Positions 1-58,979 of a stretch of DNA of 58,979 nucleotides are shown piece by piece. The DNA comes from an uncultured beta proteobacterium (lineage in GTDB: Bacteria; Pseudomonadota; Gammaproteobacteria; Burkholderiales; Casimicrobiaceae). The stretch covers positions 1-58,979 of the forward strand of contig CAIWHR010000076.1 of assembly GCA_903912485.1 (NCBI GenBank), written 5' to 3'. The notes beneath the pieces are model-generated. The model was not told the origin of the DNA. It saw only the letters and a program-made list of their open reading frames with translations, and did no database searches. Positions within the stretch are counted from its first letter, which is position 1, and each line of letters begins with the position of its first letter. The position numbers were made by a program, and so were the translations under genes.

Positions 1-249
1 CTCGCCCTCGGGGAGCTTGCCAGTCAAGTTCTCTGAGGGCGACCCCCCTGTAGACCCTCAGTTATTCTGATCAAGACCTGCTCGGCGCACATCAGTCTTC
101 TTGATCGCGCTCACCATGTCGAAGGGGCGCCGAGCCACGGGCGCTGCGGCCTCCTTCCCTGTTCGTGCCACGCCGCAAGCTTGCTTGCTTTCCCGACCGC
201 CCGTCGCCAGGCAGACCTGTCGACGGCCGATCGATAGCTGGGACCCGAC

Positions 250-2040
250 GTGGAAGGGATTCAAGTGACCGGCGCTTTGCCGGCATTCGCGCCTCCCCAG
301 TCGCCTGCCGAGACCCCGAAATGGAGAACGATCATCTTGAACGCAACCCAGTCCGTCGACCCCAGCTTTCCTGACCGCGCCCGCGCTGCGCTGCTCGCCC
401 ACGCTTGCGGAGATCGCTATGGCGCACCGCTGGAGTTCGTGGAGGACCGCAGCGTGCGAACCCAAGAGGTGGTGCTCGGCCATTGGACCGACGACACCCA
501 CATGTCGCTTTACTTGGGCGACGCCATCCTCGCGCACGGCCCGGGATCGCTCGACCACGGCCGTTTCGGCACCGCCACGGGCAACGCGTTTGTCCGCTGG
601 CTGCACGACCCCCTGACACCATCGACCGCGCCCGGTTCGACCTGCATCGCCGGCGCCCGCGCGTTCGAGCGCACTCGCGACTGGCGACAGAGCGGCGTTG
701 CGTCGTCCGATGGTTGCGGCGCGGTGATGCGTGTCGTACCTCTGGCCCTCGCCTATCGCGGCGCGGAACTGCTGGAGGCGGCCCGCATCTCAGCGGTGGT
801 CACCCACGCGCATCCCGACGCACAGGAGGCGGCAATGGCCGGTGCGTGGCTGGTGAGAAAGGTGTTGGAAACCGGTGTCTGGAACCGCGCTTGGGTCGAA
901 GAGGCGATTCGCGGGCTGCAGGGGCCCTGGGGGCAGGGAGGTAACGTTGCCGAGAGCTTGCTGGCCGCCATCGCCTGGGCTCGTCGCGGAGAAGAATGGT
1001 TGGACGAGGAGTGCATTCCGCCGGGCGACGGAGGCTGGCGTTCTGGCAGTGCGCTGGGACTCGCGGTCGCCGCTGCGCTGCGCTGGCACGACGATCTCGG
1101 GCTCGCGGTAGAAAAGGCGGCGCGAATCGAGGGAGACTCCGACTCGGTTGCCTGCCTGACCGGGGCACTGCTCGGCGCGGCCGGTGGCACCAAGGCCATC
1201 CCGCCAATGTGGCTGGCAACATTGCCCCAACGGGCCGAGATCGAGGGCCTTGCGGATCGATTGCTCGCCCAAGCCGACGCCGTGCCGCCCAGGAATTCGC
1301 CGCTGGTCGTGATCGGGGACCTGCACGGACATCTCGACCTGTTCGAGCAGATCCTGGCGAAGATCGACCAGTTGTACCCGACGGCCCGCATTGTGACGCT
1401 GGGCGACTATGTCGACAACGGCCCCCAGATACCCGCCCTGTTGGATCGACTGGTCGCGCTCAAGGCCGAGCGACCCGACCGCTTCTTTCCCATCCTCGGG
1501 AACCACGACTTGGCGCTACTGCGAGCGCTGGGCTGGCCCGCGGAGGAGCCGGATGGGCAATGGTACGAACATTGGAAGGCGCGCTACTGGAGCACGGGGG
1601 GCGCCACGCCAGAAGCGTATGGCGCGGACGGCCTCGAGAGCTTCCGGGATGCCTTCCCGCCGGCACACTTCCGCTTCCTGGCCTCGCTGCCCTGGTTCTA
1701 CGATGACGGCGAGCATTTCTGCGTGCACGCCGGCCTGCACCTGGGTTCCATCGATCGCCAGCGCCCCGGGCTCGATGCCAAGGCACTTCCCGGAGAACGG
1801 CTGCACCTCCCCGACGCGATCCGCAACAAGGGCCTTGCCACGCTGAACGACTCCGCCTGGGAGCGGGTGGTCGTGAGCGGCCACACGCAGCTTCGGGATA
1901 GGTGGGTGTTTTCGGCGTCGCGCCGCGTCTGCGTGTCGGCGACGTCGGACCACGGCGAAGGGCTGCTCGCCGTCGTACTGCCTGAGCGGCGGTGCTGGTG
2001 GGCGAGCGAGGGGACGGTGGTGGAAGTCACCGTGGTGTGA
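250..2040 (+). CDS. ADP-ribosylglycohydrolase (ARH/DraG-like) fused to calcineurin-like metallophosphoesterase
   Basis: 596-aa ORF. The N-terminal half has ARH signatures (ACGDRYGAPLEF, HWTDDTHMSL, EGDSDSVACLTGALLGAAGG). The C-terminal half has the metallophosphatase motifs in order (VVIGDLHGH, LGDYVDNGP, LGNHD, VHAGL, VSGHT). Start is ambiguous: GTG 250, GTG 265 or TTG 337 (GGAGA 9 nt upstream). Confidence 0.85.
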   Translation: MEGIQVTGALPAFAPPQSPAETPKWRTIILNATQSVDPSFPDRARAALLAHACGDRYGAPLEFVEDRSVRTQEVVLGHWTDDTHMSLYLGDAILAHGPGSLDHGRFGTATGNAFVRWLHDPLTPSTAPGSTCIAGARAFERTRDWRQSGVASSDGCGAVMRVVPLALAYRGAELLEAARISAVVTHAHPDAQEAAMAGAWLVRKVLETGVWNRAWVEEAIRGLQGPWGQGGNVAESLLAAIAWARRGEEWLDEECIPPGDGGWRSGSALGLAVAAALRWHDDLGLAVEKAARIEGDSDSVACLTGALLGAAGGTKAIPPMWLATLPQRAEIEGLADRLLAQADAVPPRNSPLVVIGDLHGHLDLFEQILAKIDQLYPTARIVTLGDYVDNGPQIPALLDRLVALKAERPDRFFPILGNHDLALLRALGWPAEEPDGQWYEHWKARYWSTGGATPEAYGADGLESFRDAFPPAHFRFLASLPWFYDDGEHFCVHAGLHLGSIDRQRPGLDAKALPGERLHLPDAIRNKGLATLNDSAWERVVVSGHTQLRDRWVFSASRRVCVSATSDHGEGLLAVVLPERRCWWASEGTVVEVTVV

Positions 2041-2368
2041 GTGGAGAATGGCCGCATGGACTGGAGGCCCGATCCATGAGCACGAAAAGGAAGAATCGAT
2101 CGTCCGGGGCTGCCGACACGGCACCGGCGGAGAAGATGCCTCTGTCGATCCGCGTGGCCGGACTACTAACGCACACGCCTCGGCCTCGACGAGCCGTCGA
2201 GGCCGAGAACCTGATGCCGCGCTGCCAGTTCGCGCCGTTCAAGGAGCGAGGCGTCCGTGCCAGGATGAATATCGTTCACCCGGAAATGCTGTTTGACGCC
2301 GTCCAGCCGCCCCTGCCGACGATGGAGACGAAGGCATCACTCGCGATCGTCCCCATGAAACCTCCGAA

Positions 2369-3301
2369 TCAGCCCTCTGCGGGCACCGCGAATGCCGCGA
2401 GGTGAACCACCTTGGTATCGACGACCAGCGCTGCCGCCGCAGTGTCCTCGCTCTCGAAGCGCACATCCACTCCCTCGGCCAGCGCCTCGAACCGGGACTC
2501 CGGCGCCAGCTGCAACTTGGCGAGGAACGCACGCACGTCGACATCCGTCGGGAGCTTGGTCGCGCCTGACGACTGTTCTTCGACCGCATCGAGTGCGTAG
2601 CTGCCGAGCACCTTGCGCAGGAACTTCGCGAACGTGGCCGAACTGTCGAAAAGCTCGACACCGCGAACCTTGCCGTTGATGGCGAACAGCGCGCCAACCT
2701 GCTTGGACTGAGCTTCGAACGCGGATTCGTAGCTCGCCAGGTCGCCCTCCCGATGCGTGTAGATGTCGCTCATCGCCTCGGTGGGCGAATCGACCTCCAT
2801 CGCGCGTTGCTTGCGCTCGATGTTCGCCCAGACCCGCCTTTGATCGCTTGCCCGCGAACCGGTCTCGCGCATCCCTGTCGATACATCCTGCATCTTCGCC
2901 GCGCGGGCGTTCGCGTACAGGCTGCGCTTGGCCGATCCGAACTCGCGTGAGCGATACGACCAGCGGCCGCGCTCCACGCAGGAGACGGGGATGACGACCT
3001 TCTGGTGCCTGCCGACCAGGATGGTCAGGTTGAGGATGCGATTCTGCCGCGCACCGACGAGCTCCTCGCCGTCGACGAGCAGGATCCTGCGGTCGGAATC
3101 GTTGACGAAGCTCAGCTCGGGGACGCTGCCCGACTCGGAGACCTCGGTGATGTGCGCGGCGCCCGATTCGAGCGCCTCGTCCAGCGTGAGATAGTCCGCG
3201 CCTACGTCAGCGTCCGCGAGCAGCGGAACGACAGCCAGGTTCCGGAATGCGGTGGTCTCGCCGAGCTTCAGGCCGGCAAGGGTGTGCGAAAGGGTGTTCA
3301 T
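2369..3301 (-). CDS. ARPP-1-like uncharacterised protein (family call from memory)
   Basis: 310-aa ORF, 78 nt downstream of the WYL gene on the same strand and convergent with the ARH fusion. Motifs FRNLAVVPLL, VGARQNRILN and VIPVSCVERGRWSY match my recollection of the uncharacterised ARPP-1 family (ARG- and rhodanese-phosphatase-associated protein). Not verified by HMM. Confidence 0.7.
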   Translation of the reverse strand: MNTLSHTLAGLKLGETTAFRNLAVVPLLADADVGADYLTLDEALESGAAHITEVSESGSVPELSFVNDSDRRILLVDGEELVGARQNRILNLTILVGRHQKVVIPVSCVERGRWSYRSREFGSAKRSLYANARAAKMQDVSTGMRETGSRASDQRRVWANIERKQRAMEVDSPTEAMSDIYTHREGDLASYESAFEAQSKQVGALFAINGKVRGVELFDSSATFAKFLRKVLGSYALDAVEEQSSGATKLPTDVDVRAFLAKLQLAPESRFEALAEGVDVRFESEDTAAAALVVDTKVVHLAAFAVPAEG

Positions 3302-3379
3302 CGTGTCCTCCGATACGCGGGCGCGCCTTCTCGCCCGCCATGAAGAACAGTTTGCACGGCCCGCGGCTCATGGCGTGAG

Positions 3380-4366
3380 CTACGCAGAATGCCTTTCGTA
3401 CATTCGAGCGGCGGCATCGTGCCGCGCCGCCACGCGCTGGCGGAGTTCGGGCGGCGCCGCGACCTCGACGTTCGCGCCGTGGCGAAGCACGTCCATGATC
3501 AGCTCTTCGTCGGCCGAGTAGGGAACTTCCAGGATGTACGTGCCATCGGGTTCGAACCGGCTGCGCTGGTCCTTGTGCCATTGCTCGTGCGCGACCCAGC
3601 GCGCCGAGACGGGATTGAAGCGCAGGACGGCCCATAACACGTCCTTGCCGGAATAGATTCCGTAGCCGGCCGAGATCACCGCTTCCAGGTCCTCCGCGGA
3701 CACCTCCTTCGCCGCATCGTCGAGCTTCTCGGCCTTCCCGATCGCGTCGAGCGCGAAGCTGCGGATGCCCTCGCGCAGGTGGCACCAGGTGTCGAGATAC
3801 CACGTCGACCGATAGTAGGTGAGACGCTGGGGCGACACGGTGCGCGCGGTGTGCTGCCCACTCGCGCGATTGAAGTGCCCGAGCCGCAATCGCTTGCGCT
3901 CCAGCAGTGCGGACGCGGAGGTCTGGAATGTCGCGTTGTCAGGGGCGCGCCCGCCGATGCGTTCGACGTGAACGCGGTTCTCGATGTCGGCAAGCCGGTA
4001 GTCCGTGCTGCGGTCGAGCAGCTTTTCCAGCCGAGCCATGAGCGGCTGGATGCTCGGCTCCAGCAGCCCGGGCTGAATGTCGGCCAGCAGTTGCCGCATG
4101 GTCATCAGCGCGTAGATCTCCGACGGGTTGAACCAGAGCCCCGGCAACTCGAACGTCGGCCCGAGATTGACGCTACCCGTCAGCGTATAGCCGCCCTTGT
4201 CCCGGTCATACTCGATCGGCGCGTTGAACGTGCTCTTGAGGTATTCGAGGTCCCGCTTGAAAGTGGCGAGCGAAACTTCGAGTTCATCCGTGAATTGCCT
4301 AGTCGTGACGACCGCTTTCTCTCGCAGGAGCTTCACAATCCTGTAAAAACGATCGGATCTGTCCAC
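3380..4366 (-). CDS. HTH-WYL transcriptional regulator (BrxR/CapW/PafBC-like)
   Basis: N-terminal HTH (RFYRIVKLLREKAVVTTRQFTDELEVSLATFKRDLEYL), WYL-type segment (RTVSPQRLTYYRSTWYLDTWCH) and a C-terminal extension. The ORF opens at TTG 4420; I prefer GTG 4366 (MDRSDRFYRIV). Divergent from the operon starting at 4595. Confidence 0.8.
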   Translation of the reverse strand: MDRSDRFYRIVKLLREKAVVTTRQFTDELEVSLATFKRDLEYLKSTFNAPIEYDRDKGGYTLTGSVNLGPTFELPGLWFNPSEIYALMTMRQLLADIQPGLLEPSIQPLMARLEKLLDRSTDYRLADIENRVHVERIGGRAPDNATFQTSASALLERKRLRLGHFNRASGQHTARTVSPQRLTYYRSTWYLDTWCHLREGIRSFALDAIGKAEKLDDAAKEVSAEDLEAVISAGYGIYSGKDVLWAVLRFNPVSARWVAHEQWHKDQRSRFEPDGTYILEVPYSADEELIMDVLRHGANVEVAAPPELRQRVAARHDAAARMYERHSA

Positions 4367-4594
4367 AGTCGGGCGCCTTGGGAACGTGGTCGGGATCGCG
4401 GGTGGCCTCCCGGACAGCAAGTCTATCCGCCTGGCTCACGATGGGCCACCTCGAGCCTTGTCGCATGGGATATGAGGCCCGTCCCGGCGAGTCTGGTGCC
4501 ATCGTGATCGCAACACCGCGTGGCGTCAGGTTCTGTCGCTGCGCCGGCGCACACTCAAGGCTTGAGCGACCGGCAGGCCAACCAGGGTGAGGGC

Positions 4595-6406
4595 ATGGAG
4601 AGAGGGATCGGGAACGGTGGGCTGGAATTCGTTTCGTCGCACGGCGAAATCACAGGCTCCGTCAACATCGTAGCCGGCACCCCGTCGCAAATCGCCGACT
4701 TGCTCGACGCGCAGGGCGGCGTGTCGTTGTCCGCGCCCGTCGGCCAATCGATCCTGACCCTCGCCTGCGCGCGATTGCGCGCCCTGGACCTTCACGACTC
4801 GCCCGATCTTTGCGTGCTGGATCTGCGTGACGCCGCGGCCGAGCTGCACCTGACGATAATCGGCTGCCCGCAGTTGCGCACCGTCCGATTGCCCCCGCAC
4901 GGGGCGGCCTTTGTGCACGTCGACGGTGGGGCGGCGGCGCCGGAACTGGCACTGGAAGGCGGCGTCGAGCAACTGGACGGCTGCTGGACCGCTGGCCGTT
5001 TTCTCAGCCGGGCGCCCCGCGGCACGCTCTGGCAGGGTGCCTGCATCACCGCGGTCGACGCCGCGGCGCCGGCGAGCGGCCAACCCGTCGCCGCGCTCCA
5101 GGTGCTGGTCGGCACCAGCTCCTGCCCGCCCGATGTGACGCTCCGGGTTTCGCCGGGCGTGCGCACCATGCTGCTCGTGGCTGTCGACGGTATGCAGCAT
5201 CTTGTCTGGACCGGTGACGCTGCCGATACGCTCGAGATACTCGACGCGCCGCAACTGGAGTCGATCGAACTCAACGGCGCCCTGGCGCACCTCCTGGTCG
5301 GCGGAAGCCCGCGCCTCAGCGCCATCCGCGGCAACGCCCGGGGCCGGCAGCTGCAGGTCAAGGACGGCAGCGGCACAAGGCTGGAACTGCATGTGGACTG
5401 GCGCTGCGACGAAATGATCGTGGCGGACAGCGACATCGGCAGTCTGCGCGTTGCCTACAGTTGCGATCTGCAGTTGCTTCGCTGCGCACGGCTCGACAAC
5501 GTGTCGCTGGTGCACGGTTGCCGGGTCAGCTGCGAGGGCAGAGTCCCACCCGCACTGATCGGCGTGGCCAGAGTCTTCGTCGACCGGGGCCTGCTGAAGA
5601 ACCTGGAGCAGCGTTGCCTGGCTGGCGACTGGGATATGTGGCGGCAGCTGCGGGAGCTGCTGCCACTGGCAAGCGACCGTGCGCACGCGCCGTTGGCGCT
5701 GCAGGTGCTGGACAGTCTGCTTGCCGCCGGGCTGGACCCGGAAGCCACATGGCGGGCTCGAACGGATCTCTATGCCCGGCACCTCCTGCGCGACCCGGGT
5801 CCTACGGTGCAACCGGAACCGCGGCACCTCGCGCGTGCACTGCAAAGCTGGGCATGGGATCTGCCGGACGATCTGGGCGCCGACGCGTGGCGCGCCGACT
5901 GGCGCATCTGGCAGGGCTGCCGTGGCCTGCCCGCCGCGCAAGACTATCAGGTCGTGATGGCGCGCGACCTCGTCAGCCTCGGGAGCGCCGCGAAGGCCCT
6001 GGTGCCCTGGCTCTTCCGGGCGCCGCAGCTGTCGCAAACCGTGACCAACGAGTTCCTTGTGGATCTCTGCAGGTGCGCAACGGAGAGCGCGACGACGCCG
6101 AATCTCGCGGCTTCGCTTGACCCGGCGGTCGCATCGTTTCTGCGCAGCCGGCGGGACGGCGCCGAGGAATCCGGCACGCTGGTCGAAGCGGCCCAGGGTT
6201 ACGTCAATCGACACGGTTCGCGGCAGGCCGTGCTGGAAGTGATGGCCGACGAAATCGAACGCCAACCAACGGCCACGCGCATCCGGTTGCTCGACCTGAT
6301 CGCGCACCCGCCCGATCGCCCCGGCAGCATGACCGTGAATCAGTTCAGGACCGCTGCCCGAATCCTGGTGATGAGCGGCCGCCTGCCAGCAGAGGCGATG
6401 CACTGA
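4595..6406 (+). CDS. LRR-like repeat protein with helical C-terminal half, function unknown
   Basis: ORF 4520-6406; ATG 4595 preferred. The first ~330 aa show irregular LxxLxL repeats (LRALDLHDSPDLCVLDLRD, LEILDAPQLESIELNG, LQLLRCARLDNVSLVHG). The rest is Leu/Ala/Arg-rich and looks helical. Ends 80 nt upstream of the AAA+ gene on the same strand. Confidence 0.65.
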   Translation: MERGIGNGGLEFVSSHGEITGSVNIVAGTPSQIADLLDAQGGVSLSAPVGQSILTLACARLRALDLHDSPDLCVLDLRDAAAELHLTIIGCPQLRTVRLPPHGAAFVHVDGGAAAPELALEGGVEQLDGCWTAGRFLSRAPRGTLWQGACITAVDAAAPASGQPVAALQVLVGTSSCPPDVTLRVSPGVRTMLLVAVDGMQHLVWTGDAADTLEILDAPQLESIELNGALAHLLVGGSPRLSAIRGNARGRQLQVKDGSGTRLELHVDWRCDEMIVADSDIGSLRVAYSCDLQLLRCARLDNVSLVHGCRVSCEGRVPPALIGVARVFVDRGLLKNLEQRCLAGDWDMWRQLRELLPLASDRAHAPLALQVLDSLLAAGLDPEATWRARTDLYARHLLRDPGPTVQPEPRHLARALQSWAWDLPDDLGADAWRADWRIWQGCRGLPAAQDYQVVMARDLVSLGSAAKALVPWLFRAPQLSQTVTNEFLVDLCRCATESATTPNLAASLDPAVASFLRSRRDGAEESGTLVEAAQGYVNRHGSRQAVLEVMADEIERQPTATRIRLLDLIAHPPDRPGSMTVNQFRTAARILVMSGRLPAEAMH

Positions 6407-6486
6407 ATGCAGATCCCGACGCTGCGACCACATGCTCCCGCCTCCCGCGTACGCGTAAACGCCCCAGAACCCGAGGAAACCTCGCC

Positions 6487-7677
6487 GTGAACCACCTCAC
6501 CGCCAACATCGAAGAGACGCGTCAAGTGCTGGAGCACCAGATCCGAACCCTGTGGAGCAATCCGGACCAGGCGGTCAACGTCGCCCCGGTGATGCTGTGG
6601 GGGCCACCCGGCGTCGGCAAGAGCTCGGTGATTCGCGACCTGTGCGCCGACCTGGGGATCGGCTTCATCGACATTCGCCTCGCGCAGCGCGAGCCCGTGG
6701 ACCTCAGAGGACTGCCCGTCCCGGAAGGGGATCAGGTGCGCTGGCTGCTGTCGTCCGAATGGCCGCGCGATCCCGCCAGTCGGGGCATTGTGCTGTTCGA
6801 CGAGCTTACGGCCGCCGACCGGACGCTTCAGGTGGCGGCCTACGAGTTCATCCTGGATCGCCGGTTGGGCGACCTCTACCGCGTGCCGCCGGGCTGGATG
6901 GTCTGCGCAGCAGGCAACCGCAGCGGCGATCGGGCGGCGGCGATGACGCTGTCGAGCGCGCTTGCGAACCGCTTCTGTCACCTCGAACTGCGTGCCGACC
7001 TCGACCCCTGGTGCCACTGGGCAATCCGGCGCGCGCTGCATCCGGACGTCATCGCCTTCCTGCGGTTTCGTCCCGAGTGCTTCTTCCGCATGGAAGGGGA
7101 CCTTGAGCGTGGCTGGCCAAGCCCACGAAGCTGGGAGCGGGTGGCACTGACCGTCGAGCACGGCGCAAGCCTGAGCGAAACCGCACTGGCGCTGATCGTC
7201 CACGGTTTGGTCGGACGTGGTGCCGGCACCGAATTCCTGGCATTCAGGAAGCTGGCCGGCGAGGTTCCGGATGTCACCAGGCTGCTGCGGGGCGATCTCG
7301 TCGTCAAGCTGCCCGAACGTGCCGATCAGCGCTATGCCCTTTGCGCCGCGCTAGCCCATCACGTCTGGCGCGCACCGGAGGCCGAACGAAAGGATTGGAT
7401 GACGAATTTCCTGCGGATCGGCATGCAGTTGCCGAGCGACTTCGCCGTCATGGCGATGATGGACGCCATGCAGCAGCTCGAGGACGACCAGGACCCCGAT
7501 CGGGTCCGCCTGCTGTTCGAGAGCCAGGCGTACGAAGGCTGGCGGGAGCGCCACGGGTCCGTGATGGCGCACCAATTCCCGCACGCAGTGACCGACGAGG
7601 ATGGTGCCCGGACCCGCGCCGTCGCCAACGCGGATGCCGGCGAACTGGCGCGCGCGCTCGCGGCTGCCGGGACATGA
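6487..7677 (+). CDS. MoxR-type (AAA_5-like) AAA+ ATPase
   Basis: GTG start with GAGGAA about 8 nt upstream. Walker A LWGPPGVGKS, Walker B IVLFDELTAAD, sensor-1 AAGNR. Stop overlaps the next start (ATGA). Confidence 0.85.
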   Translation: MNHLTANIEETRQVLEHQIRTLWSNPDQAVNVAPVMLWGPPGVGKSSVIRDLCADLGIGFIDIRLAQREPVDLRGLPVPEGDQVRWLLSSEWPRDPASRGIVLFDELTAADRTLQVAAYEFILDRRLGDLYRVPPGWMVCAAGNRSGDRAAAMTLSSALANRFCHLELRADLDPWCHWAIRRALHPDVIAFLRFRPECFFRMEGDLERGWPSPRSWERVALTVEHGASLSETALALIVHGLVGRGAGTEFLAFRKLAGEVPDVTRLLRGDLVVKLPERADQRYALCAALAHHVWRAPEAERKDWMTNFLRIGMQLPSDFAVMAMMDAMQQLEDDQDPDRVRLLFESQAYEGWRERHGSVMAHQFPHAVTDEDGARTRAVANADAGELARALAAAGT

Positions 7678-8972
7678 CCGGCACACCTGCCCCCCTCCCG
7701 GCAACCGCAACCGACCGGATCGCAGGGGCATCTCCGGAACCCCAGACCTTGCGGATCAGGTGCCCCTCCAACGAGGAAGCCGCAGCGAAAGAGCGCTGGC
7801 GTCGAGTTCTGGAAGAGGATCGAACGCGGCTGTTGCTGCACCATCCGTTCACCGCGTCCCTGGCGTTGCAGCTCGACGTCATTCCGGTGGTGGACTCGCG
7901 CCTGCGCTCCGCCGCGACCGATGGTCGACGCATTTTTGCGCACATCGGATTCCTCGCCGCCCTGAGCCCCGACGCGAGGCTGTTCGTGCTCGCCCACGAG
8001 GTGTGGCACTGCGTCGCCGGACACTTCGTCAGGCGGTTCGACCGCGACCCCCACGCCTGGAATCTGGCAGCCGACCACGAGGTCAACGCGCTGTTGCAGC
8101 GCGACGGCCTTGCGATGCCGGGGGACGCCGTCTACTTCGGCTGGTTGGACGGCGAAAGCGCGGAAGCCGTCTACGACTGGCTGCACGGGACGGATGCGCC
8201 GCCCACCGCTGGCATGGTCCAGTTCGATGACCACGCGCCCGGGGGCGCAGCATTCGGGCGGCCGGCGTCAGGCGACGCCCCGATGTCAGCGGACGCAGCG
8301 CAGGTGCAGGACCCGGACTTCACCCCCCAGGCCGGCGGCGAGGCGCTGAAGCGCGACTGGCAGGAGCGCCTTGCCACGGCCGTGAACCGGTCCAAGGGAC
8401 GGGGAAACTTGCCCGAACGGCTGGAATGCCTGGTCGACTCCTTGCTGCGCCCCAGCCTGCCGTGGCGCACCCTGCTGCAGCGCTTTGTCCAGCGGACCTA
8501 TGGCGGAGCGAGATCCTGGCATCCACCGTCGCGTCGCCACATCTATCGCAAGCTGTGGTTGCCAGGGATGAGAGGTCAACTGCTGCGGGTGATGGTTGCC
8601 ATCGACACCAGCGGCAGCACTTCGGAGGTGCTGCCGCGGTTCATGAGCGAAGTCAGGGGGCTCGTCGGGGAATTCGATCGCATCGAGATCACGCTGGTGG
8701 AGTGCGACGCCGAAATCTCGCGGGTCCGCACGTTGAGCGCAACGGACGACGTGGACGGGCCCGAGTTCATGTCGATTCTCGGTGGCGGCGGCACCGACCT
8801 CAGGCCACCGTTCGAACTCGCCGCCAAAGACCCGCCGGCCTGCCTCGTCTACCTGACCGACGGCTTTGGCCCGATCCCCGAGTCGCCGCCGGGCTTCCCC
8901 GTGCTGTGGGTGATGCCGGACGACGAATCAGACCCGCCGCCGTGGGGAGAAATTGCGATCATCGCAGCGTGA
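7674..8972 (+). CDS. HExxH metallopeptidase-like + vWA (MIDAS) protein, DUF2201-like architecture
   Basis: ATG 7674 overlaps the AAA+ stop; the part of the ORF-track entry upstream of it (from 7341) is Arg/Gly-rich and not used. HExxH in LAHEVWHCVAGH. vWA/MIDAS motifs VAIDTSGSTS, GGGGTDL, LVYLTDGFG. Confidence 0.85.
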   Translation: MTGTPAPLPATATDRIAGASPEPQTLRIRCPSNEEAAAKERWRRVLEEDRTRLLLHHPFTASLALQLDVIPVVDSRLRSAATDGRRIFAHIGFLAALSPDARLFVLAHEVWHCVAGHFVRRFDRDPHAWNLAADHEVNALLQRDGLAMPGDAVYFGWLDGESAEAVYDWLHGTDAPPTAGMVQFDDHAPGGAAFGRPASGDAPMSADAAQVQDPDFTPQAGGEALKRDWQERLATAVNRSKGRGNLPERLECLVDSLLRPSLPWRTLLQRFVQRTYGGARSWHPPSRRHIYRKLWLPGMRGQLLRVMVAIDTSGSTSEVLPRFMSEVRGLVGEFDRIEITLVECDAEISRVRTLSATDDVDGPEFMSILGGGGTDLRPPFELAAKDPPACLVYLTDGFGPIPESPPGFPVLWVMPDDESDPPPWGEIAIIAA

Positions 8973-9097
8973 AGTCGACGTGCCAACCATTCCCGAGGCA
9001 GTTCCGCGGCAGTTTGTCATGGCGCTGACGACCAGGCACCATCAATATGCCGTCCGATCAAGATCGTCCTGATTCGGGAAGTGCGCCCGCTGGAATA

Positions 9098-9126
9098 TTC
9101 GCATCCGCCGGGACATCTCGTATGCT
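9098..9126 (+). promoter_or_regulatory. putative sigma70-like promoter of the second WYL gene
   Basis: TTCGCA - 17 nt - TATGCT, ending 22 nt upstream of ATG 9148. By-eye match only. Confidence 0.3.
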
Positions 9127-9147
9127 AGCTGCGTCCATCCACGGGAT

Positions 9148-10170
9148 ATGGCCATGACCGCCAAGCACATCAACCGTATCAACCTTCAACGCGCGATCGT
9201 CGAGATCCTGCCCCTGCAAGGCGGCAAGATGCCCGGCCTGAAAGCCGCCGATATCTGCAGCAGCTTCGAGGAGTACTTCCCCAGAAGCAAGAGCGATGGC
9301 GCGAACCGCCGCAAGCTCGAGCGCGAGCTTAAAGATCTCATCGAGGAAGGTCGCGCCGTCGTCGGCGACGTCAAGGCCAGGCCCAATCTCTACCTGCGCC
9401 CCGCTTCCGAGGACGAAGACGAGTTCGATTCGCTGTTGTGGGCCTACACCGTCGGGCACATCGAGGACCATCTCGAGTCGGTGCTTCCGCACAAGAAACT
9501 CGAAGCCGCCATCAAGCGGCTTCAGGACCCGGATGCGGGCGTACGCCTGAGCGACAGCAAATTCAGGATCGTTCCCGACACCCTGCGCCTGCTACCGGCC
9601 GCATTCGATCCCGCGGTCCTTGCGGCCATCCTCCAGGCTCTCATGGAAGGAAAGACACTGAACGCAGTCTATCGCGACAAAGCAGGCAAGCAAACCCGCC
9701 CGACTCTGCACCTGCAAGCTGCACTTCATCGGGGGCCACGCTTCTACGTCTTCGCGCTCAAGAACGAGGAAACGGAGCCTGTCCGGATGTACGTCCTGCA
9801 CCGTTTCACCAGCGCCAGCGTCGGCGATGAGCCGGTGCGCGTGGCGCCAGGCTTCGACCTGGACGAGGCCGAGCGCACGGGCCAGGTCAATTTCAGCAGC
9901 GGCGAGATGACCCAACTTGCAATGCTCGCCCGCGGCTACGTCGCCGACCTGTTGCGCGAGTGCCCGATGGGACGGGATCAGCAGATCATTGATGAGCCCG
10001 CGGGCAACCTGTTCGACTGCCGCGTGAGCGTCACCGTACCCAAGGCGGGACAACTGCTGCGCTGGCTGCTCGGTTGCGGCGACAACGTGAAGGTATTGGA
10101 GCCGCTCGAAATCGCGAAAGCAGTTGCGGCGCAGTCGGGGAAGACGGCGAAGCTGTATGTGGAGGGATGA
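9148..10170 (+). CDS. WYL-domain protein (second putative regulator)
   Basis: 340-aa ORF. N-terminal winged-helix-like segment, central WYL-like segment (RPTLHLQAALHRGPRFYVFAL ... VRMYVLHRF), C-terminal tail (VKVLEPLEIAKAV). Confidence 0.7.
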   Translation: MAMTAKHINRINLQRAIVEILPLQGGKMPGLKAADICSSFEEYFPRSKSDGANRRKLERELKDLIEEGRAVVGDVKARPNLYLRPASEDEDEFDSLLWAYTVGHIEDHLESVLPHKKLEAAIKRLQDPDAGVRLSDSKFRIVPDTLRLLPAAFDPAVLAAILQALMEGKTLNAVYRDKAGKQTRPTLHLQAALHRGPRFYVFALKNEETEPVRMYVLHRFTSASVGDEPVRVAPGFDLDEAERTGQVNFSSGEMTQLAMLARGYVADLLRECPMGRDQQIIDEPAGNLFDCRVSVTVPKAGQLLRWLLGCGDNVKVLEPLEIAKAVAAQSGKTAKLYVEG

Positions 10171-10251
10171 TCGGGCACCGGTTGATCCGGAGCACGGCTT
10201 CGGCTGGAGCAAGCGAGGCACGCAAGCCCCTCGAGATCGGGATAGGGGCGG

Positions 10252-10740
10252 TCAGATTACCTGACGGGTATGGCCCGCCACCTTCGCCGCATGTGCCTCG
10301 GTCGCACCCAGTGCCCGCAGGGCCCGATAAGTCGTCTTGCCTCGTCGCCACTGGTTGGGTTGAATCGCCCGTAGCCGGTGACGCAGCCATTCGTCGAGGG
10401 CGCGGAACGTCCTTGGCGTTTGCGCCAGCCGGAAGTACTCCCTCCAACCGGGCAAGTAGCCGCGGAGCCGTTCGGCGACTCCGGCAAGCTGCGTCCACAG
10501 TTCCGACGAGTCAGCCACCGAATACGCTGCTTGAACGTGTCCAAAGCCTTACGCGCAACGGCCCGTTTGACCTCATCCCCAGACCGTCGCCGAAAACGGT
10601 AGCCGAGAAACCTCCGGCCGAAGACCCTGGCCACCGCAGTCTTCGCTTCGTTCACCTTCAGGTGCAGCCCAGCGTACCCGATCCTCGCGATCCCGATTGC
10701 CACGTAGCACCAAATGATGCTGCGGCGCATTCTCGTCTAT
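10252..10740 (-). pseudogene. group II intron reverse transcriptase/maturase remnant (frameshifted, 5-prime truncated)
   Basis: Two frames carry consecutive pieces. One is IIWCYVAIG..GLHLKVNEAKTAVARV..RFLGYRF (late RT/thumb). The other is YLPGWREYFRLAQTPRTFRALDEWLRHRLRAIQ..WRRGKTTYRAL (maturase X domain). The earlier RT blocks are absent. Confidence 0.7.
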
Positions 10741-10907
10741 ATCGGCATCACACGAGGCAGAGAACTCGTTCATCGTCCCCCCCGGCCGGCTACGTGGGCG
10801 GCGATGGTGGGGGACGAGCCGATCGAACGGCATTGGTCAGAGCTGGAGGAGCGGTTGCGCGTGATTACCAATGCCTGACGTCGGGAAAGTGGACATACTT
10901 GTTACGC

Positions 10908-13900
10908 CTACACGGCGCCACCGATGACCCGCACGGTGCTCGCGCCATGGCCTTGACGTTCTACCAGTACTTGGACTCCGATACGCTCGGCAAGTCCCGG
11001 GACGTGCGAGATCAAGCCCACCTTTCGTCCGGCAGACTGGACCGAGTCGAGTGCCGACAGCGCGGTCTCCAGCGTCTTCGAGTCCAGCGACCCAAAGCCC
11101 TCGTCGATAAAAAGCGATTCGATCCGCACCTTCTCTGAGGCCAGCGACGACAGGCCCAGCGCAAGTGCCAGCGAGACGAGGAAGGTCTCCCCTCCAGAGA
11201 GCGATGCAGTCGATCGGATCTCGTCGCCCATGTCACGATCAACCGCCTGAAGTTCCAGATCCTGGGTCTTCACCCGTTGCAGTAAGTAGCGAGGTGCGAG
11301 GCTTGCCAGTTCGGCGTTGGCATGCGCAATCAGCAGCTCCATCGTCATGCTCTGGGCGAACTTGCGGAACTTCTTCCCATCGGCCGACCCGATCAGCGTG
11401 TCGAGTTGTTGCCAGACCGTCGCCTCTTTGCGCGCCTGCGCCAACTCGCGGGCCTTGGCCGCGCCCAATTCACGATTCTCGTTGTCTTGGTCGAGCCGCT
11501 GCTTCGCCGCGCCGAGTTGCTGGCTTTGCTTGCCGTGCTGCGTCTCCAAGGTCACGATGTTCGCTTCGATGTCAGGCAAAGGTGCTGCAGGGGCCGGTTG
11601 CGCTTCGTGTGCCAAGAGGTCTTTCTGCCGCTCTTCGAGGGAATTGCATTCGATGGAACGCTGGCGATCGACTTCACTTAACGCTGCCCGCTCCTGACCG
11701 ACCCACTGCTCCTCATGCACGAGCAGGGTGCGCAGCGTCCCAGCGTCGAGCTCCGCGGTAGAAAGAGCTTTTGCAAGCGCGTTCGCAGTGAGTTCCTTTG
11801 CCTGAACGGCTTTGTCGACAGATCGTTGAGCGATCTTGTGCGCCTCTTGTTTCTTGGCGACATCTTCCCGTGTTCGCTTGGCCTGTTCCGACGCGACGTC
11901 CTGGGCTTGATCACAAGCCTTGAGCGCCGCTTGCAACGAAGCCTCGACCTCAGTCGCTGGCCTGCCTTGAAGGACTTCCTGCCGCTTTGCCAGCAGTGCG
12001 CTGCGGTCGGCAGCTAGCTGATTGCGGTCGGCAACGAGGGTATCCCGCTGTTGCGTCGATTGCTTCAGCAGATTGGCCTGCACTTCCCGCTGTGTATCGA
12101 TCTCGGTCAACTGCTTCCTGTTGCTCTCGTAAATCTGCGCGTGTTGCCTGGCTTCATCGATTCGCGCAGTCCATTTCGAAGTGAAGGCCTTCGGGTCTGC
12201 TTCGAGGTCGACCTGCCAGCCATCGAACTCGCCAAGAGCCACGGCGAGGTTCACGAGCGTTCCATCGAGCACTTTCCGGAAGGCGTCCACATCCGCGGTC
12301 GCGTGCCTGCGCTTCTCGAGCGCCGAAGCCACGACGCCCTCGGCCGCCGTGAGCGCGCTGCGCGCCTTTTCGGCGCGGCCGACCGCTTCTCCCTGCGACT
12401 TGCGGGCCTCCGCCGCCGACTTGCGAAGCTGCCCCAAGGCTTGCTCCTGTTCGGCAATGGCCTTGGCCTCTGCGTTCAGATCGAGCTCTCTCGCTTCCAG
12501 CCAGTCTTTGGATTCGAGGCCCGCCGGATCGCCTGCGCCACCGAACGTCTTCCACTGAGCTGCCGCATCGCCCAATTCGGCTTGCCAGCGATCAATCTCC
12601 TTCTCCAGTTCAAGTACCCGACTGGTTCGAGCCTCGGCGCGCGCCGTCTCCGCGGCCTCCCGGTTCTGCAACTCGGTACGACGCTCGGTCTGCGTCCGCT
12701 TCTGTTCTTCAAGAGCGGCAGTCGTCGTTTTGATCGGACCCGTGCCAGGGTGGTGCGTCGATCCGCACAAGGGGCATGGCTCGCCGTCGATGAGCCGGGC
12801 ACGGTGTGCATCGAGGCCGAGCCGTTCGAGCAGGAGGTCGGTTCCGGCCAACTGCTGCTCGACCTCGCGACGGGCCGCTGCGGCCTGGCCGGCCTGCGTT
12901 TCGGCGTCCGTTGTTTCCTTCCTGGCCTTAGCCGCCTCGGCTTGGCGATTCGTGCAATCCTTGTCTGCCTTTGCAGCCCGGTCGCGCTGCTGCTCAAGCT
13001 TCGCGAACTGGATGCGCAGAGCTTCGAGTGCAGTCCGTCGCTCGGCAATATTTCCGGTCGGGTGCTCCGCTTCGGCGGCCTCGGCGGTCCGTACGCGTTC
13101 CAGCGCGGTCTTGACCAAAGCTTCGGCCGCGGTCAACTCCCGCTGTGCCTGTGTCTGGGCGACGACCGCATCTTCGTGGGTCAGCTGCAGGGCAGGCAGG
13201 GCTGTGAGTTGCGTCTTCCAACCGGCATGCGTCTGCTCGAATGCCCTTAACTGTGGCGCAACGCCCTCGTTCCATCCCTTAGCAAGCGCAACGACTGTGC
13301 CATTCGACTTCACCCAGGCCGTCAGCTCTTCCAGCGCCGATGAGACGGTCTCGCGTCGATCGGTCAGAGTCCGTCCTTCCTTTTCCAGAGCCGCAAGCCC
13401 GCTGTTGGCCTCCGCCAGCTTCTTGTCCGTGGCCTCGATGGTCCCAGTCTTCTCGGCAATCGCCTGATCCAGGGACTTCGCAGTGTCGATCTGCGGCTTG
13501 GTCGATACCACCTCGTTGCGTCGCCGGTGCTGGTCCTTCAATGCCTGCGCGAGTGCCGCTGCCGCGCGCTCATCTTCGGTCCGGGCCTGCACCAAGGCGA
13601 CCTCGGCAGAGCCCAGATGCATTTGGGCGGCACCGAGCTCTTCGGCCGTTCGTGTCGCTTCCTTGTCGACAGCACGCAGGGGCTGCACTCGTTCAATGTC
13701 GGCCAGCGCTCGACGCCGCGGCTCGGCCTCGGTCCACCGGCGCGTGGCCGCGACCGAACTCTCACGCGCTTGGTCGAGCTTCTGCCGGATCTCGGCTGCC
13801 TTGGTCCGCCAAGTCTTCTGCTCGCGCAGACCACCGAGCCGGCTTGCTGTGTTGGCGATGATCTGGCCAAGTTCGGCAACGCTCGCCAGGAGTGCGGCAC

Positions 13901-14597
13901 GGGTCTGGGTGTCCATGATCGGGAGGGCCTTTACTGCGTCTTCCTGAAGGCGAAGCGACTCCTCGATCTCCTTGGCCCGGGCATAGGCACGTTTCGATAC
14001 GGCGCTGTAGAGTTCCGTGCCGGTCATGCGTTCCAGAAGCTCGGAGCGCTCATCGCTCTTGGCCTTGAGGAAGGCCGCGAAGTCGCCTTGCGCGAGCAGG
14101 ATCGAGCGGCGGAACTGGTCGAAGGTCAGGCCAACCGCTCGTTCCGTGGCCTCGAGCACTTCGGTCTTGGTGCGCCCCAGTGGCTGCCCAGACTCGTCAT
14201 CCAGCAGCTGTATCTCCGACTGCTGAAGCTTGCCTCCTGCCTTGTTGCGCGCACGCCGCACCGACCAGTTCGCCCGATAGCGGCGTCCATCAGTACCGAT
14301 GAATCGGACCTCGGCCAGGCCTTCGCCCGCACCACGTCGCAGCAAGTTGCGGGGGTCGTGCACGCCCAGCAATTCGTCCGGTCCGTCGGGAATCTGGTAG
14401 CCTGAGTTCGACTCCAGCCGGGGTGTGCGGTCGTACAGCGCCAAACTCAGCGCATCAAGAAGTGTGCTCTTCCCTGCACCTGTGGGTCCGGAAATCGCAA
14501 ACAGGCCCGCCCCGGCGAGCGGGCCAGTCTCGAAGTCGAGGTCGAAGTTGCCGGCCAAGCTTGCAAGGTTGCGTCCGCCGATCCGGAGAATCTTCAT
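10908..14597 (-). CDS. sbcC: SbcC, Rad50-like ATPase subunit of the SbcCD nuclease
   Basis: ATG 14597 (GGAGGC upstream) gives MKILRIGGRNLASL..ISGPTGAGKSTLLDALSLALY (Walker A). Very long coiled coil with a CPLCGS zinc hook. C-terminal LSGGETFLVSLALALGL and LFIDEGFGSLD. The 61 upstream codons in the ORF track are not used. Confidence 0.9.
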   Translation of the reverse strand: MKILRIGGRNLASLAGNFDLDFETGPLAGAGLFAISGPTGAGKSTLLDALSLALYDRTPRLESNSGYQIPDGPDELLGVHDPRNLLRRGAGEGLAEVRFIGTDGRRYRANWSVRRARNKAGGKLQQSEIQLLDDESGQPLGRTKTEVLEATERAVGLTFDQFRRSILLAQGDFAAFLKAKSDERSELLERMTGTELYSAVSKRAYARAKEIEESLRLQEDAVKALPIMDTQTRAALLASVAELGQIIANTASRLGGLREQKTWRTKAAEIRQKLDQARESSVAATRRWTEAEPRRRALADIERVQPLRAVDKEATRTAEELGAAQMHLGSAEVALVQARTEDERAAAALAQALKDQHRRRNEVVSTKPQIDTAKSLDQAIAEKTGTIEATDKKLAEANSGLAALEKEGRTLTDRRETVSSALEELTAWVKSNGTVVALAKGWNEGVAPQLRAFEQTHAGWKTQLTALPALQLTHEDAVVAQTQAQRELTAAEALVKTALERVRTAEAAEAEHPTGNIAERRTALEALRIQFAKLEQQRDRAAKADKDCTNRQAEAAKARKETTDAETQAGQAAAARREVEQQLAGTDLLLERLGLDAHRARLIDGEPCPLCGSTHHPGTGPIKTTTAALEEQKRTQTERRTELQNREAAETARAEARTSRVLELEKEIDRWQAELGDAAAQWKTFGGAGDPAGLESKDWLEARELDLNAEAKAIAEQEQALGQLRKSAAEARKSQGEAVGRAEKARSALTAAEGVVASALEKRRHATADVDAFRKVLDGTLVNLAVALGEFDGWQVDLEADPKAFTSKWTARIDEARQHAQIYESNRKQLTEIDTQREVQANLLKQSTQQRDTLVADRNQLAADRSALLAKRQEVLQGRPATEVEASLQAALKACDQAQDVASEQAKRTREDVAKKQEAHKIAQRSVDKAVQAKELTANALAKALSTAELDAGTLRTLLVHEEQWVGQERAALSEVDRQRSIECNSLEERQKDLLAHEAQPAPAAPLPDIEANIVTLETQHGKQSQQLGAAKQRLDQDNENRELGAAKARELAQARKEATVWQQLDTLIGSADGKKFRKFAQSMTMELLIAHANAELASLAPRYLLQRVKTQDLELQAVDRDMGDEIRSTASLSGGETFLVSLALALGLSSLASEKVRIESLFIDEGFGSLDSKTLETALSALDSVQSAGRKVGLISHVPGLAERIGVQVLVERQGHGASTVRVIGGAV

Positions 14598-15838
14598 GTT
14601 GCCTCCGGGTCGGCCTGGGCCTCGCCAAGCAACTGGTGAAAGGCAGCCAACAAGTCGGCCGGAGGCTCGCCCTCGTGCTCGCGCGCCCAGCGCTGGCGCA
14701 ACACGTCCTCGGGCTGCAGGTCCTGCAGCGTCGTCTTGGGCAACGAGTCGGCCAGCGCCTGGCCGTTCCCGGTGTACCAAGTGGAGATGCGCGCGAGCCG
14801 CACGCCTTTGCCCTCCAGCGCCTTCTCGATCCTTGCGCGCAACGCGGGCTCCGGCTGTACCAGCAACACGGGCACTTCGAGAATCGGTTGTTCGTCAGGC
14901 GGCAGGTTCGCGCGGCTCGCCATGGCCGCCAAGGCGGTCTCGACTTCTTCCAACCGCTTGGGATCGGCCGGCACCCGAAGCAGTTCCACCTTGCGGGGGA
15001 TAAGCTCGTGCGCGACCGACACGAGATTTCCGTCGTCGATGTCCACGACGCAGATTTGGTGCGGGTAACCGATCTCCGCCATCGACAGCGGAATCGGTGA
15101 GCCCGAGTAGCGGATCGACTCCCGGGAGACTTCCTGCGCCAGATGCAGGTGACCAAGGGCCACGTAGGCCAGCGAGCCGGGGAAAATGTCGGCGGGCAGC
15201 GCGTGCTGGTTGCCGCTGAGGATCTTGCGCTCCGAGAGCTCCGAGATCTTGGTGCCAGTCATGTACAGGTGGCCCATCGCCAGCAAGGCCTGGCCCGGCA
15301 CGCGCTCGCGCTCGGCATGTGCGATCGCTTCTGAATACACGCGGCGCACACCTTCGATCAGGGCATCGACGCCTTCGTTCCTGATGACCGGCAGGTCGGC
15401 GGGGCGGAGAAAGGGCATCGCGACGACCTTCACCGCTTCGATGCCAGCCTTGTCCTTCAGTGGCACGATGAGCCGCGCGTAGTCGACGGAGCCGTTGCCG
15501 CCACGCGGCAGGCTACCGACGACGCGAACGTCAAAGGCACGCAGTAGCGGTTCGGGCGCATCCAGGCGCGATGCCGAGTCGTGATTACCGCCAACGAGCA
15601 CGATGTCGAGTCCGGGCACGCGCCCGTGCGCCGCCGCCAGGAACTCGTAGAGGTCGGCCTGCGCTTCGGCCGATGGATTCGAGGTATCGAATATATCGCC
15701 CGCGACCAGCAGCGCGTCGGCCGCAAGCGCTTCCAGCCGCCTGAGCAACCACTTGAAGAACGCCAGGTGCTCGGTCCTCCGGGAGAAGTCATGCAGTGTG
15801 TGCCCGAGGTGCCAATCAGAAGTATGAACGAGCCTCAT
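14594..15838 (-). CDS. sbcD: SbcD, Mre11-like nuclease subunit
   Basis: MRLVHTSDWHLG, GDIFD, GGNHD and GHLH motifs. ATG 15838 preceded by AGGAG. Stop overlaps the sbcC start. Confidence 0.9.
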   Translation of the reverse strand: MRLVHTSDWHLGHTLHDFSRRTEHLAFFKWLLRRLEALAADALLVAGDIFDTSNPSAEAQADLYEFLAAAHGRVPGLDIVLVGGNHDSASRLDAPEPLLRAFDVRVVGSLPRGGNGSVDYARLIVPLKDKAGIEAVKVVAMPFLRPADLPVIRNEGVDALIEGVRRVYSEAIAHAERERVPGQALLAMGHLYMTGTKISELSERKILSGNQHALPADIFPGSLAYVALGHLHLAQEVSRESIRYSGSPIPLSMAEIGYPHQICVVDIDDGNLVSVAHELIPRKVELLRVPADPKRLEEVETALAAMASRANLPPDEQPILEVPVLLVQPEPALRARIEKALEGKGVRLARISTWYTGNGQALADSLPKTTLQDLQPEDVLRQRWAREHEGEPPADLLAAFHQLLGEAQADPEAT

Positions 15839-16160
15839 CGATCCCACTCCTGTCGGCGCGCGTCTAAAGTTACCCCAGGGGTGCGCGTTGAAGAATGACC
15901 CAGGGTGGGCTGCCGCCCAGCTTTGGGCGGCGCGTGGTCAAGTGTAGTCGATGGATGGCAGAACGGGGCCTCCTCGGTCGACGCCTTGGATCGCTTGCTC
16001 TGTTCCCGCGACTTGATCCGCGACTTGGCGGTCGCGGTGCTGTGGCGGAAACGGTAGGACTCGTTGTCCAACTTTGCGGCCTGGGCGATAGCGCATTTGC
16101 CAAACGAGACCTGCCTCGTCTGGGATGAGCGCATCGCCAGGTAAGAGTCACCGAGGCCCG

Positions 16161-16352
16161 ATGCCTCAATATTCATTGTCCATTCTTGCGTCCGTCGAGC
16201 GCGCTGCGGCGCTGATCGAGGAGGCTGACGCGCTTGTCGTCGCGGCCGGCGCCGGAATGGGAGTCGACTCCGAGCTGCCGGATTTTCTGGGGCGTGAGGG
16301 CTTCTGGGAGGCCTACCCGGCGCTGGGACGCGCGAAAGTGGACTTCCATGGA
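16161..16352 (+). pseudogene. N-terminal stub (~64 aa) of a Sir2-family NAD-dependent protein
   Basis: ALVVAAGAGMGVDSELPDFLGREGFWEAYPALGRA matches the Sir2 NAD-binding N-terminus. Similarity stops after ..KVDFHG and the frame runs into unrelated sequence before the recD stop. Confidence 0.6.
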
Positions 16353-16485
16353 TGGCGGCGCGGCGTGTTGAATGTCGTCGACATGCAGCAGGGCAGGATC
16401 GTCGACCTGACGGGCAAGGCAGCAGGGCGGCGATCGGGGGGTGGCACCAATTCGGCGTCCACCCGGAAGATGTGGTCAACCAGGT

Positions 16486-18552
16486 TTACTTTCCGGACCC
16501 AGTGAGCAACCCGCTAAGCCTCAGCACCCGCCGCCGCACCGCCTGTTCCAGCACGGCCGGCTTCCCCGCTTCGACGAGGCTAAACCAGCGGCTGGACCGG
16601 GTGATTCCCGTATAGACCAGCTCTCGTGTCAGGATCGGATTGATCCGGTCGGGAAGCACCATCGCCGCATGCGTGAACTCGGACCCCTGCGCCTTGTGCA
16701 CCGTCAGCGCATAGACCGTTTCCACGGCCTGCAGACGACTTGGCTGCACCCACTTGATCCCACCGTTGCCGTCCCCGGCCGGAAAGGCCACACGCAGAGG
16801 GCCAGCGCTTCCGACCGTGGGCAGTTCGAGGGTGATGCCGATGTCGCCGTTCATCAGCCCGAGTCCATAGTCGTTGCGGGTCACCAGCACCGGGCGTCCG
16901 GCGTACCAACCCTCCGCGGCGGCAATCAGTCCCTCGCTGTGCAGCCAATCGGAGATCCGCTGGTTGAGCCCCTCGACGCCCCAGGGTCCGCGGCGCAGCG
17001 GAGAGAGTAGTTGGAACTGTTCGTGCGCTGCGAGCACTTTGGCAGCCCAGCGGTCGATATCCACCTGGCTGGCGCCGGGTTGGGGGCGAGCCCCCTTCAT
17101 GGCGGTCAGGTAATAGCGATAACCCACCGGCCGCTCGGGCATTGCCGCCGCATCCGCAACTGAGCAATCGAACGCTATGTCGTTGATGACGAGGCGGCGT
17201 AGCATCGCTTCGCTCTTGCCCTCCGTGGCCTCCGTGCCGCCCAGTTGCACGCGTGCCAGGTCGGCATGGCCGTGGGCCAACACTCGTTCCAATGCCTGGA
17301 CATCGCCGGAATTGACCGCCTTGGCCAGTCGGCCGATCCCGCTCGTTTCGTTGAAGCGGAAACTGTGGCGCAGCATTGCGACCGTCTGGTCGAGCGATGT
17401 TCCGGCCGAATCGACGAGTTTGGGCGGGAGCTTCCCGACCAACCCGTCCAGCCAGGCGGCGGTGTCGGGCGTGTAATGGCCCTGCTCTGCCCGGCGGCAC
17501 AGTTCGCCGAGCACCGCGCCGGCCTCGACCGAGGCCAGTTGATCCTTGTCGCCAAGCAGAATGAGGCGCGCTGTCGCCGGCAATGCGGCCAGCACCGCCG
17601 CGAGCATCTCCAGATCGATCATGGAGGCCTCATCCACCACCAGCACGTCCACCGGCAGCGGATTGCCAGCGTGGTGCGTGAAGTGCCGAGTGTCGGGGCG
17701 GCTGCCGAGAAGGCGGTGCAACGTCGTCGCTTTCGTCGGAATTGCGTCCACAATCGCGCCGCCAAGGGCGAACTGGTTGCGGGGCAGGCCCGCCAGCGCT
17801 TTGGCGATCGCCTCCTTCAGGCGAGCCGCCGCCTTGCCCGTGGGCGCGGCGAGGCGGATGCGCAAGGGACGCGGCGGCGGCATTGCCAACGCCATCGCCT
17901 GCAACACCGCCAGCAGTCGCACGACCGTCGTCGTCTTGCCCGTTCCCGGGCCACCGGTCACGATGGCGAAAGCACTGCGCGCCGCCAGCGCACAACCGAG
18001 CTTCTGCCAGTCCGGTCCGGGTATCCCAGGCACCGGCGGGAACAGGACCGTCAGCGCGGCACTCAGCACGTCTTCGCGCAGCGGCAAGGTCTGACCCAAG
18101 CGCGCCTCAATCCCGGCCCATATCGAATGCTCATACTGCCAGTAACGGCGCAGGTAGAGACGGGATCCCGCGATGACCAGCGGCGTGTTTCCTGGACCGG
18201 CGCTGACCAACTCCGGGGCCACCAGCGCGGCTTGCCAGTCGGCGAGGGTCACACCTTTCAGCACTGTCGACGGCAGCGGCGGCGCCATTTCAGTTGCGTC
18301 CCGGCCGCTTTCCGGCGGCAACGACAACGCGAAGTCCGGGTCGTCCAGAGTCTGGCCCAGATCGAGACAGGGATGACCCCGGCCAAGCTGGTGACTGGTC
18401 AGAGCCGCCCCCAGGATCAGCAGCGGCGCCGCGGTCGGCTCCTCGCGCACGAGGAAATTAGCGAAGGCACCATCCAGCGCACGCAGCCAGCCGTGCCGGG
18501 TCCAGCGCTCGATCAGCGCCAGCGTGCTGACCGTGTCGCTCAGGCCGTTCAT
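16486..18552 (-). CDS. recD: RecD, exodeoxyribonuclease V alpha subunit
   Basis: ATG 18552 overlaps the recB stop (ATGA). Walker A GGPGTGKTT, VVDEASMID, C-terminal TVHKAQGSEF. Confidence 0.9.
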   Translation of the reverse strand: MNGLSDTVSTLALIERWTRHGWLRALDGAFANFLVREEPTAAPLLILGAALTSHQLGRGHPCLDLGQTLDDPDFALSLPPESGRDATEMAPPLPSTVLKGVTLADWQAALVAPELVSAGPGNTPLVIAGSRLYLRRYWQYEHSIWAGIEARLGQTLPLREDVLSAALTVLFPPVPGIPGPDWQKLGCALAARSAFAIVTGGPGTGKTTTVVRLLAVLQAMALAMPPPRPLRIRLAAPTGKAAARLKEAIAKALAGLPRNQFALGGAIVDAIPTKATTLHRLLGSRPDTRHFTHHAGNPLPVDVLVVDEASMIDLEMLAAVLAALPATARLILLGDKDQLASVEAGAVLGELCRRAEQGHYTPDTAAWLDGLVGKLPPKLVDSAGTSLDQTVAMLRHSFRFNETSGIGRLAKAVNSGDVQALERVLAHGHADLARVQLGGTEATEGKSEAMLRRLVINDIAFDCSVADAAAMPERPVGYRYYLTAMKGARPQPGASQVDIDRWAAKVLAAHEQFQLLSPLRRGPWGVEGLNQRISDWLHSEGLIAAAEGWYAGRPVLVTRNDYGLGLMNGDIGITLELPTVGSAGPLRVAFPAGDGNGGIKWVQPSRLQAVETVYALTVHKAQGSEFTHAAMVLPDRINPILTRELVYTGITRSSRWFSLVEAGKPAVLEQAVRRRVLRLSGLLTGSGK

Positions 18553-21500
18553 GCTGCCTCCTTCGCAGAACTGCGGGTGAAGAGTCGATCGAGGGCTTCG
18601 ATCAACGCGCGCGGAGGACGGTCGGCGTGCAGGCCGCAACCGGGCGCCTGGCTGCCCCGCAGGTAGAGGTAGATGGCGCCGCCGATGTGCTGGTCGTAGT
18701 CGTACCCGGGCAACCGCAGCCGCAGCAGGCGATGCAATGCCAACAGGTAGAGCACGTACTGCAGATCGTAGCGATGGCTCAGGACGTCCTTCGCCATCGC
18801 CTCGACTGAATAGGCGGCATCGTCCTGGCCGAGGCGATTCGACTTGTAGTCGAGCACGTAATAGAGCCCCTCGTGCTCAACGATCAGGTCGATGAAGCCC
18901 TTGAGCATGCCGTTGAGCTGCCCCCTCTTCAGTGCTGGCCGATCGGCACCGACCTGAATGTGGCGACAGACCAGATCATCGAGTTGGCGCAGATCAACCT
19001 CGTCCACCGCCACCCAGAATTCCATCTCGGCGACGACGCGATCGGCGCTGGTCTGGGCCAGCGTGAATGGCGGCTGGTTCGTCAACGGCATTTGCAGGAA
19101 ATGCTGCGCCCACTTCGCCAGCGGTTCGATCCAGCGCTCCCAGCCGCGGACCGCGCAGCGCCGGGCGATGGTTTCGCGCAGCCAAACGGGATCGACAGCG
19201 ACTTGGCCGAAGCCCTGGTCGGCCATCCGTTCGAGGAGGCTGTGAAAGAAGAGGCCGGCGGAGGCTCCGCCCGGGAAGTCGTGCAGCAGGCCGACGGAGG
19301 GCCGGGCCGCTACCGCGACGAGCGGGGTCGCTGGAGTAACCGGCGGCGTAACGGACTCTGCCGCGGCCGCCTCGCGGTACTGGTCTTCCTCCGGTGTCTC
19401 GGCGCTGCCCAAGGCGACGGGTGTGGCTTCGGTGGATAGCGCCGAATAGCTGGCGATCCACCAGTGCTCCGGCACCGTGCGGATGGGTACGCGAGCGCTG
19501 CCCTCCCGGGCGAGCTGCGCAACACCCCGGAACCTATCGCTGTGGACGGAGGGCAAATCGACGACCGTGATTTCGGGATGACCATTGGCCAAGGTATCGA
19601 CACCACTCTGCGCGTCCCCGCCGATCAGGTAGCCGAAAGCGCTGCGCTCGAGTTCATTGACCGGCGCCACGCCGAGCCACGTGGCATAGCGGGCGCGCGT
19701 CACCGCGACGTAGAACTTGCGCAGATCCTCGCCGAGTCGCTCGCGATCGGCACGACTCACGACAGTGTCATCATTCACCAGCTCGACGTGCAACGCGCCC
19801 GTGCCGTCGTGCCACTTGAGCGCATGGTCCTCGGCCTTGATTGCCCGGAACGCGCAGGCGAACGGCAGGAATACCAGCGGGTATTCGAGCCCCTTGGACT
19901 TGTGGATGGTGATGACCTGGACCAGGTCCGCATCGCTTTCCAGGCGGATCTGGCTGCCCTCCCCGCCTTCGTTCTCGTCGTTGCGTTGTTCAGCGAGGTA
20001 ACGAATCAGCGCGTGTTCGCCGTCGAGCAGCGTGCTCACCTGCTGCAGCAGTTCGGCCAGATGCAGCACATCGGTCAGGCTGCGCTCGCCCGAGCCGCCC
20101 TGTGCAAGCAGGCGGGTCGGGACCGCGAAGTCATGGAGCAGGCGCCGCAGCATCGGCAGCACCCCTTGTCGCCGCCAGCACTCGCGGTAGCCGCGAAACT
20201 GCAGCACGGCGTCGTCCCACGCGATCTCCTCGTGGTTGAGCCGGTCCAGCGCCGCCCAGCCAAGCCCAAGTGTGGTGGTCGCCATCGCCGCGCGCAGCGC
20301 GCGACCGTCGTCGGGTTCCGCACAGGCAGTGAGCCACAGCTGCAGGTCGAAGGCCTCCGGCCGCTGGAACACGGAATCCCGGTCGGACAGGTACACGCTG
20401 CGCACGTTCCGGTCGGCCAGGGCCCGGCGGATCAGGTTCGCCTCGGTCCCGGTATTCACCAGCACCGCCATGTCGGCGGGGCGCAGCGCGCGCATTGTGT
20501 CTTCGCCCGCAAAGCCGGCCTGATTATCGTGACCGAGGTTCAGCAGCCGCACCATCTCACTGGCGCAGATGTCGGCCATCACGTCGCGGTAGGCGGTCTT
20601 GCTCATCGGTTCGCCATTCTCCGGCATCGGCAGGCGCCAAACAGTCATGGCCGCCACAGCCGCACCCTCGGCGGTCAGCGCATCCTGGCGTCCGTTCGCG
20701 GTCGCCGCGACGAAGTGCACCGGGTCGTCGCCGTCGCGACGAAACTGGAACGCGCCCTCCCCCGCCCGGCACTCCGCCATTTCGAAGCAGCGATTGCTCG
20801 CCGCGACCTGCGCGTGGGTCGAGCGGAAATTGCAGCTCAAGGTGTACTGCCGTCCCGGGGTCTTCTTGCGCGCCTCCAGATAGGTGTAGATGTCGGCCCC
20901 GCGAAAGGCGTAGATCGCCTGCTTCGGATCGCCGATGAGCACGATCGCCGTACCCTGGTCGTTGTCCTCGACCTGGTAGACAGCGTTGAAGATCCGGTAC
21001 TGGATGGCATCGGTATCCTGGAACTCGTCGATCATCGCGACCGGAAACTGAGTCCGGATCGTCGCCGCCAATCGAGCGCCGTTCGGCCCCGCCAGCGCCG
21101 CGTCGAGCCGCGTGAGGAGCTCGTTGAAACCCATCTGGGCAAGGCGTTCCTGCGCCGCGGCAAAGCGCTTCACCACCTCGTGCGCGGCGTGGCAGAGGAT
21201 GTCGTTGCGGGCGGTCGGCAGTGCAGCCAGCTGTGGACGCAAGGCGGCAAGGGCCGCGAAAGCGGGATGCGCGGGCGGCGTGCCGACCGTCCAGATCTCG
21301 GCGATGCCCTCGGGCGAAAGGCGCCACCAGGCGGCATCCGTCAGGACCAGCGGAGCGAACCCCGGATCTTCGGCCCAGGCCTTGATAGCGTCCAACCAAT
21401 TGCCGCGGTTCCGGCTGTTGAGCTTCTGGCCGCTGAACAGCTTCTTGCTCTGGGAATCATCGAAGAGCTGGCGAAGTTCGTTGCACCACTGCAGCCAGGG

Positions 21501-22208
21501 CGCCTTCAGCGGATTGAGTTGACGCAGCGTCTCTCGCTTCGCCGCGGCAATGGCCACCACCGGGGCTGCCGCCGGCGCCAACAGCTTCGCATGCGGCAGC
21601 AGACGCTCGATTTCGTCCAGCAACGCAGCCGGCGACTTCCACCACTCCCACACTTCCTTGGCTGCTTCCGCGTCCAGCGGGTACATGAAGGCACGCCAGT
21701 AATCGCGGGCGACTTCCCTGAGCAACTCCTTCTGGTCGGGCTCGAGCCGCTGCGTGAACAGCGCGTCGCTGTCGAAGGCATGCTCGCGCAGCATGCGGTT
21801 GCACCAGCCGTGGATGGTGGACACGGCCGCCTCGTCCATCCACTCGGCGGCGAGCTGCAGTTTGCGCGCGCAAGCCGGCCAGGCGTCGGATGGGTATTGC
21901 GCGCGGAGGTCGCGCAGGAAGTCGTCAACCGCGCTCAGGCTCACGCCGCCACTGAAGTAGCGGGCGGCCTCGGCCAGCCGGGCGCGGATGCGGTCGCGCA
22001 ACTCCTTGGTCGCAGCGTCGGTGAAGGTGACGACCAGGATCTCCGGCGGCGTCAGCGATCGGGGGAACGCCGCATCGCCGCCGTGACCGAGGACCAGCCG
22101 CAAGTAGAGCGCGGCGATGGTCCAGGTCTTGCCGGTGCCGGCGCTGGCCTCGATCAGGCGGCTGCCGCGCAGGGGAAACTCGAGCGGGTCGAGCGATGTC
22201 GCGGTCAT
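18549..22208 (-). CDS. recB: RecB, exodeoxyribonuclease V beta subunit
   Basis: 1219 aa. UvrD-type helicase N-terminus (IEASAGTGKTWTIAALYLRL) and C-terminal PD-(D/E)xK nuclease (GFIDLIVEHEGLYYVLDYKSN). Overlaps the recC stop and the recD start. Confidence 0.92.
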   Translation of the reverse strand: MTATSLDPLEFPLRGSRLIEASAGTGKTWTIAALYLRLVLGHGGDAAFPRSLTPPEILVVTFTDAATKELRDRIRARLAEAARYFSGGVSLSAVDDFLRDLRAQYPSDAWPACARKLQLAAEWMDEAAVSTIHGWCNRMLREHAFDSDALFTQRLEPDQKELLREVARDYWRAFMYPLDAEAAKEVWEWWKSPAALLDEIERLLPHAKLLAPAAAPVVAIAAAKRETLRQLNPLKAPWLQWCNELRQLFDDSQSKKLFSGQKLNSRNRGNWLDAIKAWAEDPGFAPLVLTDAAWWRLSPEGIAEIWTVGTPPAHPAFAALAALRPQLAALPTARNDILCHAAHEVVKRFAAAQERLAQMGFNELLTRLDAALAGPNGARLAATIRTQFPVAMIDEFQDTDAIQYRIFNAVYQVEDNDQGTAIVLIGDPKQAIYAFRGADIYTYLEARKKTPGRQYTLSCNFRSTHAQVAASNRCFEMAECRAGEGAFQFRRDGDDPVHFVAATANGRQDALTAEGAAVAAMTVWRLPMPENGEPMSKTAYRDVMADICASEMVRLLNLGHDNQAGFAGEDTMRALRPADMAVLVNTGTEANLIRRALADRNVRSVYLSDRDSVFQRPEAFDLQLWLTACAEPDDGRALRAAMATTTLGLGWAALDRLNHEEIAWDDAVLQFRGYRECWRRQGVLPMLRRLLHDFAVPTRLLAQGGSGERSLTDVLHLAELLQQVSTLLDGEHALIRYLAEQRNDENEGGEGSQIRLESDADLVQVITIHKSKGLEYPLVFLPFACAFRAIKAEDHALKWHDGTGALHVELVNDDTVVSRADRERLGEDLRKFYVAVTRARYATWLGVAPVNELERSAFGYLIGGDAQSGVDTLANGHPEITVVDLPSVHSDRFRGVAQLAREGSARVPIRTVPEHWWIASYSALSTEATPVALGSAETPEEDQYREAAAAESVTPPVTPATPLVAVAARPSVGLLHDFPGGASAGLFFHSLLERMADQGFGQVAVDPVWLRETIARRCAVRGWERWIEPLAKWAQHFLQMPLTNQPPFTLAQTSADRVVAEMEFWVAVDEVDLRQLDDLVCRHIQVGADRPALKRGQLNGMLKGFIDLIVEHEGLYYVLDYKSNRLGQDDAAYSVEAMAKDVLSHRYDLQYVLYLLALHRLLRLRLPGYDYDQHIGGAIYLYLRGSQAPGCGLHADRPPRALIEALDRLFTRSSAKEAA

Positions 22209-25200
22209 GCCGTGACTCCTTCGAGTGGGTCGTTTTCCTTCCCCTTGCCCTTGGTCGCAATGAACAGCGCACCGAGCAGGTCCGTCGCCAGGGCTTCGAA
22301 TTCGCCGCCCGCGGTCAGCGTCTCGTAGTCGGGCCAGGTGCGCTGCAGATAGCGGCTCGATCCGACTTCACCGTCAGTGTTGTAGCCGCCCTCGTAGGTG
22401 CTCCGACCCTTGTCCGGATCCTCCAGCCACGCGAACGCCGTCTTCACCGCCAGCGGCAACGGACGGCACATCCCCTTGTTCCAGGCAGCGAGCAGCGTTT
22501 CGATCTTCGCGCGGGCGACATCGGAATTCAGCGGCTCGAGCTGGACGTCGCCAGCCTTGCTGACGACCAGCGTCGTCATCGGTTCGCCCCCAAGATGGCC
22601 CGCGAGATGCGCGACCCAGTGTTTGATCAGGTGGTGGCGCTGGCATTTCCTGTTCTTGAACGCGTCGCTGGTCAGGAGCACCACCCGGCCACGCCTGCCA
22701 CTCGCATCGCAACGCAGGTCGCGCAGCCAGTCGACGATCTCCAACCCGGCGACGGCGCTGTGGTAGCGCACCTCCTCATCGTGCAGGTTCGGCGTCGGCC
22801 ACGCGGCCAGACCCTCGAGGTAGCGATCGAACATGTTCGCCATCGGCTTTTCGAGCTCGGCGGCCATGAATCCACCAAACGAACCCGCGGCGAGCTGCCC
22901 TCGTCGCGCCAGGCCCTTGAGGCCCGCGGCCAGCGTGTCTTCCCGCGAGCCGCCGGCGGCGAGCGCCTCAGCCTGGTCGGCGATCAGTTCGTTCCACAGC
23001 GCCCACTTCTGCAGACCGTCCAGCGCAAACGGCTCCTGGTCGTCCCCGGCCGGATCGTCGATGTCGAACGAGACCTTCAATCGGCTCCGAAAGAAGGCTT
23101 TCACCGGATCCTTCAGAAAGTTGCCGAGATCGGCAAGGTTCAACGACTCGGTGCGTGCCATCGGCTCAAGTTTGGCCGGCATGAGTGGGACGGCTCCCAC
23201 GGAAACGCGGTCGGGGCTGCGCCATTCCCGGGCGTAGGTGAAGAGCGCCGAGCCCTCCGGAGTCGGCGGAAAGTAGGCCGGACTGAACGGCTGCAGCCGA
23301 TGGGCGACGGTCAGCATGTCGAGCAGCGCGCCGACTTCGCTCTCGTGCCCGGCAAGGCGCCAGCCCGCGGCCAGATGATCACGCAGCTGCCCGACCAGCA
23401 CCGACGGCGGCCGCACCGTGTTGTCGGTGATCGACCGCCCGACCCACGAGATCAGCAGGCGCTCGCGCGCCGACAGCAGCGCTTCGAGGAACAGGTAGCG
23501 ATCGTCCTCGCGCCGGGACCGATCGCCCGGGCGGTAGTCGTGACCCATCAGGTCGAAGTCCATCGGCACCCGCGTGCGCGGGTAATCGCCGTCGTTCAAG
23601 CCCAGGAGACAAACCTGGCGGAACGGGATGGCGCGCATCGGCATGAGCGTGGCGAAGGTCACCGCACCGGCGAAGAAGCGCCGCGTCAGGCCGCCCTCCT
23701 CGAGCTGGGCAAGCCAGTGTTCGCCCATCACCGTCAGCGGCAGCGGGTCCTCCAGCCTCCCTTGGGTACACGCGTCCAGCCAGCGGGTGAGCGCCTGGTC
23801 GAGCCGCTGCAGGGTATAGGCATCGGCCTCCTCTTCCGCGAGGAAGAAGTCCGCCAGCAGCGATCGCAGCCGGGCACACCACTCGGTCGGCGTGGCCTCC
23901 GTGCGGAACAGCGCCCAGGCGGCGTCCAGGCGATCGAGCAATTGCACCAGCGGCCCGAGCGCGGCCGCATCGAGACCGCCGATCTCGTCGAACGGCTCGA
24001 TGTCGTGCCAGGCGCCACCGGTGGCGCCGGTCGCATAGCCGAGCAGCATGCGCTTCAAGCCGAATTGCCAGCTGTTGGCCTCGGGCGCGTCGGGCAGGTC
24101 GAGACTTTTGCGATGCCGGGCGTGCAGGCCCCAGCGCACCTGCGCGCCGCGGATCCAGCGCTGCAGCAGAGGCAGGTCGTGGTCCGCGATCGCGAACCGG
24201 GCACGCAGTGCGGGCACCTCGATCAGGTCGAGGACATCGCTCGCCGCCAGGCGCGAGTTGGGCAGCTCGAGCAGCTTGGCCAGCGCATTCACCAGCGGGT
24301 CGTGGTGACGCTGGCCCTGGTCGGCAATGCTGAACGGGATGAAGCGCCGATCTTCGCGGTCGATGAGACCAAAGACAGCCTCGATATGCGGCGTGTAGGC
24401 CTCGATGTCCGGGACCATGACCACCACCTCGCGAGGGCGCAGCGTCGGATCGGCGTTGAACGCCGCCAGCAAATGGTCGTGGAGGATCTCCACTTCCCGT
24501 TGCGGGCTGTGAGCGATATGGAACCGGATCGAGAGGTCGTCTGGCGCGACCGCAGGCCAGTGCGCCTTCGATTCCGCGAGCGGGCGCAGATCGCGGATGT
24601 CGTCCTGCAACTGGTTGAGCAGGCAGTCCGTGCCGGGGCTGGCAAAGAGATCGATGCGCTGCTGGATCTCGGCAAAGTGCTGCCTGTAGCTCGCGCGTTC
24701 CGCCGCGCTGTCGTGCTCGTCGAGGAGGCCGATGAAGTCGCGCCCCTGCTTGCCCCAGGCGGCGAGCAGCGGATGCGCGTGCAGGTGCAGGTTCTCCGCA
24801 GCGATCACGGCCGGCCCCTGAGCGCGGCGTTGTTGCCGGAACTCGGTGGCACGCAGCAACTCCCGGTCGGGGACGATGTCCGCCCAGTAGTGCTCGCAGG
24901 GGTTGTGCACGCACATCAGGACCTGGCTCCAGCGCGCCACGGCCGCGAGAACTTCGAGTGATTGCCGCGGTAAGGCCGAGATGCCAAAGACCATAAGCCG
25001 TCGCGGCAGTCCGGCCGGACTTTCGGTGCCGGGGCGACCTTCAGCGTCATCCGCGATCTTCCGCAGGAACGCGGCATGGACCGCCGCCCGCCCGTTGCGG
25101 GAGATCCCTGCACCGCCATCGCTCGCCACATCGACGAGCAGCGCCTGCCACAGGCTGGCCTGCCAGCGCTGCTCTACCGGCAGTGGACGCCGCGCGCCCT

Positions 25201-25729
25201 TGGCATCGATCAGCACGTCGTCGCCCGCCTGCCAAGCCTCCAGCCAGTCGGCACGATAGACCTGATACTGGTCGAACAGGTCAGCCAACCGCTCCGCCAA
25301 CTGGGAACGCTTGCGCCGGTCAGCATCGCTTTCGAGGAACCGCGCGAGCGGGGCGTACTCCGGATTTTTGAGAAGCACCGGCAATAGCCGCATCAGCCGC
25401 CATGTCAGCAGCGACTTGTCGAATGCTGAGGTTTCCGGTACCTCACCACGCCCAAGCACGGCGCGATAGATGCGCCACAGGAACGTCGACGGCAGGACAA
25501 ATTCGATCGCCGCCGCGATGCCACAGCCGCCATCAAGCCCAGCGCCGGGATCAGCCGCCAGTCCAAGGCGCAGCCACTGCGCCACGCCATTGCTCTGCAC
25601 GAGCACCGTCTCGCGCTCCAGCGGGGCGACCGGGTAGCGCCGCATCCAGGTGACCACCAGCTCGCGCAGTTGTTCAGGGTGATTGCCATGCACCAGCATC
25701 AGGCCGGTGGGCAGCTCAATCGTGGTCAA
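22205..25729 (-). CDS. recC: RecC, exodeoxyribonuclease V gamma subunit
   Basis: TTG start with GAGGAG 6 nt upstream; 1174 aa. The N-terminus lines up with E. coli RecC as I remember it (VLVQSNGVAQWL, ADLFDQYQVYRADWL). Gene order is recC-recB-recD. Confidence 0.9.
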   Translation of the reverse strand: MTTIELPTGLMLVHGNHPEQLRELVVTWMRRYPVAPLERETVLVQSNGVAQWLRLGLAADPGAGLDGGCGIAAAIEFVLPSTFLWRIYRAVLGRGEVPETSAFDKSLLTWRLMRLLPVLLKNPEYAPLARFLESDADRRKRSQLAERLADLFDQYQVYRADWLEAWQAGDDVLIDAKGARRPLPVEQRWQASLWQALLVDVASDGGAGISRNGRAAVHAAFLRKIADDAEGRPGTESPAGLPRRLMVFGISALPRQSLEVLAAVARWSQVLMCVHNPCEHYWADIVPDRELLRATEFRQQRRAQGPAVIAAENLHLHAHPLLAAWGKQGRDFIGLLDEHDSAAERASYRQHFAEIQQRIDLFASPGTDCLLNQLQDDIRDLRPLAESKAHWPAVAPDDLSIRFHIAHSPQREVEILHDHLLAAFNADPTLRPREVVVMVPDIEAYTPHIEAVFGLIDREDRRFIPFSIADQGQRHHDPLVNALAKLLELPNSRLAASDVLDLIEVPALRARFAIADHDLPLLQRWIRGAQVRWGLHARHRKSLDLPDAPEANSWQFGLKRMLLGYATGATGGAWHDIEPFDEIGGLDAAALGPLVQLLDRLDAAWALFRTEATPTEWCARLRSLLADFFLAEEEADAYTLQRLDQALTRWLDACTQGRLEDPLPLTVMGEHWLAQLEEGGLTRRFFAGAVTFATLMPMRAIPFRQVCLLGLNDGDYPRTRVPMDFDLMGHDYRPGDRSRREDDRYLFLEALLSARERLLISWVGRSITDNTVRPPSVLVGQLRDHLAAGWRLAGHESEVGALLDMLTVAHRLQPFSPAYFPPTPEGSALFTYAREWRSPDRVSVGAVPLMPAKLEPMARTESLNLADLGNFLKDPVKAFFRSRLKVSFDIDDPAGDDQEPFALDGLQKWALWNELIADQAEALAAGGSREDTLAAGLKGLARRGQLAAGSFGGFMAAELEKPMANMFDRYLEGLAAWPTPNLHDEEVRYHSAVAGLEIVDWLRDLRCDASGRRGRVVLLTSDAFKNRKCQRHHLIKHWVAHLAGHLGGEPMTTLVVSKAGDVQLEPLNSDVARAKIETLLAAWNKGMCRPLPLAVKTAFAWLEDPDKGRSTYEGGYNTDGEVGSSRYLQRTWPDYETLTAGGEFEALATDLLGALFIATKGKGKENDPLEGVTA

Positions 25730-25805
25730 GACAGGCTCCTCAATGGATCAGAATGTAATGAGAACACAACTAAGCGACACATGTTGTCGCGCCGGGTTTC
25801 CCCGC

Positions 25806-26162
25806 TCAGCAGAAGCCAATCGCAGCCTTTGCCCCGCCCTTGATCCCACACTCGCCGGCCAGCGCACCAACCCAGTCAGCGACGGACCGACGTTCCCGAA
25901 ACCGGTGTTGACGCGCCACAGCGGCGAAGTCACCCGGCGTGAGCTTGGTCAGCGCCGCAAGCGCCGGTGCCTGGCTGGCTGTCGGTGCCTCGAGTCCCTG
26001 CACCTCGCAGTGGCGCTGCAACAGCGCCCACGCCTGTTCCGTCCGCAGGAAGTCGGACTTGACCTTCAGGTCGAAGCGCCGGAGCGAAGCCTGGTCGAGC
26101 CCATCCATCAAATTGGTCGAGGCGACAAATATCCCGGGGAACGACTCCATGAGGGCGGCCAA
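25806..26162 (-). pseudogene. C-terminal fragment of a classic AAA+ ATPase
   Basis: FLAALMESFPGIFVASTNLMDGLDQASLRRFDLKVKSDF is the sensor/arginine-finger end of an AAA module plus a lid domain. No Walker A or B upstream. Similarity stops near 26170 at a stop codon. Confidence 0.6.
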
Positions 26163-26246
26163 GAACCGCTAGATCGGCAACGGAGCGCGTCACTTCTTGG
26201 TGTGTGGTACATCTCTTTTCTCACTTGTTGCCACTTTCTGCGGCTG

Positions 26247-26268
26247 AGTGTCCCACCAGTGTCCCACG
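26247..26268. repeat. tandem 11-bp direct repeat AGTGTCCCAC(C/G) x2
   Basis: Read directly: agtgtcccacc agtgtcccacg. Lies just inside the junction next to the truncated AAA+ gene. Confidence 0.6.
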
Positions 26269-26369
26269 GACTACCCGATCCGACTTGTTCAGGGGTTCGC
26301 CGAAGTTCCGGAGGAGCTTCACGATACCGAGCCGACCAGTCGCAATGTCTCAACAAGTCGTTCTCTGAC

Positions 26370-27587
26370 TCAATTTGCCCTGTTCTCCCTTGCCGCCCTA
26401 TAAATCGAGAGCAGATCGGGGGGGTCATCTGCGAGTGCCAAGCATCCTGGCTGAATATCAACGCGATTGGCACTCAGAACCCGTGGCCTGCACTCGAGTG
26501 TACTCACGCGATTCGGAAGCGTACCGGCAGAATATGGGAGCACAATCGACTTCAGATCAGAGGGTGGCGCTCGATCGGGTTGAATCCACCTTGGTTCAGC
26601 TCTCTTGAGCAGATCCTGTACGTGGATGTTGCCTCCGCTGAGTTCCTGAACAAGAAGGCGATACGAGTTCTCGTCAATCGCCAGTCGATCCCCAGCCAAG
26701 ACGCTATGCCTCTTCGCCAACGCGCTTGCGAGTCGGCACACCACAAACCCGGCGAGCGCCCCAAAGCCAAAAGCGGATGAAGCGGAAAATAAGGCTCCAA
26801 TTGTTCCGCTGCGTGCCGCATTCATCGCAGCGGCACTCAAGCTCTCCCCCGCCAGACCGTAGGCGACACCAAAGCCAAGCAATGCGGATGCGCCACCCGC
26901 ACCGAGGAAGTCCAGGGGGTCGACGTAAACAGAAAACGTCTGCCATGTCGAAACCAACCCAGCCAAGACATTCTGCAATCCGCCAGCAAGCAACAGAGGG
27001 TTCTGTGTGGTTATTGCCAGACCAAGCTGTGCGCTGCCCATCCCGAACGTCTGGCACGCTGTGCCAAAATCCATCGACAGCGCCCCATGCATGGCTTGAA
27101 CGAGTGTCGATGACCCGTCGGCAAAGGCAAATATGCCCACCCCGGAGTCGAACAGGCTGAGTTGTAGCCAACCACTCGAGATCCCAGCCCGCTCCAGTAG
27201 GTGCCCAAGTCCAGAGTGAGAAAAGCCGGGGATTGGAATCCCCGCCTTGGTGGGAAAGTCGGTAAAGATGACATGTCCAGCGTGCCTCAACCCCTCAAAC
27301 GGTCCGTGCGAGTTGAACGTTGCGGGAATGTCCCGCAGCAAATCGTGCCCAGCTCTGTACCTGTGACCGAGACCGGCTGCGCTGTCGGCAATCTTGTTGG
27401 TTGCGAGGTGCGGAAACATCCCGTCCACGAAATTGCGCAACTCCGCTGCTGGAATGTGGAGATAGGCCACCTGCGCCGGAACCACGAGGAGCTGACCGGT
27501 TAGCAAAGCGCCATCAGTACCTCCGGTCTGAGCAAGACCGTAGGCGACGTCGCCAAGATCGCCAATGTCCTTATGTCTTGGATTCAC
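26370..27587 (-). CDS. hypothetical glycine/alanine-rich membrane protein
   Basis: 405-aa ORF in a stretch that looks lower in GC. The central ~200 aa contain repeated small-residue hydrophobic segments (GVGIFAFADG, LLAGGLQNVLAGLV, GAGGASALLGFGVAYGLAG, SSAFGFGALAGFVV). Start overlaps the upstream gene by 17 nt. Confidence 0.6.
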   Translation of the reverse strand: MNPRHKDIGDLGDVAYGLAQTGGTDGALLTGQLLVVPAQVAYLHIPAAELRNFVDGMFPHLATNKIADSAAGLGHRYRAGHDLLRDIPATFNSHGPFEGLRHAGHVIFTDFPTKAGIPIPGFSHSGLGHLLERAGISSGWLQLSLFDSGVGIFAFADGSSTLVQAMHGALSMDFGTACQTFGMGSAQLGLAITTQNPLLLAGGLQNVLAGLVSTWQTFSVYVDPLDFLGAGGASALLGFGVAYGLAGESLSAAAMNAARSGTIGALFSASSAFGFGALAGFVVCRLASALAKRHSVLAGDRLAIDENSYRLLVQELSGGNIHVQDLLKRAEPRWIQPDRAPPSDLKSIVLPYSAGTLPNRVSTLECRPRVLSANRVDIQPGCLALADDPPDLLSIYRAARENRAN

Positions 27588-28452
27588 TGTTCAGCACTTG
27601 GACTAGCGTGTGTTCATGCTGAGCCCAGATCGCATCGACTGCGCGATTGCTCGAATTCTTCAGTACGCGCACGAAGCGCTCTGTGTCTGTATGCTTGTTG
27701 CTCGTTGTGGCGAAGTACGCGGCGATTGCAGCGATGGTGACCCCAGCGATCACCCATCCAATCGGCCCCGCCATCGATGTGCCGACGAAAAATGCAGAGA
27801 CACTCGCAACTATCCCTGCTCCCCATCCCAGCGCACCTCCCACGCCGGCGATCACCATTCCGATGCCCGCTGCACCACCGCCCACACCGACGGCTGTCTT
27901 GAGAAGTCTCTCGCGCTCCTCCGAAGATGGCGCCAGAAGCGCCTCGCTGAGGCCGCAAGCCGCCTCGACCTGGGGAGGCGCAATACCGAGAGCGCTCTTG
28001 AACACGTTACGCACTGATCCGGTCAGGATCTGCCCGTCAACATAGGTTAGGAAGCGATCGGCATCGGTCTTCCCTCGCATGATTTCGGCGAACTTGACAT
28101 CGATCGTGCTCTCCAGTGCACCTTTGAATCGTCCACAGTTTTGCTCGGAGCCGGACTTCGGGAGAGGCTTCGTAGTGCCGAAACCGCCGGCCATGTCATT
28201 TACGGAGTCCGCATCCTTCTGCTCCTTCGACTTCATAAGCTCCTTGCCCTGCTCAGCGGCGACTTCAACTGAGGCAACCACTTTGTCCCGCAGCTTGAAG
28301 AACGCGGCTTGGAGGTCTCCAACGCCGAACTTGCCATCACCACCGACACTTCCGAACGGCATCGCTACCGGTGCGACAATCGGCGCCCCACAGCCGATGC
28401 AAGCTGGCGCCTTGTCAGAAACATCTCGACCGCACTCGTTGCACTTGATCAT
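27571..28452 (-). CDS. Zn-ribbon protein with C-terminal glycine-zipper transmembrane segments
   Basis: MIKCNECGRDVSDKAPACIGCGAPI (CxxC..CxxC ribbon), a charged helical middle, then GVGGGAAGIGMVIAGVGGALGWGAGIVASV and GPIGWVIAGVTIAAIAAYF. Alternative GTG start at 28482. Confidence 0.65.
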   Translation of the reverse strand: MIKCNECGRDVSDKAPACIGCGAPIVAPVAMPFGSVGGDGKFGVGDLQAAFFKLRDKVVASVEVAAEQGKELMKSKEQKDADSVNDMAGGFGTTKPLPKSGSEQNCGRFKGALESTIDVKFAEIMRGKTDADRFLTYVDGQILTGSVRNVFKSALGIAPPQVEAACGLSEALLAPSSEERERLLKTAVGVGGGAAGIGMVIAGVGGALGWGAGIVASVSAFFVGTSMAGPIGWVIAGVTIAAIAAYFATTSNKHTDTERFVRVLKNSSNRAVDAIWAQHEHTLVQVLNSESKT

Positions 28453-28485
28453 GGCCACCAGTTCACCCCCTTCGCGATTCACCCG

Positions 28486-28671
28486 TTAGCAAGACGACTT
28501 GACCCCTGACTTCACGAGCAGCCACCGCTGTGCCAAACCTCCGGCAAGCCCGACAATCGCGACATCGCGACTCGCAAGGCCATGCTCAACCCCTTGAACC
28601 ATCCCGCATACGTCCTCCGAGATTCGCAAGAGTTGCAGCCACGCCACAACCAACATCGATGGATAGAACAT
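28486..28671 (-). CDS. small hypothetical protein (61 aa)
   Basis: ATG preceded by GAGGAAAGGG. Ends 4 nt before the alternative GTG of the Zn-ribbon gene. No recognisable motif. Confidence 0.35.
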   Translation of the reverse strand: MFYPSMLVVAWLQLLRISEDVCGMVQGVEHGLASRDVAIVGLAGGLAQRWLLVKSGVKSSC

Positions 28672-28923
28672 GGTATATCCCTTTCCTCAAGGCCGCCACG
28701 CTTCCATGATCGGATTTGAGCGGCGCGATGACCGATCATGTCGTTTCTCTTCAGAGGCGACCTCGTCTGTCGCGGCGCTGAGGTAGGGCCGGACCTGGGA
28801 GGGGTGTCGTGACTGGTGGAGCTTTGACCATCGATTGCCGACTGATGTGTCAGCCAAGAGTCGATCCAATATCGAAAGGTATCCGTTGCGCGGCCACTGC
28901 CCCAAGAAGTGGTCGCGGAAATT

Positions 28924-29400
28924 TGAACGATGCGATAAGTGGAAACTCTGGGTATAACGTTGGACCGAGAGCGGTCTGGCACAGGAGAGTTTCTGATGGT
29001 GAAGAAGAAGGCATCGGCGCGCCGTACGCGCCGCACGCACAGCGCGGCGTTCAAAGCCCGGGGGGCGTTGGCCGCGTTGCGCGAAGACAAGACCCTGGCC
29101 GAGCTGTGCGAACAGTTCGAGCTGCATCCCAACCAGATCACCGAATGGAAGCGGCAGTTGCTGGAGCGCGCCGCCGAGGTGTTTGACGCCGGCGCGCGGC
29201 CGGAGGCGGTGAACTTGGCGCCGCTGCACGCCAAGATCGGGCAACTCGCGCTGGGGAATGATTTTTTAGAAAGCGCGCTCAACAAGGCGGGATTGCTGAG
29301 CGCAAAGCGATGATCGACCGTGACCACGTACTCAGCATCACGCGCCAGGCCCAGTTGCTGAACATCAGTCGGGGGACGGTGTACTACCTGCCCCAGCCGA
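28924..29400 (+). mobile_element. IS3-family remnant (left end, orfA, first ~30 codons of orfB)
   Basis: Begins TGAACGATG.. (IS3-type TG end; boundary is a guess). orfA is intact. orfB starts by ATGA overlap ([30 protein letters not shown]) and then loses similarity. Confidence 0.65.
28996..29313 (+). CDS. IS3-family transposase OrfA (HTH)
   Basis: [91 protein letters not shown] is typical IS3/IS911-type OrfA. Confidence 0.8.
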
Positions 29401-29689
29401 AGACGTCGAGGTCTGGGGCACGCGATCCTAGCGACTACGAGAAAGCGGTCGCGTAATCGACATTGTGCATGCAATCTGGAGCGGAGAGCAGTTGGTGATC
29501 GGCGGGGTCTGGCGCAAGGTTATGGCGGCGCACCTGAAACCGTGCACGAGCCAGGCGCCTTGGCGCGATTTGCAGCATCCCTGGCGCGCCGAACTAGTTC
29601 TCGCCGAGACGCTCAACCACGAGCGCCCAAGACTGATGACGACGGTGGCTGCCTTCGACGGCTACGTCGAAGCACTGGGCAAGGCGTCC

Positions 29690-30040
29690 AGCACCTGCCT
29701 TGGTGAGGTTCGACGGCATCCGTTACTCGGCCCCGTGCGAACTGGTCGGGCAGTTGGTCAGCGTGCGGACCTACCCGGAGCGGATCGAGATCCCGCCCAT
29801 GACCGGGTAGTGGCGAGTCACGAGCGGTCCTTCGAGCACAACCAGACGTGCTACGAGTGGCAGCATTGCCTTCCGCTGATCGAACGCAAGCCCCGCGCCC
29901 TGCGCGACGGCTCACCGTTTGCCGACTTGCCGGAATCGCTGCTGCGTCTGCGCGGGTTGCTGTTGCCGCGCCATGGCCAAGGTGCTGACGGTGGGGTCCA
30001 AGGCTGGATTGGAGGCCGTGCTCATAGTGGTCAGCCTCCC
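29690..30040 (+). pseudogene. IS21-family IstA transposase C-terminal fragment (frameshifted)
   Basis: Spread over two or three frames: VRFDGIRYSAPCELVGQLVSVRTYPERIEI, then VVASHERSFEHNQTCYEWQHCLPLIERKPRALRDGSPFADLPE, then MAKVL..GLEAVL. Boundaries are approximate. Confidence 0.6.
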
Positions 30041-31009
30041 GTCCATCAGAGCCGGGGGCCATGGGCTCGTGTTTGCATCCTTCGCCACATCGATCGGTTC
30101 GCTAACCCCCGGCGCATAGGTCAACCGCACCAGACACTCCTCCGCCCCATCGCTGACAGCCCGCAATGCCATCTCCCTCGCCAATCTCGCCCCGACCCGA
30201 TCGATGTGCGTCGGGTCCTTCCCGTACAGCGCTCCACCCCCAATGGGAATCCGCGGCCCGTAGTAATCCATCACCAGCTTGCGCCCGGTCTGGCCGTTGT
30301 CGCCATCGCTGCCGCCGTTGAGCGGCGGCCCGTTGGGGTTGAGCATCAGTTCGACCTCCTCCCAAGGCGCACACCAGCGCCGATCCGCCAGCCGAATCCG
30401 CCGATACGCATCCTCCAGCGTCCCCGCGATGGCCGTGCACAGGTCGAGGAACGACGTTTCCGGTCGCTGCTGCAGCGTGACCAGAACGTGCTCCAGCAGC
30501 CAGCGGTTGCCCTCCTCGCGCACCCGCACGATCAGCTTCCCGTCCGGCCCCTGTCCCTTGAGCCGACCGGACCGACACGACACGAACAGTGCATCGCGGA
30601 ACTCCCGCGCCAGCCAGTGCTCGATGGGCAGCCAGTCGACCTTGGCGTCGTAGCCCGCCCAGCCGATGCAGATGGCCTGATCGTTGACCTTGGCGGTCCA
30701 CTGCGTGGGGTCGCCGATCACCCGGCAGACGGTGTCGGTCACCCGGTACTGGCGGGCGTCGATGTGATTGCCAGCGGTGTAGCCGATGCCAATGCCGGTG
30801 GCGACGACGATGTCGGCGAAGTCCACCGGGATCGGCCGCCGGGTGCACACGCCGCCGGTCAGGAATACCTGATCGGACCAGACCGACATCTCGACCTGGC
30901 CGTAGCCGTCGGCGTCGACCTTCAGCACCTCGCCGATGATGGCGTCGGCGGCGGCGTCGCAGAACTTGTCGGGATGTCCGGGCAGCACGAATTCGGAGAC
31001 GCGGATCAT
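29912..31009 (-). CDS. divergent MetK-fold (S-adenosylmethionine synthetase-like) protein, 3-prime end probably replaced by IS debris
   Basis: ATG 31009 inside the 767-aa ORF-track entry. Collinear with E. coli MetK motifs: SEFVLPGHPDKFCDAAADAII, VEMSVWSDQVFLTGG, NDQAICIGWAG, GPDGKLIV, LNPNGPPLNGGSDGDNGQTGRKLVMDYYG, GGGALYGKDPTHIDRVGARLARE, YAPGVSEPIDV. Similarity ends near 30086. The last ~58 codons lie opposite the IS21 fragment and look non-native. Confidence 0.75.
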   Translation of the reverse strand: MIRVSEFVLPGHPDKFCDAAADAIIGEVLKVDADGYGQVEMSVWSDQVFLTGGVCTRRPIPVDFADIVVATGIGIGYTAGNHIDARQYRVTDTVCRVIGDPTQWTAKVNDQAICIGWAGYDAKVDWLPIEHWLAREFRDALFVSCRSGRLKGQGPDGKLIVRVREEGNRWLLEHVLVTLQQRPETSFLDLCTAIAGTLEDAYRRIRLADRRWCAPWEEVELMLNPNGPPLNGGSDGDNGQTGRKLVMDYYGPRIPIGGGALYGKDPTHIDRVGARLAREMALRAVSDGAEECLVRLTYAPGVSEPIDVAKDANTSPWPPALMDGRLTTMSTASNPALDPTVSTLAMARQQQPAQTQQRFRQVGKR

Positions 31010-31125
31010 GCGGGCACCTTGTCGAGTTGGGTGTAGGGGATGCCGGCGCGCTTCAGTTGCGCCGGGTTGCCGTCGCGGGTGACGAGCGCGGTGAGGCGCG
31101 TGCCGGCAAGAGCGAGGCGCACCGC

Positions 31126-32391
31126 CTAGCGCTCGACCGCCTCGATGTAGCCGTCGGTCAGCACGATCGCCGCCGCCGGCCGGGTGCGGGCGACGTGTTC
31201 CAGCACGCAGCCCATCGATGTGCCGCCGGTGGTCTGTGCCTTCAACTGGCCGCGCTCGATCACCGCCGGCGCGACCACGTCGGAGAACGCCCAGAACGGC
31301 CGGCGAATCCACTTCGAGACACGGGCGAGCAGCGCGATCACCAGCGGCATCTCGGCGTTCATCGAGCCGGACACGTCGAGATAGACGTGGGCGCTGCCCT
31401 CCCGCTTGGGCGAGAAACCCTCCCACAGCGCCTCGGGCAGGAACGGCGACCACTGCGCGCGCAGGAACGCCCGCCGATCGCGCGGGGAAAGCACCGGGAT
31501 GCGGTAGGCGTGCGGCTGGTCGCGCTGCGCCCGCGAGCGCGGGTCCGGCAGCAGGTGCTCGCGCAGCACCGCCAGCGTGCGTCGCTGCCAGCGCTCCAGC
31601 GGCTCGTTGCGGGACGACACGATGGCCTCGTACGCATTGGCACCGACGCCGCGGCGCTTCGGCGAGCGCCAGATGCCGCTGCCGTTCATCTCGCGCAGCA
31701 CTTGGTCGAGTGCCTCCGCCAGCGCGTCCGGCAGGCGGGCGGACGGGTCGTCGTGATTGCCGAGCATCCGATTGAAGTCGGCATCGCCTGCTCGCAACGT
31801 GAACGGCCCCGTGTCGCGGCATGCGACGCCGGGACCGGCCGCCGGCTTCACGGCCCCGAGTTCCTCGGCCAGCGCCTCGATGTCGTCGGCGAGCAGCGTT
31901 CCCGCGTACAGCCCCCGCCAGGCGCACACCCATGCCGGCCACTTGGCGCACGGGCCGAATCCCTCCAGATAGTGCCGCGACTCGCGCTCGTCCATCGGCC
32001 GCAGCAGCTTGGCCAACCCGGGCGCGTCGGCGTAGTAGCGGCTCATCATCGCCGAGTACGCGCTGCCGTGCTCGCGGTGGATGATGGCGTTGATCACGGC
32101 GTCGAGCGCCAGGTGGCGGGCGCGGGTGAAGGGCTTGCGCTCCTCGGTGTGGCGCAGCAGGACGTGCAGGAACTCGTGGCAGAGCAGCGCCTTGACCTCG
32201 GCGTCGTCGCGGCAATGGGCGGCGACGAAATCGAGGTTGACCAGAAGCCGCGGGCGCTCCTCGCAGGTCACCGCCAGCGTGGGCACGTCGGCGGTGAATT
32301 CGACGCCGAGGATGCGCAGCACGGCGCGGATGGCGAACGGGTTCTCGTCGATCAGCTCGGCGAGGATGGTGCGGAAGCGGATGGCGTTCAT
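31126..32391 (-). CDS. HExxH metallopeptidase-like + vWA (MIDAS) protein, second copy of this architecture
   Basis: ATG 32391 (MNAIRFRTILAEL) overlaps the stop of the 151-aa gene (ATGA). HExxH in LLCHEFLHVLLRH. vWA/MIDAS motifs VYLDVSGSMN, TGGTSMG, IVLTDGYIE. Confidence 0.85.
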   Translation of the reverse strand: MNAIRFRTILAELIDENPFAIRAVLRILGVEFTADVPTLAVTCEERPRLLVNLDFVAAHCRDDAEVKALLCHEFLHVLLRHTEERKPFTRARHLALDAVINAIIHREHGSAYSAMMSRYYADAPGLAKLLRPMDERESRHYLEGFGPCAKWPAWVCAWRGLYAGTLLADDIEALAEELGAVKPAAGPGVACRDTGPFTLRAGDADFNRMLGNHDDPSARLPDALAEALDQVLREMNGSGIWRSPKRRGVGANAYEAIVSSRNEPLERWQRRTLAVLREHLLPDPRSRAQRDQPHAYRIPVLSPRDRRAFLRAQWSPFLPEALWEGFSPKREGSAHVYLDVSGSMNAEMPLVIALLARVSKWIRRPFWAFSDVVAPAVIERGQLKAQTTGGTSMGCVLEHVARTRPAAAIVLTDGYIEAVER

Positions 32392-32843
32392 GCGTAGAAC
32401 CCCGTCGGATCGAAGAGTTCGAGCCGCCGCAGCAGCGCCGCCTGCGTCCACAGCACCGGCCGGGCCGGGTCGTAGAGTTGCGCGGTGCACAGTCCCAGCA
32501 TCAGCGCGTGCCAGAGCACGTCGCGCGCGGCGCCGCTGACGAGGTCGACCACGCCGCTGTGCAGGCGGTGCGGGCGGGCGACGAGGCGCTGGCCGGGGAT
32601 GTCGAACTCGCCGATCAGATCCTCGGGGGAGCCGAAGCCCTGATCGTTGAGTACCTGGGTGACCAGCTCGACCGGATCGCCCGCCGGAAAGTCGATCCCG
32701 AGGCGGACGATGCGCGGGCAGCGGACAAGGCGCTCGTCGTTGCCCAGCAGCGTCGAGTGGATCACCTCGCGGCGGGTGCGGCTCATCGGGCCGCCGGTGT
32801 TGGCGTAGCGGTCAATGCCGCGGGCGAGGTCGGGCAGCATCAT
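32388..32843 (-). CDS. 151-aa protein of unknown function, translationally coupled on both sides
   Basis: This is the last 151 codons of the 715-aa ORF-track entry. ATGATG 32838-32843 overlaps the AAA+ TGA, and its own TGA overlaps the next ATG. No motif recognised. Confidence 0.6.
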   Translation of the reverse strand: MMLPDLARGIDRYANTGGPMSRTRREVIHSTLLGNDERLVRCPRIVRLGIDFPAGDPVELVTQVLNDQGFGSPEDLIGEFDIPGQRLVARPHRLHSGVVDLVSGAARDVLWHALMLGLCTAQLYDPARPVLWTQAALLRRLELFDPTGFYA

Positions 32844-34234
32844 GCCAGCCGCCGCGCTCGCAGCACCTCGATGCAAGCCTCGATGTCGCGCTCCAGTTCG
32901 GCCGGCTTGGCCGGCTGCAGCCTCGACACCATGCACCACGAGAAGAACTGCTGCGCCCGCTCGGCGCGCGTGCCCTGCAACCCGGCGAGCACCTTGGCGA
33001 TGCGCGCGACTTCGGGATGGCTGGTGTTCGTCTCGTTGAAGCGCTCGCTCCAGGTGACCTCGCCGTCGACCGACAGGATCGGTGCCGCCACCTTGGCGAG
33101 GTCGTTGATCCCTTCCGCGCCGATCGGCAGGCGGCCCAGCGCCGCCGCCGGGTAGACGGCGAAGGCGAAGGCCCCGGCGCGTTCCTTCGACTCGGCCGCC
33201 AGGCACTGCGCGATCGCCTGCGAGCCGGCGTCCGCGGTCTTGGCATTGTCGAGCAGCAGCGCCAGCTTGCGGTCGAGCCGCGTCTCGGTCAGGAACGCAT
33301 GAACCCATGCGTCGGAGGCATTCGCGGCGCTGTCCCACGCGGCACGGTGCGCGGCGGCGATCGCCTCGGCCGCCGGCTGCTCGCCCCAGCAGGCGTGCGG
33401 CAGGCTGCAGGTGAGCACGCTGCGGAAGAGCCGCTCCCTGGTCTTGCCGGTGACGATGGTGGCGGCGAGAAGGCTGCGCGCGATCAGGCGCGCCCGCCGC
33501 GGCGAGATGCGGATGCCGCCGGCGTTGAGCGCTGTCGTGACCGCGACGGCGTAGGCGACGACCAACGGCGGCAACGCCTGCAGGCTCTGCTCGAAGATCG
33601 CGCGCCAGCCATCGACCTCCTTGCGCAGCGCGCCGCCGTCGCTGGCGATGCGGCCTTCTCCGCTGGGATCGGCCACACCCCGGCGCTCGTCCTCGCTCAG
33701 GTCCGCCCAATCGGCCGCGGTGACGAACAGCGCAAAGCGGTCCGCCAGCGCAGGATCGAGCGGCTCCGACCCGGCGTAGTCCTGCACGCTCGACTGATCC
33801 GAAGAGCACGGATTCATCGCCGCCCAGCGCCAGCGCAGGCAGGGCAGGGCAATGCCCTGCACCCGGCGCTCGTGCACCAGCGAGAACAGGCGATTCTGGT
33901 GCTCGGGCTTGCAGCGGCTGATTTCGTCGATCAGCACCGACTCCGCGCCCCAGACCGTGGCCGGCGTCTCGAGGAAGCGCACGCCGGAGCCGTCGGGGTC
34001 GGGATACGGGAAGCCGATCAGGTCGTCGAACGAAATCAGGCTGGCGTTGTAGTGCCGGTGCTCGAGGCCCAGCGTTTCGGACAGCGTGTTGAGCAGGTAG
34101 GTCTTGCCGGTGCCCGAAGGACCGATCAGCAGCAGCGGATCTTCGGTGACGAGCGCAGCCAGAATGACGGGTTCGACGGCGTCGAAGCCAAAGACGCCGA
34201 GCCGCGCCAGGCGCGACGGTGCGGATGCTTTCAC
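32840..34234 (-). CDS. MoxR-type AAA+ ATPase with ~250-aa helical C-terminal extension
   Basis: GTG 34234 with AGAGGAG 7 nt upstream (VKASAPSRLARLG). Walker A LLLIGPSGTGKTYLL, Walker B VLIDEISRCKPEHQNRLFSLVHER, then AAMNP. Confidence 0.85.
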   Translation of the reverse strand: MKASAPSRLARLGVFGFDAVEPVILAALVTEDPLLLIGPSGTGKTYLLNTLSETLGLEHRHYNASLISFDDLIGFPYPDPDGSGVRFLETPATVWGAESVLIDEISRCKPEHQNRLFSLVHERRVQGIALPCLRWRWAAMNPCSSDQSSVQDYAGSEPLDPALADRFALFVTAADWADLSEDERRGVADPSGEGRIASDGGALRKEVDGWRAIFEQSLQALPPLVVAYAVAVTTALNAGGIRISPRRARLIARSLLAATIVTGKTRERLFRSVLTCSLPHACWGEQPAAEAIAAAHRAAWDSAANASDAWVHAFLTETRLDRKLALLLDNAKTADAGSQAIAQCLAAESKERAGAFAFAVYPAAALGRLPIGAEGINDLAKVAAPILSVDGEVTWSERFNETNTSHPEVARIAKVLAGLQGTRAERAQQFFSWCMVSRLQPAKPAELERDIEACIEVLRARRLA

Positions 34235-34531
34235 TATGCTTCTCCTCTTTAGCGGCGATTGCGCGAAGGCGCGGGGGCCGCAAGCCGGAAACAAATCCCC
34301 CGGCCCGTGACGTGGGCCAGCCGTGGTGCAGATTCAGTATGCTCGGGTGGTGGCTCACAGAGTGAGCCTGATTTCGAATCTTTGCCTGACTCCCCGAGTC
34401 TTCAGGAAATACGGCCCGATGTCGCCGGAAGGCCCGGTCCCGCAAACTTCGCGGATGTCGTGCCTCCCCCGTCGGTCGCTCATTGCGCCGGGAACGCCCG
34501 GAGCGCGTGCTCAACGGCCCCAAGAGGCGGC

Positions 34532-35032
34532 TCATTCAGCCAATCGGTGACCAAACCCATCCTCGACGCCATGCATCGCCGCACGGAATCCGCGCACGTC
34601 GACCAGCGCGTTGTGACGCGGGCCGTGCGTTGCGGCCCAGGCATCGAGCTGGCGCTCGAAGGACTCTTCGATCGCGGAATCCTTCCAGGTCAAGCGGCGA
34701 CCGTGGACTCCGTGCTGGTTAGGCAGGTCGTCGAACAGCCCCGACAGCAGCCGCCAGTCGGCGCGAAGGTCGTAGATTACCGTCACCGGCTCGCCCAGGC
34801 TTGCCAGCCAGCCAGGAAGCACCTCTCGCAGCTGGGCGCGGGACATCGATACGTCCCGGCTTCGGAGAAGGTGCGGCAGCACGTTGTTGACCACAAAGTC
34901 GTTGCAATCTTCGAGGGTCCAGTTGTCGGTGACCTCGGCGTAGAACTCGCGGCCGTCGTCGGCCACCAGTGCGATGGAGATCAGGGCTGGCCGGTCCATG
35001 CTCGAGAATTCGGTGTCGAGATAGCAACGCAT
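34532..35032 (-). CDS. DEDDh 3-prime-5-prime exonuclease (DnaQ/RNase T-like)
   Basis: MRCYLDTEFSS (Exo I), central acidic motif, HNALVDVRG (H-x4-D, Exo III). 166 aa. Confidence 0.75.
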   Translation of the reverse strand: MRCYLDTEFSSMDRPALISIALVADDGREFYAEVTDNWTLEDCNDFVVNNVLPHLLRSRDVSMSRAQLREVLPGWLASLGEPVTVIYDLRADWRLLSGLFDDLPNQHGVHGRRLTWKDSAIEESFERQLDAWAATHGPRHNALVDVRGFRAAMHGVEDGFGHRLAE

Positions 35033-35255
35033 CCGGCGTTTTCGTCAATTTGCGGCCTATTGTGCCCTCGACACCCTGGCGATGGTGAAGCTGTGGCAGT
35101 TCCTCTCCAGCCGAAAGGGCATAAAGGTGTAGTCTGAATGACCGTGGTTGCCGCTCGATGAGGGAAGCATGGCGCGAGTGAACGACACGCCATATCATGT
35201 TAAGCGAAAATCGGGTCGTCATCGTGGTTGACGCCCCCCCCGTTGGACGTCTGAC

Positions 35256-35406
35256 GCTTTAGCTGCATTTGTTGATCGCCCGCAAGTGGTCGGTAAATCG
35301 GCGACGCGCGCAACAAAAAACCCGCTCAGCTCGGCCAAAGCGGGTTGCGCACCCCCTTTAGCTGATTTGCTTCGGCGCCCGCAAGCAGGGACGTAAATCG
35401 GCGCCG
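35256..35406. repeat. two ~51-bp imperfect direct repeats flanking a terminator
   Basis: 35256-35306 is ctttagctgcatttgttgatcgcccgcaagtggtcggtaaatcggcgacgc. 35355-35406 is ctttagctgatttgcttcggcgcccgcaagcagggacgtaaatcggcgccgc. Each has an internal stem (TCGCC..GGCGA versus CGGCGCC..GGCGCCG) with one compensatory change. Confidence 0.6.
35312..35345 (-). terminator. Rho-independent terminator of the 90-aa gene
   Basis: On the minus strand: AACCCGCT - 12 nt loop - AGCGGGTT followed by TTTTTTGTT. Confidence 0.6.
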
Positions 35407-35448
35407 CTTCAATCGTACGCCCCCTTTGCCACGTCGGTCACCCCCCTC

Positions 35449-35721
35449 TCAGCCACGCTCCGGTGCCCGCCGGATTCCGAGGTCCGGGAATCGGATCGAC
35501 GCGTTGTGCTCGCTCCCGGTGGAGTACTCGAGCCGGTTGGGGTGCTGCGCTCCGTGGACGCTCGCCAGGGTATTGACGGCCAGCACGGCGAGTTCCTCCA
35601 GCGGCGCGGGATTGGCGAGGTCGAGGAAGTAGTTCGGCGACCCGTCCGGCAAGAATCCGAACTCGTCCGGCAGGTTGGTCGGCGCATCCCAGCGCCTGAC
35701 CGCGAAGGGATTCCCTTCCAT
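35449..35721 (-). CDS. hypothetical protein (90 aa)
   Basis: Clean ORF with coding-like composition, followed by the terminator at 35312-35345. No motif recognised. Confidence 0.5.
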   Translation of the reverse strand: MEGNPFAVRRWDAPTNLPDEFGFLPDGSPNYFLDLANPAPLEELAVLAVNTLASVHGAQHPNRLEYSTGSEHNASIRFPDLGIRRAPERG

Positions 35722-35902
35722 TCAGGCTCCTTCGGCACCTCGGTCCAGATGCCGTTCTGACCCGTCCCTCCTATGGACAGCGTTCAAACTCGCGCTGAAC
35801 TGTCGATCGATTCTCATGAAGGAAAGAGAAAACATTCTCGAGCGGAGGTGGCCGTCGAGTACCTGATGTAGAAATCCGGGATCTGGGCTAGTCTTTGCGT
35901 CT

Positions 35903-36292
35903 ATGGAATGTCCATTCTGCAACTTTCCGGCGGGTCGCGTGATTGCCAAGAGTCCCCGAGCCATGGTCGTTCGCGACGCTTATCCCGTTGCGCCGGGCCA
36001 TACGCTGATAATTCCCGCGCGCCACGTGGACTCCTTCTTTGCACTGGGTCCCGACGAACGGATGGAGCTTCTCGGACTGCTCGATCGAGCCAGGGAACAG
36101 CTGGACGCGGAATTTCGTCCCGACGCCTACAACATCGGCATCAATGACGGCACTGCCGCCGGCCAGACCATCCCTCACGTCCATATCCACCTCATCCCAC
36201 GCTACCGGGGTGACTGCGCCGACCCGCGCGGCGGAATCCGCTGGATCGTGCCGGCCAAGGCCGACTACTGGACCCCGCGCGAGACTCCGTAG
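35903..36292 (+). CDS. HIT-family (histidine triad) nucleotide hydrolase/transferase
   Basis: MECPFCNF.., PVAPGHTLIIPARH, and the histidine triad IPHVHIHLIPR. 129 aa. Ends 9 nt before the next gene. Confidence 0.85.
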   Translation: MECPFCNFPAGRVIAKSPRAMVVRDAYPVAPGHTLIIPARHVDSFFALGPDERMELLGLLDRAREQLDAEFRPDAYNIGINDGTAAGQTIPHVHIHLIPRYRGDCADPRGGIRWIVPAKADYWTPRETP

Positions 36293-36301
36293 GACATTCG
36301 G

Positions 36302-39300
36302 GTGCGCGAAAAGCTGATCCGCGACCGGGTCCCGGCGCTTGCCCAAGCGCTGGGGCAGACCCTCGTCACCAGGACCGCGCTGGACCAGGAATTGGATCGT
36401 TTGCGCGGGCTCAAGCTGGTCGAGGAGACGCACGAGGTCATCGATGCGCTGGCCAACGGGCCGCGAGGGAGCCTGGTCGACGAACTGGCCGACCTGCAGA
36501 CAGTGGTCGAAGAGGTGGCGCGGCGCAGAGGCATCGCGCTCGAAGAGATCGAGCAGCGGATAGAACAGAAGAGATCGGAACGCGGGGGATTCGAGTCCGG
36601 ACTCGTGCTGCGCGAGCACGGCACGCCGTCGCCTCGGTTGCACGTTGGCGGCGCCGCTACGCTGATCGACGCGTTGCAGCGCGAGCTCCGGGCGTGCACG
36701 TCGGCACGCATCGCCATTGCCTTCATCATGCGCAGCGGTGTCGAGCTGCTGGAAGGGGCAATCCGGGCCGCACTCCTGCGCGGTGCCGAGATCCGGTTGC
36801 TGACGACGGACTACCTCGGCGTCACCGAGCCGGAGGCGCTGGATCGCCTTTGCGAGTGGCCTGGGCGCTTCGACGCGCGGATCTACAGCCATGAGCGTCG
36901 CAGTTTCCACCCCAAGGCCTACCTTTTCGAGCGCGCCGACGGGTCTGGCCGAGCGTTCATTGGTTCGGCGAATCTGTCTCGGATGGGCCTCCGCGAAGGC
37001 GTGGAGTGGACGTGGACGGTGCTCGACGTGGACTTCGGTCACCCGATGCACGAGATCCGAACCCGCTTTGATGAACTCTTCGGGTGCGAGGACGTCCAGC
37101 CGCTGAGCCCCGATTGGATCGGAGCCTATCGCGCCCGTCGGCAGGTTCGCCCGTTCGCGGAGACATGGTCACCTCCCGATGCCGTTCCCGCCATCCAACC
37201 ACGGGAAGTGCAGGTGCTAGCGTTGCAGGAACTTGACCGACTGAGGTCGGACGGGCAGCACAAGGCCCTCGTGGTTGCGGCCACCGGCCTGGGCAAGACC
37301 TTCCTGGCGGCCTTCGACGCACGAGATGCGTCACGCGTACTCTTCATCGCGCATCGGGAGGAGTTGCTTCGCCAGGCAGCCGCGGCTTTTGGGCAGGTCT
37401 ACCCGGAACGCACTCAAGGGTTCGTCATCGAAGGCCGCGCCGAGTACGACCGCGACCTGGTCTTCGCATCGGTGCAGACCCTGTCTCGACCTGAGCAGCT
37501 TGCGCGCGGAGAACTGCCGCGTTTCGACTACGTTGTCATCGACGAATTCCATCACGCCGCGGCGGATAGCTACCTTCGCGTATTGCGGGCACTCGTGCCG
37601 CGATTCCTCCTCGGGCTGACGGCCACACCATTCCGCGGCGACAATCGTGACCTGCTTGAACTTTGCGACGGCAATCTGGCGTACCAGGTCGGCCTCTTCG
37701 AGGCCATCGGTTTCGGCTGGCTGGTGCCATTCCATTACTTCGGGGTGGCCGATACCGTCGCCTATACCGACGATCTGCTCACGGCGCGACGCACCTATGA
37801 TGCGGGCAAGCTCACGCTGCGCTTCAATACCGCCGAGCGCGCCGATCTGGTGATCGATCGCTTCCGCCGGCACAACTCCCGCGCGGCGCTCGGCTTTTGC
37901 GTCTCGATCGAGAACGCCGATTTCATGGCGGCGCGATTCGCATCTGCGGGCATCCCGGCTGCTGCCGTGCATTCGGCGAGCACTTCCATGGACCGCGTCG
38001 AGGCCGTTCGCAAGCTGGAGCAGGGACACCTCAGAGTGCTGTTCACCGTGGACATGTTCAACGAGGGCGTGGACATTCCTGCGATCGACCTCGTGCTCTT
38101 CGTTCGGCCGACCGAATCGATGACGATCTTCCTTCAGCAACTGGGCCGAGGTCTGCGACTGAGCGCCCGGAAGAGATTTCTCACCGTCCTCGACTTCATC
38201 GGCAATTACCGCAACGCGCACTTCAAGCTTCCGTTCCTCGCCGGCCAGGACCTCAGTCAGGACCTCGATCCGGGCAAGGCGCTGAGGCTGCTTGCGCGCT
38301 GGACCCGAGAGGGAATCGCGCCCCCGGGCATTCCGGAAGGTGTGGCGATCGAACTGGAGCCGGTCGCGCTGAACTCGTTGCGAGCGTCGCTACAGTCAGC
38401 GACGCCGCTGCGTCAGCTTGTCGTCTCGGATCTCACCGAAATGGCCGACCGGCTGAAACGTCCACCGACCCTGTACGAGTGGCAACAATTCGGCCGCTAC
38501 TCCCTTCGAACGGCGATGGCCGCACTGGGCGTCGACCGCTGGCATCGGATCCTGGAGACGGCGGGCATGCTCGGGCCGCAAGCGCGGGCGCTGGAGCGGG
38601 CGGCCGGCGACTTCCTGCGAGAAGTGGAAACGACACGTATGACCAAGTCATTCAAGATGGTCGTGCTGCTCGCCATGTGCGAAGGCGGCGTCTTCGCGCG
38701 GTCGATCGCTATGGACGCACTGATCCGGTCGTTCCGTACGTATTTCGGCGAAGATCGTCATCGCAGCGATGTCCTCGGGACCGTCGTGGAGAACGTCGAA
38801 GCGGTCGGTGCGGCGATATGGCGGAGTTACCTGTTGGCCAACCCGATCAATGCGTGGACCGGCGGGAATGCGGGCGCGGATTCCCCGTTCTTCGCCTGGA
38901 ACGGAACCGCGGGGGAATTCCGTTACATCGGCCCCAGCCCCGGCTACAGCCAGCCGGATCTGATCCAATTTTCCATTGCGGTTCGGGACCGGGCATTGGC
39001 TCAGTTGCACGCCTACTGGCGGCGACCGGGCCCGGGACGATTTGTCTATCCGGTGATTCCGACGGGAAGCATGGCTGGCGACGGAGCCGCGATCACCGGG
39101 CGCCCCGTCTGCATCATGTTCGGCAATCACCGGGAGAGTTTGCCCGACGGGTGGCATCTTGTCCTGATCAACGGCAAGCACCTCTACGGAAAATTCGCGA
39201 CGGTGGCACTGAACGTGCTCAAGGATGTCGCCACGGACGATCGCACGGTGCCAAACGCCCTTACACGCGAACTCGAAGCGCTGTTCGGCGGTCGCCTGCC

Positions 39301-39367
39301 CCAACGGCCACGCGTTCGACTCATCAAGAAACCGGGCTCGCCTGTCTGGGAGATACTCGCGGCGTGA
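36302..39367 (+). CDS. multidomain MazG-like NTP pyrophosphohydrolase - PLD nuclease - SF2 (DExH) helicase - unknown C-terminal domain
   Basis: GTG start. Residues 1-105: KLIRDRVPAL..EETHEVIDAL..ELADLQTVVEEV..RSERGGFESGLVL (MazG/PRA-PH-like). One HKD motif: HPKAYLFERADGSGRAFIGSANLS. Helicase motifs AATGLGKT, VIDEFHH, GLTATPFR, QQLGRGLR. The last ~330 aa are unassigned. Confidence 0.85.
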   Translation: MREKLIRDRVPALAQALGQTLVTRTALDQELDRLRGLKLVEETHEVIDALANGPRGSLVDELADLQTVVEEVARRRGIALEEIEQRIEQKRSERGGFESGLVLREHGTPSPRLHVGGAATLIDALQRELRACTSARIAIAFIMRSGVELLEGAIRAALLRGAEIRLLTTDYLGVTEPEALDRLCEWPGRFDARIYSHERRSFHPKAYLFERADGSGRAFIGSANLSRMGLREGVEWTWTVLDVDFGHPMHEIRTRFDELFGCEDVQPLSPDWIGAYRARRQVRPFAETWSPPDAVPAIQPREVQVLALQELDRLRSDGQHKALVVAATGLGKTFLAAFDARDASRVLFIAHREELLRQAAAAFGQVYPERTQGFVIEGRAEYDRDLVFASVQTLSRPEQLARGELPRFDYVVIDEFHHAAADSYLRVLRALVPRFLLGLTATPFRGDNRDLLELCDGNLAYQVGLFEAIGFGWLVPFHYFGVADTVAYTDDLLTARRTYDAGKLTLRFNTAERADLVIDRFRRHNSRAALGFCVSIENADFMAARFASAGIPAAAVHSASTSMDRVEAVRKLEQGHLRVLFTVDMFNEGVDIPAIDLVLFVRPTESMTIFLQQLGRGLRLSARKRFLTVLDFIGNYRNAHFKLPFLAGQDLSQDLDPGKALRLLARWTREGIAPPGIPEGVAIELEPVALNSLRASLQSATPLRQLVVSDLTEMADRLKRPPTLYEWQQFGRYSLRTAMAALGVDRWHRILETAGMLGPQARALERAAGDFLREVETTRMTKSFKMVVLLAMCEGGVFARSIAMDALIRSFRTYFGEDRHRSDVLGTVVENVEAVGAAIWRSYLLANPINAWTGGNAGADSPFFAWNGTAGEFRYIGPSPGYSQPDLIQFSIAVRDRALAQLHAYWRRPGPGRFVYPVIPTGSMAGDGAAITGRPVCIMFGNHRESLPDGWHLVLINGKHLYGKFATVALNVLKDVATDDRTVPNALTRELEALFGGRLPQRPRVRLIKKPGSPVWEILAA

Positions 39368-39433
39368 CGGGCGGACTCGGGCGGATTGTTAAAATCCTGC
39401 TACATGGCGGCTGCACGACCGCCACAAAGCAAA

Positions 39434-39470
39434 AGGCCAACCCCGGAGGATTGGCCTGAGTGCTTGTTTC
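39434..39470 (+). terminator. possible terminator after the helicase gene
   Basis: AGGCCAA - 10 nt - TTGGCCT followed by GAGTGCTTGTTTCGTTT. Weak T tail. Confidence 0.35.
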
Positions 39471-39551
39471 GTTTGGTTGCGGGGGCCCGCACACGAATCC
39501 ATCTTCGGTAGGTGCGCTTGGCATAGCCGGGTTGGACCAGGAGGGATGCGC

Positions 39552-39938
39552 TCATCGAGCCGCAATCGGGGACATTTCATTGACCTTCACAGCCACCGCG
39601 CTGCACGCCTTGATGAGATCGGTAACGATGCGCTCGTCCACGTTCAGATCGCCCTCGTACTCACCTGGATTGCGGATTTCGTGGCACTTCGCCAACACGC
39701 GCCACACCTCCGGTCCCAGACCGAGCGTGTGCGGCAGCAGTTGGAACACGAGGTAGCGATTACCGCATCGGTAGCCATGCCAGCGCAGCGCGGCGAGGCA
39801 CAACGCATGCGCCGCGTTATAGGCAAGATCAAAACGGCTTTCCACCGCAAGCCCGGGCGCCCCGGCGTCCCGGAGTCGGATGGTGCCGGACCGCAGGAGG
39901 CCGGCGAACTCCTTTGCGTCCGGAGGCTCGACCTTCAG
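39552..39938 (-). CDS. HEPN-domain protein (toxin-like partner of MNT)
   Basis: FDLAYNAAHALCLAALRWHGY and CHEIRNPGEYEG resemble classical HEPN helices. No in-frame ATG or GTG near the expected start. CTG 39938 overlapping the MNT stop (CTGA) is a guess. Confidence 0.5.
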   Translation of the reverse strand: MKVEPPDAKEFAGLLRSGTIRLRDAGAPGLAVESRFDLAYNAAHALCLAALRWHGYRCGNRYLVFQLLPHTLGLGPEVWRVLAKCHEIRNPGEYEGDLNVDERIVTDLIKACSAVAVKVNEMSPIAAR

Positions 39939-40363
39939 CGGCTTGCTAGGCGCGCACCGGTGGCCTCGACCGCCGCGAAAACGTCGCCGTAGCTCAACGC
40001 ATCGCTGACCACCATCAGATCGATGTCGCTGGTGGCGACGTCCTGCCGCTTGGCGACGGAGCCGAACACGAATGCTGCCCGAATCTGCGCGGCAAGCGGT
40101 TGCAGCGCTTGGCGCAACGGCTCGGCGAGCCCGACGGTCTTCTGCAGGATTCCGCACAGTTCCGTGAATAACGGCGAGTCCCGGTTCGCTTGGTAATGCC
40201 TTTGATTTCCCAACGGCCGCACGGTCGCCAACCCGCTGCGCGCCAAACGCGCCAATTCACGTTGCACCGCGCCCGAGCCGCCTCCAGCCAGGCTGATCAA
40301 CTCGGTCGCGTAAAAGCTGCGTGCGGGTTGCCCGAATAGCAACCCGATCCAGGCGTGCCGCAA
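39935..40363 (-). CDS. winged-helix + minimal nucleotidyltransferase (MNT) protein
   Basis: LLFGQPARSFYATELISLAGGGSGAVQRELARLARSGL (wHTH) and FVFGSVAKRQDVATSDIDLMVV (GS..D.D NTase motif). Start unresolved; TTG 40363 is a guess. The ORF-track N-terminus (to 40627) runs through tRNA-like DNA and is not believed. Confidence 0.5.
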   Translation of the reverse strand: MRHAWIGLLFGQPARSFYATELISLAGGGSGAVQRELARLARSGLATVRPLGNQRHYQANRDSPLFTELCGILQKTVGLAEPLRQALQPLAAQIRAAFVFGSVAKRQDVATSDIDLMVVSDALSYGDVFAAVEATGARLASR

Positions 40364-40543
40364 AGCAAGTGCCCCATCCGGCCAGGCACCGCCCAGCCAG
40401 CGAAGCGGTTTGGCGAGAAGTTCGAGGGTCAGATCAGCATGTTGGATGAACTTGTGGGCGAGATTGCCCTGGGGCGTCGGTGCTCCGGTCAGAGTCCGGC
40501 TTGAATCCCCCTCCACCTTCGTATAGAATTCGTCGTTCTTTGC

Positions 40544-40562
40544 AGGCGCGTAGCTCAGCTGG
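40544..40562 (+). other. tRNA 5-prime-end-like fragment (acceptor + D-arm only)
   Basis: AGGCGCGTAGCTCAGCTGG matches a tRNA acceptor stem plus D-arm. I could not fold an anticodon arm or T-arm downstream, so this is not an intact tRNA. Confidence 0.3.
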
Positions 40563-40738
40563 CACCACCTTGACATTGTTGGATCGTCAGACGGTAGGTA
40601 GCACTTTTCATAGGGAGATTGCCGCATTCAACCCGTTAAGAACCGGATAGACCGCGTAATTATAAATAATAATTCATAAAAAACGAGACAGAAGCTAGGG
40701 TAAGATCGCGAACACAACCCGACCTCCGGCGATCAAGC

Positions 40739-41365
40739 GTGCGGACCCGACCACGATCAAAGCAGGTGCCGCTCGCGGCGATCACCGCGCCCGAAATGGC
40801 GCCGGCATCCGACAACCAGCGGACGCTGGTCACGGGCATCACCCGGGACGCGGTTCGGGTTATCCTGACCCTACATCCCGTCTTCGCCGTACCCCACCCT
40901 GACGGCGAGGGATGGTCGGTGGTTGCCGGCGAGCGTGGCTTCCTGCTCGCGCGCGCCGTCCTCCGCGCGAACGAGCGAATCCCGATCATTCAAGTCGACA
41001 ATGCGACGGCCGCGCTGATTGGGCCAGCCGACCGCCTCCTGTCGCCGGTACTTTATGATGACCTGCCGGCGACGCGTCATCGGCGATGGACCGACCTGCC
41101 CGCCGGTAAGCCGATGCCGTTCTTGCGAGCGAATCTGGAAGCCAAGGTCGTTGCCCGATTCCGGTCGCCGCCCGCGCGGACCGAGAAATCGCGCGTACCG
41201 GACAACCAAGATGGCGCGGTCGTAACCGGAGTGCCGGAGGCCAGAGCGCCAGGAGCGTGCCGAGGCGCCGGGAAGGCTCCGCCACATGCGGCTGCGCCAG
41301 CTGTTCAAGACGCAGCGCTGCCGGTCGCTACGAACCGCACATCCGATCCACCAGGCAGCGCATGA
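40739..41365 (+). CDS. hypothetical protein with possible ParB/Srx-like N-terminal domain
   Basis: GTG start; 208 aa. GWSVVAGERGFLLARAVLRANERIPIIQVD resembles the ParB-N GxRR..A...ipv motif. The C-terminus is Pro/Ala-rich. Ends 14 nt before the 911-aa gene. Confidence 0.45.
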   Translation: MRTRPRSKQVPLAAITAPEMAPASDNQRTLVTGITRDAVRVILTLHPVFAVPHPDGEGWSVVAGERGFLLARAVLRANERIPIIQVDNATAALIGPADRLLSPVLYDDLPATRHRRWTDLPAGKPMPFLRANLEAKVVARFRSPPARTEKSRVPDNQDGAVVTGVPEARAPGACRGAGKAPPHAAAPAVQDAALPVATNRTSDPPGSA

Positions 41366-41379
41366 CCATGGAATAGCGG

Positions 41380-44115
41380 ATGGCGAATGAACCCCGCTAC
41401 CTCGCCCAGCGGGACTACCTGCCAAGACTCCAATCGGCCATCGCGGAGGTGGCCGCCGGCAGTGCTGCAACCTTCGCGGGAATTCACGCGCGGGTAACGA
41501 CCCTTCTGGCGATCCCTCCCTCGCTGACGCAGCTTCCGCTGGTCCTGCAATCGCTCGCCAGCGTTCTTCCCGTCGCATCGAGGTTCCATCCCCACCTCGC
41601 CAACGAGCTTGACCAAATCGACCAGTGGTGCGGCTTCATCAACTCAATTCCAGCGGAGCATACATTCTGGAAGATGGAATTGTTCCGGGGCAAGAAGGCA
41701 CCGGCCGGAGTGCCGGGCGCGCACGCGACCGGCGCTCCGATGAAGCGCCGCCACAAGGGCATTGTCCTGACTCATCCACTGTGGGTTGCGTTGGGCTACA
41801 CCTCGGAGACGCCGCTCAACACGCCGGCTGGTGACACGCGCCGGTGGGCGTTCTGCAATGTCCAAGCCAATATCCTCGCCGCATTTGTCCAGCGGGCGAG
41901 CCAAGGTGACGAGCCCCACTATCGGATCGGGGATGCGTGCTGGTTGCTTCGGCAGTTCGGGGGCGACTATGCAGGATCGAACGAGGACGCTACCCAAAGG
42001 AACGCGAGGCTCATGCGTCTGCGGTGCCTCGAACAATACGCGGACGCCGGCAGCGCCGACGACCTCTTCGCGGTGGCAAAGCAACAGCATGCCGAACCCT
42101 ATCCAATCGGTCCCGGTGCCGGGGCCTTTGCCGAACTGCTCTCCGACACTTTTGCGCTCAAACACCCGCCGGTCATTCGCCACGTCGAGGCTGGAAAACG
42201 AGCACAGGGCAAGCGGCACCGTGGCCGAACTCGACTCAATGAGGAGATCTATCCGGGCTTTCGCAGCTACGAGCTGCTGAGCGACGGCTTCGGTCGCGAC
42301 GAAGCCGACGGCGGTTTTTCGATCACGCTCAGCAGCAACGAACCTGAGTTCGCCACTGCCGAGACCCTAGATGCCGCCGGCATCGATCCGGCCGAGTATG
42401 CGAGGTCGGATACAACGTGGGTAGGCGTCGAGGGTTTCGCCGAGTTGCGGGGTACTCCAGACGCTCCCGTGGGCAAGACCTTGCCACCGCTGGCGTCAGT
42501 CTATGGCATGGCTCGTGCCCGCGCCCGAGCGCAACGGCTGTCCGCCCAGCGTTTCACTACCCGGCGCGGACGTGTCACAGCACCCGAATTCGCCAGAATC
42601 CTCAGCGTGCTCGATGCAGCCTACGTAGCCGTGTTGCAACGGCGGCAAGCGAACAGCACAGGTTCCGGCTTGACGCGGTCGGCAACTTCGGATCGATTGC
42701 TGCAGGAAACGTTGGTGCTTGCCGGCATCGTCATCGCAACCGGCACCAACCCCGCGGGGGCCATCGCAGTTCATCACTGGCCGGGCAACCCCGGCTCACT
42801 GCCGTCGAACTGGCAGCTTGCCTACAGCCTCGCCGAAGGGGGCATCTGGCGGCGTCCCTGTCTTGTTCCCGTACGCGGTCCGCAAGTACCGCTGCCCGGC
42901 CAAGCGGCTTCCAACATGCCGACGGTCCCCCTCTCCGATCTTTGGGGTGTGGGCAGCAAGCTCTGTTCGCTGGGACCGCAGGGCCAATGGTTCCAGCACT
43001 CCCTTGCCCAGCTGACCGCTGCTTTCAAGCGGAACATCTCGAAGCTGCTGGAGCACGCCGGCGTCACCAAGACATGGCGCTCCCTGGACGCGTTCGCCGA
43101 CCTCCTTCCCGAATGGTTTTCCGGGATGGAGGAAGGAGACCAGCTCAGGGTCGCCTTCCTGTTCGCGCGGAACGATCCGATGGCCGCCGTCCACCTGTAC
43201 TACACGGCGTTCGACCCGTTCATGCTCGATGCCTGGCATGTCAAGTCGGTAACAGATTTACAGAAGCGCCTTGCTGCCAATGGCTTCGTCGTGCGGGCGG
43301 ATGAATTGGCGGATGGATTGTTTTCGAGTTCCCCGGCCGCGAGTATCGGACGCCGCCTCACTGGCGACGACCGCATCCTCGACCCCAAGTTCCTTCGCAA
43401 GACAACGACGACCCTGCGAGAACAGGCTCGGCGACCTGGCACCGACAGGATGGAGGATGTGGTAAGGCAGCACAATTACTTGACCGCCTACGTCGGGGCC
43501 GTTCTGGCCATCTGCACCGGGTTCAGGTCGGTCCGGACGCCGATTCCCGACCTCACCGCGATCGACCCGGAAACGGGATGCATGCCCCTGCAGGAGAAGG
43601 ATTCTGACGGCAACGCGCACGGGCGCATCGTGTGCCTTCCTGACCGTCTGCGTGAGCAGATCGACACGTACCTCACACACTTGCGTCAGCTTTGGAGTTG
43701 GTTGCCAACCAAGACGAGCAAGACACTGGAAGTCGAGGCGACCAAGCAGCGCGACCGAAGCCGGTACGGGTCGGATACTTTCCATCTGGATCTTGGCTGC
43801 ACCCTCTTCTTCCTCAAGATCGTCGAGGGAGAGGTGGTAGCGCAAGAATTCACGGGGGCTCTACTGAAGGCTTCGGTCGAAGAGGTCTGCCCGAAGTCCT
43901 GGCCGTTCGACAACTCGGGGCGGCATTTCCTCCGTTCTTGGCTCAGCCACAAAGAGTGTCCAGCAACGATCATCAATGCAGCGATGGGGCACTCGAACAC
44001 CGGCGAGTTTCCGTGGGCACCGGAATCGGCAATGGACCCCTATCGGTACCGCGAAGTTCTGCTGCAGTACCTTGATCAGCTACTGAATGAACTGCACTTT
44101 GAGGTCGTGCGGTGA
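41380..44115 (+). CDS. giant tyrosine recombinase-like protein (911 aa; catalytic domain C-terminal)
   Basis: C-terminal ~250 aa carry AICTGFRSVRTPIPDL (Arg I), GRHFLRSWL (HxxR), AAMGHSN (His/Trp position) and a downstream Tyr (DPYRYREV). The N-terminal ~650 aa are unassigned. Confidence 0.75.
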   Translation: MANEPRYLAQRDYLPRLQSAIAEVAAGSAATFAGIHARVTTLLAIPPSLTQLPLVLQSLASVLPVASRFHPHLANELDQIDQWCGFINSIPAEHTFWKMELFRGKKAPAGVPGAHATGAPMKRRHKGIVLTHPLWVALGYTSETPLNTPAGDTRRWAFCNVQANILAAFVQRASQGDEPHYRIGDACWLLRQFGGDYAGSNEDATQRNARLMRLRCLEQYADAGSADDLFAVAKQQHAEPYPIGPGAGAFAELLSDTFALKHPPVIRHVEAGKRAQGKRHRGRTRLNEEIYPGFRSYELLSDGFGRDEADGGFSITLSSNEPEFATAETLDAAGIDPAEYARSDTTWVGVEGFAELRGTPDAPVGKTLPPLASVYGMARARARAQRLSAQRFTTRRGRVTAPEFARILSVLDAAYVAVLQRRQANSTGSGLTRSATSDRLLQETLVLAGIVIATGTNPAGAIAVHHWPGNPGSLPSNWQLAYSLAEGGIWRRPCLVPVRGPQVPLPGQAASNMPTVPLSDLWGVGSKLCSLGPQGQWFQHSLAQLTAAFKRNISKLLEHAGVTKTWRSLDAFADLLPEWFSGMEEGDQLRVAFLFARNDPMAAVHLYYTAFDPFMLDAWHVKSVTDLQKRLAANGFVVRADELADGLFSSSPAASIGRRLTGDDRILDPKFLRKTTTTLREQARRPGTDRMEDVVRQHNYLTAYVGAVLAICTGFRSVRTPIPDLTAIDPETGCMPLQEKDSDGNAHGRIVCLPDRLREQIDTYLTHLRQLWSWLPTKTSKTLEVEATKQRDRSRYGSDTFHLDLGCTLFFLKIVEGEVVAQEFTGALLKASVEEVCPKSWPFDNSGRHFLRSWLSHKECPATIINAAMGHSNTGEFPWAPESAMDPYRYREVLLQYLDQLLNELHFEVVR

Positions 44116-47100
44116 TCACGACCACCACCCCCGTGTTGCCAACCGACATCTGGGCCGGATGGGGTCATCTGGATGGCCTCTCGGACATGTTTGGCGCGAT
44201 GACCCAATACGACGAGGCATGGCTCGTGCCGCGTCTACTTTCCGACAAGGCCAGGGCGATCCTGGCCATGGTTGCAAAGACTGCTCCGGAGTTACTTCCG
44301 GTCCGCTTGAGGGGGGGCATCGTAGCCACCGAGACGTTCAGGGCATGGTTGCGGGAAATTGGAGGTCTCATCGAAAGCGCTGAAGAGCGGTTCTGGTACC
44401 AGCGCCGATTTCTCGAGGTGATCGATGCTGGTAACCGTACGGGCCGTTTCCAGATTCCGATTCGCCAGATTCCGCTGCCGCCGATTCCAGACCCGGCTTC
44501 TCCGTTCCAGCAAGTTCGGTTCGAGGCAATGGCCGAATTGCGGCTGCTGCAGTCTGGGTTCGTTGCCTCGCTGGGCAGCGCGACCAAACTGACCGACGAA
44601 GCCCGTTGGGGCCGGGTCATGCTGAGCGCCGTACTGTTCGGTGGCCTCCCACGGGCGCGCTGGCTGATGGCGTTACCCGAGGCGCTGGCGAACAAAGCTG
44701 ACGCCGAACTGCGCTGGCTAGACCTCGTCATCGAGGTCGTAGACCGCCCAGATCGACGCACCAGACGGGTTAGCGATGAGGTCACAGGTTTGGGTGATAC
44801 CACTACCCGCGCCGCTCCGGGTCCCGATCCAGTGCCGCCACTAGTTGCGGACGACTCGGCGGCGACGACGAGCACCCTGGCGGCTACCACGTCGACGAAC
44901 GAATCGGATGCCACTTCAGCCAAAGCGCCGATCCGGGTCTTGCGACGCTGGTTTCCCGATCCGTTGACTCGACTTCTCCTGCGCGAGTTCCAGTGCTCCC
45001 CGGCCAATGCGCCATCGGTAACAGGTGGCACGGATTCCGTTGCCGTCCGGCGGCTCATGAAGGCGTACCTTGTTGCCTGCGATCTCGACGATCATCTTCC
45101 GAGGAGCTTCCGGTCGCTGTCGGACGCAGTCAAGACGCGTCTACACCTTCACCTCCCGCCTTACCTCGTCGAGTATGCGTTCGAGAACTTCGAGAGCACC
45201 TCGCTGGCACCGCATGCGTGGATGAGGCTTGTGAACCCGCCTGAGAGGGTCACCGTCGAGTTGCCGCCGCGCTCGCGTGAGCAACATGCGATGGCCCAGC
45301 TCGGTCCGCCGGCCGAGTCCCGGGATGAGGCGGGTGCCATGGACGGGGCAACGCCTGGCGCCGGCCATGGGGAAGCAGGAGAGGATACGGACGATCCGCT
45401 GCCGCCACAGGAGGCAGAGTTGTGGCCGGCGCAGTTGCTTGAACTTCGCCGGATCGTACGGGGCGACTTCGAGACAGCCTCCGACCGGATAAAGTCATGG
45501 CTTGCCGCGCAAGGCCCCGACCTCCTCCCCAGCGTCAAATGGATCGCCCGCTGGGTCTCCGAGTACCTACTGAAACCCGGTGCCCACAGACACGCGAAAA
45601 GACCCCGCACCGTCTATCAGTTCCTGCGCACCGCCGGAGTGGAGCTCACCGCACATCTCGGTCCTGCCGACCCCACGCGATTAGGCGACGAGGACGAATA
45701 TGCGGACCTCTACGAGGAGGTATTGGAAGAAGCTGGCAACATCAGCACTCGCCGCGTCATGGCCAACGCGCTTCGCTCGTTCCACGCGTTCCTGATGATC
45801 GCAACTCCCGAAATATTGTCGAAGGAGAAGACCGACGCACCATCGGTGGTAAAGGCCGACGATACATCGGTTAAGAAGAGCGGCGCCGGTTCAAAGGAAA
45901 AGATGGACATCCCGTCGGTTGAGGAAACCGGGGTCTTTGTCGTTAGTGGCCGCGGTGGCAGCCGAGTTGATGCCAACGTGATCGGCATCGCTACGTACAA
46001 ACTCGCTATCAATGAACTTCGGAGCACCAACCAGTCCCGCTTGGACCAGGCTGTGCTCGAGGCGCTCTGTCGGGTGGCGGGACTTGGCTTCTTCGCGTCA
46101 TTGCGCCGGTCAGAAGCAATCGGGTTGACTCTCGATGACGTTCTCATTGGTGGGGACGAGGTCTTTATTGACGTTCGTCCCAATCCGTTCCGCTTGCTCA
46201 AGACCAACAATGCACGGCGCCGTCTTCCGCTGCACATCCTCATGCCCGCGGATGAACTGAAGGATTTCCGGCTTTGGGTCGAGAGCCGGCGTGAACAGGA
46301 AGGAGATGGTTCGCGTCCGATCTTTCCCATGTTCACCCGACCGAAGGGCGTACGCGACACCGATCCCCGCTTGGCGTTCATCGTCGCTGCGCTACAAGCA
46401 GCAACTGGCGACCCCTTCTTTCGTTTCCATCACCTACGCCACTCCTTCTCGACTTGGCAGGTCGTTCAATTCTGGGTCGCTGAACAACGGGCACTGCATG
46501 CAGCCATCCCGGATTGGTTCCTCTACACTGAAGACGACTTGGAACGTTGGACGAAGGCCAAGCCCCTGCGCGACCGCATTCTCGGATCAACGCACACGAA
46601 TCGCCGGGCGCTCTTGCAGGTCAGCCACTTCATGGGGCATGGCAGCGCCGACATCACCTTGGGTTCCTACGTCCACCTGCTCGACTTCCTGCTTGGGCGA
46701 GCCGTGCGGCGTGTCGCGCCGCGAATCGAACTTTCCGCGCTCGCGGTCTTGACCGGCCAGACAGAAGCGGCACTCAAACGCCTACTGGCGCAGCACGCTT
46801 CAACATCGACGGCGGCAACCGACGATCCTGAAGCCAATTGGCTCGATGCGGTGTTCATCGGTCCCCGCGGGCCCGGGCGGCCCCATGGGAAGAGGCAACC
46901 CTTGCCCAAGGTGAGTTTCGAGCAACCCCCAAGACTGCACCTGCCAAGCGACCCGTACGCGCGAATGATGCAACAGATGGACGCGGCCAATGCGTTGCGC
47001 GCCTCCCCGACAGGCAATGCGGCGGTCGTCGCCGGCCGCTACGGCGTCCGCGCCGTCACTGCGGCGACCGCAGCCAAGACGCTGAAAAAGCTGCCGCTCG

Positions 47101-47747
47101 GGATTGCGGCCAACTTTCTGGTCCAGCAAGAACCTAACAAAGGTCCTAATGCTCTGCAGGGGATGTCTTCCGGCGGGCAGTTCGCCCCCCCGCGCGGACC
47201 GGCCCAGGAGTGGTTGGCCCGGAAGACGCTTGCCGGTATCGAGCGGGGGAGGCGGGCGGCCGTAGCCCGAAGAATGTCGGCGCGCGCAATGACGGATCGA
47301 ATTCGCAAGACCTTGACCCGGTTCGTGGCCGCTTGGATTCCGGACACCTATCTCGCCGCCCAGTACTTCGAAACTCGTCACGCCTCCGACTGGCTGTGGC
47401 TGCTCGACCAGGTCGAACTTAAGCCAGGCTGCACTCTCGCAGCGCTAATGACGATCAGCCACGTCGCCGGAAAGGGGACCGGTGTGCCGAAGGTTCCCGA
47501 CCAGCGCATCTATTGGCAGGGGAAGCTTTCACGTGGGGTCAGCGCGGCAACAGATCCGGTTATCCTGGCTGCGCATCAAAACCCTTACTATCACGGCAAG
47601 GTGATCATCGACCTCGACCGCGACCGATTGGGACAGATGGCCAATCCGCTGCGGCGCAACGCCAACTTCATTGGAGTGCGGTTGGCGCTGGTAGCCGCGC
47701 TCTGCCTGCCCATCGCGTGGTCAGCAAAGGTACGTATCCCCCGGTAA
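44112..47747 (+). CDS. giant tyrosine recombinase-like protein (1211 aa; catalytic domain central)
   Basis: GTG overlaps the previous stop (GTGA). FFASLRRSEAIGLTLDDV (Arg I), LLKTNNARRRLPL (Lys), FRFHHLRHSFSTW (HxxR), FMGHGSADITLGSYVH (His + Tyr). About 640 aa N-terminal and about 330 aa C-terminal are unassigned. Confidence 0.8.
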   Translation: MITTTTPVLPTDIWAGWGHLDGLSDMFGAMTQYDEAWLVPRLLSDKARAILAMVAKTAPELLPVRLRGGIVATETFRAWLREIGGLIESAEERFWYQRRFLEVIDAGNRTGRFQIPIRQIPLPPIPDPASPFQQVRFEAMAELRLLQSGFVASLGSATKLTDEARWGRVMLSAVLFGGLPRARWLMALPEALANKADAELRWLDLVIEVVDRPDRRTRRVSDEVTGLGDTTTRAAPGPDPVPPLVADDSAATTSTLAATTSTNESDATSAKAPIRVLRRWFPDPLTRLLLREFQCSPANAPSVTGGTDSVAVRRLMKAYLVACDLDDHLPRSFRSLSDAVKTRLHLHLPPYLVEYAFENFESTSLAPHAWMRLVNPPERVTVELPPRSREQHAMAQLGPPAESRDEAGAMDGATPGAGHGEAGEDTDDPLPPQEAELWPAQLLELRRIVRGDFETASDRIKSWLAAQGPDLLPSVKWIARWVSEYLLKPGAHRHAKRPRTVYQFLRTAGVELTAHLGPADPTRLGDEDEYADLYEEVLEEAGNISTRRVMANALRSFHAFLMIATPEILSKEKTDAPSVVKADDTSVKKSGAGSKEKMDIPSVEETGVFVVSGRGGSRVDANVIGIATYKLAINELRSTNQSRLDQAVLEALCRVAGLGFFASLRRSEAIGLTLDDVLIGGDEVFIDVRPNPFRLLKTNNARRRLPLHILMPADELKDFRLWVESRREQEGDGSRPIFPMFTRPKGVRDTDPRLAFIVAALQAATGDPFFRFHHLRHSFSTWQVVQFWVAEQRALHAAIPDWFLYTEDDLERWTKAKPLRDRILGSTHTNRRALLQVSHFMGHGSADITLGSYVHLLDFLLGRAVRRVAPRIELSALAVLTGQTEAALKRLLAQHASTSTAATDDPEANWLDAVFIGPRGPGRPHGKRQPLPKVSFEQPPRLHLPSDPYARMMQQMDAANALRASPTGNAAVVAGRYGVRAVTAATAAKTLKKLPLGIAANFLVQQEPNKGPNALQGMSSGGQFAPPRGPAQEWLARKTLAGIERGRRAAVARRMSARAMTDRIRKTLTRFVAAWIPDTYLAAQYFETRHASDWLWLLDQVELKPGCTLAALMTISHVAGKGTGVPKVPDQRIYWQGKLSRGVSAATDPVILAAHQNPYYHGKVIIDLDRDRLGQMANPLRRNANFIGVRLALVAALCLPIAWSAKVRIPR

Positions 47748-48040
47748 AGCCCTCTGGCATTAAATGGTGAGCCGCTCAAGGCAGCAGGTTACGGCCGCTG
47801 ACGCGGCCTTCGTACTGGAGCCTAATCGGCGGCAGAGCAGGCCCCGTAAAGTCGGACAGGCAGATAAGTGTTGGCTCTGCTCTAAATTACCTGTACTGAG
47901 TGCTATACGACTTGTGCTCGCGATATGTTATGTCTTTCCCCAACAACAAGCCGTTGCCTAGCGACGTAACTGCATCGCACTACCGTCGATCCCAGCGAGC
48001 TGCGCCTCTCATACCACACCTGACAGAATGCCTTCAACAT

Positions 48041-49315
48041 TCAAATTGCATCGGGCGGTGTATCGCGGAAAAATGATGGCGGAAGGATCGCTTGATCAAG
48101 CATATCGATGCTCCGAGGCTCCACACCGCGGTCCGCAAAAAATCCGCGCCAGGTGCGCACGATCACCAACATATCGGTGACCAACGCCAGCGCTTCATCC
48201 TTGGTCAATCCGAACGTCTCGCACTGCGAGAAGATGTTGTAGAGGCTGGCAGCGCGCCCGAAGCGGCCAACCTCCAACGCGAGATCCCGGCGCTCGACCG
48301 AAAGCATCGGCACGGGCAGGATGTCATAGGCAGGCGAGAGCCTCCATCCGCCGCGAGTATGCACGAGCGCGTGGTTGCGGGGGTGATCGTCGTTGTTCGT
48401 GACCATCGCATTGAAGACCATGCGCCGAAAGAGCTCACGTCGGTCGTCCCCGCTCTTGACCGACCACCGACGCAACTCGTCAGCCAGCAACGGGTAGGAC
48501 CAGCGGTCGCGGCCAAGGTAACCGTCCTCGGCATCGAGGACGGTTAACCCGGAAACGAATCCATGGCGCCAATAGGCATGAGCGTCCGGATTCCATTCGC
48601 GGTCAAAGCGGCTAAGCAGCAGGGTGTCCCGCGCGCCGACGCGTTCGAGACGAGTCCCACATACTCGCAGCCCTGCGGTACGCGCGAGTTCTAGCGTCGC
48701 GTATTCGATCCGCTGCAGGTTATGCCGGTCACCCTTCTCGGGCAGCTTCGCCAACCAGATCGAATGCTCATCCTCCACCGTCACCTTAGGGCGGGCGCCA
48801 CCCATGCTGGTCCCGGGCTCCAGTTCCTCGAGCATCTCGTGTGGCAGCCGACCGTGTTCCTCGAGCGTCTCGGCCGCAGCAATCAGGTCCGCCAGCTGGT
48901 GCGTGCGGTTGAACGGCCGTCGGGGCGCCGGGGGAATCACGGTCCGCCCAAAACTCAGGTTGCCGGCACAATCATCAGGACCGTTCAGCAGGTAATCCAT
49001 TTCCCGGATGTCCGCCTCCGACCGTTGGAGCTTGGCCTGAATGACGCGACGACCCCAAGCATCCGGGCTCGCGTCGCGAACGGCACCCGGAATGCCTTTG
49101 AGCTTGGTGAACTTCTGCGGCCGTTCCGAAAGCGGAATGTGGAATGGGTCCAACGCGACGACGTTGTGGCGCGCCAGGTATTTCCGGCCATAGGTGAAGG
49201 TGCCTTCGAAGCTTCCTGCACCGACGCCACGAACCTTCAGCGACGCGCAGGGGACCGTCTCCACGGTTCCGGGCAACTGGATGTAGACGTAGCAGAGTTG
49301 CTCGTCGAGGGCCAC
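48041..49315 (-). CDS. hipA: HipA-family serine/threonine kinase toxin
   Basis: DASPDAWGRRVI, SMGGARPKVTV and NNDDHPRNHAL motifs. 424 aa. Sits 3 nt downstream of the HTH gene. Confidence 0.9.
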   Translation of the reverse strand: MALDEQLCYVYIQLPGTVETVPCASLKVRGVGAGSFEGTFTYGRKYLARHNVVALDPFHIPLSERPQKFTKLKGIPGAVRDASPDAWGRRVIQAKLQRSEADIREMDYLLNGPDDCAGNLSFGRTVIPPAPRRPFNRTHQLADLIAAAETLEEHGRLPHEMLEELEPGTSMGGARPKVTVEDEHSIWLAKLPEKGDRHNLQRIEYATLELARTAGLRVCGTRLERVGARDTLLLSRFDREWNPDAHAYWRHGFVSGLTVLDAEDGYLGRDRWSYPLLADELRRWSVKSGDDRRELFRRMVFNAMVTNNDDHPRNHALVHTRGGWRLSPAYDILPVPMLSVERRDLALEVGRFGRAASLYNIFSQCETFGLTKDEALALVTDMLVIVRTWRGFFADRGVEPRSIDMLDQAILPPSFFRDTPPDAI

Positions 49316-49318
49316 GGG

Positions 49319-49660
49319 TCAGAAGTCGTTGACGTTGGCGACCGTGTGGCGAACGCGCTTGGGTCGGCGCGCGGCCTCGAGAACCTTGCCGTGCTCATCG
49401 GCATCCGGATCAGCGAGGCCAGCCGCGGTGCCCAGCAAGCCGAGCTTCCACAGAACCGCGAAGACCGTCGCGACGGTCGTCCCGGGCGCGCCCTTCTCGA
49501 TCGCGTACAGCGTCTTGCGGGTGATGTTGCAAGCCTCGGCGAGGTCCTGCTGGCTCATCCGACGGCGAATGCGGGCAAGCCGGATGTTTTCCCCGAGCCG
49601 GCTTGCCGACGCGGTCACCTCGAGCGGTAGCGTTGCCACAGAACGCAATTTAATACTCAC
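49319..49660 (-). CDS. hipB: HipB-like XRE-family HTH antitoxin
   Basis: LGENIRLARIRRRMSQQDLAEACNITRKTLYAIEKG is an XRE HTH. Lies immediately upstream of hipA. Confidence 0.8.
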   Translation of the reverse strand: MSIKLRSVATLPLEVTASASRLGENIRLARIRRRMSQQDLAEACNITRKTLYAIEKGAPGTTVATVFAVLWKLGLLGTAAGLADPDADEHGKVLEAARRPKRVRHTVANVNDF

Positions 49661-49726
49661 AACGTTTTATAATGGGTAATAGAATATACTATGTTTGCAA
49701 TTCAAGTCAAGATTTTCCAGGTCATT

Positions 49727-49746
49727 ATGGGTATTATGATACCCAT
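49727..49746. promoter_or_regulatory. palindromic candidate HipB operator
   Basis: ATGGGTAT-TATG-ATACCCAT, 67 nt upstream of hipB in an AT-rich tract. An extra half-site ATGGGTA lies near 49671. Confidence 0.45.
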
Positions 49747-50360
49747 ACCAGTGCAATTCGACCATTGTTCTACCCGTATTTCTGTCCTGCACGACCCTCA
49801 CTTACGCTATCCGAGCCTGACCGCTATCGGCCGCGCCCAGCGCCACGCCGGAAGGCTGAAATCCGCCAGCTAGTGGCGCCCGACACCGCGAGACATACGG
49901 CACCACCCGCCCGACTCGTTGATTCGTGACATCCACGGGTGCGGTCCCACCAGCGCGTTGCCGCCGCCCCAAGTCGCCTTTCCCGCCCAGCACCCGGCTG
50001 GACGCGATGCGCATCTTCGTTTGGGTAATGCTTTTCTTGCTAGACTCAAATGGCAATGACAACGAGTGCTGCAATCCGAGTTCCTTCGAAACCTGCAGCC
50101 GGCCAGGCCGACGCAACGTCGCGCCTATTGGCAATGGTGGGCATCAGCCCACGTGAAGCACCCTGGCCAAGCGCCAGGGGAGCGGTTGGGGGTAGCTTCG
50201 CTTTCCCCGGGGCCGCTCACTTCGCCCGATCCGTCGCGCGCATCAAGGGCAGGGATACGCTCGCCCGATGTGTGCATAACGTCGTCTTCTCGCTTGGCCG
50301 TTCTGGCGAGATCACCTTCGTTCGGGTCGGATCTCGCCAAGCATCGCCCGGAGTCATTGC

Positions 50361-51608
50361 ATGTCCGTACCCACTTCGTTCCCCCAGCAGCTTGGTGCCG
50401 CCCAGGGCATAAACGACCTGTACCCGGCCGACTCGATTCTCGAGCAGATCGTCGAGCTCGCGCGGCGCAATACGGACCTCCCGCCCTCGGCAGTCCTTTC
50501 AGCCGCTTACTCCCACCTAAGCGCGGCATTCGTCAGGGCCGGGTTCACGCTATCACACGGCTCCACCCGGTCGATCTCGCCGAACCTGTACATCCTCGGC
50601 GTTGGTCAATCAGGGTTCGATTTCGAGTCGGCCCTCCAAGACGTTGTTCAAGTGATCCTCGCATCCTCGAAGGTGCATTCGTCCCCGGCAGCTCTGACAT
50701 CCGGCGCGCTTTTCGCGATTTGTGATCACGGCAAGTTCCTGACCGGTGCCGATTCCGGGGCAGCATCGCCATCCGAATTGCAAGCACGCTGTACGGCATA
50801 CCTGATTGCGATGAATAGTGGCGAGTGGCTGCGACATTTGCACTCCACTACCGGCTCCGAAACGCTGCGGGATTACCTCATCCGTGGCTACGGCGGCGGC
50901 ATCTTCATCCAAGTGAAGGGAACGAAGTTGAAGGAGACGGCGCCGGTCCACCTCGTCGTCTTTACGTCATCGCAACAGACGCAATTCTTCACTGCTCTCG
51001 GCGATCATTTCTACACGAGCAGCCTACTCAGGAAGTTCGCCCTCGTGATCGCGGACGACAAGCCGATCCGCAGCCAAGCATTTCCAAGTAGTGACGGCTT
51101 CAAGGACGCGGCGCGACGTTGGGCCTCGGACTGGCAAGAGATCCTTGCAGGTCCGCAAAGCTATCGCTTCGCGCCCGAGGCGGTGGATATGCTGGAACGG
51201 TGGTGGGCCAAACGCATCGGACAGGCCGGTCCGGCCGATGGTTCGCTGCGCCACTATGCCGAACTCGTGCAGAAGTACGGTCTCATCTTGCAAGCGCTTA
51301 TCGAGCCAACCGGTACCGTCGGCCCGGAGGCGGTCACGATCGCAATTTCCGTCGCCGAGCGCCACCTCCATGACCTCCACGTGGCCCAGACGGAACTGGC
51401 AAACGAGTGCGAGGAGCAGCGACTGATGCGGAAGGTCGAGGAGCACATGAAGAAGCATCTCCACGCGACCCGCGGAGATATCATGCGCCAGCTGCGGGGA
51501 GTGAAGACAGCAGTAAAGATGAATGCGGCTCTCGAGGCAATAATGGAGATGAGCACCAATGACGAATTACGTGACCGTGCTCGTGAACTTCGCGCGGCAG
51601 CGCGTTAG
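50361..51608 (+). CDS. hypothetical protein, possibly DUF3987/YfjI-like with degenerate P-loop
   Basis: 415-aa ORF. LYILGVGQSGFDFES sits where a Walker A would be but lacks the Lys. Helical C-terminus. Family call is weak. Confidence 0.55.
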   Translation: MSVPTSFPQQLGAAQGINDLYPADSILEQIVELARRNTDLPPSAVLSAAYSHLSAAFVRAGFTLSHGSTRSISPNLYILGVGQSGFDFESALQDVVQVILASSKVHSSPAALTSGALFAICDHGKFLTGADSGAASPSELQARCTAYLIAMNSGEWLRHLHSTTGSETLRDYLIRGYGGGIFIQVKGTKLKETAPVHLVVFTSSQQTQFFTALGDHFYTSSLLRKFALVIADDKPIRSQAFPSSDGFKDAARRWASDWQEILAGPQSYRFAPEAVDMLERWWAKRIGQAGPADGSLRHYAELVQKYGLILQALIEPTGTVGPEAVTIAISVAERHLHDLHVAQTELANECEEQRLMRKVEEHMKKHLHATRGDIMRQLRGVKTAVKMNAALEAIMEMSTNDELRDRARELRAAAR

Positions 51609-51650
51609 TCATGAACAGGTTCAGGGCCGCGTAGCTGGGCACCTCGATGG

Positions 51651-51691
51651 CTGTTGGACGCTTGTTGGACGCTTGTTGAACGGTTGTTGGA
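51651..51691. repeat. iteron-like tandem 11-bp repeats (TGTTGGACGCT x4, imperfect)
   Basis: Read directly: tgttggacgct tgttggacgct tgttgaacggt tgttggaca. A fifth copy, atgttggacgg, is at 51738-51748. Confidence 0.65.
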
Positions 51692-51852
51692 CAGAGCCAG
51701 CTGGTGTAATCCCTTTGAATTGTTGCGCATTTTCAAAGATGTTGGACGGATTGCCGCTAGCGTAGCGCGTTCGTCACAAGACCACGGTAGACGATCTCGT
51801 CGCTACGAATGTTGATTGGCCCACCGCATATCGTTAAAGTATCCATCTAGCA

Positions 51853-51883
51853 GGAAAATAAAAATCCTCCGACCTTACGGAGG
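51853..51883 (-). terminator. orphan Rho-independent terminator-like hairpin
   Basis: On the minus strand: CCTCCG-TAAGGT-CGGAGG followed by ATTTTTATTTT. No convincing minus-strand CDS ends here. Confidence 0.35.
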
Positions 51884-52169
51884 TGATCCGCCGTCCCGCG
51901 GCGATCCCCTATGAAGCCGGCATATGGTGGCCGGTATCGGCTCTCGGGCCGGCGCGATTCGGCACAGCGAAGCGGAACCACTCCCGCCGCCGAGAACGCA
52001 ATAATCATTGCTCTGTCCAGCATGGGTTGGAAGATTTCGGTATTGACTCTACTTCTGAATGCCCGCACGAGTTCACCACGCCGAACTGGCTGCGGCGGCG
52101 CTTGCGGGACTTCCACGTCGCTTGCTGGCTCCAGGGTGCTACGCAAACACAAAGCGGAGATCGCGAACA

Positions 52170-52439
52170 ATGAAGACGCTCAACATTTACGGGGAACGTA
52201 CCGTTGTCGAGAACCTCGGATTGCTGCTGCGACAGGTGTTGCCGACTGAGCAGCATGGTGGCGTTGGAAAGCTAATTGGCCGGTTGGCAATGTCGCTTCA
52301 CGTCGCCGATTTCCTATCAACGCCTTGGAACGCTCTCACTGTCGACGAGCGTAGTGAAATCCTCCGCGAAACCCATCTGGCGGCCGAAGCGGCGATGGCC
52401 TTGGCTAGTCGGAGACAGGAATGCAGCGAGAAACAATGA
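52170..52439 (+). CDS. small hypothetical protein (89 aa)
   Basis: ATG with GGAGA 10 nt upstream (MKTLNIYGERTV..). No motif recognised. Confidence 0.4.
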   Translation: MKTLNIYGERTVVENLGLLLRQVLPTEQHGGVGKLIGRLAMSLHVADFLSTPWNALTVDERSEILRETHLAAEAAMALASRRQECSEKQ

Positions 52440-52632
52440 TGGTCGGCTGCATCAAAGGTGCGAAAGTAAACGTGGTCAATACTGGACAAGACTCACCGGG
52501 CGCGTCGTCGCCCACCAGCAGCGGTCCCGACGGGAAGCCGTTGAGACCGATACGCGGTGCCGGACTATCAACGCGCGCTGGGCCAAGCGTTCATCGCCGG
52601 GAGCCAATTCAAGGTTTCGCTGAGGATCGAGC

Positions 52633-53046
52633 GTGACAGGCGAAGGCGACGATATCCCCGCAGACGTGCGAGTCTGGATCACGGCGTTCCAGAGTGACGC
52701 TCCCCTGTACAAGTCGTTTCCCTTGATCCTTCCCAATGGCGGACGCGTGACCAAGTTCAATGGCGTGTGCTCGGCCTGCGAACAGCTCATCGACCCGGAG
52801 ATGGTGCGCGGCCGTGTCATGTGGTCGCTGCCCACCGTCGCTACGGTCGAGGGTAACGGCTACTGCATGGCCTGCAAGAGCATCACCCACCTGCACTGCC
52901 GATTCCGTGCCCACGGTACGACGTACAAGGTCGAGTGGCCCGGTGTGGACGGCAGATGGCACGCAAGGATTGCTGCACCGCTATCGCCATGGCGGTTGCT
53001 GGTGCAGCGCGTCGAGCGGCTCTTTCGCTCGATCTCCAGCGTTTGA
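52633..53046 (+). CDS. hypothetical Cys-rich (CxxC..CxxC) protein
   Basis: GTG start; 137 aa. CSACEQL and CMACKS pairs suggest a zinc ribbon. Confidence 0.4.
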   Translation: MTGEGDDIPADVRVWITAFQSDAPLYKSFPLILPNGGRVTKFNGVCSACEQLIDPEMVRGRVMWSLPTVATVEGNGYCMACKSITHLHCRFRAHGTTYKVEWPGVDGRWHARIAAPLSPWRLLVQRVERLFRSISSV

Positions 53047-53458
53047 GAGCTTTTCGCCAGAACGACGTGGGTTCCTATGGCCAGTTTTCCTTCCCCCGAA
53101 GATCCCGGCGGCGGACGCGATCCTCACCGCCCAACTTCGCGACCGCGTCAATGTGGCCGCGGCCGACGCGCGTAAGCCACAAAGAAATGCTACCGGGCGC
53201 TCGGGAAGCAGTGCGACTTGTGCCACGTTTACCGCGACCAAGATCGGTACGCCTGGTCTGTACAATTCGCTGCTCAGGCCATTTGTGAGGTTCAGCGCGG
53301 CGCCCTTACCCAGCATTGCGGCGAGACCGGGCGCAAGGCGCCGCGCGGCGTGGGTCTCGTGTCATCAATTGATGTTGACCGGTGCCGACCGGGCGTTGGC
53401 TTGAGACCGCAAGAGTCCCACACCACGATCGGCTGAGCTGGAGCGTTCGATCCATCGA

Positions 53459-53474
53459 GGTGATCCACTACTAC
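53459..53474. repeat. left copy of the 16-bp target-site duplication GGTGATCCACTACTAC
   Basis: Identical 16-mer at 54860-54875, directly abutting the IS inverted repeats. The exact length is uncertain by 1-3 bp. Confidence 0.75.
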
Positions 53475-54859
53475 TGTCGCGAGTTTTTTGATCTGTCCGG
53501 TTTTGTAGCAAATGAATTGTCCGCTTTTCCTTCCGCGGGCGGGAAGCGGCGCAGGGCGTAGCCCGGAGCCACTTCCCGCCCGGCGGCGGCGTGCCCCGCG
53601 GACCTTCAGGCAGCGCGCTTGACCTTGGGCTTCAGTAGCTTTCCCTCCGCGTTGTAGTCCGCCAACCGGCGCGGACCGTGGAACACCGCCAGGCGCCCGT
53701 TCGCGTAGTGATGCACCCGTACCCGGGCCTTCACGTAGTGACAGCGGTAGCGATCGGCCGGCAGCTGCAGGAACAGATTCTCGTAGCGCACACAGTTGTC
53801 GTGACCGACGGTCCGGTCGGTCTGCTCGCACAGGATGTCGTCGAGGTCGCCGCCGATCCACGGCACGAACGCGCTGCCCGTTTCCCGCGCCGGGACGGCA
53901 AACTCGGCGTTGAAGGCGGGCCGGTACTTGCGCATCACGTAGCGATTGGCCGCCGCCAGATCGCGGATGCCAGCGTAGGCCAGTTCCTTCGGCAGCCGCT
54001 CCTGATGCGTCGCAAACGCCCGCTCCGAGCGCCCCCGGGCCTCCGGCGAGTACGCCGCGATCATCTCGATGCCCAGGTGCTGTAGCGCCCGCCCGAACTG
54101 GGTCGGGTTCGCCTTGTCCACCTGGCCGCCGGCCACCGGCGTGACCCAGTAGTGGCTGCCCCGGTCGCTGTAGAACGAGCAGAACAGCCCCTTGGCTCGA
54201 ATCACCTCGGCCACGCCCCGGAAGCTGCTGCTCGTCCCTTCCTCCGGCACCAGGAACATCGAGTAGTGCTCGTTGGTGGCATCGTCCATCGTCACGATCA
54301 GGTCCCAGACCTGACCCGGCACCCATTCGTGCCGACTGCCGTCCTGGTGCAGCATCATCCCCGGCAGTGCCATCCGTTCCCGCTTCTTCCGGTGCGCACC
54401 CTTCGCCTTCCCCTTGGCCACCAATCCGGACTCCTGCAGCCGCTGCTTGACCCAGCTGTAGCTGCGTTGGCCCCCATCCCGGCGGTACCAGCTATGGAAG
54501 TGCCGCACGTTCCAGCCGGGATGCCGCTCCCGGTACCGCTGCGTCACCGCCAGTACCTCGTCCACTGGTGCCCGCCGCTGCGACACCTGCTCCAGCCGCC
54601 GGTCGATCAGCCCGTCCAATCCTTCGGCTTCATAGCGCACCACGTACCGCCGGAAGCTCCGCTCACACATCCCCAGCAGATGCGCCGCCTCCGCCTGCGT
54701 CAGCCGCCCCACGTTCCACCGCTCGTACGCCTCCTCGAATCGCATCTTCCGGATCTCCTGTAGCAGCTCCGTCCGTCGCATCAGCCACCTCCTTGCGGTG
54801 ACTATGACGACCGGACAGATCACGTGCTACAAATCCGGACAACTCCAAAACTCGCGACA
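53475..54859 (-). mobile_element. intact insertion sequence (~1.39 kb, single DDE transposase, ISNCY/IS1202-like by recollection)
   Basis: Terminal inverted repeats TGTCGCGAGTTTTTTGATCTGTCCGGTTTTGTAGCA (left) and TGTCGCGAGTTTTGGAGTTGTCCGGATTTGTAGCA (right, reverse complement), flanked by a perfect direct repeat. Confidence 0.8.
53606..54781 (-). CDS. IS transposase (HTH + DDE/integrase core)
   Basis: ATG 54781 with AAGGAGG 6 nt upstream (MRRTELLQEIRKMRFEEAY). LHQDGSRHEW, VTMDDATN, FYSDRGSHY and SPEARGRSERAF fit a DDE core. Confidence 0.85.
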   Translation of the reverse strand: MRRTELLQEIRKMRFEEAYERWNVGRLTQAEAAHLLGMCERSFRRYVVRYEAEGLDGLIDRRLEQVSQRRAPVDEVLAVTQRYRERHPGWNVRHFHSWYRRDGGQRSYSWVKQRLQESGLVAKGKAKGAHRKKRERMALPGMMLHQDGSRHEWVPGQVWDLIVTMDDATNEHYSMFLVPEEGTSSSFRGVAEVIRAKGLFCSFYSDRGSHYWVTPVAGGQVDKANPTQFGRALQHLGIEMIAAYSPEARGRSERAFATHQERLPKELAYAGIRDLAAANRYVMRKYRPAFNAEFAVPARETGSAFVPWIGGDLDDILCEQTDRTVGHDNCVRYENLFLQLPADRYRCHYVKARVRVHHYANGRLAVFHGPRRLADYNAEGKLLKPKVKRAA

Positions 54860-54875
54860 GGTGATCCACTACTAC
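54860..54875. repeat. right copy of the 16-bp target-site duplication
   Basis: GGTGATCCACTACTAC, identical to 53459-53474. Confidence 0.75.
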
Positions 54876-55003
54876 TGGCGGACTCGGCCAACTACGCGGA
54901 CAATCCTTGTCCAGGCGGTTGGTAGTGCCCTAGCTACTTCGTCCATCCCGACCGCAAACGCTTTCCCAACCTTAGATCGGGCGCCTGCAGGAACTGCGGC
55001 CAT

Positions 55004-56233
55004 ATGCAAGTCCGCATCCATCGCGGTGCCGCACAGATCGGCGGCACATGTATCGAACTCGTGCACGACGGGGTGCGCATCGCGCTTGACCTCGGCCTTC
55101 CGCTTGAGGGAGATCCAGAGGATCAGTCTCTGGTACCAAGGATTGGAGGGCGGGATCTGGCGGCGGTGTTCATTTCCCATCCGCACATCGATCACTACGG
55201 CCTGCTGCATCACCTGCCTGGGCGAGTCCCAGTCGCAATGGGCGCAGCGGCAAAGCGGATCGTCGCGGCGGCCGCGCCATTCACGCGGCAACGCTTGCAT
55301 GACCTCGATGGCCCTGTGCTGCGCGACCGGCAGGTGATGCAGATTGGGTCGTTCAGCGTGACGCCCTTCCTGGTCGACCACTCGGCGTTCGATTCCTACG
55401 CCCTGCTGATCGAGGCGGGAGGCAAGCGGGTCTTCTATTCCGGAGATTTCCGGGCGCACGGACGCAAGCCGTGGCTCTTCGATGGAATCGTCGCTCGGCC
55501 GCCGAAGAACATCGACGTGCTGCTGATGGAAGGGTCATCCTTGTCCCGCCTGGGCGCAGATGCGCGCTTCCCGACGGAGGGCGATCTCGAGCGTGACCTG
55601 ACAGGTCGAGTGCGCAGCGCTGCCGGTCCGGTGCTCGTACACATTTCTGCGCAGAACATCGACCGGGTCGTGACCTTGTATCGTGCCGCCAAGCAATCAG
55701 GCCGGACCTTGGTAATCGACCTCTACTCGGCGGCCATACTGGCGGCGACGCAGGGTGCCACCATCCCGCAATCCAACTGGCCGAAGGTTGCACTCTACGT
55801 GCCTCAAGCGCAGCGTCGCCAGATCAAGCGACACGGCTGGTTCGACCTGCTGCAGGCGCACACCGCGCACCGGATCTTTCCCAAGGGGTTACGGGCCCTG
55901 GCATCGAATGCCGTGATCCTGTACCGTCCGCTTATGATGGGCGATCTCGAACGAGCGGATTGCATGGCGGGTGCGCGTTTCATCTATGGGCAGTGGCTGG
56001 GTTACCTCGACAAGGGAAGTTACGCGACCACCCGGGAATGGCTGCGACGCCATGGCATCACGTTGGAGCACGTGCACACTTCCGGCCACGCCAGCCCCGC
56101 CGACCTGAAGCGCTTCGCCCGCGCGCTTGCTCCGAAGGCGCTGGTGCCAATTCACAGCTTCGCGCCGGAGCTGTACCCGCAACTCTTTGCAAACGTCGTG
56201 CCACGGGCCGATGGCGAGTGGTGGGCGCCCTAG
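55004..56233 (+). CDS. metallo-beta-lactamase-fold nuclease, beta-CASP-like
   Basis: FISHPHIDHYG (HxHxDH), VDHSAFDS, FYSGDF, LLMEGS, and C-terminal HTSGHASPADLKRFARALAPKALVPIHSF (beta-CASP motif C-like). Confidence 0.8.
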   Translation: MQVRIHRGAAQIGGTCIELVHDGVRIALDLGLPLEGDPEDQSLVPRIGGRDLAAVFISHPHIDHYGLLHHLPGRVPVAMGAAAKRIVAAAAPFTRQRLHDLDGPVLRDRQVMQIGSFSVTPFLVDHSAFDSYALLIEAGGKRVFYSGDFRAHGRKPWLFDGIVARPPKNIDVLLMEGSSLSRLGADARFPTEGDLERDLTGRVRSAAGPVLVHISAQNIDRVVTLYRAAKQSGRTLVIDLYSAAILAATQGATIPQSNWPKVALYVPQAQRRQIKRHGWFDLLQAHTAHRIFPKGLRALASNAVILYRPLMMGDLERADCMAGARFIYGQWLGYLDKGSYATTREWLRRHGITLEHVHTSGHASPADLKRFARALAPKALVPIHSFAPELYPQLFANVVPRADGEWWAP

Positions 56234-56279
56234 GTATCCAGCACGCCCCATTGGTTTTATTGACCCCTGCGGAGACGCC

Positions 56280-57221
56280 ATGACCCTGCTCCAACAGATC
56301 GATCAACTGTGGATGCCTGCCCACGACGACATGCTCGCGAGCTGGGCTGCATTGCTGGAAGAGAGGTTGCCGGCGATCGAGGCCGCAGGCCAGCGATTCC
56401 GGGAGTTCGCTCCGCTCGAGGTCTACACCTCGGTCAGCCGCGCGAAAGCCCCGAAGGTTTCGTTTTCGCTGCGGTACCTGGGGCAGGAAGTCGCTGACCT
56501 GCTCGTCGGCGACGACGTAACCGTCAGGATCGATCGCACCCGGGCCAAGACCAATGCCCGCTATTTTCGGGTCGACATCGTGGGTGCGTTCCCCTGGCGA
56601 AGCCGCGAAGGAAGGGCCTTCAGGAACAGCTTCCGGAACGCCGGCCGCAAAGCGGTCGAGCCGCGCGTCGGCGAGCATCGGATCGAGTCCGAGTTCCTGA
56701 AGGAGATGCTGAGGGGGGACCGCGGGAAGTTCTCGGGAATGCTCGGCGGCATTCAGCCAGTGACGCTCGCCGGCTGCCGGTTCCAGTTCCCGCTGCCGCT
56801 GTCCGGCAGTACGGGCGCACCCAAGGCGTCGCGCGGCAACATCGACATTCTTGCGCGCCGAGGCACCGGAAGAGGCACCCGGTTGTCCGTCTGGGAACTC
56901 AAGGCGCCGGATGCCTCAACCACGCCGGTTGCGCAGGCGTACATCTACGCCGCAACGCTGCTCAAGGTGCTTCGCTCGCCGTCCGGCAACTTCTGGTATC
57001 AGAAGGTCCTTGGATTCAGCGGGCGCGTGCCGAGCCGGTTGACCGTCGAGAGTGTCGTCGCGGTCAGCTTCAGCGACGACCGGAAGCGGGCGGCCTTCGA
57101 GCGGAAGCTGGCCGCGTTTCATCGCGATACGCCGCTGACCGTGAACCAGGACACCATCCGGCTCTGCGCGGCGTATTACACCCGGCCACCGCTGCGGATC
57201 GAGTTTGCGGAATTGGGTTAG
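56280..57221 (+). CDS. putative PD-(D/E)xK nuclease
   Basis: ATG 56280 with GGAGA 5 nt upstream; the ORF-track start at 56127 overlaps the MBL gene and is not used. EHRIESEFLKEML followed by GNIDILARRG..LSVWELKAPD fits an E..D..ExK layout. Confidence 0.6.
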   Translation: MTLLQQIDQLWMPAHDDMLASWAALLEERLPAIEAAGQRFREFAPLEVYTSVSRAKAPKVSFSLRYLGQEVADLLVGDDVTVRIDRTRAKTNARYFRVDIVGAFPWRSREGRAFRNSFRNAGRKAVEPRVGEHRIESEFLKEMLRGDRGKFSGMLGGIQPVTLAGCRFQFPLPLSGSTGAPKASRGNIDILARRGTGRGTRLSVWELKAPDASTTPVAQAYIYAATLLKVLRSPSGNFWYQKVLGFSGRVPSRLTVESVVAVSFSDDRKRAAFERKLAAFHRDTPLTVNQDTIRLCAAYYTRPPLRIEFAELG

Positions 57222-57475
57222 TTTGAATCGAGCATGATCCCGCCACACCAGCAATCCCTGGTCAGATAGGTGGCAACCTCGCCTTGCAAGATTTGGCGGT
57301 TCTTTGCCCGCGCGCGCTGCTCGGCGCCACCGTCTCTCCGGTTCTTGGCCATCGCAGCTCTGCTCTGCCCTTCCTCTCACAATCCGTCGATTCGTGCAGT
57401 TCCACTGCGTTTCACTCGCCGCCATCAAGATGAGCAATGATCACCCTCAGGAGCGCGCCCATACCGGACGCGCTA

Positions 57476-57519
57476 AACAAAAAAACGGCCTCGACTTGCC
57501 CTTTGGGCAAGTCGAGGCC
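57476..57519 (-). terminator. strong Rho-independent terminator of the 226-aa gene
   Basis: Perfect 15-bp stem GGCCTCGACTTGCCC/GGGCAAGTCGAGGCC with a 3-nt loop. On the minus strand it is followed by GTTTTTTTGTTT. Lies 36 nt downstream of the stop at 57555. Confidence 0.75.
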
Positions 57520-57554
57520 TGGTGGAAGGGGTTGATCGACGCCGACGGATCGGT

Positions 57555-58235
57555 TTAGAGGCTTTCGAGATCCCAGGGATTCCGGGCCTTGCTTTGGCAA
57601 CAGACCGTGTGTCTTTCCACGGAGAGCTTGACGCCTACATTCGGACTCGCGGTGCGGACCGAGCGCCTCAAGACGGTACCCACCCTCCTCGCGAGCTTGC
57701 CCGCCACATTGCAGTGCCAATTCAGCGTGTACTGTTGCAAGTGTTTCTCGACAACGCGTATCGCGTAGTCGTAGTCCTCATCGAAGGTCGCCAAGGTTTC
57801 CCCAGGTTCTGGGTGCCACGGTTCTCCGAGGTACGCGTCAAAGCAATATCGTCCTTGGCGAACAGTCACGAAGCTGTAGTCATCTCTCGGGGCACAGTAT
57901 GAGTCCGAGTCCCGTAGCCAAAGTCGAATTTCCACGTCGAGTTCGGGGTCGATCATCTCAAGCTTTCGCACCATTGCCTGTGTCAAGCGGTCGTGCAGAT
58001 CAAACCGCAGTGACTGAGCTTCGGAGGGCGTCTCGAGCTTCAACTCGAGCACCTTCCGACTACCGACATTGCATACGTCATCGACCACGTCAACTGCCGC
58101 CAACCGGCCTCGATAATCGACTGAGGGAATTTTCAAGTCGTCGTAAATGCCAGCCATCTGCGATTCAATATCATCGTCGCCGGACCCCATAACGCAGGCC
58201 AACCACGCGTAGTACTGCCGAACAGTTCGAGTCAT
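57555..58235 (-). CDS. hypothetical acidic protein (226 aa)
   Basis: Clean ORF ending at a strong terminator. No motif recognised. Confidence 0.6.
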   Translation of the reverse strand: MTRTVRQYYAWLACVMGSGDDDIESQMAGIYDDLKIPSVDYRGRLAAVDVVDDVCNVGSRKVLELKLETPSEAQSLRFDLHDRLTQAMVRKLEMIDPELDVEIRLWLRDSDSYCAPRDDYSFVTVRQGRYCFDAYLGEPWHPEPGETLATFDEDYDYAIRVVEKHLQQYTLNWHCNVAGKLARRVGTVLRRSVRTASPNVGVKLSVERHTVCCQSKARNPWDLESL

Positions 58236-58979
58236 TATGTCTAGTCTCCTGTTGTCCCGGATGGGACGCTGTTCCCCGATTCGGGGCGGTTGTCACCGAG
58301 CCGAAATTGCCCCGTGACGCCGGCCTTGCCTGTGTTATGGCCTGCGGCGTTGAATAAGATCCCGGTGCGTGACGCCCAACGTTCCGCAGTGCGTGATCTG
58401 TCAACTTCACGCACGAGACCTCGGGGATCTCTGGCGCGCTAGAGGAAACGCTGCGCAGCGTTTGTCGACTCCCCACGCAGGCAGCGGGCTAGAACGCCCG
58501 CTATCCGTCCGGGGAAAGATCGGTCGAAGTGACTCGTCCGGTTTCCCGGCAGCACGTCCTGCGCTGGTCTCCGGGTCCAGAGGTCAACCTCCACGGCATC
58601 GGCCTTGCCTAGGAAATGGCCGACGGGAGTGAATAAGATTTCGTCAGCGACGGCAGGATCTGTCTACGATGCGTCGGTCGAGGATGATTGGAGATTGTGG
58701 CGCTACGTCGAGGCTGGGCGCTAGGAGACAGACCAGATCCTTCTGAATCTTTCGCAGAGAATCATGAGCTTATTGCTCTTGATACTCGCTCCGGTAACGA
58801 TCGGGGGCCAACGCACCGGGCCTTTCCCACAAGTGGCGGCCCATCCTGCGCCATAGATTGGTGGCGACGATCGCTTCGTCGCGACAATATGCCCTGAAAT
58901 GGGAATAGTGCGGTGTTCGGGCAACGTCGTAGCCTCGGAAAGGTAACTTGATCATCCGCCTGTCGCGTTCGCGACGAAC

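Follow-up and report, generated by a model that had tools for sequence, protein, structure and literature searches.

A SauUSI-like nuclease cassette with MazG-like and HIT-family nucleotide hydrolases

Why a restriction-type nuclease should be coupled to two predicted nucleotide hydrolases, one in trans and the other in cis, is the question raised by a two-gene cassette in the window (the whole stretch of DNA analysed, 58,979 nucleotides). A HIT-family gene is followed there by a large open reading frame (ORF) encoding, in order, a MazG domain, a single-HKD PLD domain, an SF2 ATPase, a helical coupler and a basic, beta-rich end (Table 1). Both ORFs lie where the earlier note had placed them, 9 nt apart on the forward strand, and its domain calls (HIT, MazG/PRA-PH, one-HKD PLD, complete SF2 ATPase and beta-rich C-terminus) are borne out by Pfam and an AlphaFold2 model. 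The short spacer implies co-transcription and makes translational coupling probable, and in relatives the two genes either overlap or have a few tens of bases between them. The GTG start of the large ORF is supported by the same M-x-EKLIRD opening in its relatives.

Table 1. Features of the cassette, with positions in the window.
Feature	Nucleotides	Residues	Strand	Basis
HIT-family nucleotide hydrolase gene	35903..36292	129 aa	+	ATG start
HIT triad HVHIHLIPR	36176-36202	92-100	+	motif
9-nt spacer GACATTCGG	36293..36301		+	from HIT stop codon to nuclease GTG
Large nuclease ORF	36302..39367	1021 aa	+	GTG start
MazG-like all-alpha NTP pyrophosphohydrolase domain	36302..36616	1-105	+	PRA-PH 8e-08, MazG 4e-07 (isolated segment)
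PLD-family nuclease domain, single HKD	36638..37156	~113-285	+	PLDc_2 (aa 137-257), 7CLG alignment
SF2 DExH helicase-like ATPase/translocase	37181..38251	~294-650	+	ResIII, Helicase_C, 7CLG alignment
Helical coupler	38252..38878	~651-859	+	conserved ETTRMTKSFKMVVLLAM helix; HMM of aa 755-859
Terminal basic beta-rich module and stop codon	38879..39367	860-1021	+	confident AlphaFold2 model; pI 9.8

A SauUSI core with a different C-terminal end

The nuclease and ATPase parts of the large protein carry the motifs HPKAYLFE (aa 203-210) and GSAN (aa 221-224) in the PLD domain, and GKT (aa 331-333), DEFH (aa 414-417) and QQLGRGLR (aa 612-619) in the SF2 part, which matches ResIII (5.7e-30, aa 298-445) and Helicase_C (3.9e-14, aa 517-620). 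When scored over 79 diverse relatives, GKT, DEFH, TAT and QxxGRxxR are invariant (79/79), as are GSxN and the H-x-K of the HKD motif (79/79). The structure of SauUSI (PDB 7CLG) is matched by sequence over aa 106-726, ending inside the SauUSI coupler (phmmer 7.8e-87), and by fold over about 800 aligned columns (Foldseek 5.8e-41, with the pLDDT-87 model as query), and PADLOC mREase_IV matches at 2.6e-96 and 3.1e-82. On sequence and modelled structure alike, the core is clearly a SauUSI homologue, a Type IV restriction endonuclease, and not a new kind of protein, and homology shows it to share the nuclease, SF2 translocase and coupler chassis of SauUSI, with one HKD motif per chain and all catalytic motifs intact. 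The large protein is thus very probably a SauUSI-family defence nuclease, and the restriction or defence framing of the earlier note stands. PDC-M05A/B lies directly downstream of the cassette, and integrase-like genes and HipA are found in its surroundings.

The C-terminal 330 or so residues had been described as unassigned. This no longer holds for the coupler, since an HMM of aa 755-859 matches 80 of 80 related loci, but it does hold for the terminal beta module, for which neither a sequence match in Pfam or PDB nor a PDB fold match was found (best fold E 0.55). The suggested AlphaFold check yielded a confident model of this region in which the beta-rich end can be seen, with DGWHLVLINGKHLYGKF (aa 949-965) forming two predicted strands (pLDDT 87-88). 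The module is rare (158 clusters among 1.84 billion representatives; 14 of the 80 related loci). Similarity to a canonical SauUSI-family member ends at aa 731, and the SRA/DUF3427 5mC reader is absent from the large protein, nothing following the beta module, which occupies the position of the pre-SRA segment of relatives. In distant members it lies just upstream of the C-terminal half of DUF3427, to neither half of which it is detectably related. Many HIT- or MazG-linked relatives also lack the SRA reader. For contact with DNA the beta module is the strongest candidate, and its basic pI would be compatible with the DNA-reading role suggested in the earlier note.

Conserved partnership with nucleotide hydrolases

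The HIT protein (Pfam HIT, 3.1e-24) bears CPFC at its N-terminus and a subfamily-specific tail, YRGDCADPRGGIRWIVP, and among solved structures it best matches HIT, Ap4A phosphorylase and FHIT proteins (1e-16 to 3e-15). It shares 40-59% identity, with the triad intact, with HIT proteins that adjoin SauUSI-like genes, or are fused to them, in different phyla, and by sequence the nuclease-linked HITs are a single subfamily. The earlier note had asked whether the HIT-helicase pair is conserved, and had held that its reading would fail if the pair belonged to a named family or if adjacency were not conserved. The core does belong to a named, SauUSI-type family, but adjacency is strongly conserved, HIT lying directly upstream of the nuclease in eight of nine independent close-family contexts with unrelated flanks, which is far beyond chance. 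In 12 more distant loci HIT and nuclease share one reading frame, with HIT on the N-terminal side of the PLD domain, and this HIT-PLD-helicase architecture was confirmed by Pfam on four examples. Close HIT relatives also partner HNH nucleases, which argues for a HIT role that depends neither on PLD chemistry nor on the ATPase.

The MazG domain exceeds the gathering cut-offs of both PRA-PH (28.5 bits) and MazG (25.8 bits) over aa 28-94 of the large ORF. Its metal-binding motifs are EETHE (aa 41-45) and ELAD (aa 61-64), and the AlphaFold2 model places helices at residues 10-16, 28-52, 55-75 and 80-94. Of the 79 family members, 69 have a fused MazG domain, and the full set of five acidic ligands (E41, E42, E45, E61 and D64) is retained by 65 of these 69. 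Stand-alone genes adjoining Firmicutes SauUSI-like genes belong to the same subfamily, for which no close solved relative was found (best E 0.003). Given this, and a HIT score of 67.9 bits that falls far below the NCBIfam equivalog cut-off of 290, the substrates are not readable from sequence.

Small accessory enzymes of this sort accompany most of the family. Among the 80 loci that resemble the query most closely, a sample in which shared ancestry was only partly corrected, about 75 carry at least one HIT (24 loci), MazG (19), Nudix (8) or SAM-methyltransferase-like (39) enzyme, and two of the five or so without any are truncated. HIT and MazG occur together in the window and seven other loci and are hence not simply redundant, while HIT and the methyltransferase, which is of the small-molecule SAM type and has no DNA-recognition domain, never co-occur in the 80 loci. 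Accessories interchange among close relatives on the core tree. The same accessories flank canonical SRA-bearing enzymes, as on an L. plantarum plasmid, where a canonical SauUSI-like gene has both Nudix and MazG-like genes at its flanks. In one operon a DCTPP1/RS21-C6 homologue (8e-27) is found together with HNH_2 and a SauUSI-like gene that bears DUF3427. HIT and MazG are probably active enzymes that are functionally integrated with the nuclease.

The earlier note had called the added nucleotide hydrolases unusual, which holds only in part. Linkage of a pyrophosphohydrolase gene to SauUSI and at least 60 homologues has in fact been known, and left unexplained, since 2011 (Xu et al., 2011, PMC3141236), and such SAUSA300_2432-type genes were drawn again beside SauUSI-like genes by Bell et al. 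(2020; PMC7641849). No published reports of the HIT link, the MazG cis fusion or the SRA-less form were found. The coupling of nucleotide sensing or depletion to nuclease attack that the earlier note proposed is a reasonable possibility.

Possible roles of the hydrolases

The cassette may, on a tentative reading that we favour, combine a reader-less SauUSI-family nuclease with two nucleotide hydrolases acting on non-canonical nucleotides. By analogy with SauUSI biochemistry, the nuclease would form a homodimer in which two PLD domains make up a single active site, and ATP hydrolysis would drive DNA translocation, foreign DNA being cut or shredded. MazG-type and HIT enzymes are obligate dimers. 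Carried N-terminally on the PLD dimer, or co-translated with it, they could have their active sites assembled beside the nuclease, MazG converting NTP to NMP and PPi and the FHIT/Ap4A-phosphorylase-like HIT converting NMP-X to NMP and X. That both hydrolyse non-canonical nucleotides of the very conflict in which the nuclease acts is plausible, if somewhat doubtful, and is the least secure step of this reading; the candidate substrates are modified dNTPs or activated precursors specific to the phage, or modified nucleotides salvaged when foreign DNA is broken down. The effect might be to starve phage DNA hypermodification, to spare the host self-restriction by keeping modified bases from entering its chromosome, or both. 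A hydrolysis-only model does not accommodate a SAM methyltransferase as the commonest accessory, and the absence of the SRA reader makes modification dependence, on which the case for modified nucleotides as targets rests, hypothetical here.

Alternatively, HIT and MazG might control or detect how much of a signalling nucleotide is present, be it Ap4A/NpnN, (p)ppGpp or one made by the phage, and so license or restrain the nuclease, self and non-self being told apart by the nucleotide pool and not by DNA marks. This proposal is rather unlikely, although E. coli MazG does hydrolyse (p)ppGpp, the HIT protein resembles the FHIT/Ap4A-phosphorylase branch, and a fused or translationally coupled arrangement would suit allosteric control. 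Some other means of discrimination is also needed where the SRA reader is absent, as it is from the cassette and from many relatives linked to HIT or MazG, and a signal-degrading role has been proposed for the HIT protein ThsC by PADLOC's authors. Against it, the catalytic residues of HIT and MazG are conserved as in turnover enzymes, no conserved signal-synthesising gene was found in the cassette contexts examined, and SRA-bearing enzymes that already possess a DNA reader carry the same accessories. The near-universal presence of a small partner, the mutual exclusion and interchange of HIT and the methyltransferase-like protein, as expected of analogous parts, and the probable translational coupling of the upstream HIT gene would also suit a modification subunit that protects the host by altering its DNA ends, the nuclease (e.g., by de-adenylylation) or a cofactor, and methyltransferases near DUF3427 genes have been remarked by Lutz et al. 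Such self-protection is improbable, as is its corollary that the nuclease is modification-blocked instead of modification-dependent: the methyltransferase is not of a DNA-recognising type, and SauUSI is modification-dependent and was published without a companion methylase. We know of no DNA-marking activity for HIT, MazG or Nudix enzymes.

A direct action on DNA appears equally hard to sustain. PLD nucleases form a phosphohistidine intermediate, many relatives fuse HIT right beside the nuclease domain, and aprataxin is a detectable, if distant, HIT relative (1e-4), so that HIT might process 5'-adenylated DNA, a covalent enzyme-DNA adduct or a ligase-AMP intermediate at nuclease breaks. This is an improbable proposal, as is the idea that HIT would thereby prevent the breaks from being re-ligated or set the enzyme free for another round, for the HNH nucleases partnered by close HIT relatives make no covalent intermediate, the same slot is filled by MazG and Nudix enzymes incapable of acting on DNA ends, and among solved HITs the nearest are not aprataxin but nucleotide hydrolases and phosphorylases. 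Mere housekeeping or co-carriage, in which the hydrolases sanitise the pool irrespective of the nuclease or, as suggested for the SauUSI-linked hydrolase, clear the products of massive ATP/dATP use (Xu et al., 2011, PMC3141236), is very improbable. With 6,657 clusters at E<=1e-15, the HIT subfamily is a large one, not all of whose members need partner nucleases, but all three of the close relatives sampled for context adjoin nucleases in defence islands. ATPase translocases, moreover, yield ADP and Pi, not PPi, and a specific function is favoured by repeated nuclease fusion, tight coupling, conserved catalytic residues and the fact that enzymes of at least four unrelated folds have been recruited. 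Least credible of all is a non-defence role as a DNA-repair helicase-nuclease with nucleotide-sanitising enzymes, to which matches of the helicase core to RadD and XPB, and the annotation of small partners as 'DNA repair' MutT homologues (PMC7641849), might point. The SauUSI match is at least 60 orders of magnitude better than that to RadD and covers the PLD domain and coupler, and the family is patchily distributed, with varying flanks and mobile-element or defence-island settings, and absent from most genomes, with only two close relatives among 185,579 species representatives.

Relation to known systems

Several known systems share parts with the cassette. Like type II Thoeris, in which ThsC is a HIT-fold protein, it places a HIT protein in a defence system (PADLOC ThsC model, 1.6e-12), but a Thoeris component was rejected, the match reflecting the generic HIT fold only and no ThsA/ThsB (TIR/SIR2) genes being present. 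The HIT protein shares with the FHIT/Ap4A-phosphorylase branch, which supplies its best solved and NCBIfam matches, the HxHxHxx triad followed by PR(Y/W)xGD, yet forms its own subfamily, below equivalog cut-offs, with a conserved DPRGGVRxVIP tail and a habit of partnering or fusing with PLD-helicase and HNH nucleases. DCTPP1 and E. coli NudG (Orf135) are house-cleaning pyrophosphatases that favour 5-modified dCTP, and offer a precedent for excluding 5-methyl-dCTP from DNA. The all-alpha MazG-superfamily fold and EExxE...ExxD ligands of DCTPP1/RS21-C6 recur in the cassette, and true DCTPP1 homologues adjoin related nucleases in the retrieved loci, although the MazG of the window is of another subfamily. 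MazG has also been predicted to be a nucleotide-targeting defence domain, and the dNTP-depleting PUA-Calcineurin-CE-HAD systems, with their rare PUA-MazG-HAD form, likewise involve a predicted NTP-attacking MazG-like enzyme and modified mononucleotides that matter (bioRxiv 10.64898/2026.01.15.699771). A PUA sensor is present there, with neither nuclease nor translocase, whereas the cassette has no PUA, EVE or SRA sensor and carries its MazG in one polypeptide with a restriction nuclease.

The closest likeness is to SauUSI itself, which has the same single-HKD PLD nuclease, long linker, SF2 DExH translocase and helical coupler in identical order, the same HxK(x)4E motif, no DNA methyltransferase and a linked nucleotide pyrophosphohydrolase. 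The cassette protein differs in lacking the SRA/DUF3427 target-recognition domain, in ending in an unrelated basic beta module, and in having a MazG-type pyrophosphatase in cis at its N-terminus and a HIT partner. The SAUSA300_2432-type genes are likewise small NTP pyrophosphohydrolase genes linked to SauUSI-family nucleases, of which Nudix and MazG-like examples were confirmed here; in the cassette, by contrast, the pyrophosphatase is of the MazG superfamily, is fused into the nuclease, and is joined by a HIT protein absent from those papers. The cassette makes a known but unexplained partnership between SauUSI and nucleotide hydrolases easier to test.

The SauUSI-type core and the C-terminal beta-module

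The cassette consists of a histidine-triad (HIT) gene and a large MazG-PLD-ATPase gene that lie where the earlier note had placed them, separated by a 9-nt spacer (GACATTCGG), and Pfam confirms the domains it had described. In the large ORF these are PRA-PH/MazG (aa 28-94), PLDc_2 (aa 137-257), ResIII (aa 298-445), and Helicase_C (aa 517-620), and a shared M-x-EKLIRD beginning in relatives supports the GTG start. A promoter and terminator scan returned nothing exceeding shuffled expectation.

Coordinates of the cassette and of neighboring features in the window
Feature	Position	Strand	Remarks
ORF without Pfam match	26370-27587		one weak LeoBC match (PADLOC) among these three ORFs
ORF without Pfam match	27571-28482		
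ORF without Pfam match	28512-29474		
767-aa protein	29912-32215	-	all three S-adenosylmethionine-synthetase domains in C-terminal half, aa 404-712
AAA_5/MoxR-like ATPase	32840-34294	-	484 aa; weak mad8 match (PADLOC)
166-aa ORF	34532-35032	-	no Pfam match
HIT ORF	35903-36292	+	ATG start, 129 aa
Large ORF (MazG-PLD-ATPase)	36302-39367	+	GTG start, 1021 aa
Terminator-like hairpin	39457-39434	-	between nuclease gene and PDC-M05 pair
PDC-M05B candidate defence protein	39552-40157	-	PADLOC 3.4e-59
PDC-M05A, Pol-beta-type nucleotidyltransferase	39935-40627	-	PADLOC 1.1e-55
Large ORF pair, first	41380-44115	+	911 aa; overlaps second
Large ORF pair, second	44112-47747	+	1211 aa; weak tyrosine-recombinase (Phage_integrase) domain
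HipA toxin kinase	48041-49315	-	

The core of the large ORF matches an already named restriction family, that of the Type IV restriction endonuclease SauUSI (PDB 7CLG), by PADLOC, by phmmer, and by fold, an outcome that the earlier note had named as counting against its reading. Two PADLOC models of Type IV methyl-directed restriction (mREase_IV, PDLC03659 and PDLC03658) match at 2.6e-96 and 3.1e-82, the former covering only profile positions 40-586 of 945 and leaving the C-terminal third, which corresponds to the reader, unmatched. A phmmer search of PDB sequences matches 7CLG over aa 106-726 (7.8e-87), and 7CLG is also the top fold match (E 5.8e-41, ~800 aligned columns) of an AlphaFold2 model of the full-length protein built on a 79-sequence alignment (pLDDT 87, pTM 0.79). 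The next best folds, RadD, Type I HsdR, and XPB, are at least 60 orders of magnitude weaker and cover the ATPase alone. The nuclease carries the single HxK(x)4E/D motif of the SauUSI type (HPKAYLFE, aa 203-210) and aligns to the SauUSI nuclease, the motif set of the SF2 DExH ATPase (ResIII plus Helicase_C) is complete, and GKT, DEFH, TAT, QxxGRxxR, and the H-x-K of the single HKD are kept in all 79 diverse relatives aligned. Judged from its sequence, the PLD-ATPase core is hence not a new invention, being a SauUSI-type chassis with intact catalytic motifs and one HKD per chain.

The final ~330 aa, which had been left unassigned, divide into two parts, and only the second lacks a known match. 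An HMM of aa 755-859, a helical segment containing ETTRMTKSFKMVVLLAM, matches 80 of the 80 SauUSI-like genomic loci retrieved for comparison, and this segment is therefore the coupler of the family. The 7CLG alignment reaches chain residue 642, within the SauUSI coupler (618-805), and the model of the large ORF is helical across aa 657-852. An HMM of the beta-rich end (aa 860-1021, with DGWHLVLINGKHLYGKF), here termed the beta-module, matches 14 of the 80 loci, and among 1.84 billion representative proteins a profile search recovers only 158 clusters with it. AlphaFold, which the earlier note had proposed for this region, models the beta-rich end confidently (pLDDT 88). The module is basic (pI 9.8, also the family median), a charge compatible with a putative role in nucleic-acid binding.

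The defining reader of SauUSI is its C-terminal SRA domain, corresponding to the C-terminal half of Pfam DUF3427. Pfam detects no DUF3427 in the large ORF even at E<=10, an SRA HMM made from relatives has no match anywhere in the window, and neither SRA nor 7CLG is recovered as a fold match of aa 755-1021. Similarity to a canonical full-DUF3427 family member stops at aa 731 (BLASTP), and hhalign finds no relation between the beta-module and either half of canonical DUF3427 (probability 0.1%). The module likewise has no match in Pfam or among PDB sequences, profile search included, and a Foldseek search against the PDB gives a best E of 0.55 without recovering the SauUSI SRA. The Pfam, PDB profile, Foldseek, window-wide HMM, and hhalign results together rule out an SRA/DUF3427 C-terminus, and with every search null the reader is therefore absent from the large ORF. 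In distant members of the module family the SRA half of DUF3427 directly follows the module, indicating that the chain in the window stops short of the reader. B3, PUA, EVE, and other known readers were likewise rejected as identities for the module, which has no such fold match and for which a BFVD DUF262 protein alone gives a marginal hit (E 3e-3). The rare module may be a new DNA-recognition domain.

HIT, MazG, and the accessory slot

The HIT gene is recognized by Pfam (HIT 85.9 bits, cut-off 21.5, E 3.1e-24) and carries the triad HVHIHLIPR at aa 92-100. In the window and in seven close-family loci (L001 from Azohydromonas australica, L002, L081, L082, L083, L085, and L087, the last cut by a contig end) it lies directly 5' of the nuclease gene, so that the conservation of the pair, on which the earlier note had made its reading depend, is borne out; the sole close-family exception, L086, has a methyltransferase-like gene at the HIT position. 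The flanks of the pair are unrelated between loci (IS66, toxin-antitoxin/WYL, Mrr, QueD/radical-SAM). In 12 more distant loci HIT is in frame and N-terminal to the PLD domain, where ORFs were taken from stop to stop, a fusion denoting a shared reading frame without intervening stop, and HIT-PLD-helicase was confirmed by Pfam on four examples. In Firmicutes loci HIT lies just upstream or downstream of the SauUSI-like gene. From Firmicutes to Planctomycetes, these linked HITs form one subfamily (40-59% identical) with the signature CPFC...HxHxHxIPRYxGDxxDPRGGVRxVIP. One fused HIT (L029:5572-9129) looks degenerate, with HFRIHVVPQ and 28% identity to the window HIT; the other linked HITs keep the triad. 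In one Quisquiliibacterium MAG (L085:832-2581), PTPS (QueD-like) and radical-SAM (QueE-like) genes lie directly 5' of the HIT and MazG-PLD-helicase pair, which may reflect a link to 7-deazaguanine metabolism or coincidence.

The top solved matches of HIT mix generic HIT proteins, Ap4A phosphorylase, and FHIT at only ~1e-16 (PDB), and the best NCBIfam match, 'ATP adenylyltransferase', reaches 67.9 bits where 290 are required, and no other equivalog cut-off is approached either. The subfamily numbers 6,657 clusters at E<=1e-15, a large group, and the close relatives of the window HIT (68-69% identity) lie in other defence islands beside other nucleases in all three contexts sampled. In two of the loci compared (L088:5001-6439 and L089:5001-6562), HIT overlaps a ~350-aa HNH gene, the HNH partners being 51% identical and devoid of Pfam matches in their N-terminal 230 aa, and in another (L090:3847-5411) a close HIT relative adjoins an HNH_2 gene. 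This 'HIT + HNH' arrangement seems to be a two-gene cassette in its own right, found in defence islands. That HIT pairs with several nuclease types argues against its role being restricted to the ATPase or to PLD chemistry. Similarity between the coupler in the window (TKSFKMVVLLAM) and the N-terminus of the HIT-linked HNH proteins (TATYKFALIIALA) was considered as a sign of a common module and dropped, as it is not significant (E 0.2-0.6, hhalign 0.2%). A HIT-docking role for the beta-module was also considered. Its strong form accompanies HIT in all 13 loci that could be assessed; however, weaker versions are present in HIT-less relatives and the pattern tracks clades in part on the core tree, and the association is not used as evidence here.

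The N-terminal 105 aa of the large ORF form a helical MazG-superfamily domain, according to both Pfam and the structural model, with PRA-PH (28.5 bits, cut-off 21.3) and MazG (25.8 bits, cut-off 22) each exceeding the gathering threshold and with EETHE (aa 41-45) and ELAD (aa 61-64) as metal-binding motifs. The domain is present in 69 of the 79 relatives, and the retention of all five acidic residues in 65 of those 69 argues for its being an active enzyme, as predicted from sequence. The same subfamily (NKLVRDxIP...EExxE...EELAD...RGGF) is found as a stand-alone gene adjoining SauUSI-like genes in Bacillus, Paenibacillus, Geobacillus, and Clostridium. A search of the PDB returned no close solved relative of the subfamily, the best match being E. 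coli MazG (E 0.003). A substrate assignment through DCTPP1 homology was rejected, since the matches came from two divergent DCTPP1-like sequences in the alignment and, without them, the best PDB E is 0.003.

Across the 80 genomic loci nearest to the query, counting both fused and adjacent genes, HIT is found in 24, MazG in 19, Nudix in eight, and a SAM-methyltransferase-like protein of small-molecule type (~200 aa) in 39; about five have no such accessory, two of them truncated by contig ends. HIT and the methyltransferase-like protein never occur together (0/24 vs 39/56, Fisher 1e-9, uncorrected for phylogeny). On a rough, distance-based neighbor-joining tree of the core, close relatives are intermixed in accessory type (at least 12 state changes for HIT, 10 for MazG, and seven for the methyltransferase), so that the mutual exclusivity is not merely a matter of two deep clades. 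Four unrelated enzymes in one slot, the exclusion of HIT and methyltransferase, and the swaps among close relatives suggest that restriction of the SauUSI type is, as a rule, linked to small-molecule or nucleotide chemistry.

The methyltransferase-like module (class-I SAM, Methyltransf_25) is fused or adjacent in L011, L017, L018, L022, L030-L034, L036, and others among L001-L080, its closest solved relative in the PDB being the uncharacterised 3E23, and about 23 of the 39 loci that carry it also have a C-terminal Peptidase_S24-like domain. On an L. plantarum plasmid (L091), Nudix and MazG-like genes flank a canonical SauUSI-like gene and are followed by a GIY-YIG/Schlafen (SLFN)-type helicase. 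A comparable MazG-like/SLFN-helicase arrangement is seen in L088:599-4730 (-), where genes for a DCTPP1-like MazG, a Schlafen-group-3 helicase, and a DUF4379/DUF559-type protein form an operon that is divergent from the HIT-HNH pair and lies beside a SIR2-NACHT gene. In L083:8870-10700 (-), a second, canonical SauUSI-like gene (DUF3427) shares an operon with HNH_2 and a DCTPP1/RS21-C6 homologue (8e-27). Only about 2 kb, containing an Mrr-type nuclease gene, separate it from the HIT and reader-less cassette. In six Firmicutes loci (L009, L014, L020, L028, L040, and L072) two paralogous PLD-helicases stand in tandem, the longer (~950-1060 aa) having an SRA domain and the shorter (~810 aa) lacking it; MazG, HIT, or Nudix genes lie between the two or next to them. 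The arrangement suggests possible heterodimeric or two-enzyme systems.

Genomic setting, proposed mechanism, and rival readings

The cassette is in a mobile or defence setting. The PDC-M05A/B pair lies directly downstream of the nuclease gene and convergent with it, a terminator-like hairpin occupying the interval, and the large integrase-like ORFs and HipA beyond suggest that an integrative mobile element carries the cassette. The S-adenosylmethionine-synthetase protein, the AAA_5 ATPase, and the 166-aa ORF, encoded on the opposite strand a short way upstream of HIT, could constitute another conflict system. Farther upstream, at ~25000-30000, G+C falls from ~0.67 to 0.58-0.61 and GC skew is negative, consistent with a horizontally acquired segment, and the three ORFs there have no Pfam match, a weak LeoBC hit in PADLOC being the only one. 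Close relatives of the cassette are found in two of 185,579 species representatives among reference genomes and in more than 100 metagenomic clusters, mostly Burkholderiales-like; plasmid and viral collections contain no close copy, only distant SauUSI-family relatives at <=45% identity.

By analogy with SauUSI biochemistry, the large ORF would form a homodimer through its PLD domains, translocate on DNA driven by ATP, and cleave foreign DNA. MazG-type and HIT enzymes are dimers, and from what is known of these folds, their placement on the N-terminus of a PLD dimer, or their co-translation with it, would assemble their active sites beside the nuclease. DCTPP1 and E. coli NudG prefer 5-modified dCTP. 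The convergence of unrelated alpha-phosphate cutters (MazG, Nudix, HIT) on this nuclease family, and the fact that some linked pyrophosphatases are DCTPP1 homologues, favor the proposal that the accessories hydrolyse non-canonical nucleotides of the same conflict as that of the nuclease, which is the weakest step of the model and one we advance tentatively, at rather less than an even chance. Such hydrolysis would deprive phages of modified precursors or, as an alternative benefit, keep modified nucleotides recycled from degraded DNA off the host chromosome; as a sub-hypothesis, the HIT target might be the NDP-sugar donors of DNA glycosylation. The abundant methyltransferase-like accessory is unexplained by a model of hydrolysis only.

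Among the other readings, the one that retains some credit, while unlikely, has nucleotides gating the activity of a nuclease that lacks its reader. A bolder version, which we consider improbable, holds that the clade has abandoned the reading of DNA marks, that HIT and MazG license the nuclease by detecting or consuming phage non-canonical nucleotides (modified dNTPs, NpnN, NDP-sugars), and that the interchangeable accessory slot is a second arm of SauUSI-type restriction. Slightly less credible again is an accessory acting as an immunity-type partner of the nuclease, and we give the same low weight to an aprataxin-like HIT that processes DNA ends; the generic HIT, Ap4A phosphorylase, and FHIT matches and the pairing of HIT with HNH as well as PLD nucleases weigh against the latter. 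Housekeeping functions or simple co-carriage of the accessories seem very improbable, and a role in DNA repair instead of defence, for a cassette in such surroundings, most improbable of all.

If accessory enzymes destroy modified dNTPs, or shield the host from recycled ones, a pool-level layer would be added to modification-dependent restriction, and enzymes specific for modified nucleotides could follow. Were the bolder version true, a restriction enzyme would make its self/non-self choice in the nucleotide pool and not on DNA, and the interchangeable slot (HIT, MazG, Nudix, SAM-methyltransferase-like) would amount to a second arm of this type of restriction that is general and has so far gone unrecognised. 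Gene transfer into S. aureus is blocked mainly by SauUSI, whose family is widespread. The cassette exposes the accessory slot across that family and sharpens a 15-year-old question, the SauUSI-linked pyrophosphohydrolase having been unexplained since 2011, on which it offers a clean handle: a fused MazG with catalytic residues under selection, an obligate HIT partner, and a missing 5mC reader.

Comparison with known restriction and defence systems

Several named systems were considered and set aside. Type I and Type III R subunits match through the ATPase core alone (1e-18 to 1e-23), the nuclease is of PLD type and not PD-(D/E)XK, and no HsdM, HsdS, or Mod gene adjoins the large ORF. The PLD-helicase anti-phage protein (NF042964, PADLOC PLD_Helicase) matches in the HKD region only (E 0.016-0.017), and DISARM DrmC similarly in a match confined to the HKD motif region (E 0.0005-0.1). 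Thoeris type II (ThsC) shares generic HIT similarity only, there being no ThsA/ThsB (SIR2/TIR) genes in the cassette or its conserved neighborhood.

SauUSI forms a homodimer through its PLD domains; it reads 5mC/5hmC, moves along DNA at the expense of ATP, and shreds that DNA. Each chain comprises a nuclease (1-191), a linker, an SF2 ATPase, a helical coupler (618-805), and, at 806-953, a target-recognition domain of SRA fold (PMC7913695). The cassette resembles the SauUSI type in lacking a cognate DNA methyltransferase: none was found among the window neighbors examined, and the conserved unit is HIT plus nuclease only. The two differ at the C-terminus, where SauUSI has its SRA reader, whereas the large ORF has none and ends in the rare beta-module, without Pfam or PDB match. 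A conserved gene linked to SauUSI has been noted to resemble pyrophosphohydrolases/MutT-Nudix (Xu et al., 2011; PMC3141236), and MutT homologues have been drawn beside SauUSI homologues (Bell et al., 2020; PMC7641849); separate specificity proteins are mentioned by Lutz et al. (2019), HIT and MazG are not. That MazG serves in defence by targeting nucleotides is so far a prediction in the literature and not a validated finding. In the non-subscription literature covered, there is no report of HIT with SauUSI, PLD-helicases, or Type IV restriction, of a cis MazG fusion, or of a reader-less form. The cassette is not categorically new, the pyrophosphohydrolase link being already in the literature; it is a SauUSI-family defence nuclease with three departures, the replacement of the SRA by the beta-module, a MazG domain fused in cis, and an obligate HIT partner.

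Follow-up and report, generated by a model that had tools for sequence, protein, structure and literature searches.

Integrative elements that rely on several recombinases, such as Tn554, SE, GInt and RIT, are poorly understood, yet they are carriers of resistance and virulence genes. In Tn554 (tnpA, tnpB, tnpC), two tyrosine recombinases, one of ordinary size and one large, are combined with a small accessory protein, and site-specific insertion requires every one of the three genes (PMC10214605, PMC3414803). Strand-biased circularizing integrative elements (SE), which are target-specific and apparently non-conjugative, carry intA-tfp-intB-srap at one end; this module encodes a large recombinase whose catalytic set is complete, a motif-less recombinase-fold protein, an ordinary-size recombinase and small auxiliary DNA-binding proteins (PMC10214605). 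In GInt, the ginABCD operon encodes recombinase-fold proteins, including the degenerate GinC, together with a small DNA binder, and marks the 5' boundary of an island whose cargo varies (PMC5385486). Every component is required in both SE and GInt (PMC10214605, PMC5385486). BIM, cited as a paired-recombinase module in a preliminary description of the DNA studied here, consists instead of one recombinase and an SMC-domain protein (PMC3414803). Finally, Islander-type islands are flanked by an intact and a displaced tDNA in the same orientation; crossover takes place within the anticodon loop, and the intact tDNA is adjoined by an arm-binding integrase (PMC4383910).

Here we describe a widespread module without earlier description, orfA-orfB-orfC (A-B-C), found in mobile genomic islands at the end marked by tRNA-Val. 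The three genes make up a conserved core at the left end of a family of integrative islands, and the island in the stretch analyzed here, 58,979 nucleotides from an uncultured beta proteobacterium (the window), sits in tRNA-Val(GAC). A literature search returned no description of the module, and a paper on a recA island proved irrelevant to it.

Comparison with described systems

The trio matches none of Tn554, SE, GInt, RIT and BIM in gene order or protein sizes; the preliminary description had already judged the sizes and the ParB-like partner to be at odds with Tn554 and BIM. The trio resembles Tn554, SE and GInt in composition, with the ordinary-size recombinase of SE found among the trio's relatives, and SE and GInt also in its place at one end of an element. 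The tDNA arrangement and integrase position of Islander islands recur in one fully bounded relative, L017, with a putative crossover in the anticodon loop. The differences are nonetheless considerable. Tn554, a transposon found in Firmicutes and Actinobacteria, has a TnpB of ~630 aa and another gene order, and lacks both a ParB-like gene and a tRNA target. Unlike SE, the trio has its small gene first, and the ordinary integrase lies on the opposite strand in convergent orientation or at the far end; its large proteins are far larger (~900 and 1100-1200 aa), its partner is ParB-like rather than TnpC-like, its target is a tRNA gene of which a 33-41-nt half is duplicated, and its hosts include Beta- and Deltaproteobacteria. 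On the basis of published descriptions, the trio is set apart from the intA-tfp-intB-srap order of the SE left end, and it has no Pfam or NCBIfam family match. GInt encodes three integrases of ordinary size and, after them, a small HLH protein, and has 10-11-nt direct repeats and non-tRNA targets, features that the trio does not share; gene number differs as well. The SMC-like protein of BIM has no equivalent at the trio. In contrast to most Islander islands, the duplicated part here is the 5' half of the tRNA gene, a type seen in only 159 of 3,919 cases, and the giant A-B-C genes stand at the opposite end, outside the classical scheme. The mix of ordinary, large and degenerate recombinase-fold proteins with a small binder parallels SE and GInt, a point in favor of a role for A-B-C in integration.

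A displaced tRNA-Val half at the left end

Table 1. Features of the left end and cargo of the island (window coordinates)
Feature	Position	Strand	Remarks
Sigma-70-like promoter	40501-40529	+	TTGAAT-17-TAGAAT; 1 site vs 0.3 expected
Displaced tRNA-Val(GAC) 5' half	40544-40576	+	left attachment junction (attL); invariant in 11 junctions
Putative crossover core	40565-40581	+	CCACC-TTGACAT-TGTTG: anticodon stem, 7-nt loop, element-side half-site
Element-side arm, core to orfA	40577-40738	+	near-invariant columns; AT-rich tract 40655-40690 and GCGAACACAACC (40708-40719)
orfA	40739-41365	+	ParB-N + HTH-like small DNA-binding protein, 208 aa; GTG start
orfB	41380-44115	+	911 aa; divergent tyrosine-recombinase-like C-terminal domain (~aa 690-911); N-terminal ~660 aa without assignment
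orfC	44112-47747	+	1211 aa; GTG start; tyrosine recombinase with full catalytic set; conserved N-terminal ~490 aa and C-terminal extension of ~330 aa
Island cargo	47748-58979	.	extends past contig end
hipA/hipB	48041-49660	-	cargo
415-aa ORF	50361-51608		cargo; kept beside orfC in L001/L002
IS-like ORF	53606-54823		cargo
MBL-fold protein	55004-56233		cargo

The preliminary description had noted an AT-rich tract and a tRNA-like fragment ahead of the trio, frames of the two large genes overlapping at GTGA, and hipBA downstream. All are present (Table 1): the overlap comprises 4 nt including the orfB TGA, and the fragment is real, a tRNA-Val(GAC) 5' half that covers position 1 through the anticodon loop and lacks 6 nt of the D-arm. 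It lies with its promoter ~165 bp 5' of orfA, and went unrecognized as a truncated tRNA in an Rfam scan of the junction. The half matches the intact tRNA-Val(gac) of L017, a locus from a Polynucleobacter relative, and the likeness ends directly after TTGACAT, where an imperfect element-side half-site, TGTTG, replaces GGTGG. Homology between L017 and L011 breaks off precisely at this putative core, which suggests the anticodon-loop core as the position of crossover. The arm motif GCGAACACAACC is conserved among relatives, and its recurrence in the window is not above chance.

We read the promoter as probably that of the host tRNA-Val gene, displaced and directed into orfABC; no terminator-like site was found between it and orfA, and other attL junctions have a -10-like box at the equivalent position. 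In each of the 11 close-family loci the operon stands next to this same tRNA-Val junction, at a distance of 160-250 bp and in several genera, with proteins down to ~30% identity and unrelated cargo. Within the window, the search for a repeat of the junction yielded no second att copy, nor were a tRNA, terminal repeats or an integrase found; the island runs off the contig end and its right end lies outside the window.

The three proteins

A profile of 29 OrfA homologs matches Spo0J (1vz0, E = 2.2e-5), Noc (7ol9, 7e-4) and 4umk (3e-3) across both the N-domain and the HTH, so that the ParB-N-like gene noted earlier has the succession of ParB N-terminal domain and HTH that characterizes the ParB/Spo0J/Noc family. 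The GERRxRA arginine patch associated with CTP binding is not conserved in the OrfA family, where the consensus is merely 'AGxR..A' with 0 invariant columns.

OrfC has the R-K-H-x-x-R-H/W-Y residues of the tyrosine recombinase superfamily in canonical order, and R666, K697, H773/H774, R776, H843 and Y853 are invariant in 19 of 19 family members. Its match to Pfam PF00589 reaches 26.7 bits (gathering cutoff 27.1), and that to a PHROG integrase E = 1.5e-10. An AF2 model of the homolog P0001 (pLDDT 75) contains core-binding and catalytic folds and, in Foldseek, aligns over ~360-440 columns with XerH, XerA, Cre, IntI and Tn1549 Int (E 3e-4 to 1e-2). Given this invariant catalytic set and the match of the model to XerH/Cre, OrfC is predicted to be a true tyrosine recombinase. 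A PDB search with the single OrfC sequence gave no match, and one with the OrfC profile nothing useful. The earlier figure of 640-650 unassigned N-terminal residues was too high for OrfC, as ~400 columns align to full-length XerH/Cre and ~490 aa are left; the extra C-terminus of ~330 aa stands. Both regions are conserved and without match: permissive Pfam scans of them gave only noise, plus weak HTH matches in one homolog.

OrfB is the more divergent of the two large proteins. A full catalytic set had been ascribed to both, which holds for OrfC and for the window's own OrfB (R716, K740, H849, R852, H871, Y890) but not for the OrfB family. Among 41 relatives, R716, K740, R848 and H871 are invariant, H849 is present in 30, R852 in 34, and the nucleophile Y890 in only 25, so that the combination of a conserved nucleophilic tyrosine and an HxxR box is not found across the family. 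Judged from this alignment, OrfB appears to be no dependable catalytic recombinase, with a dispensable tyrosine. Its recombinase fold is suggested by a profile match to XerA (4a8e, E = 0.011), by a model built from four sequences (pLDDT 45, confident only at aa ~670-911) that retrieves IntI, 3nkh and XerH in Foldseek (E = 0.02-0.1, probability ~1), and by an hhalign comparison with the OrfC catalytic domain (E = 0.04). OrfB has no Pfam match and no single-sequence match in the PDB, a word-index-based homolog search from its alignment returned only the same four proteins, and neither whole-length profile comparison nor BLASTP revealed similarity between OrfB and OrfC. No Pfam or NCBIfam model covers OrfA or OrfB.

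The trio is kept as an operon in ~50 loci of Beta-, Gamma- and Deltaproteobacteria, with OrfA homologs 5' of orfB in ~45, and natural fusions of B and C exist. The module comprises at least 600 clusters at 50% identity (OrfB relatives form 1,224 clusters), and its hosts include genera that are abundant in the environment, such as Polynucleobacter, Halomonas/Vreelandella, Marinobacter and Geobacter. No plasmid, phage or viral contig was found to contain it, and an origin from a plasmid, phage or satellite was rejected.

Island ends and the conventional integrase

Comparison with related genomes bounded the island in L017, where 11.66 kb are precisely inserted between an intact tDNA and a displaced fragment in the same orientation, and ~45 metagenome contigs show the empty site; the window holds the displaced fragment only. 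Because of the 11 of 11 tRNA-Val junctions, this insertion and the empty sites, the trio marks the end of a mobile island.

In L017 and 31 further loci, A-B-C is accompanied by a conventional arm-binding integrase and an excisionase-like gene, the integrase of L017 adjoining the intact tRNA. Such a pair would suffice for integration, a point against a role for A-B-C in that step. Int is found together with A-B-C in 32 of ~60 informative loci, far above chance, and the two modules appear from their divergence to shuffle independently: L076 and L077 share an Int at 87% identity with OrfB/OrfC at ~24%, and L035 and L045 share the int region at 91% with A-B-C at 65-73%. Since these loci carry an Int and excisionase-like gene that shuffle independently, the preliminary suggestion of an integration module for an undescribed island class is only partly supported; the class is undescribed and the trio lies at a mobile island end, but it may not be the integration module as such.

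The gene content between orfC and int is true cargo and varies. In compact elements of ~8.9 kb, A-B-C is joined only by int, a xis-like ORF, a Cro-like regulator and one small ORF, a content so limited that A-B-C must serve the element itself. At least 16 loci, and the window, have no other recombinase-like ORF within ~10 kb. No bounded element with A-B-C as its sole recombinase was found; in an Int-less Vreelandella subgroup homology is limited to the A-B-C block, and transposon-like ends were rejected there, the junctions being not crisp and without terminal repeats. tRNA-Arg was likewise rejected as a target in L061 and L068, which have no repeat, a 15-nt repeat being present in L059 only.

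Possible functions of the trio

We favor, at a probability of roughly 40%, a reading in which A-B-C aids island integration and excision at the junction, alongside Int/Xis. OrfB and OrfC would form one complex, in which OrfC would supply the active tyrosine and OrfB would be a recombinase-fold partner often without it. OrfA, as a ParB/HTH-like binder, would bring the complex to the element-side arm adjoining the genes, where it may carry out tyrosine-recombinase cleavage or strand exchange at the attachment junction and so assist both integration and excision at the anticodon-loop site CCACC-TTGACAT-GGTGG. A-B-C would probably cooperate with the conventional Int/Xis pair encoded at the other end, in parallel with Tn554, SE and GInt, whose modules likewise use several recombinases. 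In favor of this reading are the conserved operon with its B-C fusions, the invariant catalytic set and Xer/Cre fold of OrfC, the constant closeness to the tRNA-Val junction, the precise insertion in L017 with its empty sites, and the loci that show no further recombinase-like ORF nearby. Against it stand the canonical Int and excisionase-like gene, their exchange independently of A-B-C, the lack of a bounded element with A-B-C as sole recombinase, the dispensable tyrosine of OrfB and the missing right end of the window's island.

A broader claim is slightly more tentative: A-B-C may represent a heteromeric giant tyrosine-recombinase machine of a new class, with an active subunit of ~1100-1200 aa, an often-inactive subunit of ~850-900 aa and a ParB-like adaptor, that defines a widespread, unrecognized family of proteobacterial integrative elements and acts outside the classical Int/Xis scheme. 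Candidate reactions are an integration step in which the tRNA 5' half is replaced and a recombinase-based step after excision.

The strongest alternative is one that we consider rather unlikely: Int/Xis alone would integrate and excise, and A-B-C would act on the excised circle, either in multimer resolution and stabilization or in nicking that starts helper-conjugative mobilization. The canonical int and xis-like gene of 32 loci, placed beside the intact tRNA in L017, the independent shuffling of the two modules and the sparse content of the compact elements agree with this, and in the circle A-B-C would presumably lie downstream of the outward-reading right end. Recombinase-like relaxases and partition genes at island ends are precedents. 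Against it, the proteins resemble no known relaxase, replication protein or ParA partner, the module is missing from plasmids, phages and viral contigs, many loci have no nearby Int, and the fixed distance between operon and att core across deep divergence would be left unexplained.

It is improbable that A-B-C instead acts unaided as integrase or transposase of an element of its own, with Int/Xis contributed by a co-resident or fused element. The loci without another recombinase nearby, the Vreelandella homology block and the exchangeable Int module point that way, but no A-B-C-only element could be bounded, the Vreelandella junctions are ill-defined, and Int co-occurrence exceeds chance; moreover, L017 has just two tRNA-Val copies and therefore no tandem array.

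Least probable of all is host-beneficial cargo, for anti-phage defense or DNA surveillance, on ordinary tRNA-integrating islands: ParB-like domains occur in some defense systems, and the neighbors are of defense type (mREase_IV and PDC-M05A upstream, hipBA downstream), but PADLOC gives no match, the position of the operon at the att junction is invariant while true cargo varies, and A-B-C is the only non-Int content of the compact elements. A known defense system was rejected.

The trio adds to the multi-recombinase elements a much larger variant of different architecture, with no family model for two of its three proteins. The compact elements offer a tractable setting in which to ask why a second, giant recombinase pair stands beside a normal Int/Xis, and what role is played by ~800 aa of conserved sequence without assignment. 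The module also serves as a marker for a type of island whose insertion replaces a tRNA gene's 5' half, and which annotation pipelines relying on PF00589 thresholds may miss.

A conserved three-gene module with a giant tyrosine recombinase

The preliminary description had reported a ParB-like gene followed by two large overlapping reading frames, and all three (orfA, orfB and orfC, together A-B-C) were recovered with the same sizes and orfB/orfC overlap (Features of the window and related loci). A Pfam scan gave no domain for orfA or orfB and, for orfC, an integrase match below threshold (26.7 bits against a cutoff of 27.1, residues 663-782). NCBIfam and PHROGs added a faint ParB hint for orfA, an integrase match for orfC and nothing more; A and B fit none of the NCBIfam or PADLOC models.

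Features of the window and related loci
Feature	Coordinates	Strand	Remarks
PLD-helicase, type IV restriction-like	36302-39367	+	N-terminal MazG domain; just outside left junction
Nucleotidyltransferase, PDC-M05A type	39935-~40360	-	just outside left junction
Sigma-70-like promoter	40501-40529		upstream of tRNA remnant
tRNA-Val(GAC) 5' half	40544-40576		ends in anticodon loop TTGACAT
Arm	40577-40738		between att core and orfA; includes GCGAACACAACC motif
orfA	40739-41365	+	208 aa
orfB	41380-44115	+	911 aa
orfC	44112-47747	+	1211 aa; GTG start, 4-nt overlap with orfB TGA
hipBA	48041-49660	-	adjoins orfC
415-aa ORF	50361-51608	+	without Pfam domain
IS-like ORF	53606-54823	-	HTH_29/HTH_28 domains; within 53458-54880
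40-nt repeat region	58321-58639		copies at 58321 and 58600
L001, homolog of 415-aa ORF	13847-15253
L017, hipBA	13528-15143	+	adjoins orfC
L035, compact element	6367-15274		A, B, C, 106-aa ORF, int, excisionase-like ORF, Cro-like regulator (HTH gene)
L076, compact element	4777-13446

A word-indexed search of 5.8 billion proteins returned only 22 relatives of OrfC, all of 1000-1200 aa. Residues R666, K697, H773/H774, R776, H843 and Y853 are invariant in the 19 family members aligned, and because numerous sites toward both termini are invariant too, the giant architecture is conserved throughout. P0001, the closest homolog (51 % identical), has an AlphaFold model (pLDDT 75) that matches XerH, XerA, Cre, IntI and the Tn1549 integrase over ~400 columns spanning the core-binding and catalytic domains; the ~490 N-terminal and ~330 C-terminal residues had no match in any comparison made. 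Judged from alignment and model, OrfC has everything that tyrosine-recombinase chemistry requires.

The full catalytic set formerly ascribed to both large proteins is present in OrfC but does not hold for the OrfB family, in which R716, K740, R848 and H871 are invariant while the nucleophile-equivalent Y890 is kept in only 25 of 41 members. OrfB is a degenerate partner. An exhaustive profile search found 1,224 clusters of OrfB relatives (50 % identity) at E <= 1e-3 and 612 at E <= 1e-10, nearly all of 780-940 aa, and recombinase-like motifs (TGxRxV, DKD, NxxRHxLR, MGHW) lie in the C-terminal ~220 residues. A profile match to XerA (E = 0.011), Foldseek matches of a poor-quality model to IntI and XerH, and a collinear local profile alignment with the OrfC catalytic domain (E = 0.04) are the three lines, each weak but all in agreement, behind the putative assignment of OrfB as a recombinase. 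P0106 (~1,800 aa) naturally joins OrfB-like and OrfC-like parts in one chain, which argues that B and C would operate as a single complex. Three proteins of similar length (P0146, P0160 and P0022, ~1,780-1,840 aa), judged without individual comparison, look like fusions of the same kind.

The OrfA family, found upstream of orfB in ~45 loci, has a ParB-N signature followed by an HTH, and its profile matches Spo0J (1vz0, E = 2e-5) and also Noc, with the CTP-binding GERR patch not conserved; on these features OrfA is confidently predicted to be a ParB/HTH-like binder.

A scan of 185,579 genomes, one per species, yielded 126 OrfC relatives in hosts that include Polynucleobacter, Thiogranum, Thioalkalivibrio, Arhodomonas, Halomonas/Vreelandella, Marinobacter, Geobacter/Trichlorobacter and Desulfobulbia, among others. 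Searches of 2.9 million viral contigs, 72,556 plasmids and 50,697 phage records gave no relatives. Where sequence suffices, nearly every locus has the OrfA homolog followed by that of OrfB, which directly precedes OrfC. A-B-C is a module that is conserved and translationally coupled. Directly after orfC in L001 and L002, the closest relatives of the window, lies a 27 %-identical homolog of the 415-aa ORF, a candidate for a fourth gene conserved in the subclade.

Precise insertion in tRNA-Val

ARAGORN found no tRNA in the window, and the tRNA-like fragment noticed upstream of orfA proved to be the 5' half of tRNA-Val(GAC). This half recurs 160-250 bp ahead of orfA in every close-family locus (L001/2, L003/6, L007, L008, L011, L012, L017, L019, L023 and L033), and at every one of these junctions tRNA identity ends immediately past the anticodon loop. 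In L017, a Polynucleobacter locus, an intact tRNA-Val(gac) lies downstream at a distance of 11.7 kb, oriented the same way. L011 and L017, whose A-B-C subfamilies differ, have host DNA in common exactly up to the junction; L007, L019 and L023 have A-B-C in common with L017 and diverge in cargo directly after orfC.

An empty site, proposed in the preliminary description as something to seek in related DNA, was found in metagenomes. Of 52 contigs in which the left host flank runs into an intact tRNA, ~45 join the L017 left and right flanks directly with an overlap of ~42 nt, one of them being 91-95 % identical to the L017 flanks. The segment bearing A-B-C is therefore a polymorphic insertion placed precisely in the anticodon loop of tRNA-Val. 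A-B-C is fixed to the att end of mobile islands. The duplicated part of the tRNA is its 5' half, a type that accounts for 159 of 3,919 islands in the Islander census. In the window, no terminator-like site was found between orfA and the sigma-70-like promoter, a displaced tRNA promoter that may drive orfABC. Downstream of the junction the window lacks a tRNA, a further att copy and terminal repeats. The island therefore either measures 18.4 kb or more, continuing past the contig end, or its right end has been lost.

Left-junction copies from the window, L001, L003, L007, L008, L011, L012, L017, L023 and L033 differ by D-arm deletions, all at one spot, of 0 nt (L003), 1 nt (L011), 3 nt (seven loci) or 6 nt (window). 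If the anticodon loop is the crossover, exact excision would regenerate a defective tRNA-Val gene, which could lock the island in place.

Conventional integrase, compact elements and cargo

The L017 island also encodes a conventional 421-aa integrase with Arm-DNA-bind_2, SAM-like and PF00589 domains; its gene is separated by ~830 bp from the intact tRNA, and a 74-aa ORF overlaps its start. Another 31 loci carry homologs of the pair at 43-49 % identity; these almost always converge with orfC, and in 13 loci they are only ~700 bp from it. No further recombinase-like ORF was found in at least 16 loci with ~10 kb per side, nor in the window (40 kb before A-B-C and 11 kb after it), and the downstream ORFs given targeted Pfam scans proved to be varied cargo only.

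Since L035 and L040 share a single segment (90 % identity), a compact ~8.9-kb element could be defined; such elements, of ~8.7-8.9 kb, occur in Halomonas, Vreelandella and Marinobacter (L035, L040, L076), contain solely the genes listed for L035, and their right end comes after '...GGCAGATAACGACC'. In a Vreelandella subgroup homology is restricted to the A-B-C block, with ends that are not crisp. A more distant subfamily seems to target tRNA-Arg(CCG) at its 3' end: in L059 a 15-nt direct repeat (5915-5929 / 19590-19604), delimiting an element of ~13.7 kb, overlaps the CCA end of this gene. L061 and L068 have the same tRNA-Arg downstream, but no repeat was detected.

Variable cargo lies between orfC and int; in L017 it includes hipBA and a GIY-YIG gene. 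The hipBA genes of the window occupy the same position in opposite orientation and are only 24 % identical to those of L017, which points to separate captures at a hotspot for cargo.

Possible role of A-B-C

The doubt expressed earlier that A-B-C fits Tn554 or BIM was justified: in gene order, sizes and partners it departs from the definitions of Tn554, SE, GInt, RIT and BIM alike, and the literature searched contained no description of the module. We rate it as belonging with multi-recombinase integrative elements at tRNA genes; that it is a mechanistically distinct class is a tentative proposition, with the odds somewhat against it.

SE, GInt and Tn554 need all of their components: an ordinary recombinase, a large one, a recombinase-fold protein that is degenerate, and a small binder (PMC10214605, PMC5385486). 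The A-B-C complex would, by inference, act on the island's own junction DNA. A-B-C may likewise join Int/Xis in recombination at the att site, a reading to which we assign a probability of about 0.4. Int and OrfC divergence are correlated overall (Spearman 0.80), but modular shuffling gives marked exceptions: L076 and L077 are 87 % identical in Int and 24 % in OrfC, and L035 and L045 are 91 % identical in the int region against 65-73 % in A-B-C. Such shuffling favors the main alternative, which we hold to be only somewhat less probable and in which Int/Xis carry out integration and A-B-C serves a post-excision step, such as circle resolution and maintenance or mobilization; the fixed proximity of A-B-C to the att core despite deep divergence speaks instead for a part in att recombination.

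Neighbors of the island

The two defense-type genes just outside the left junction may belong to a neighboring island at the same tRNA locus. The IS and iterons of the preliminary description probably correspond to the IS-like ORF, which lies between 22-nt direct repeats (53458, 54859), and to the 40-nt repeat, whose copies are 78 % identical.
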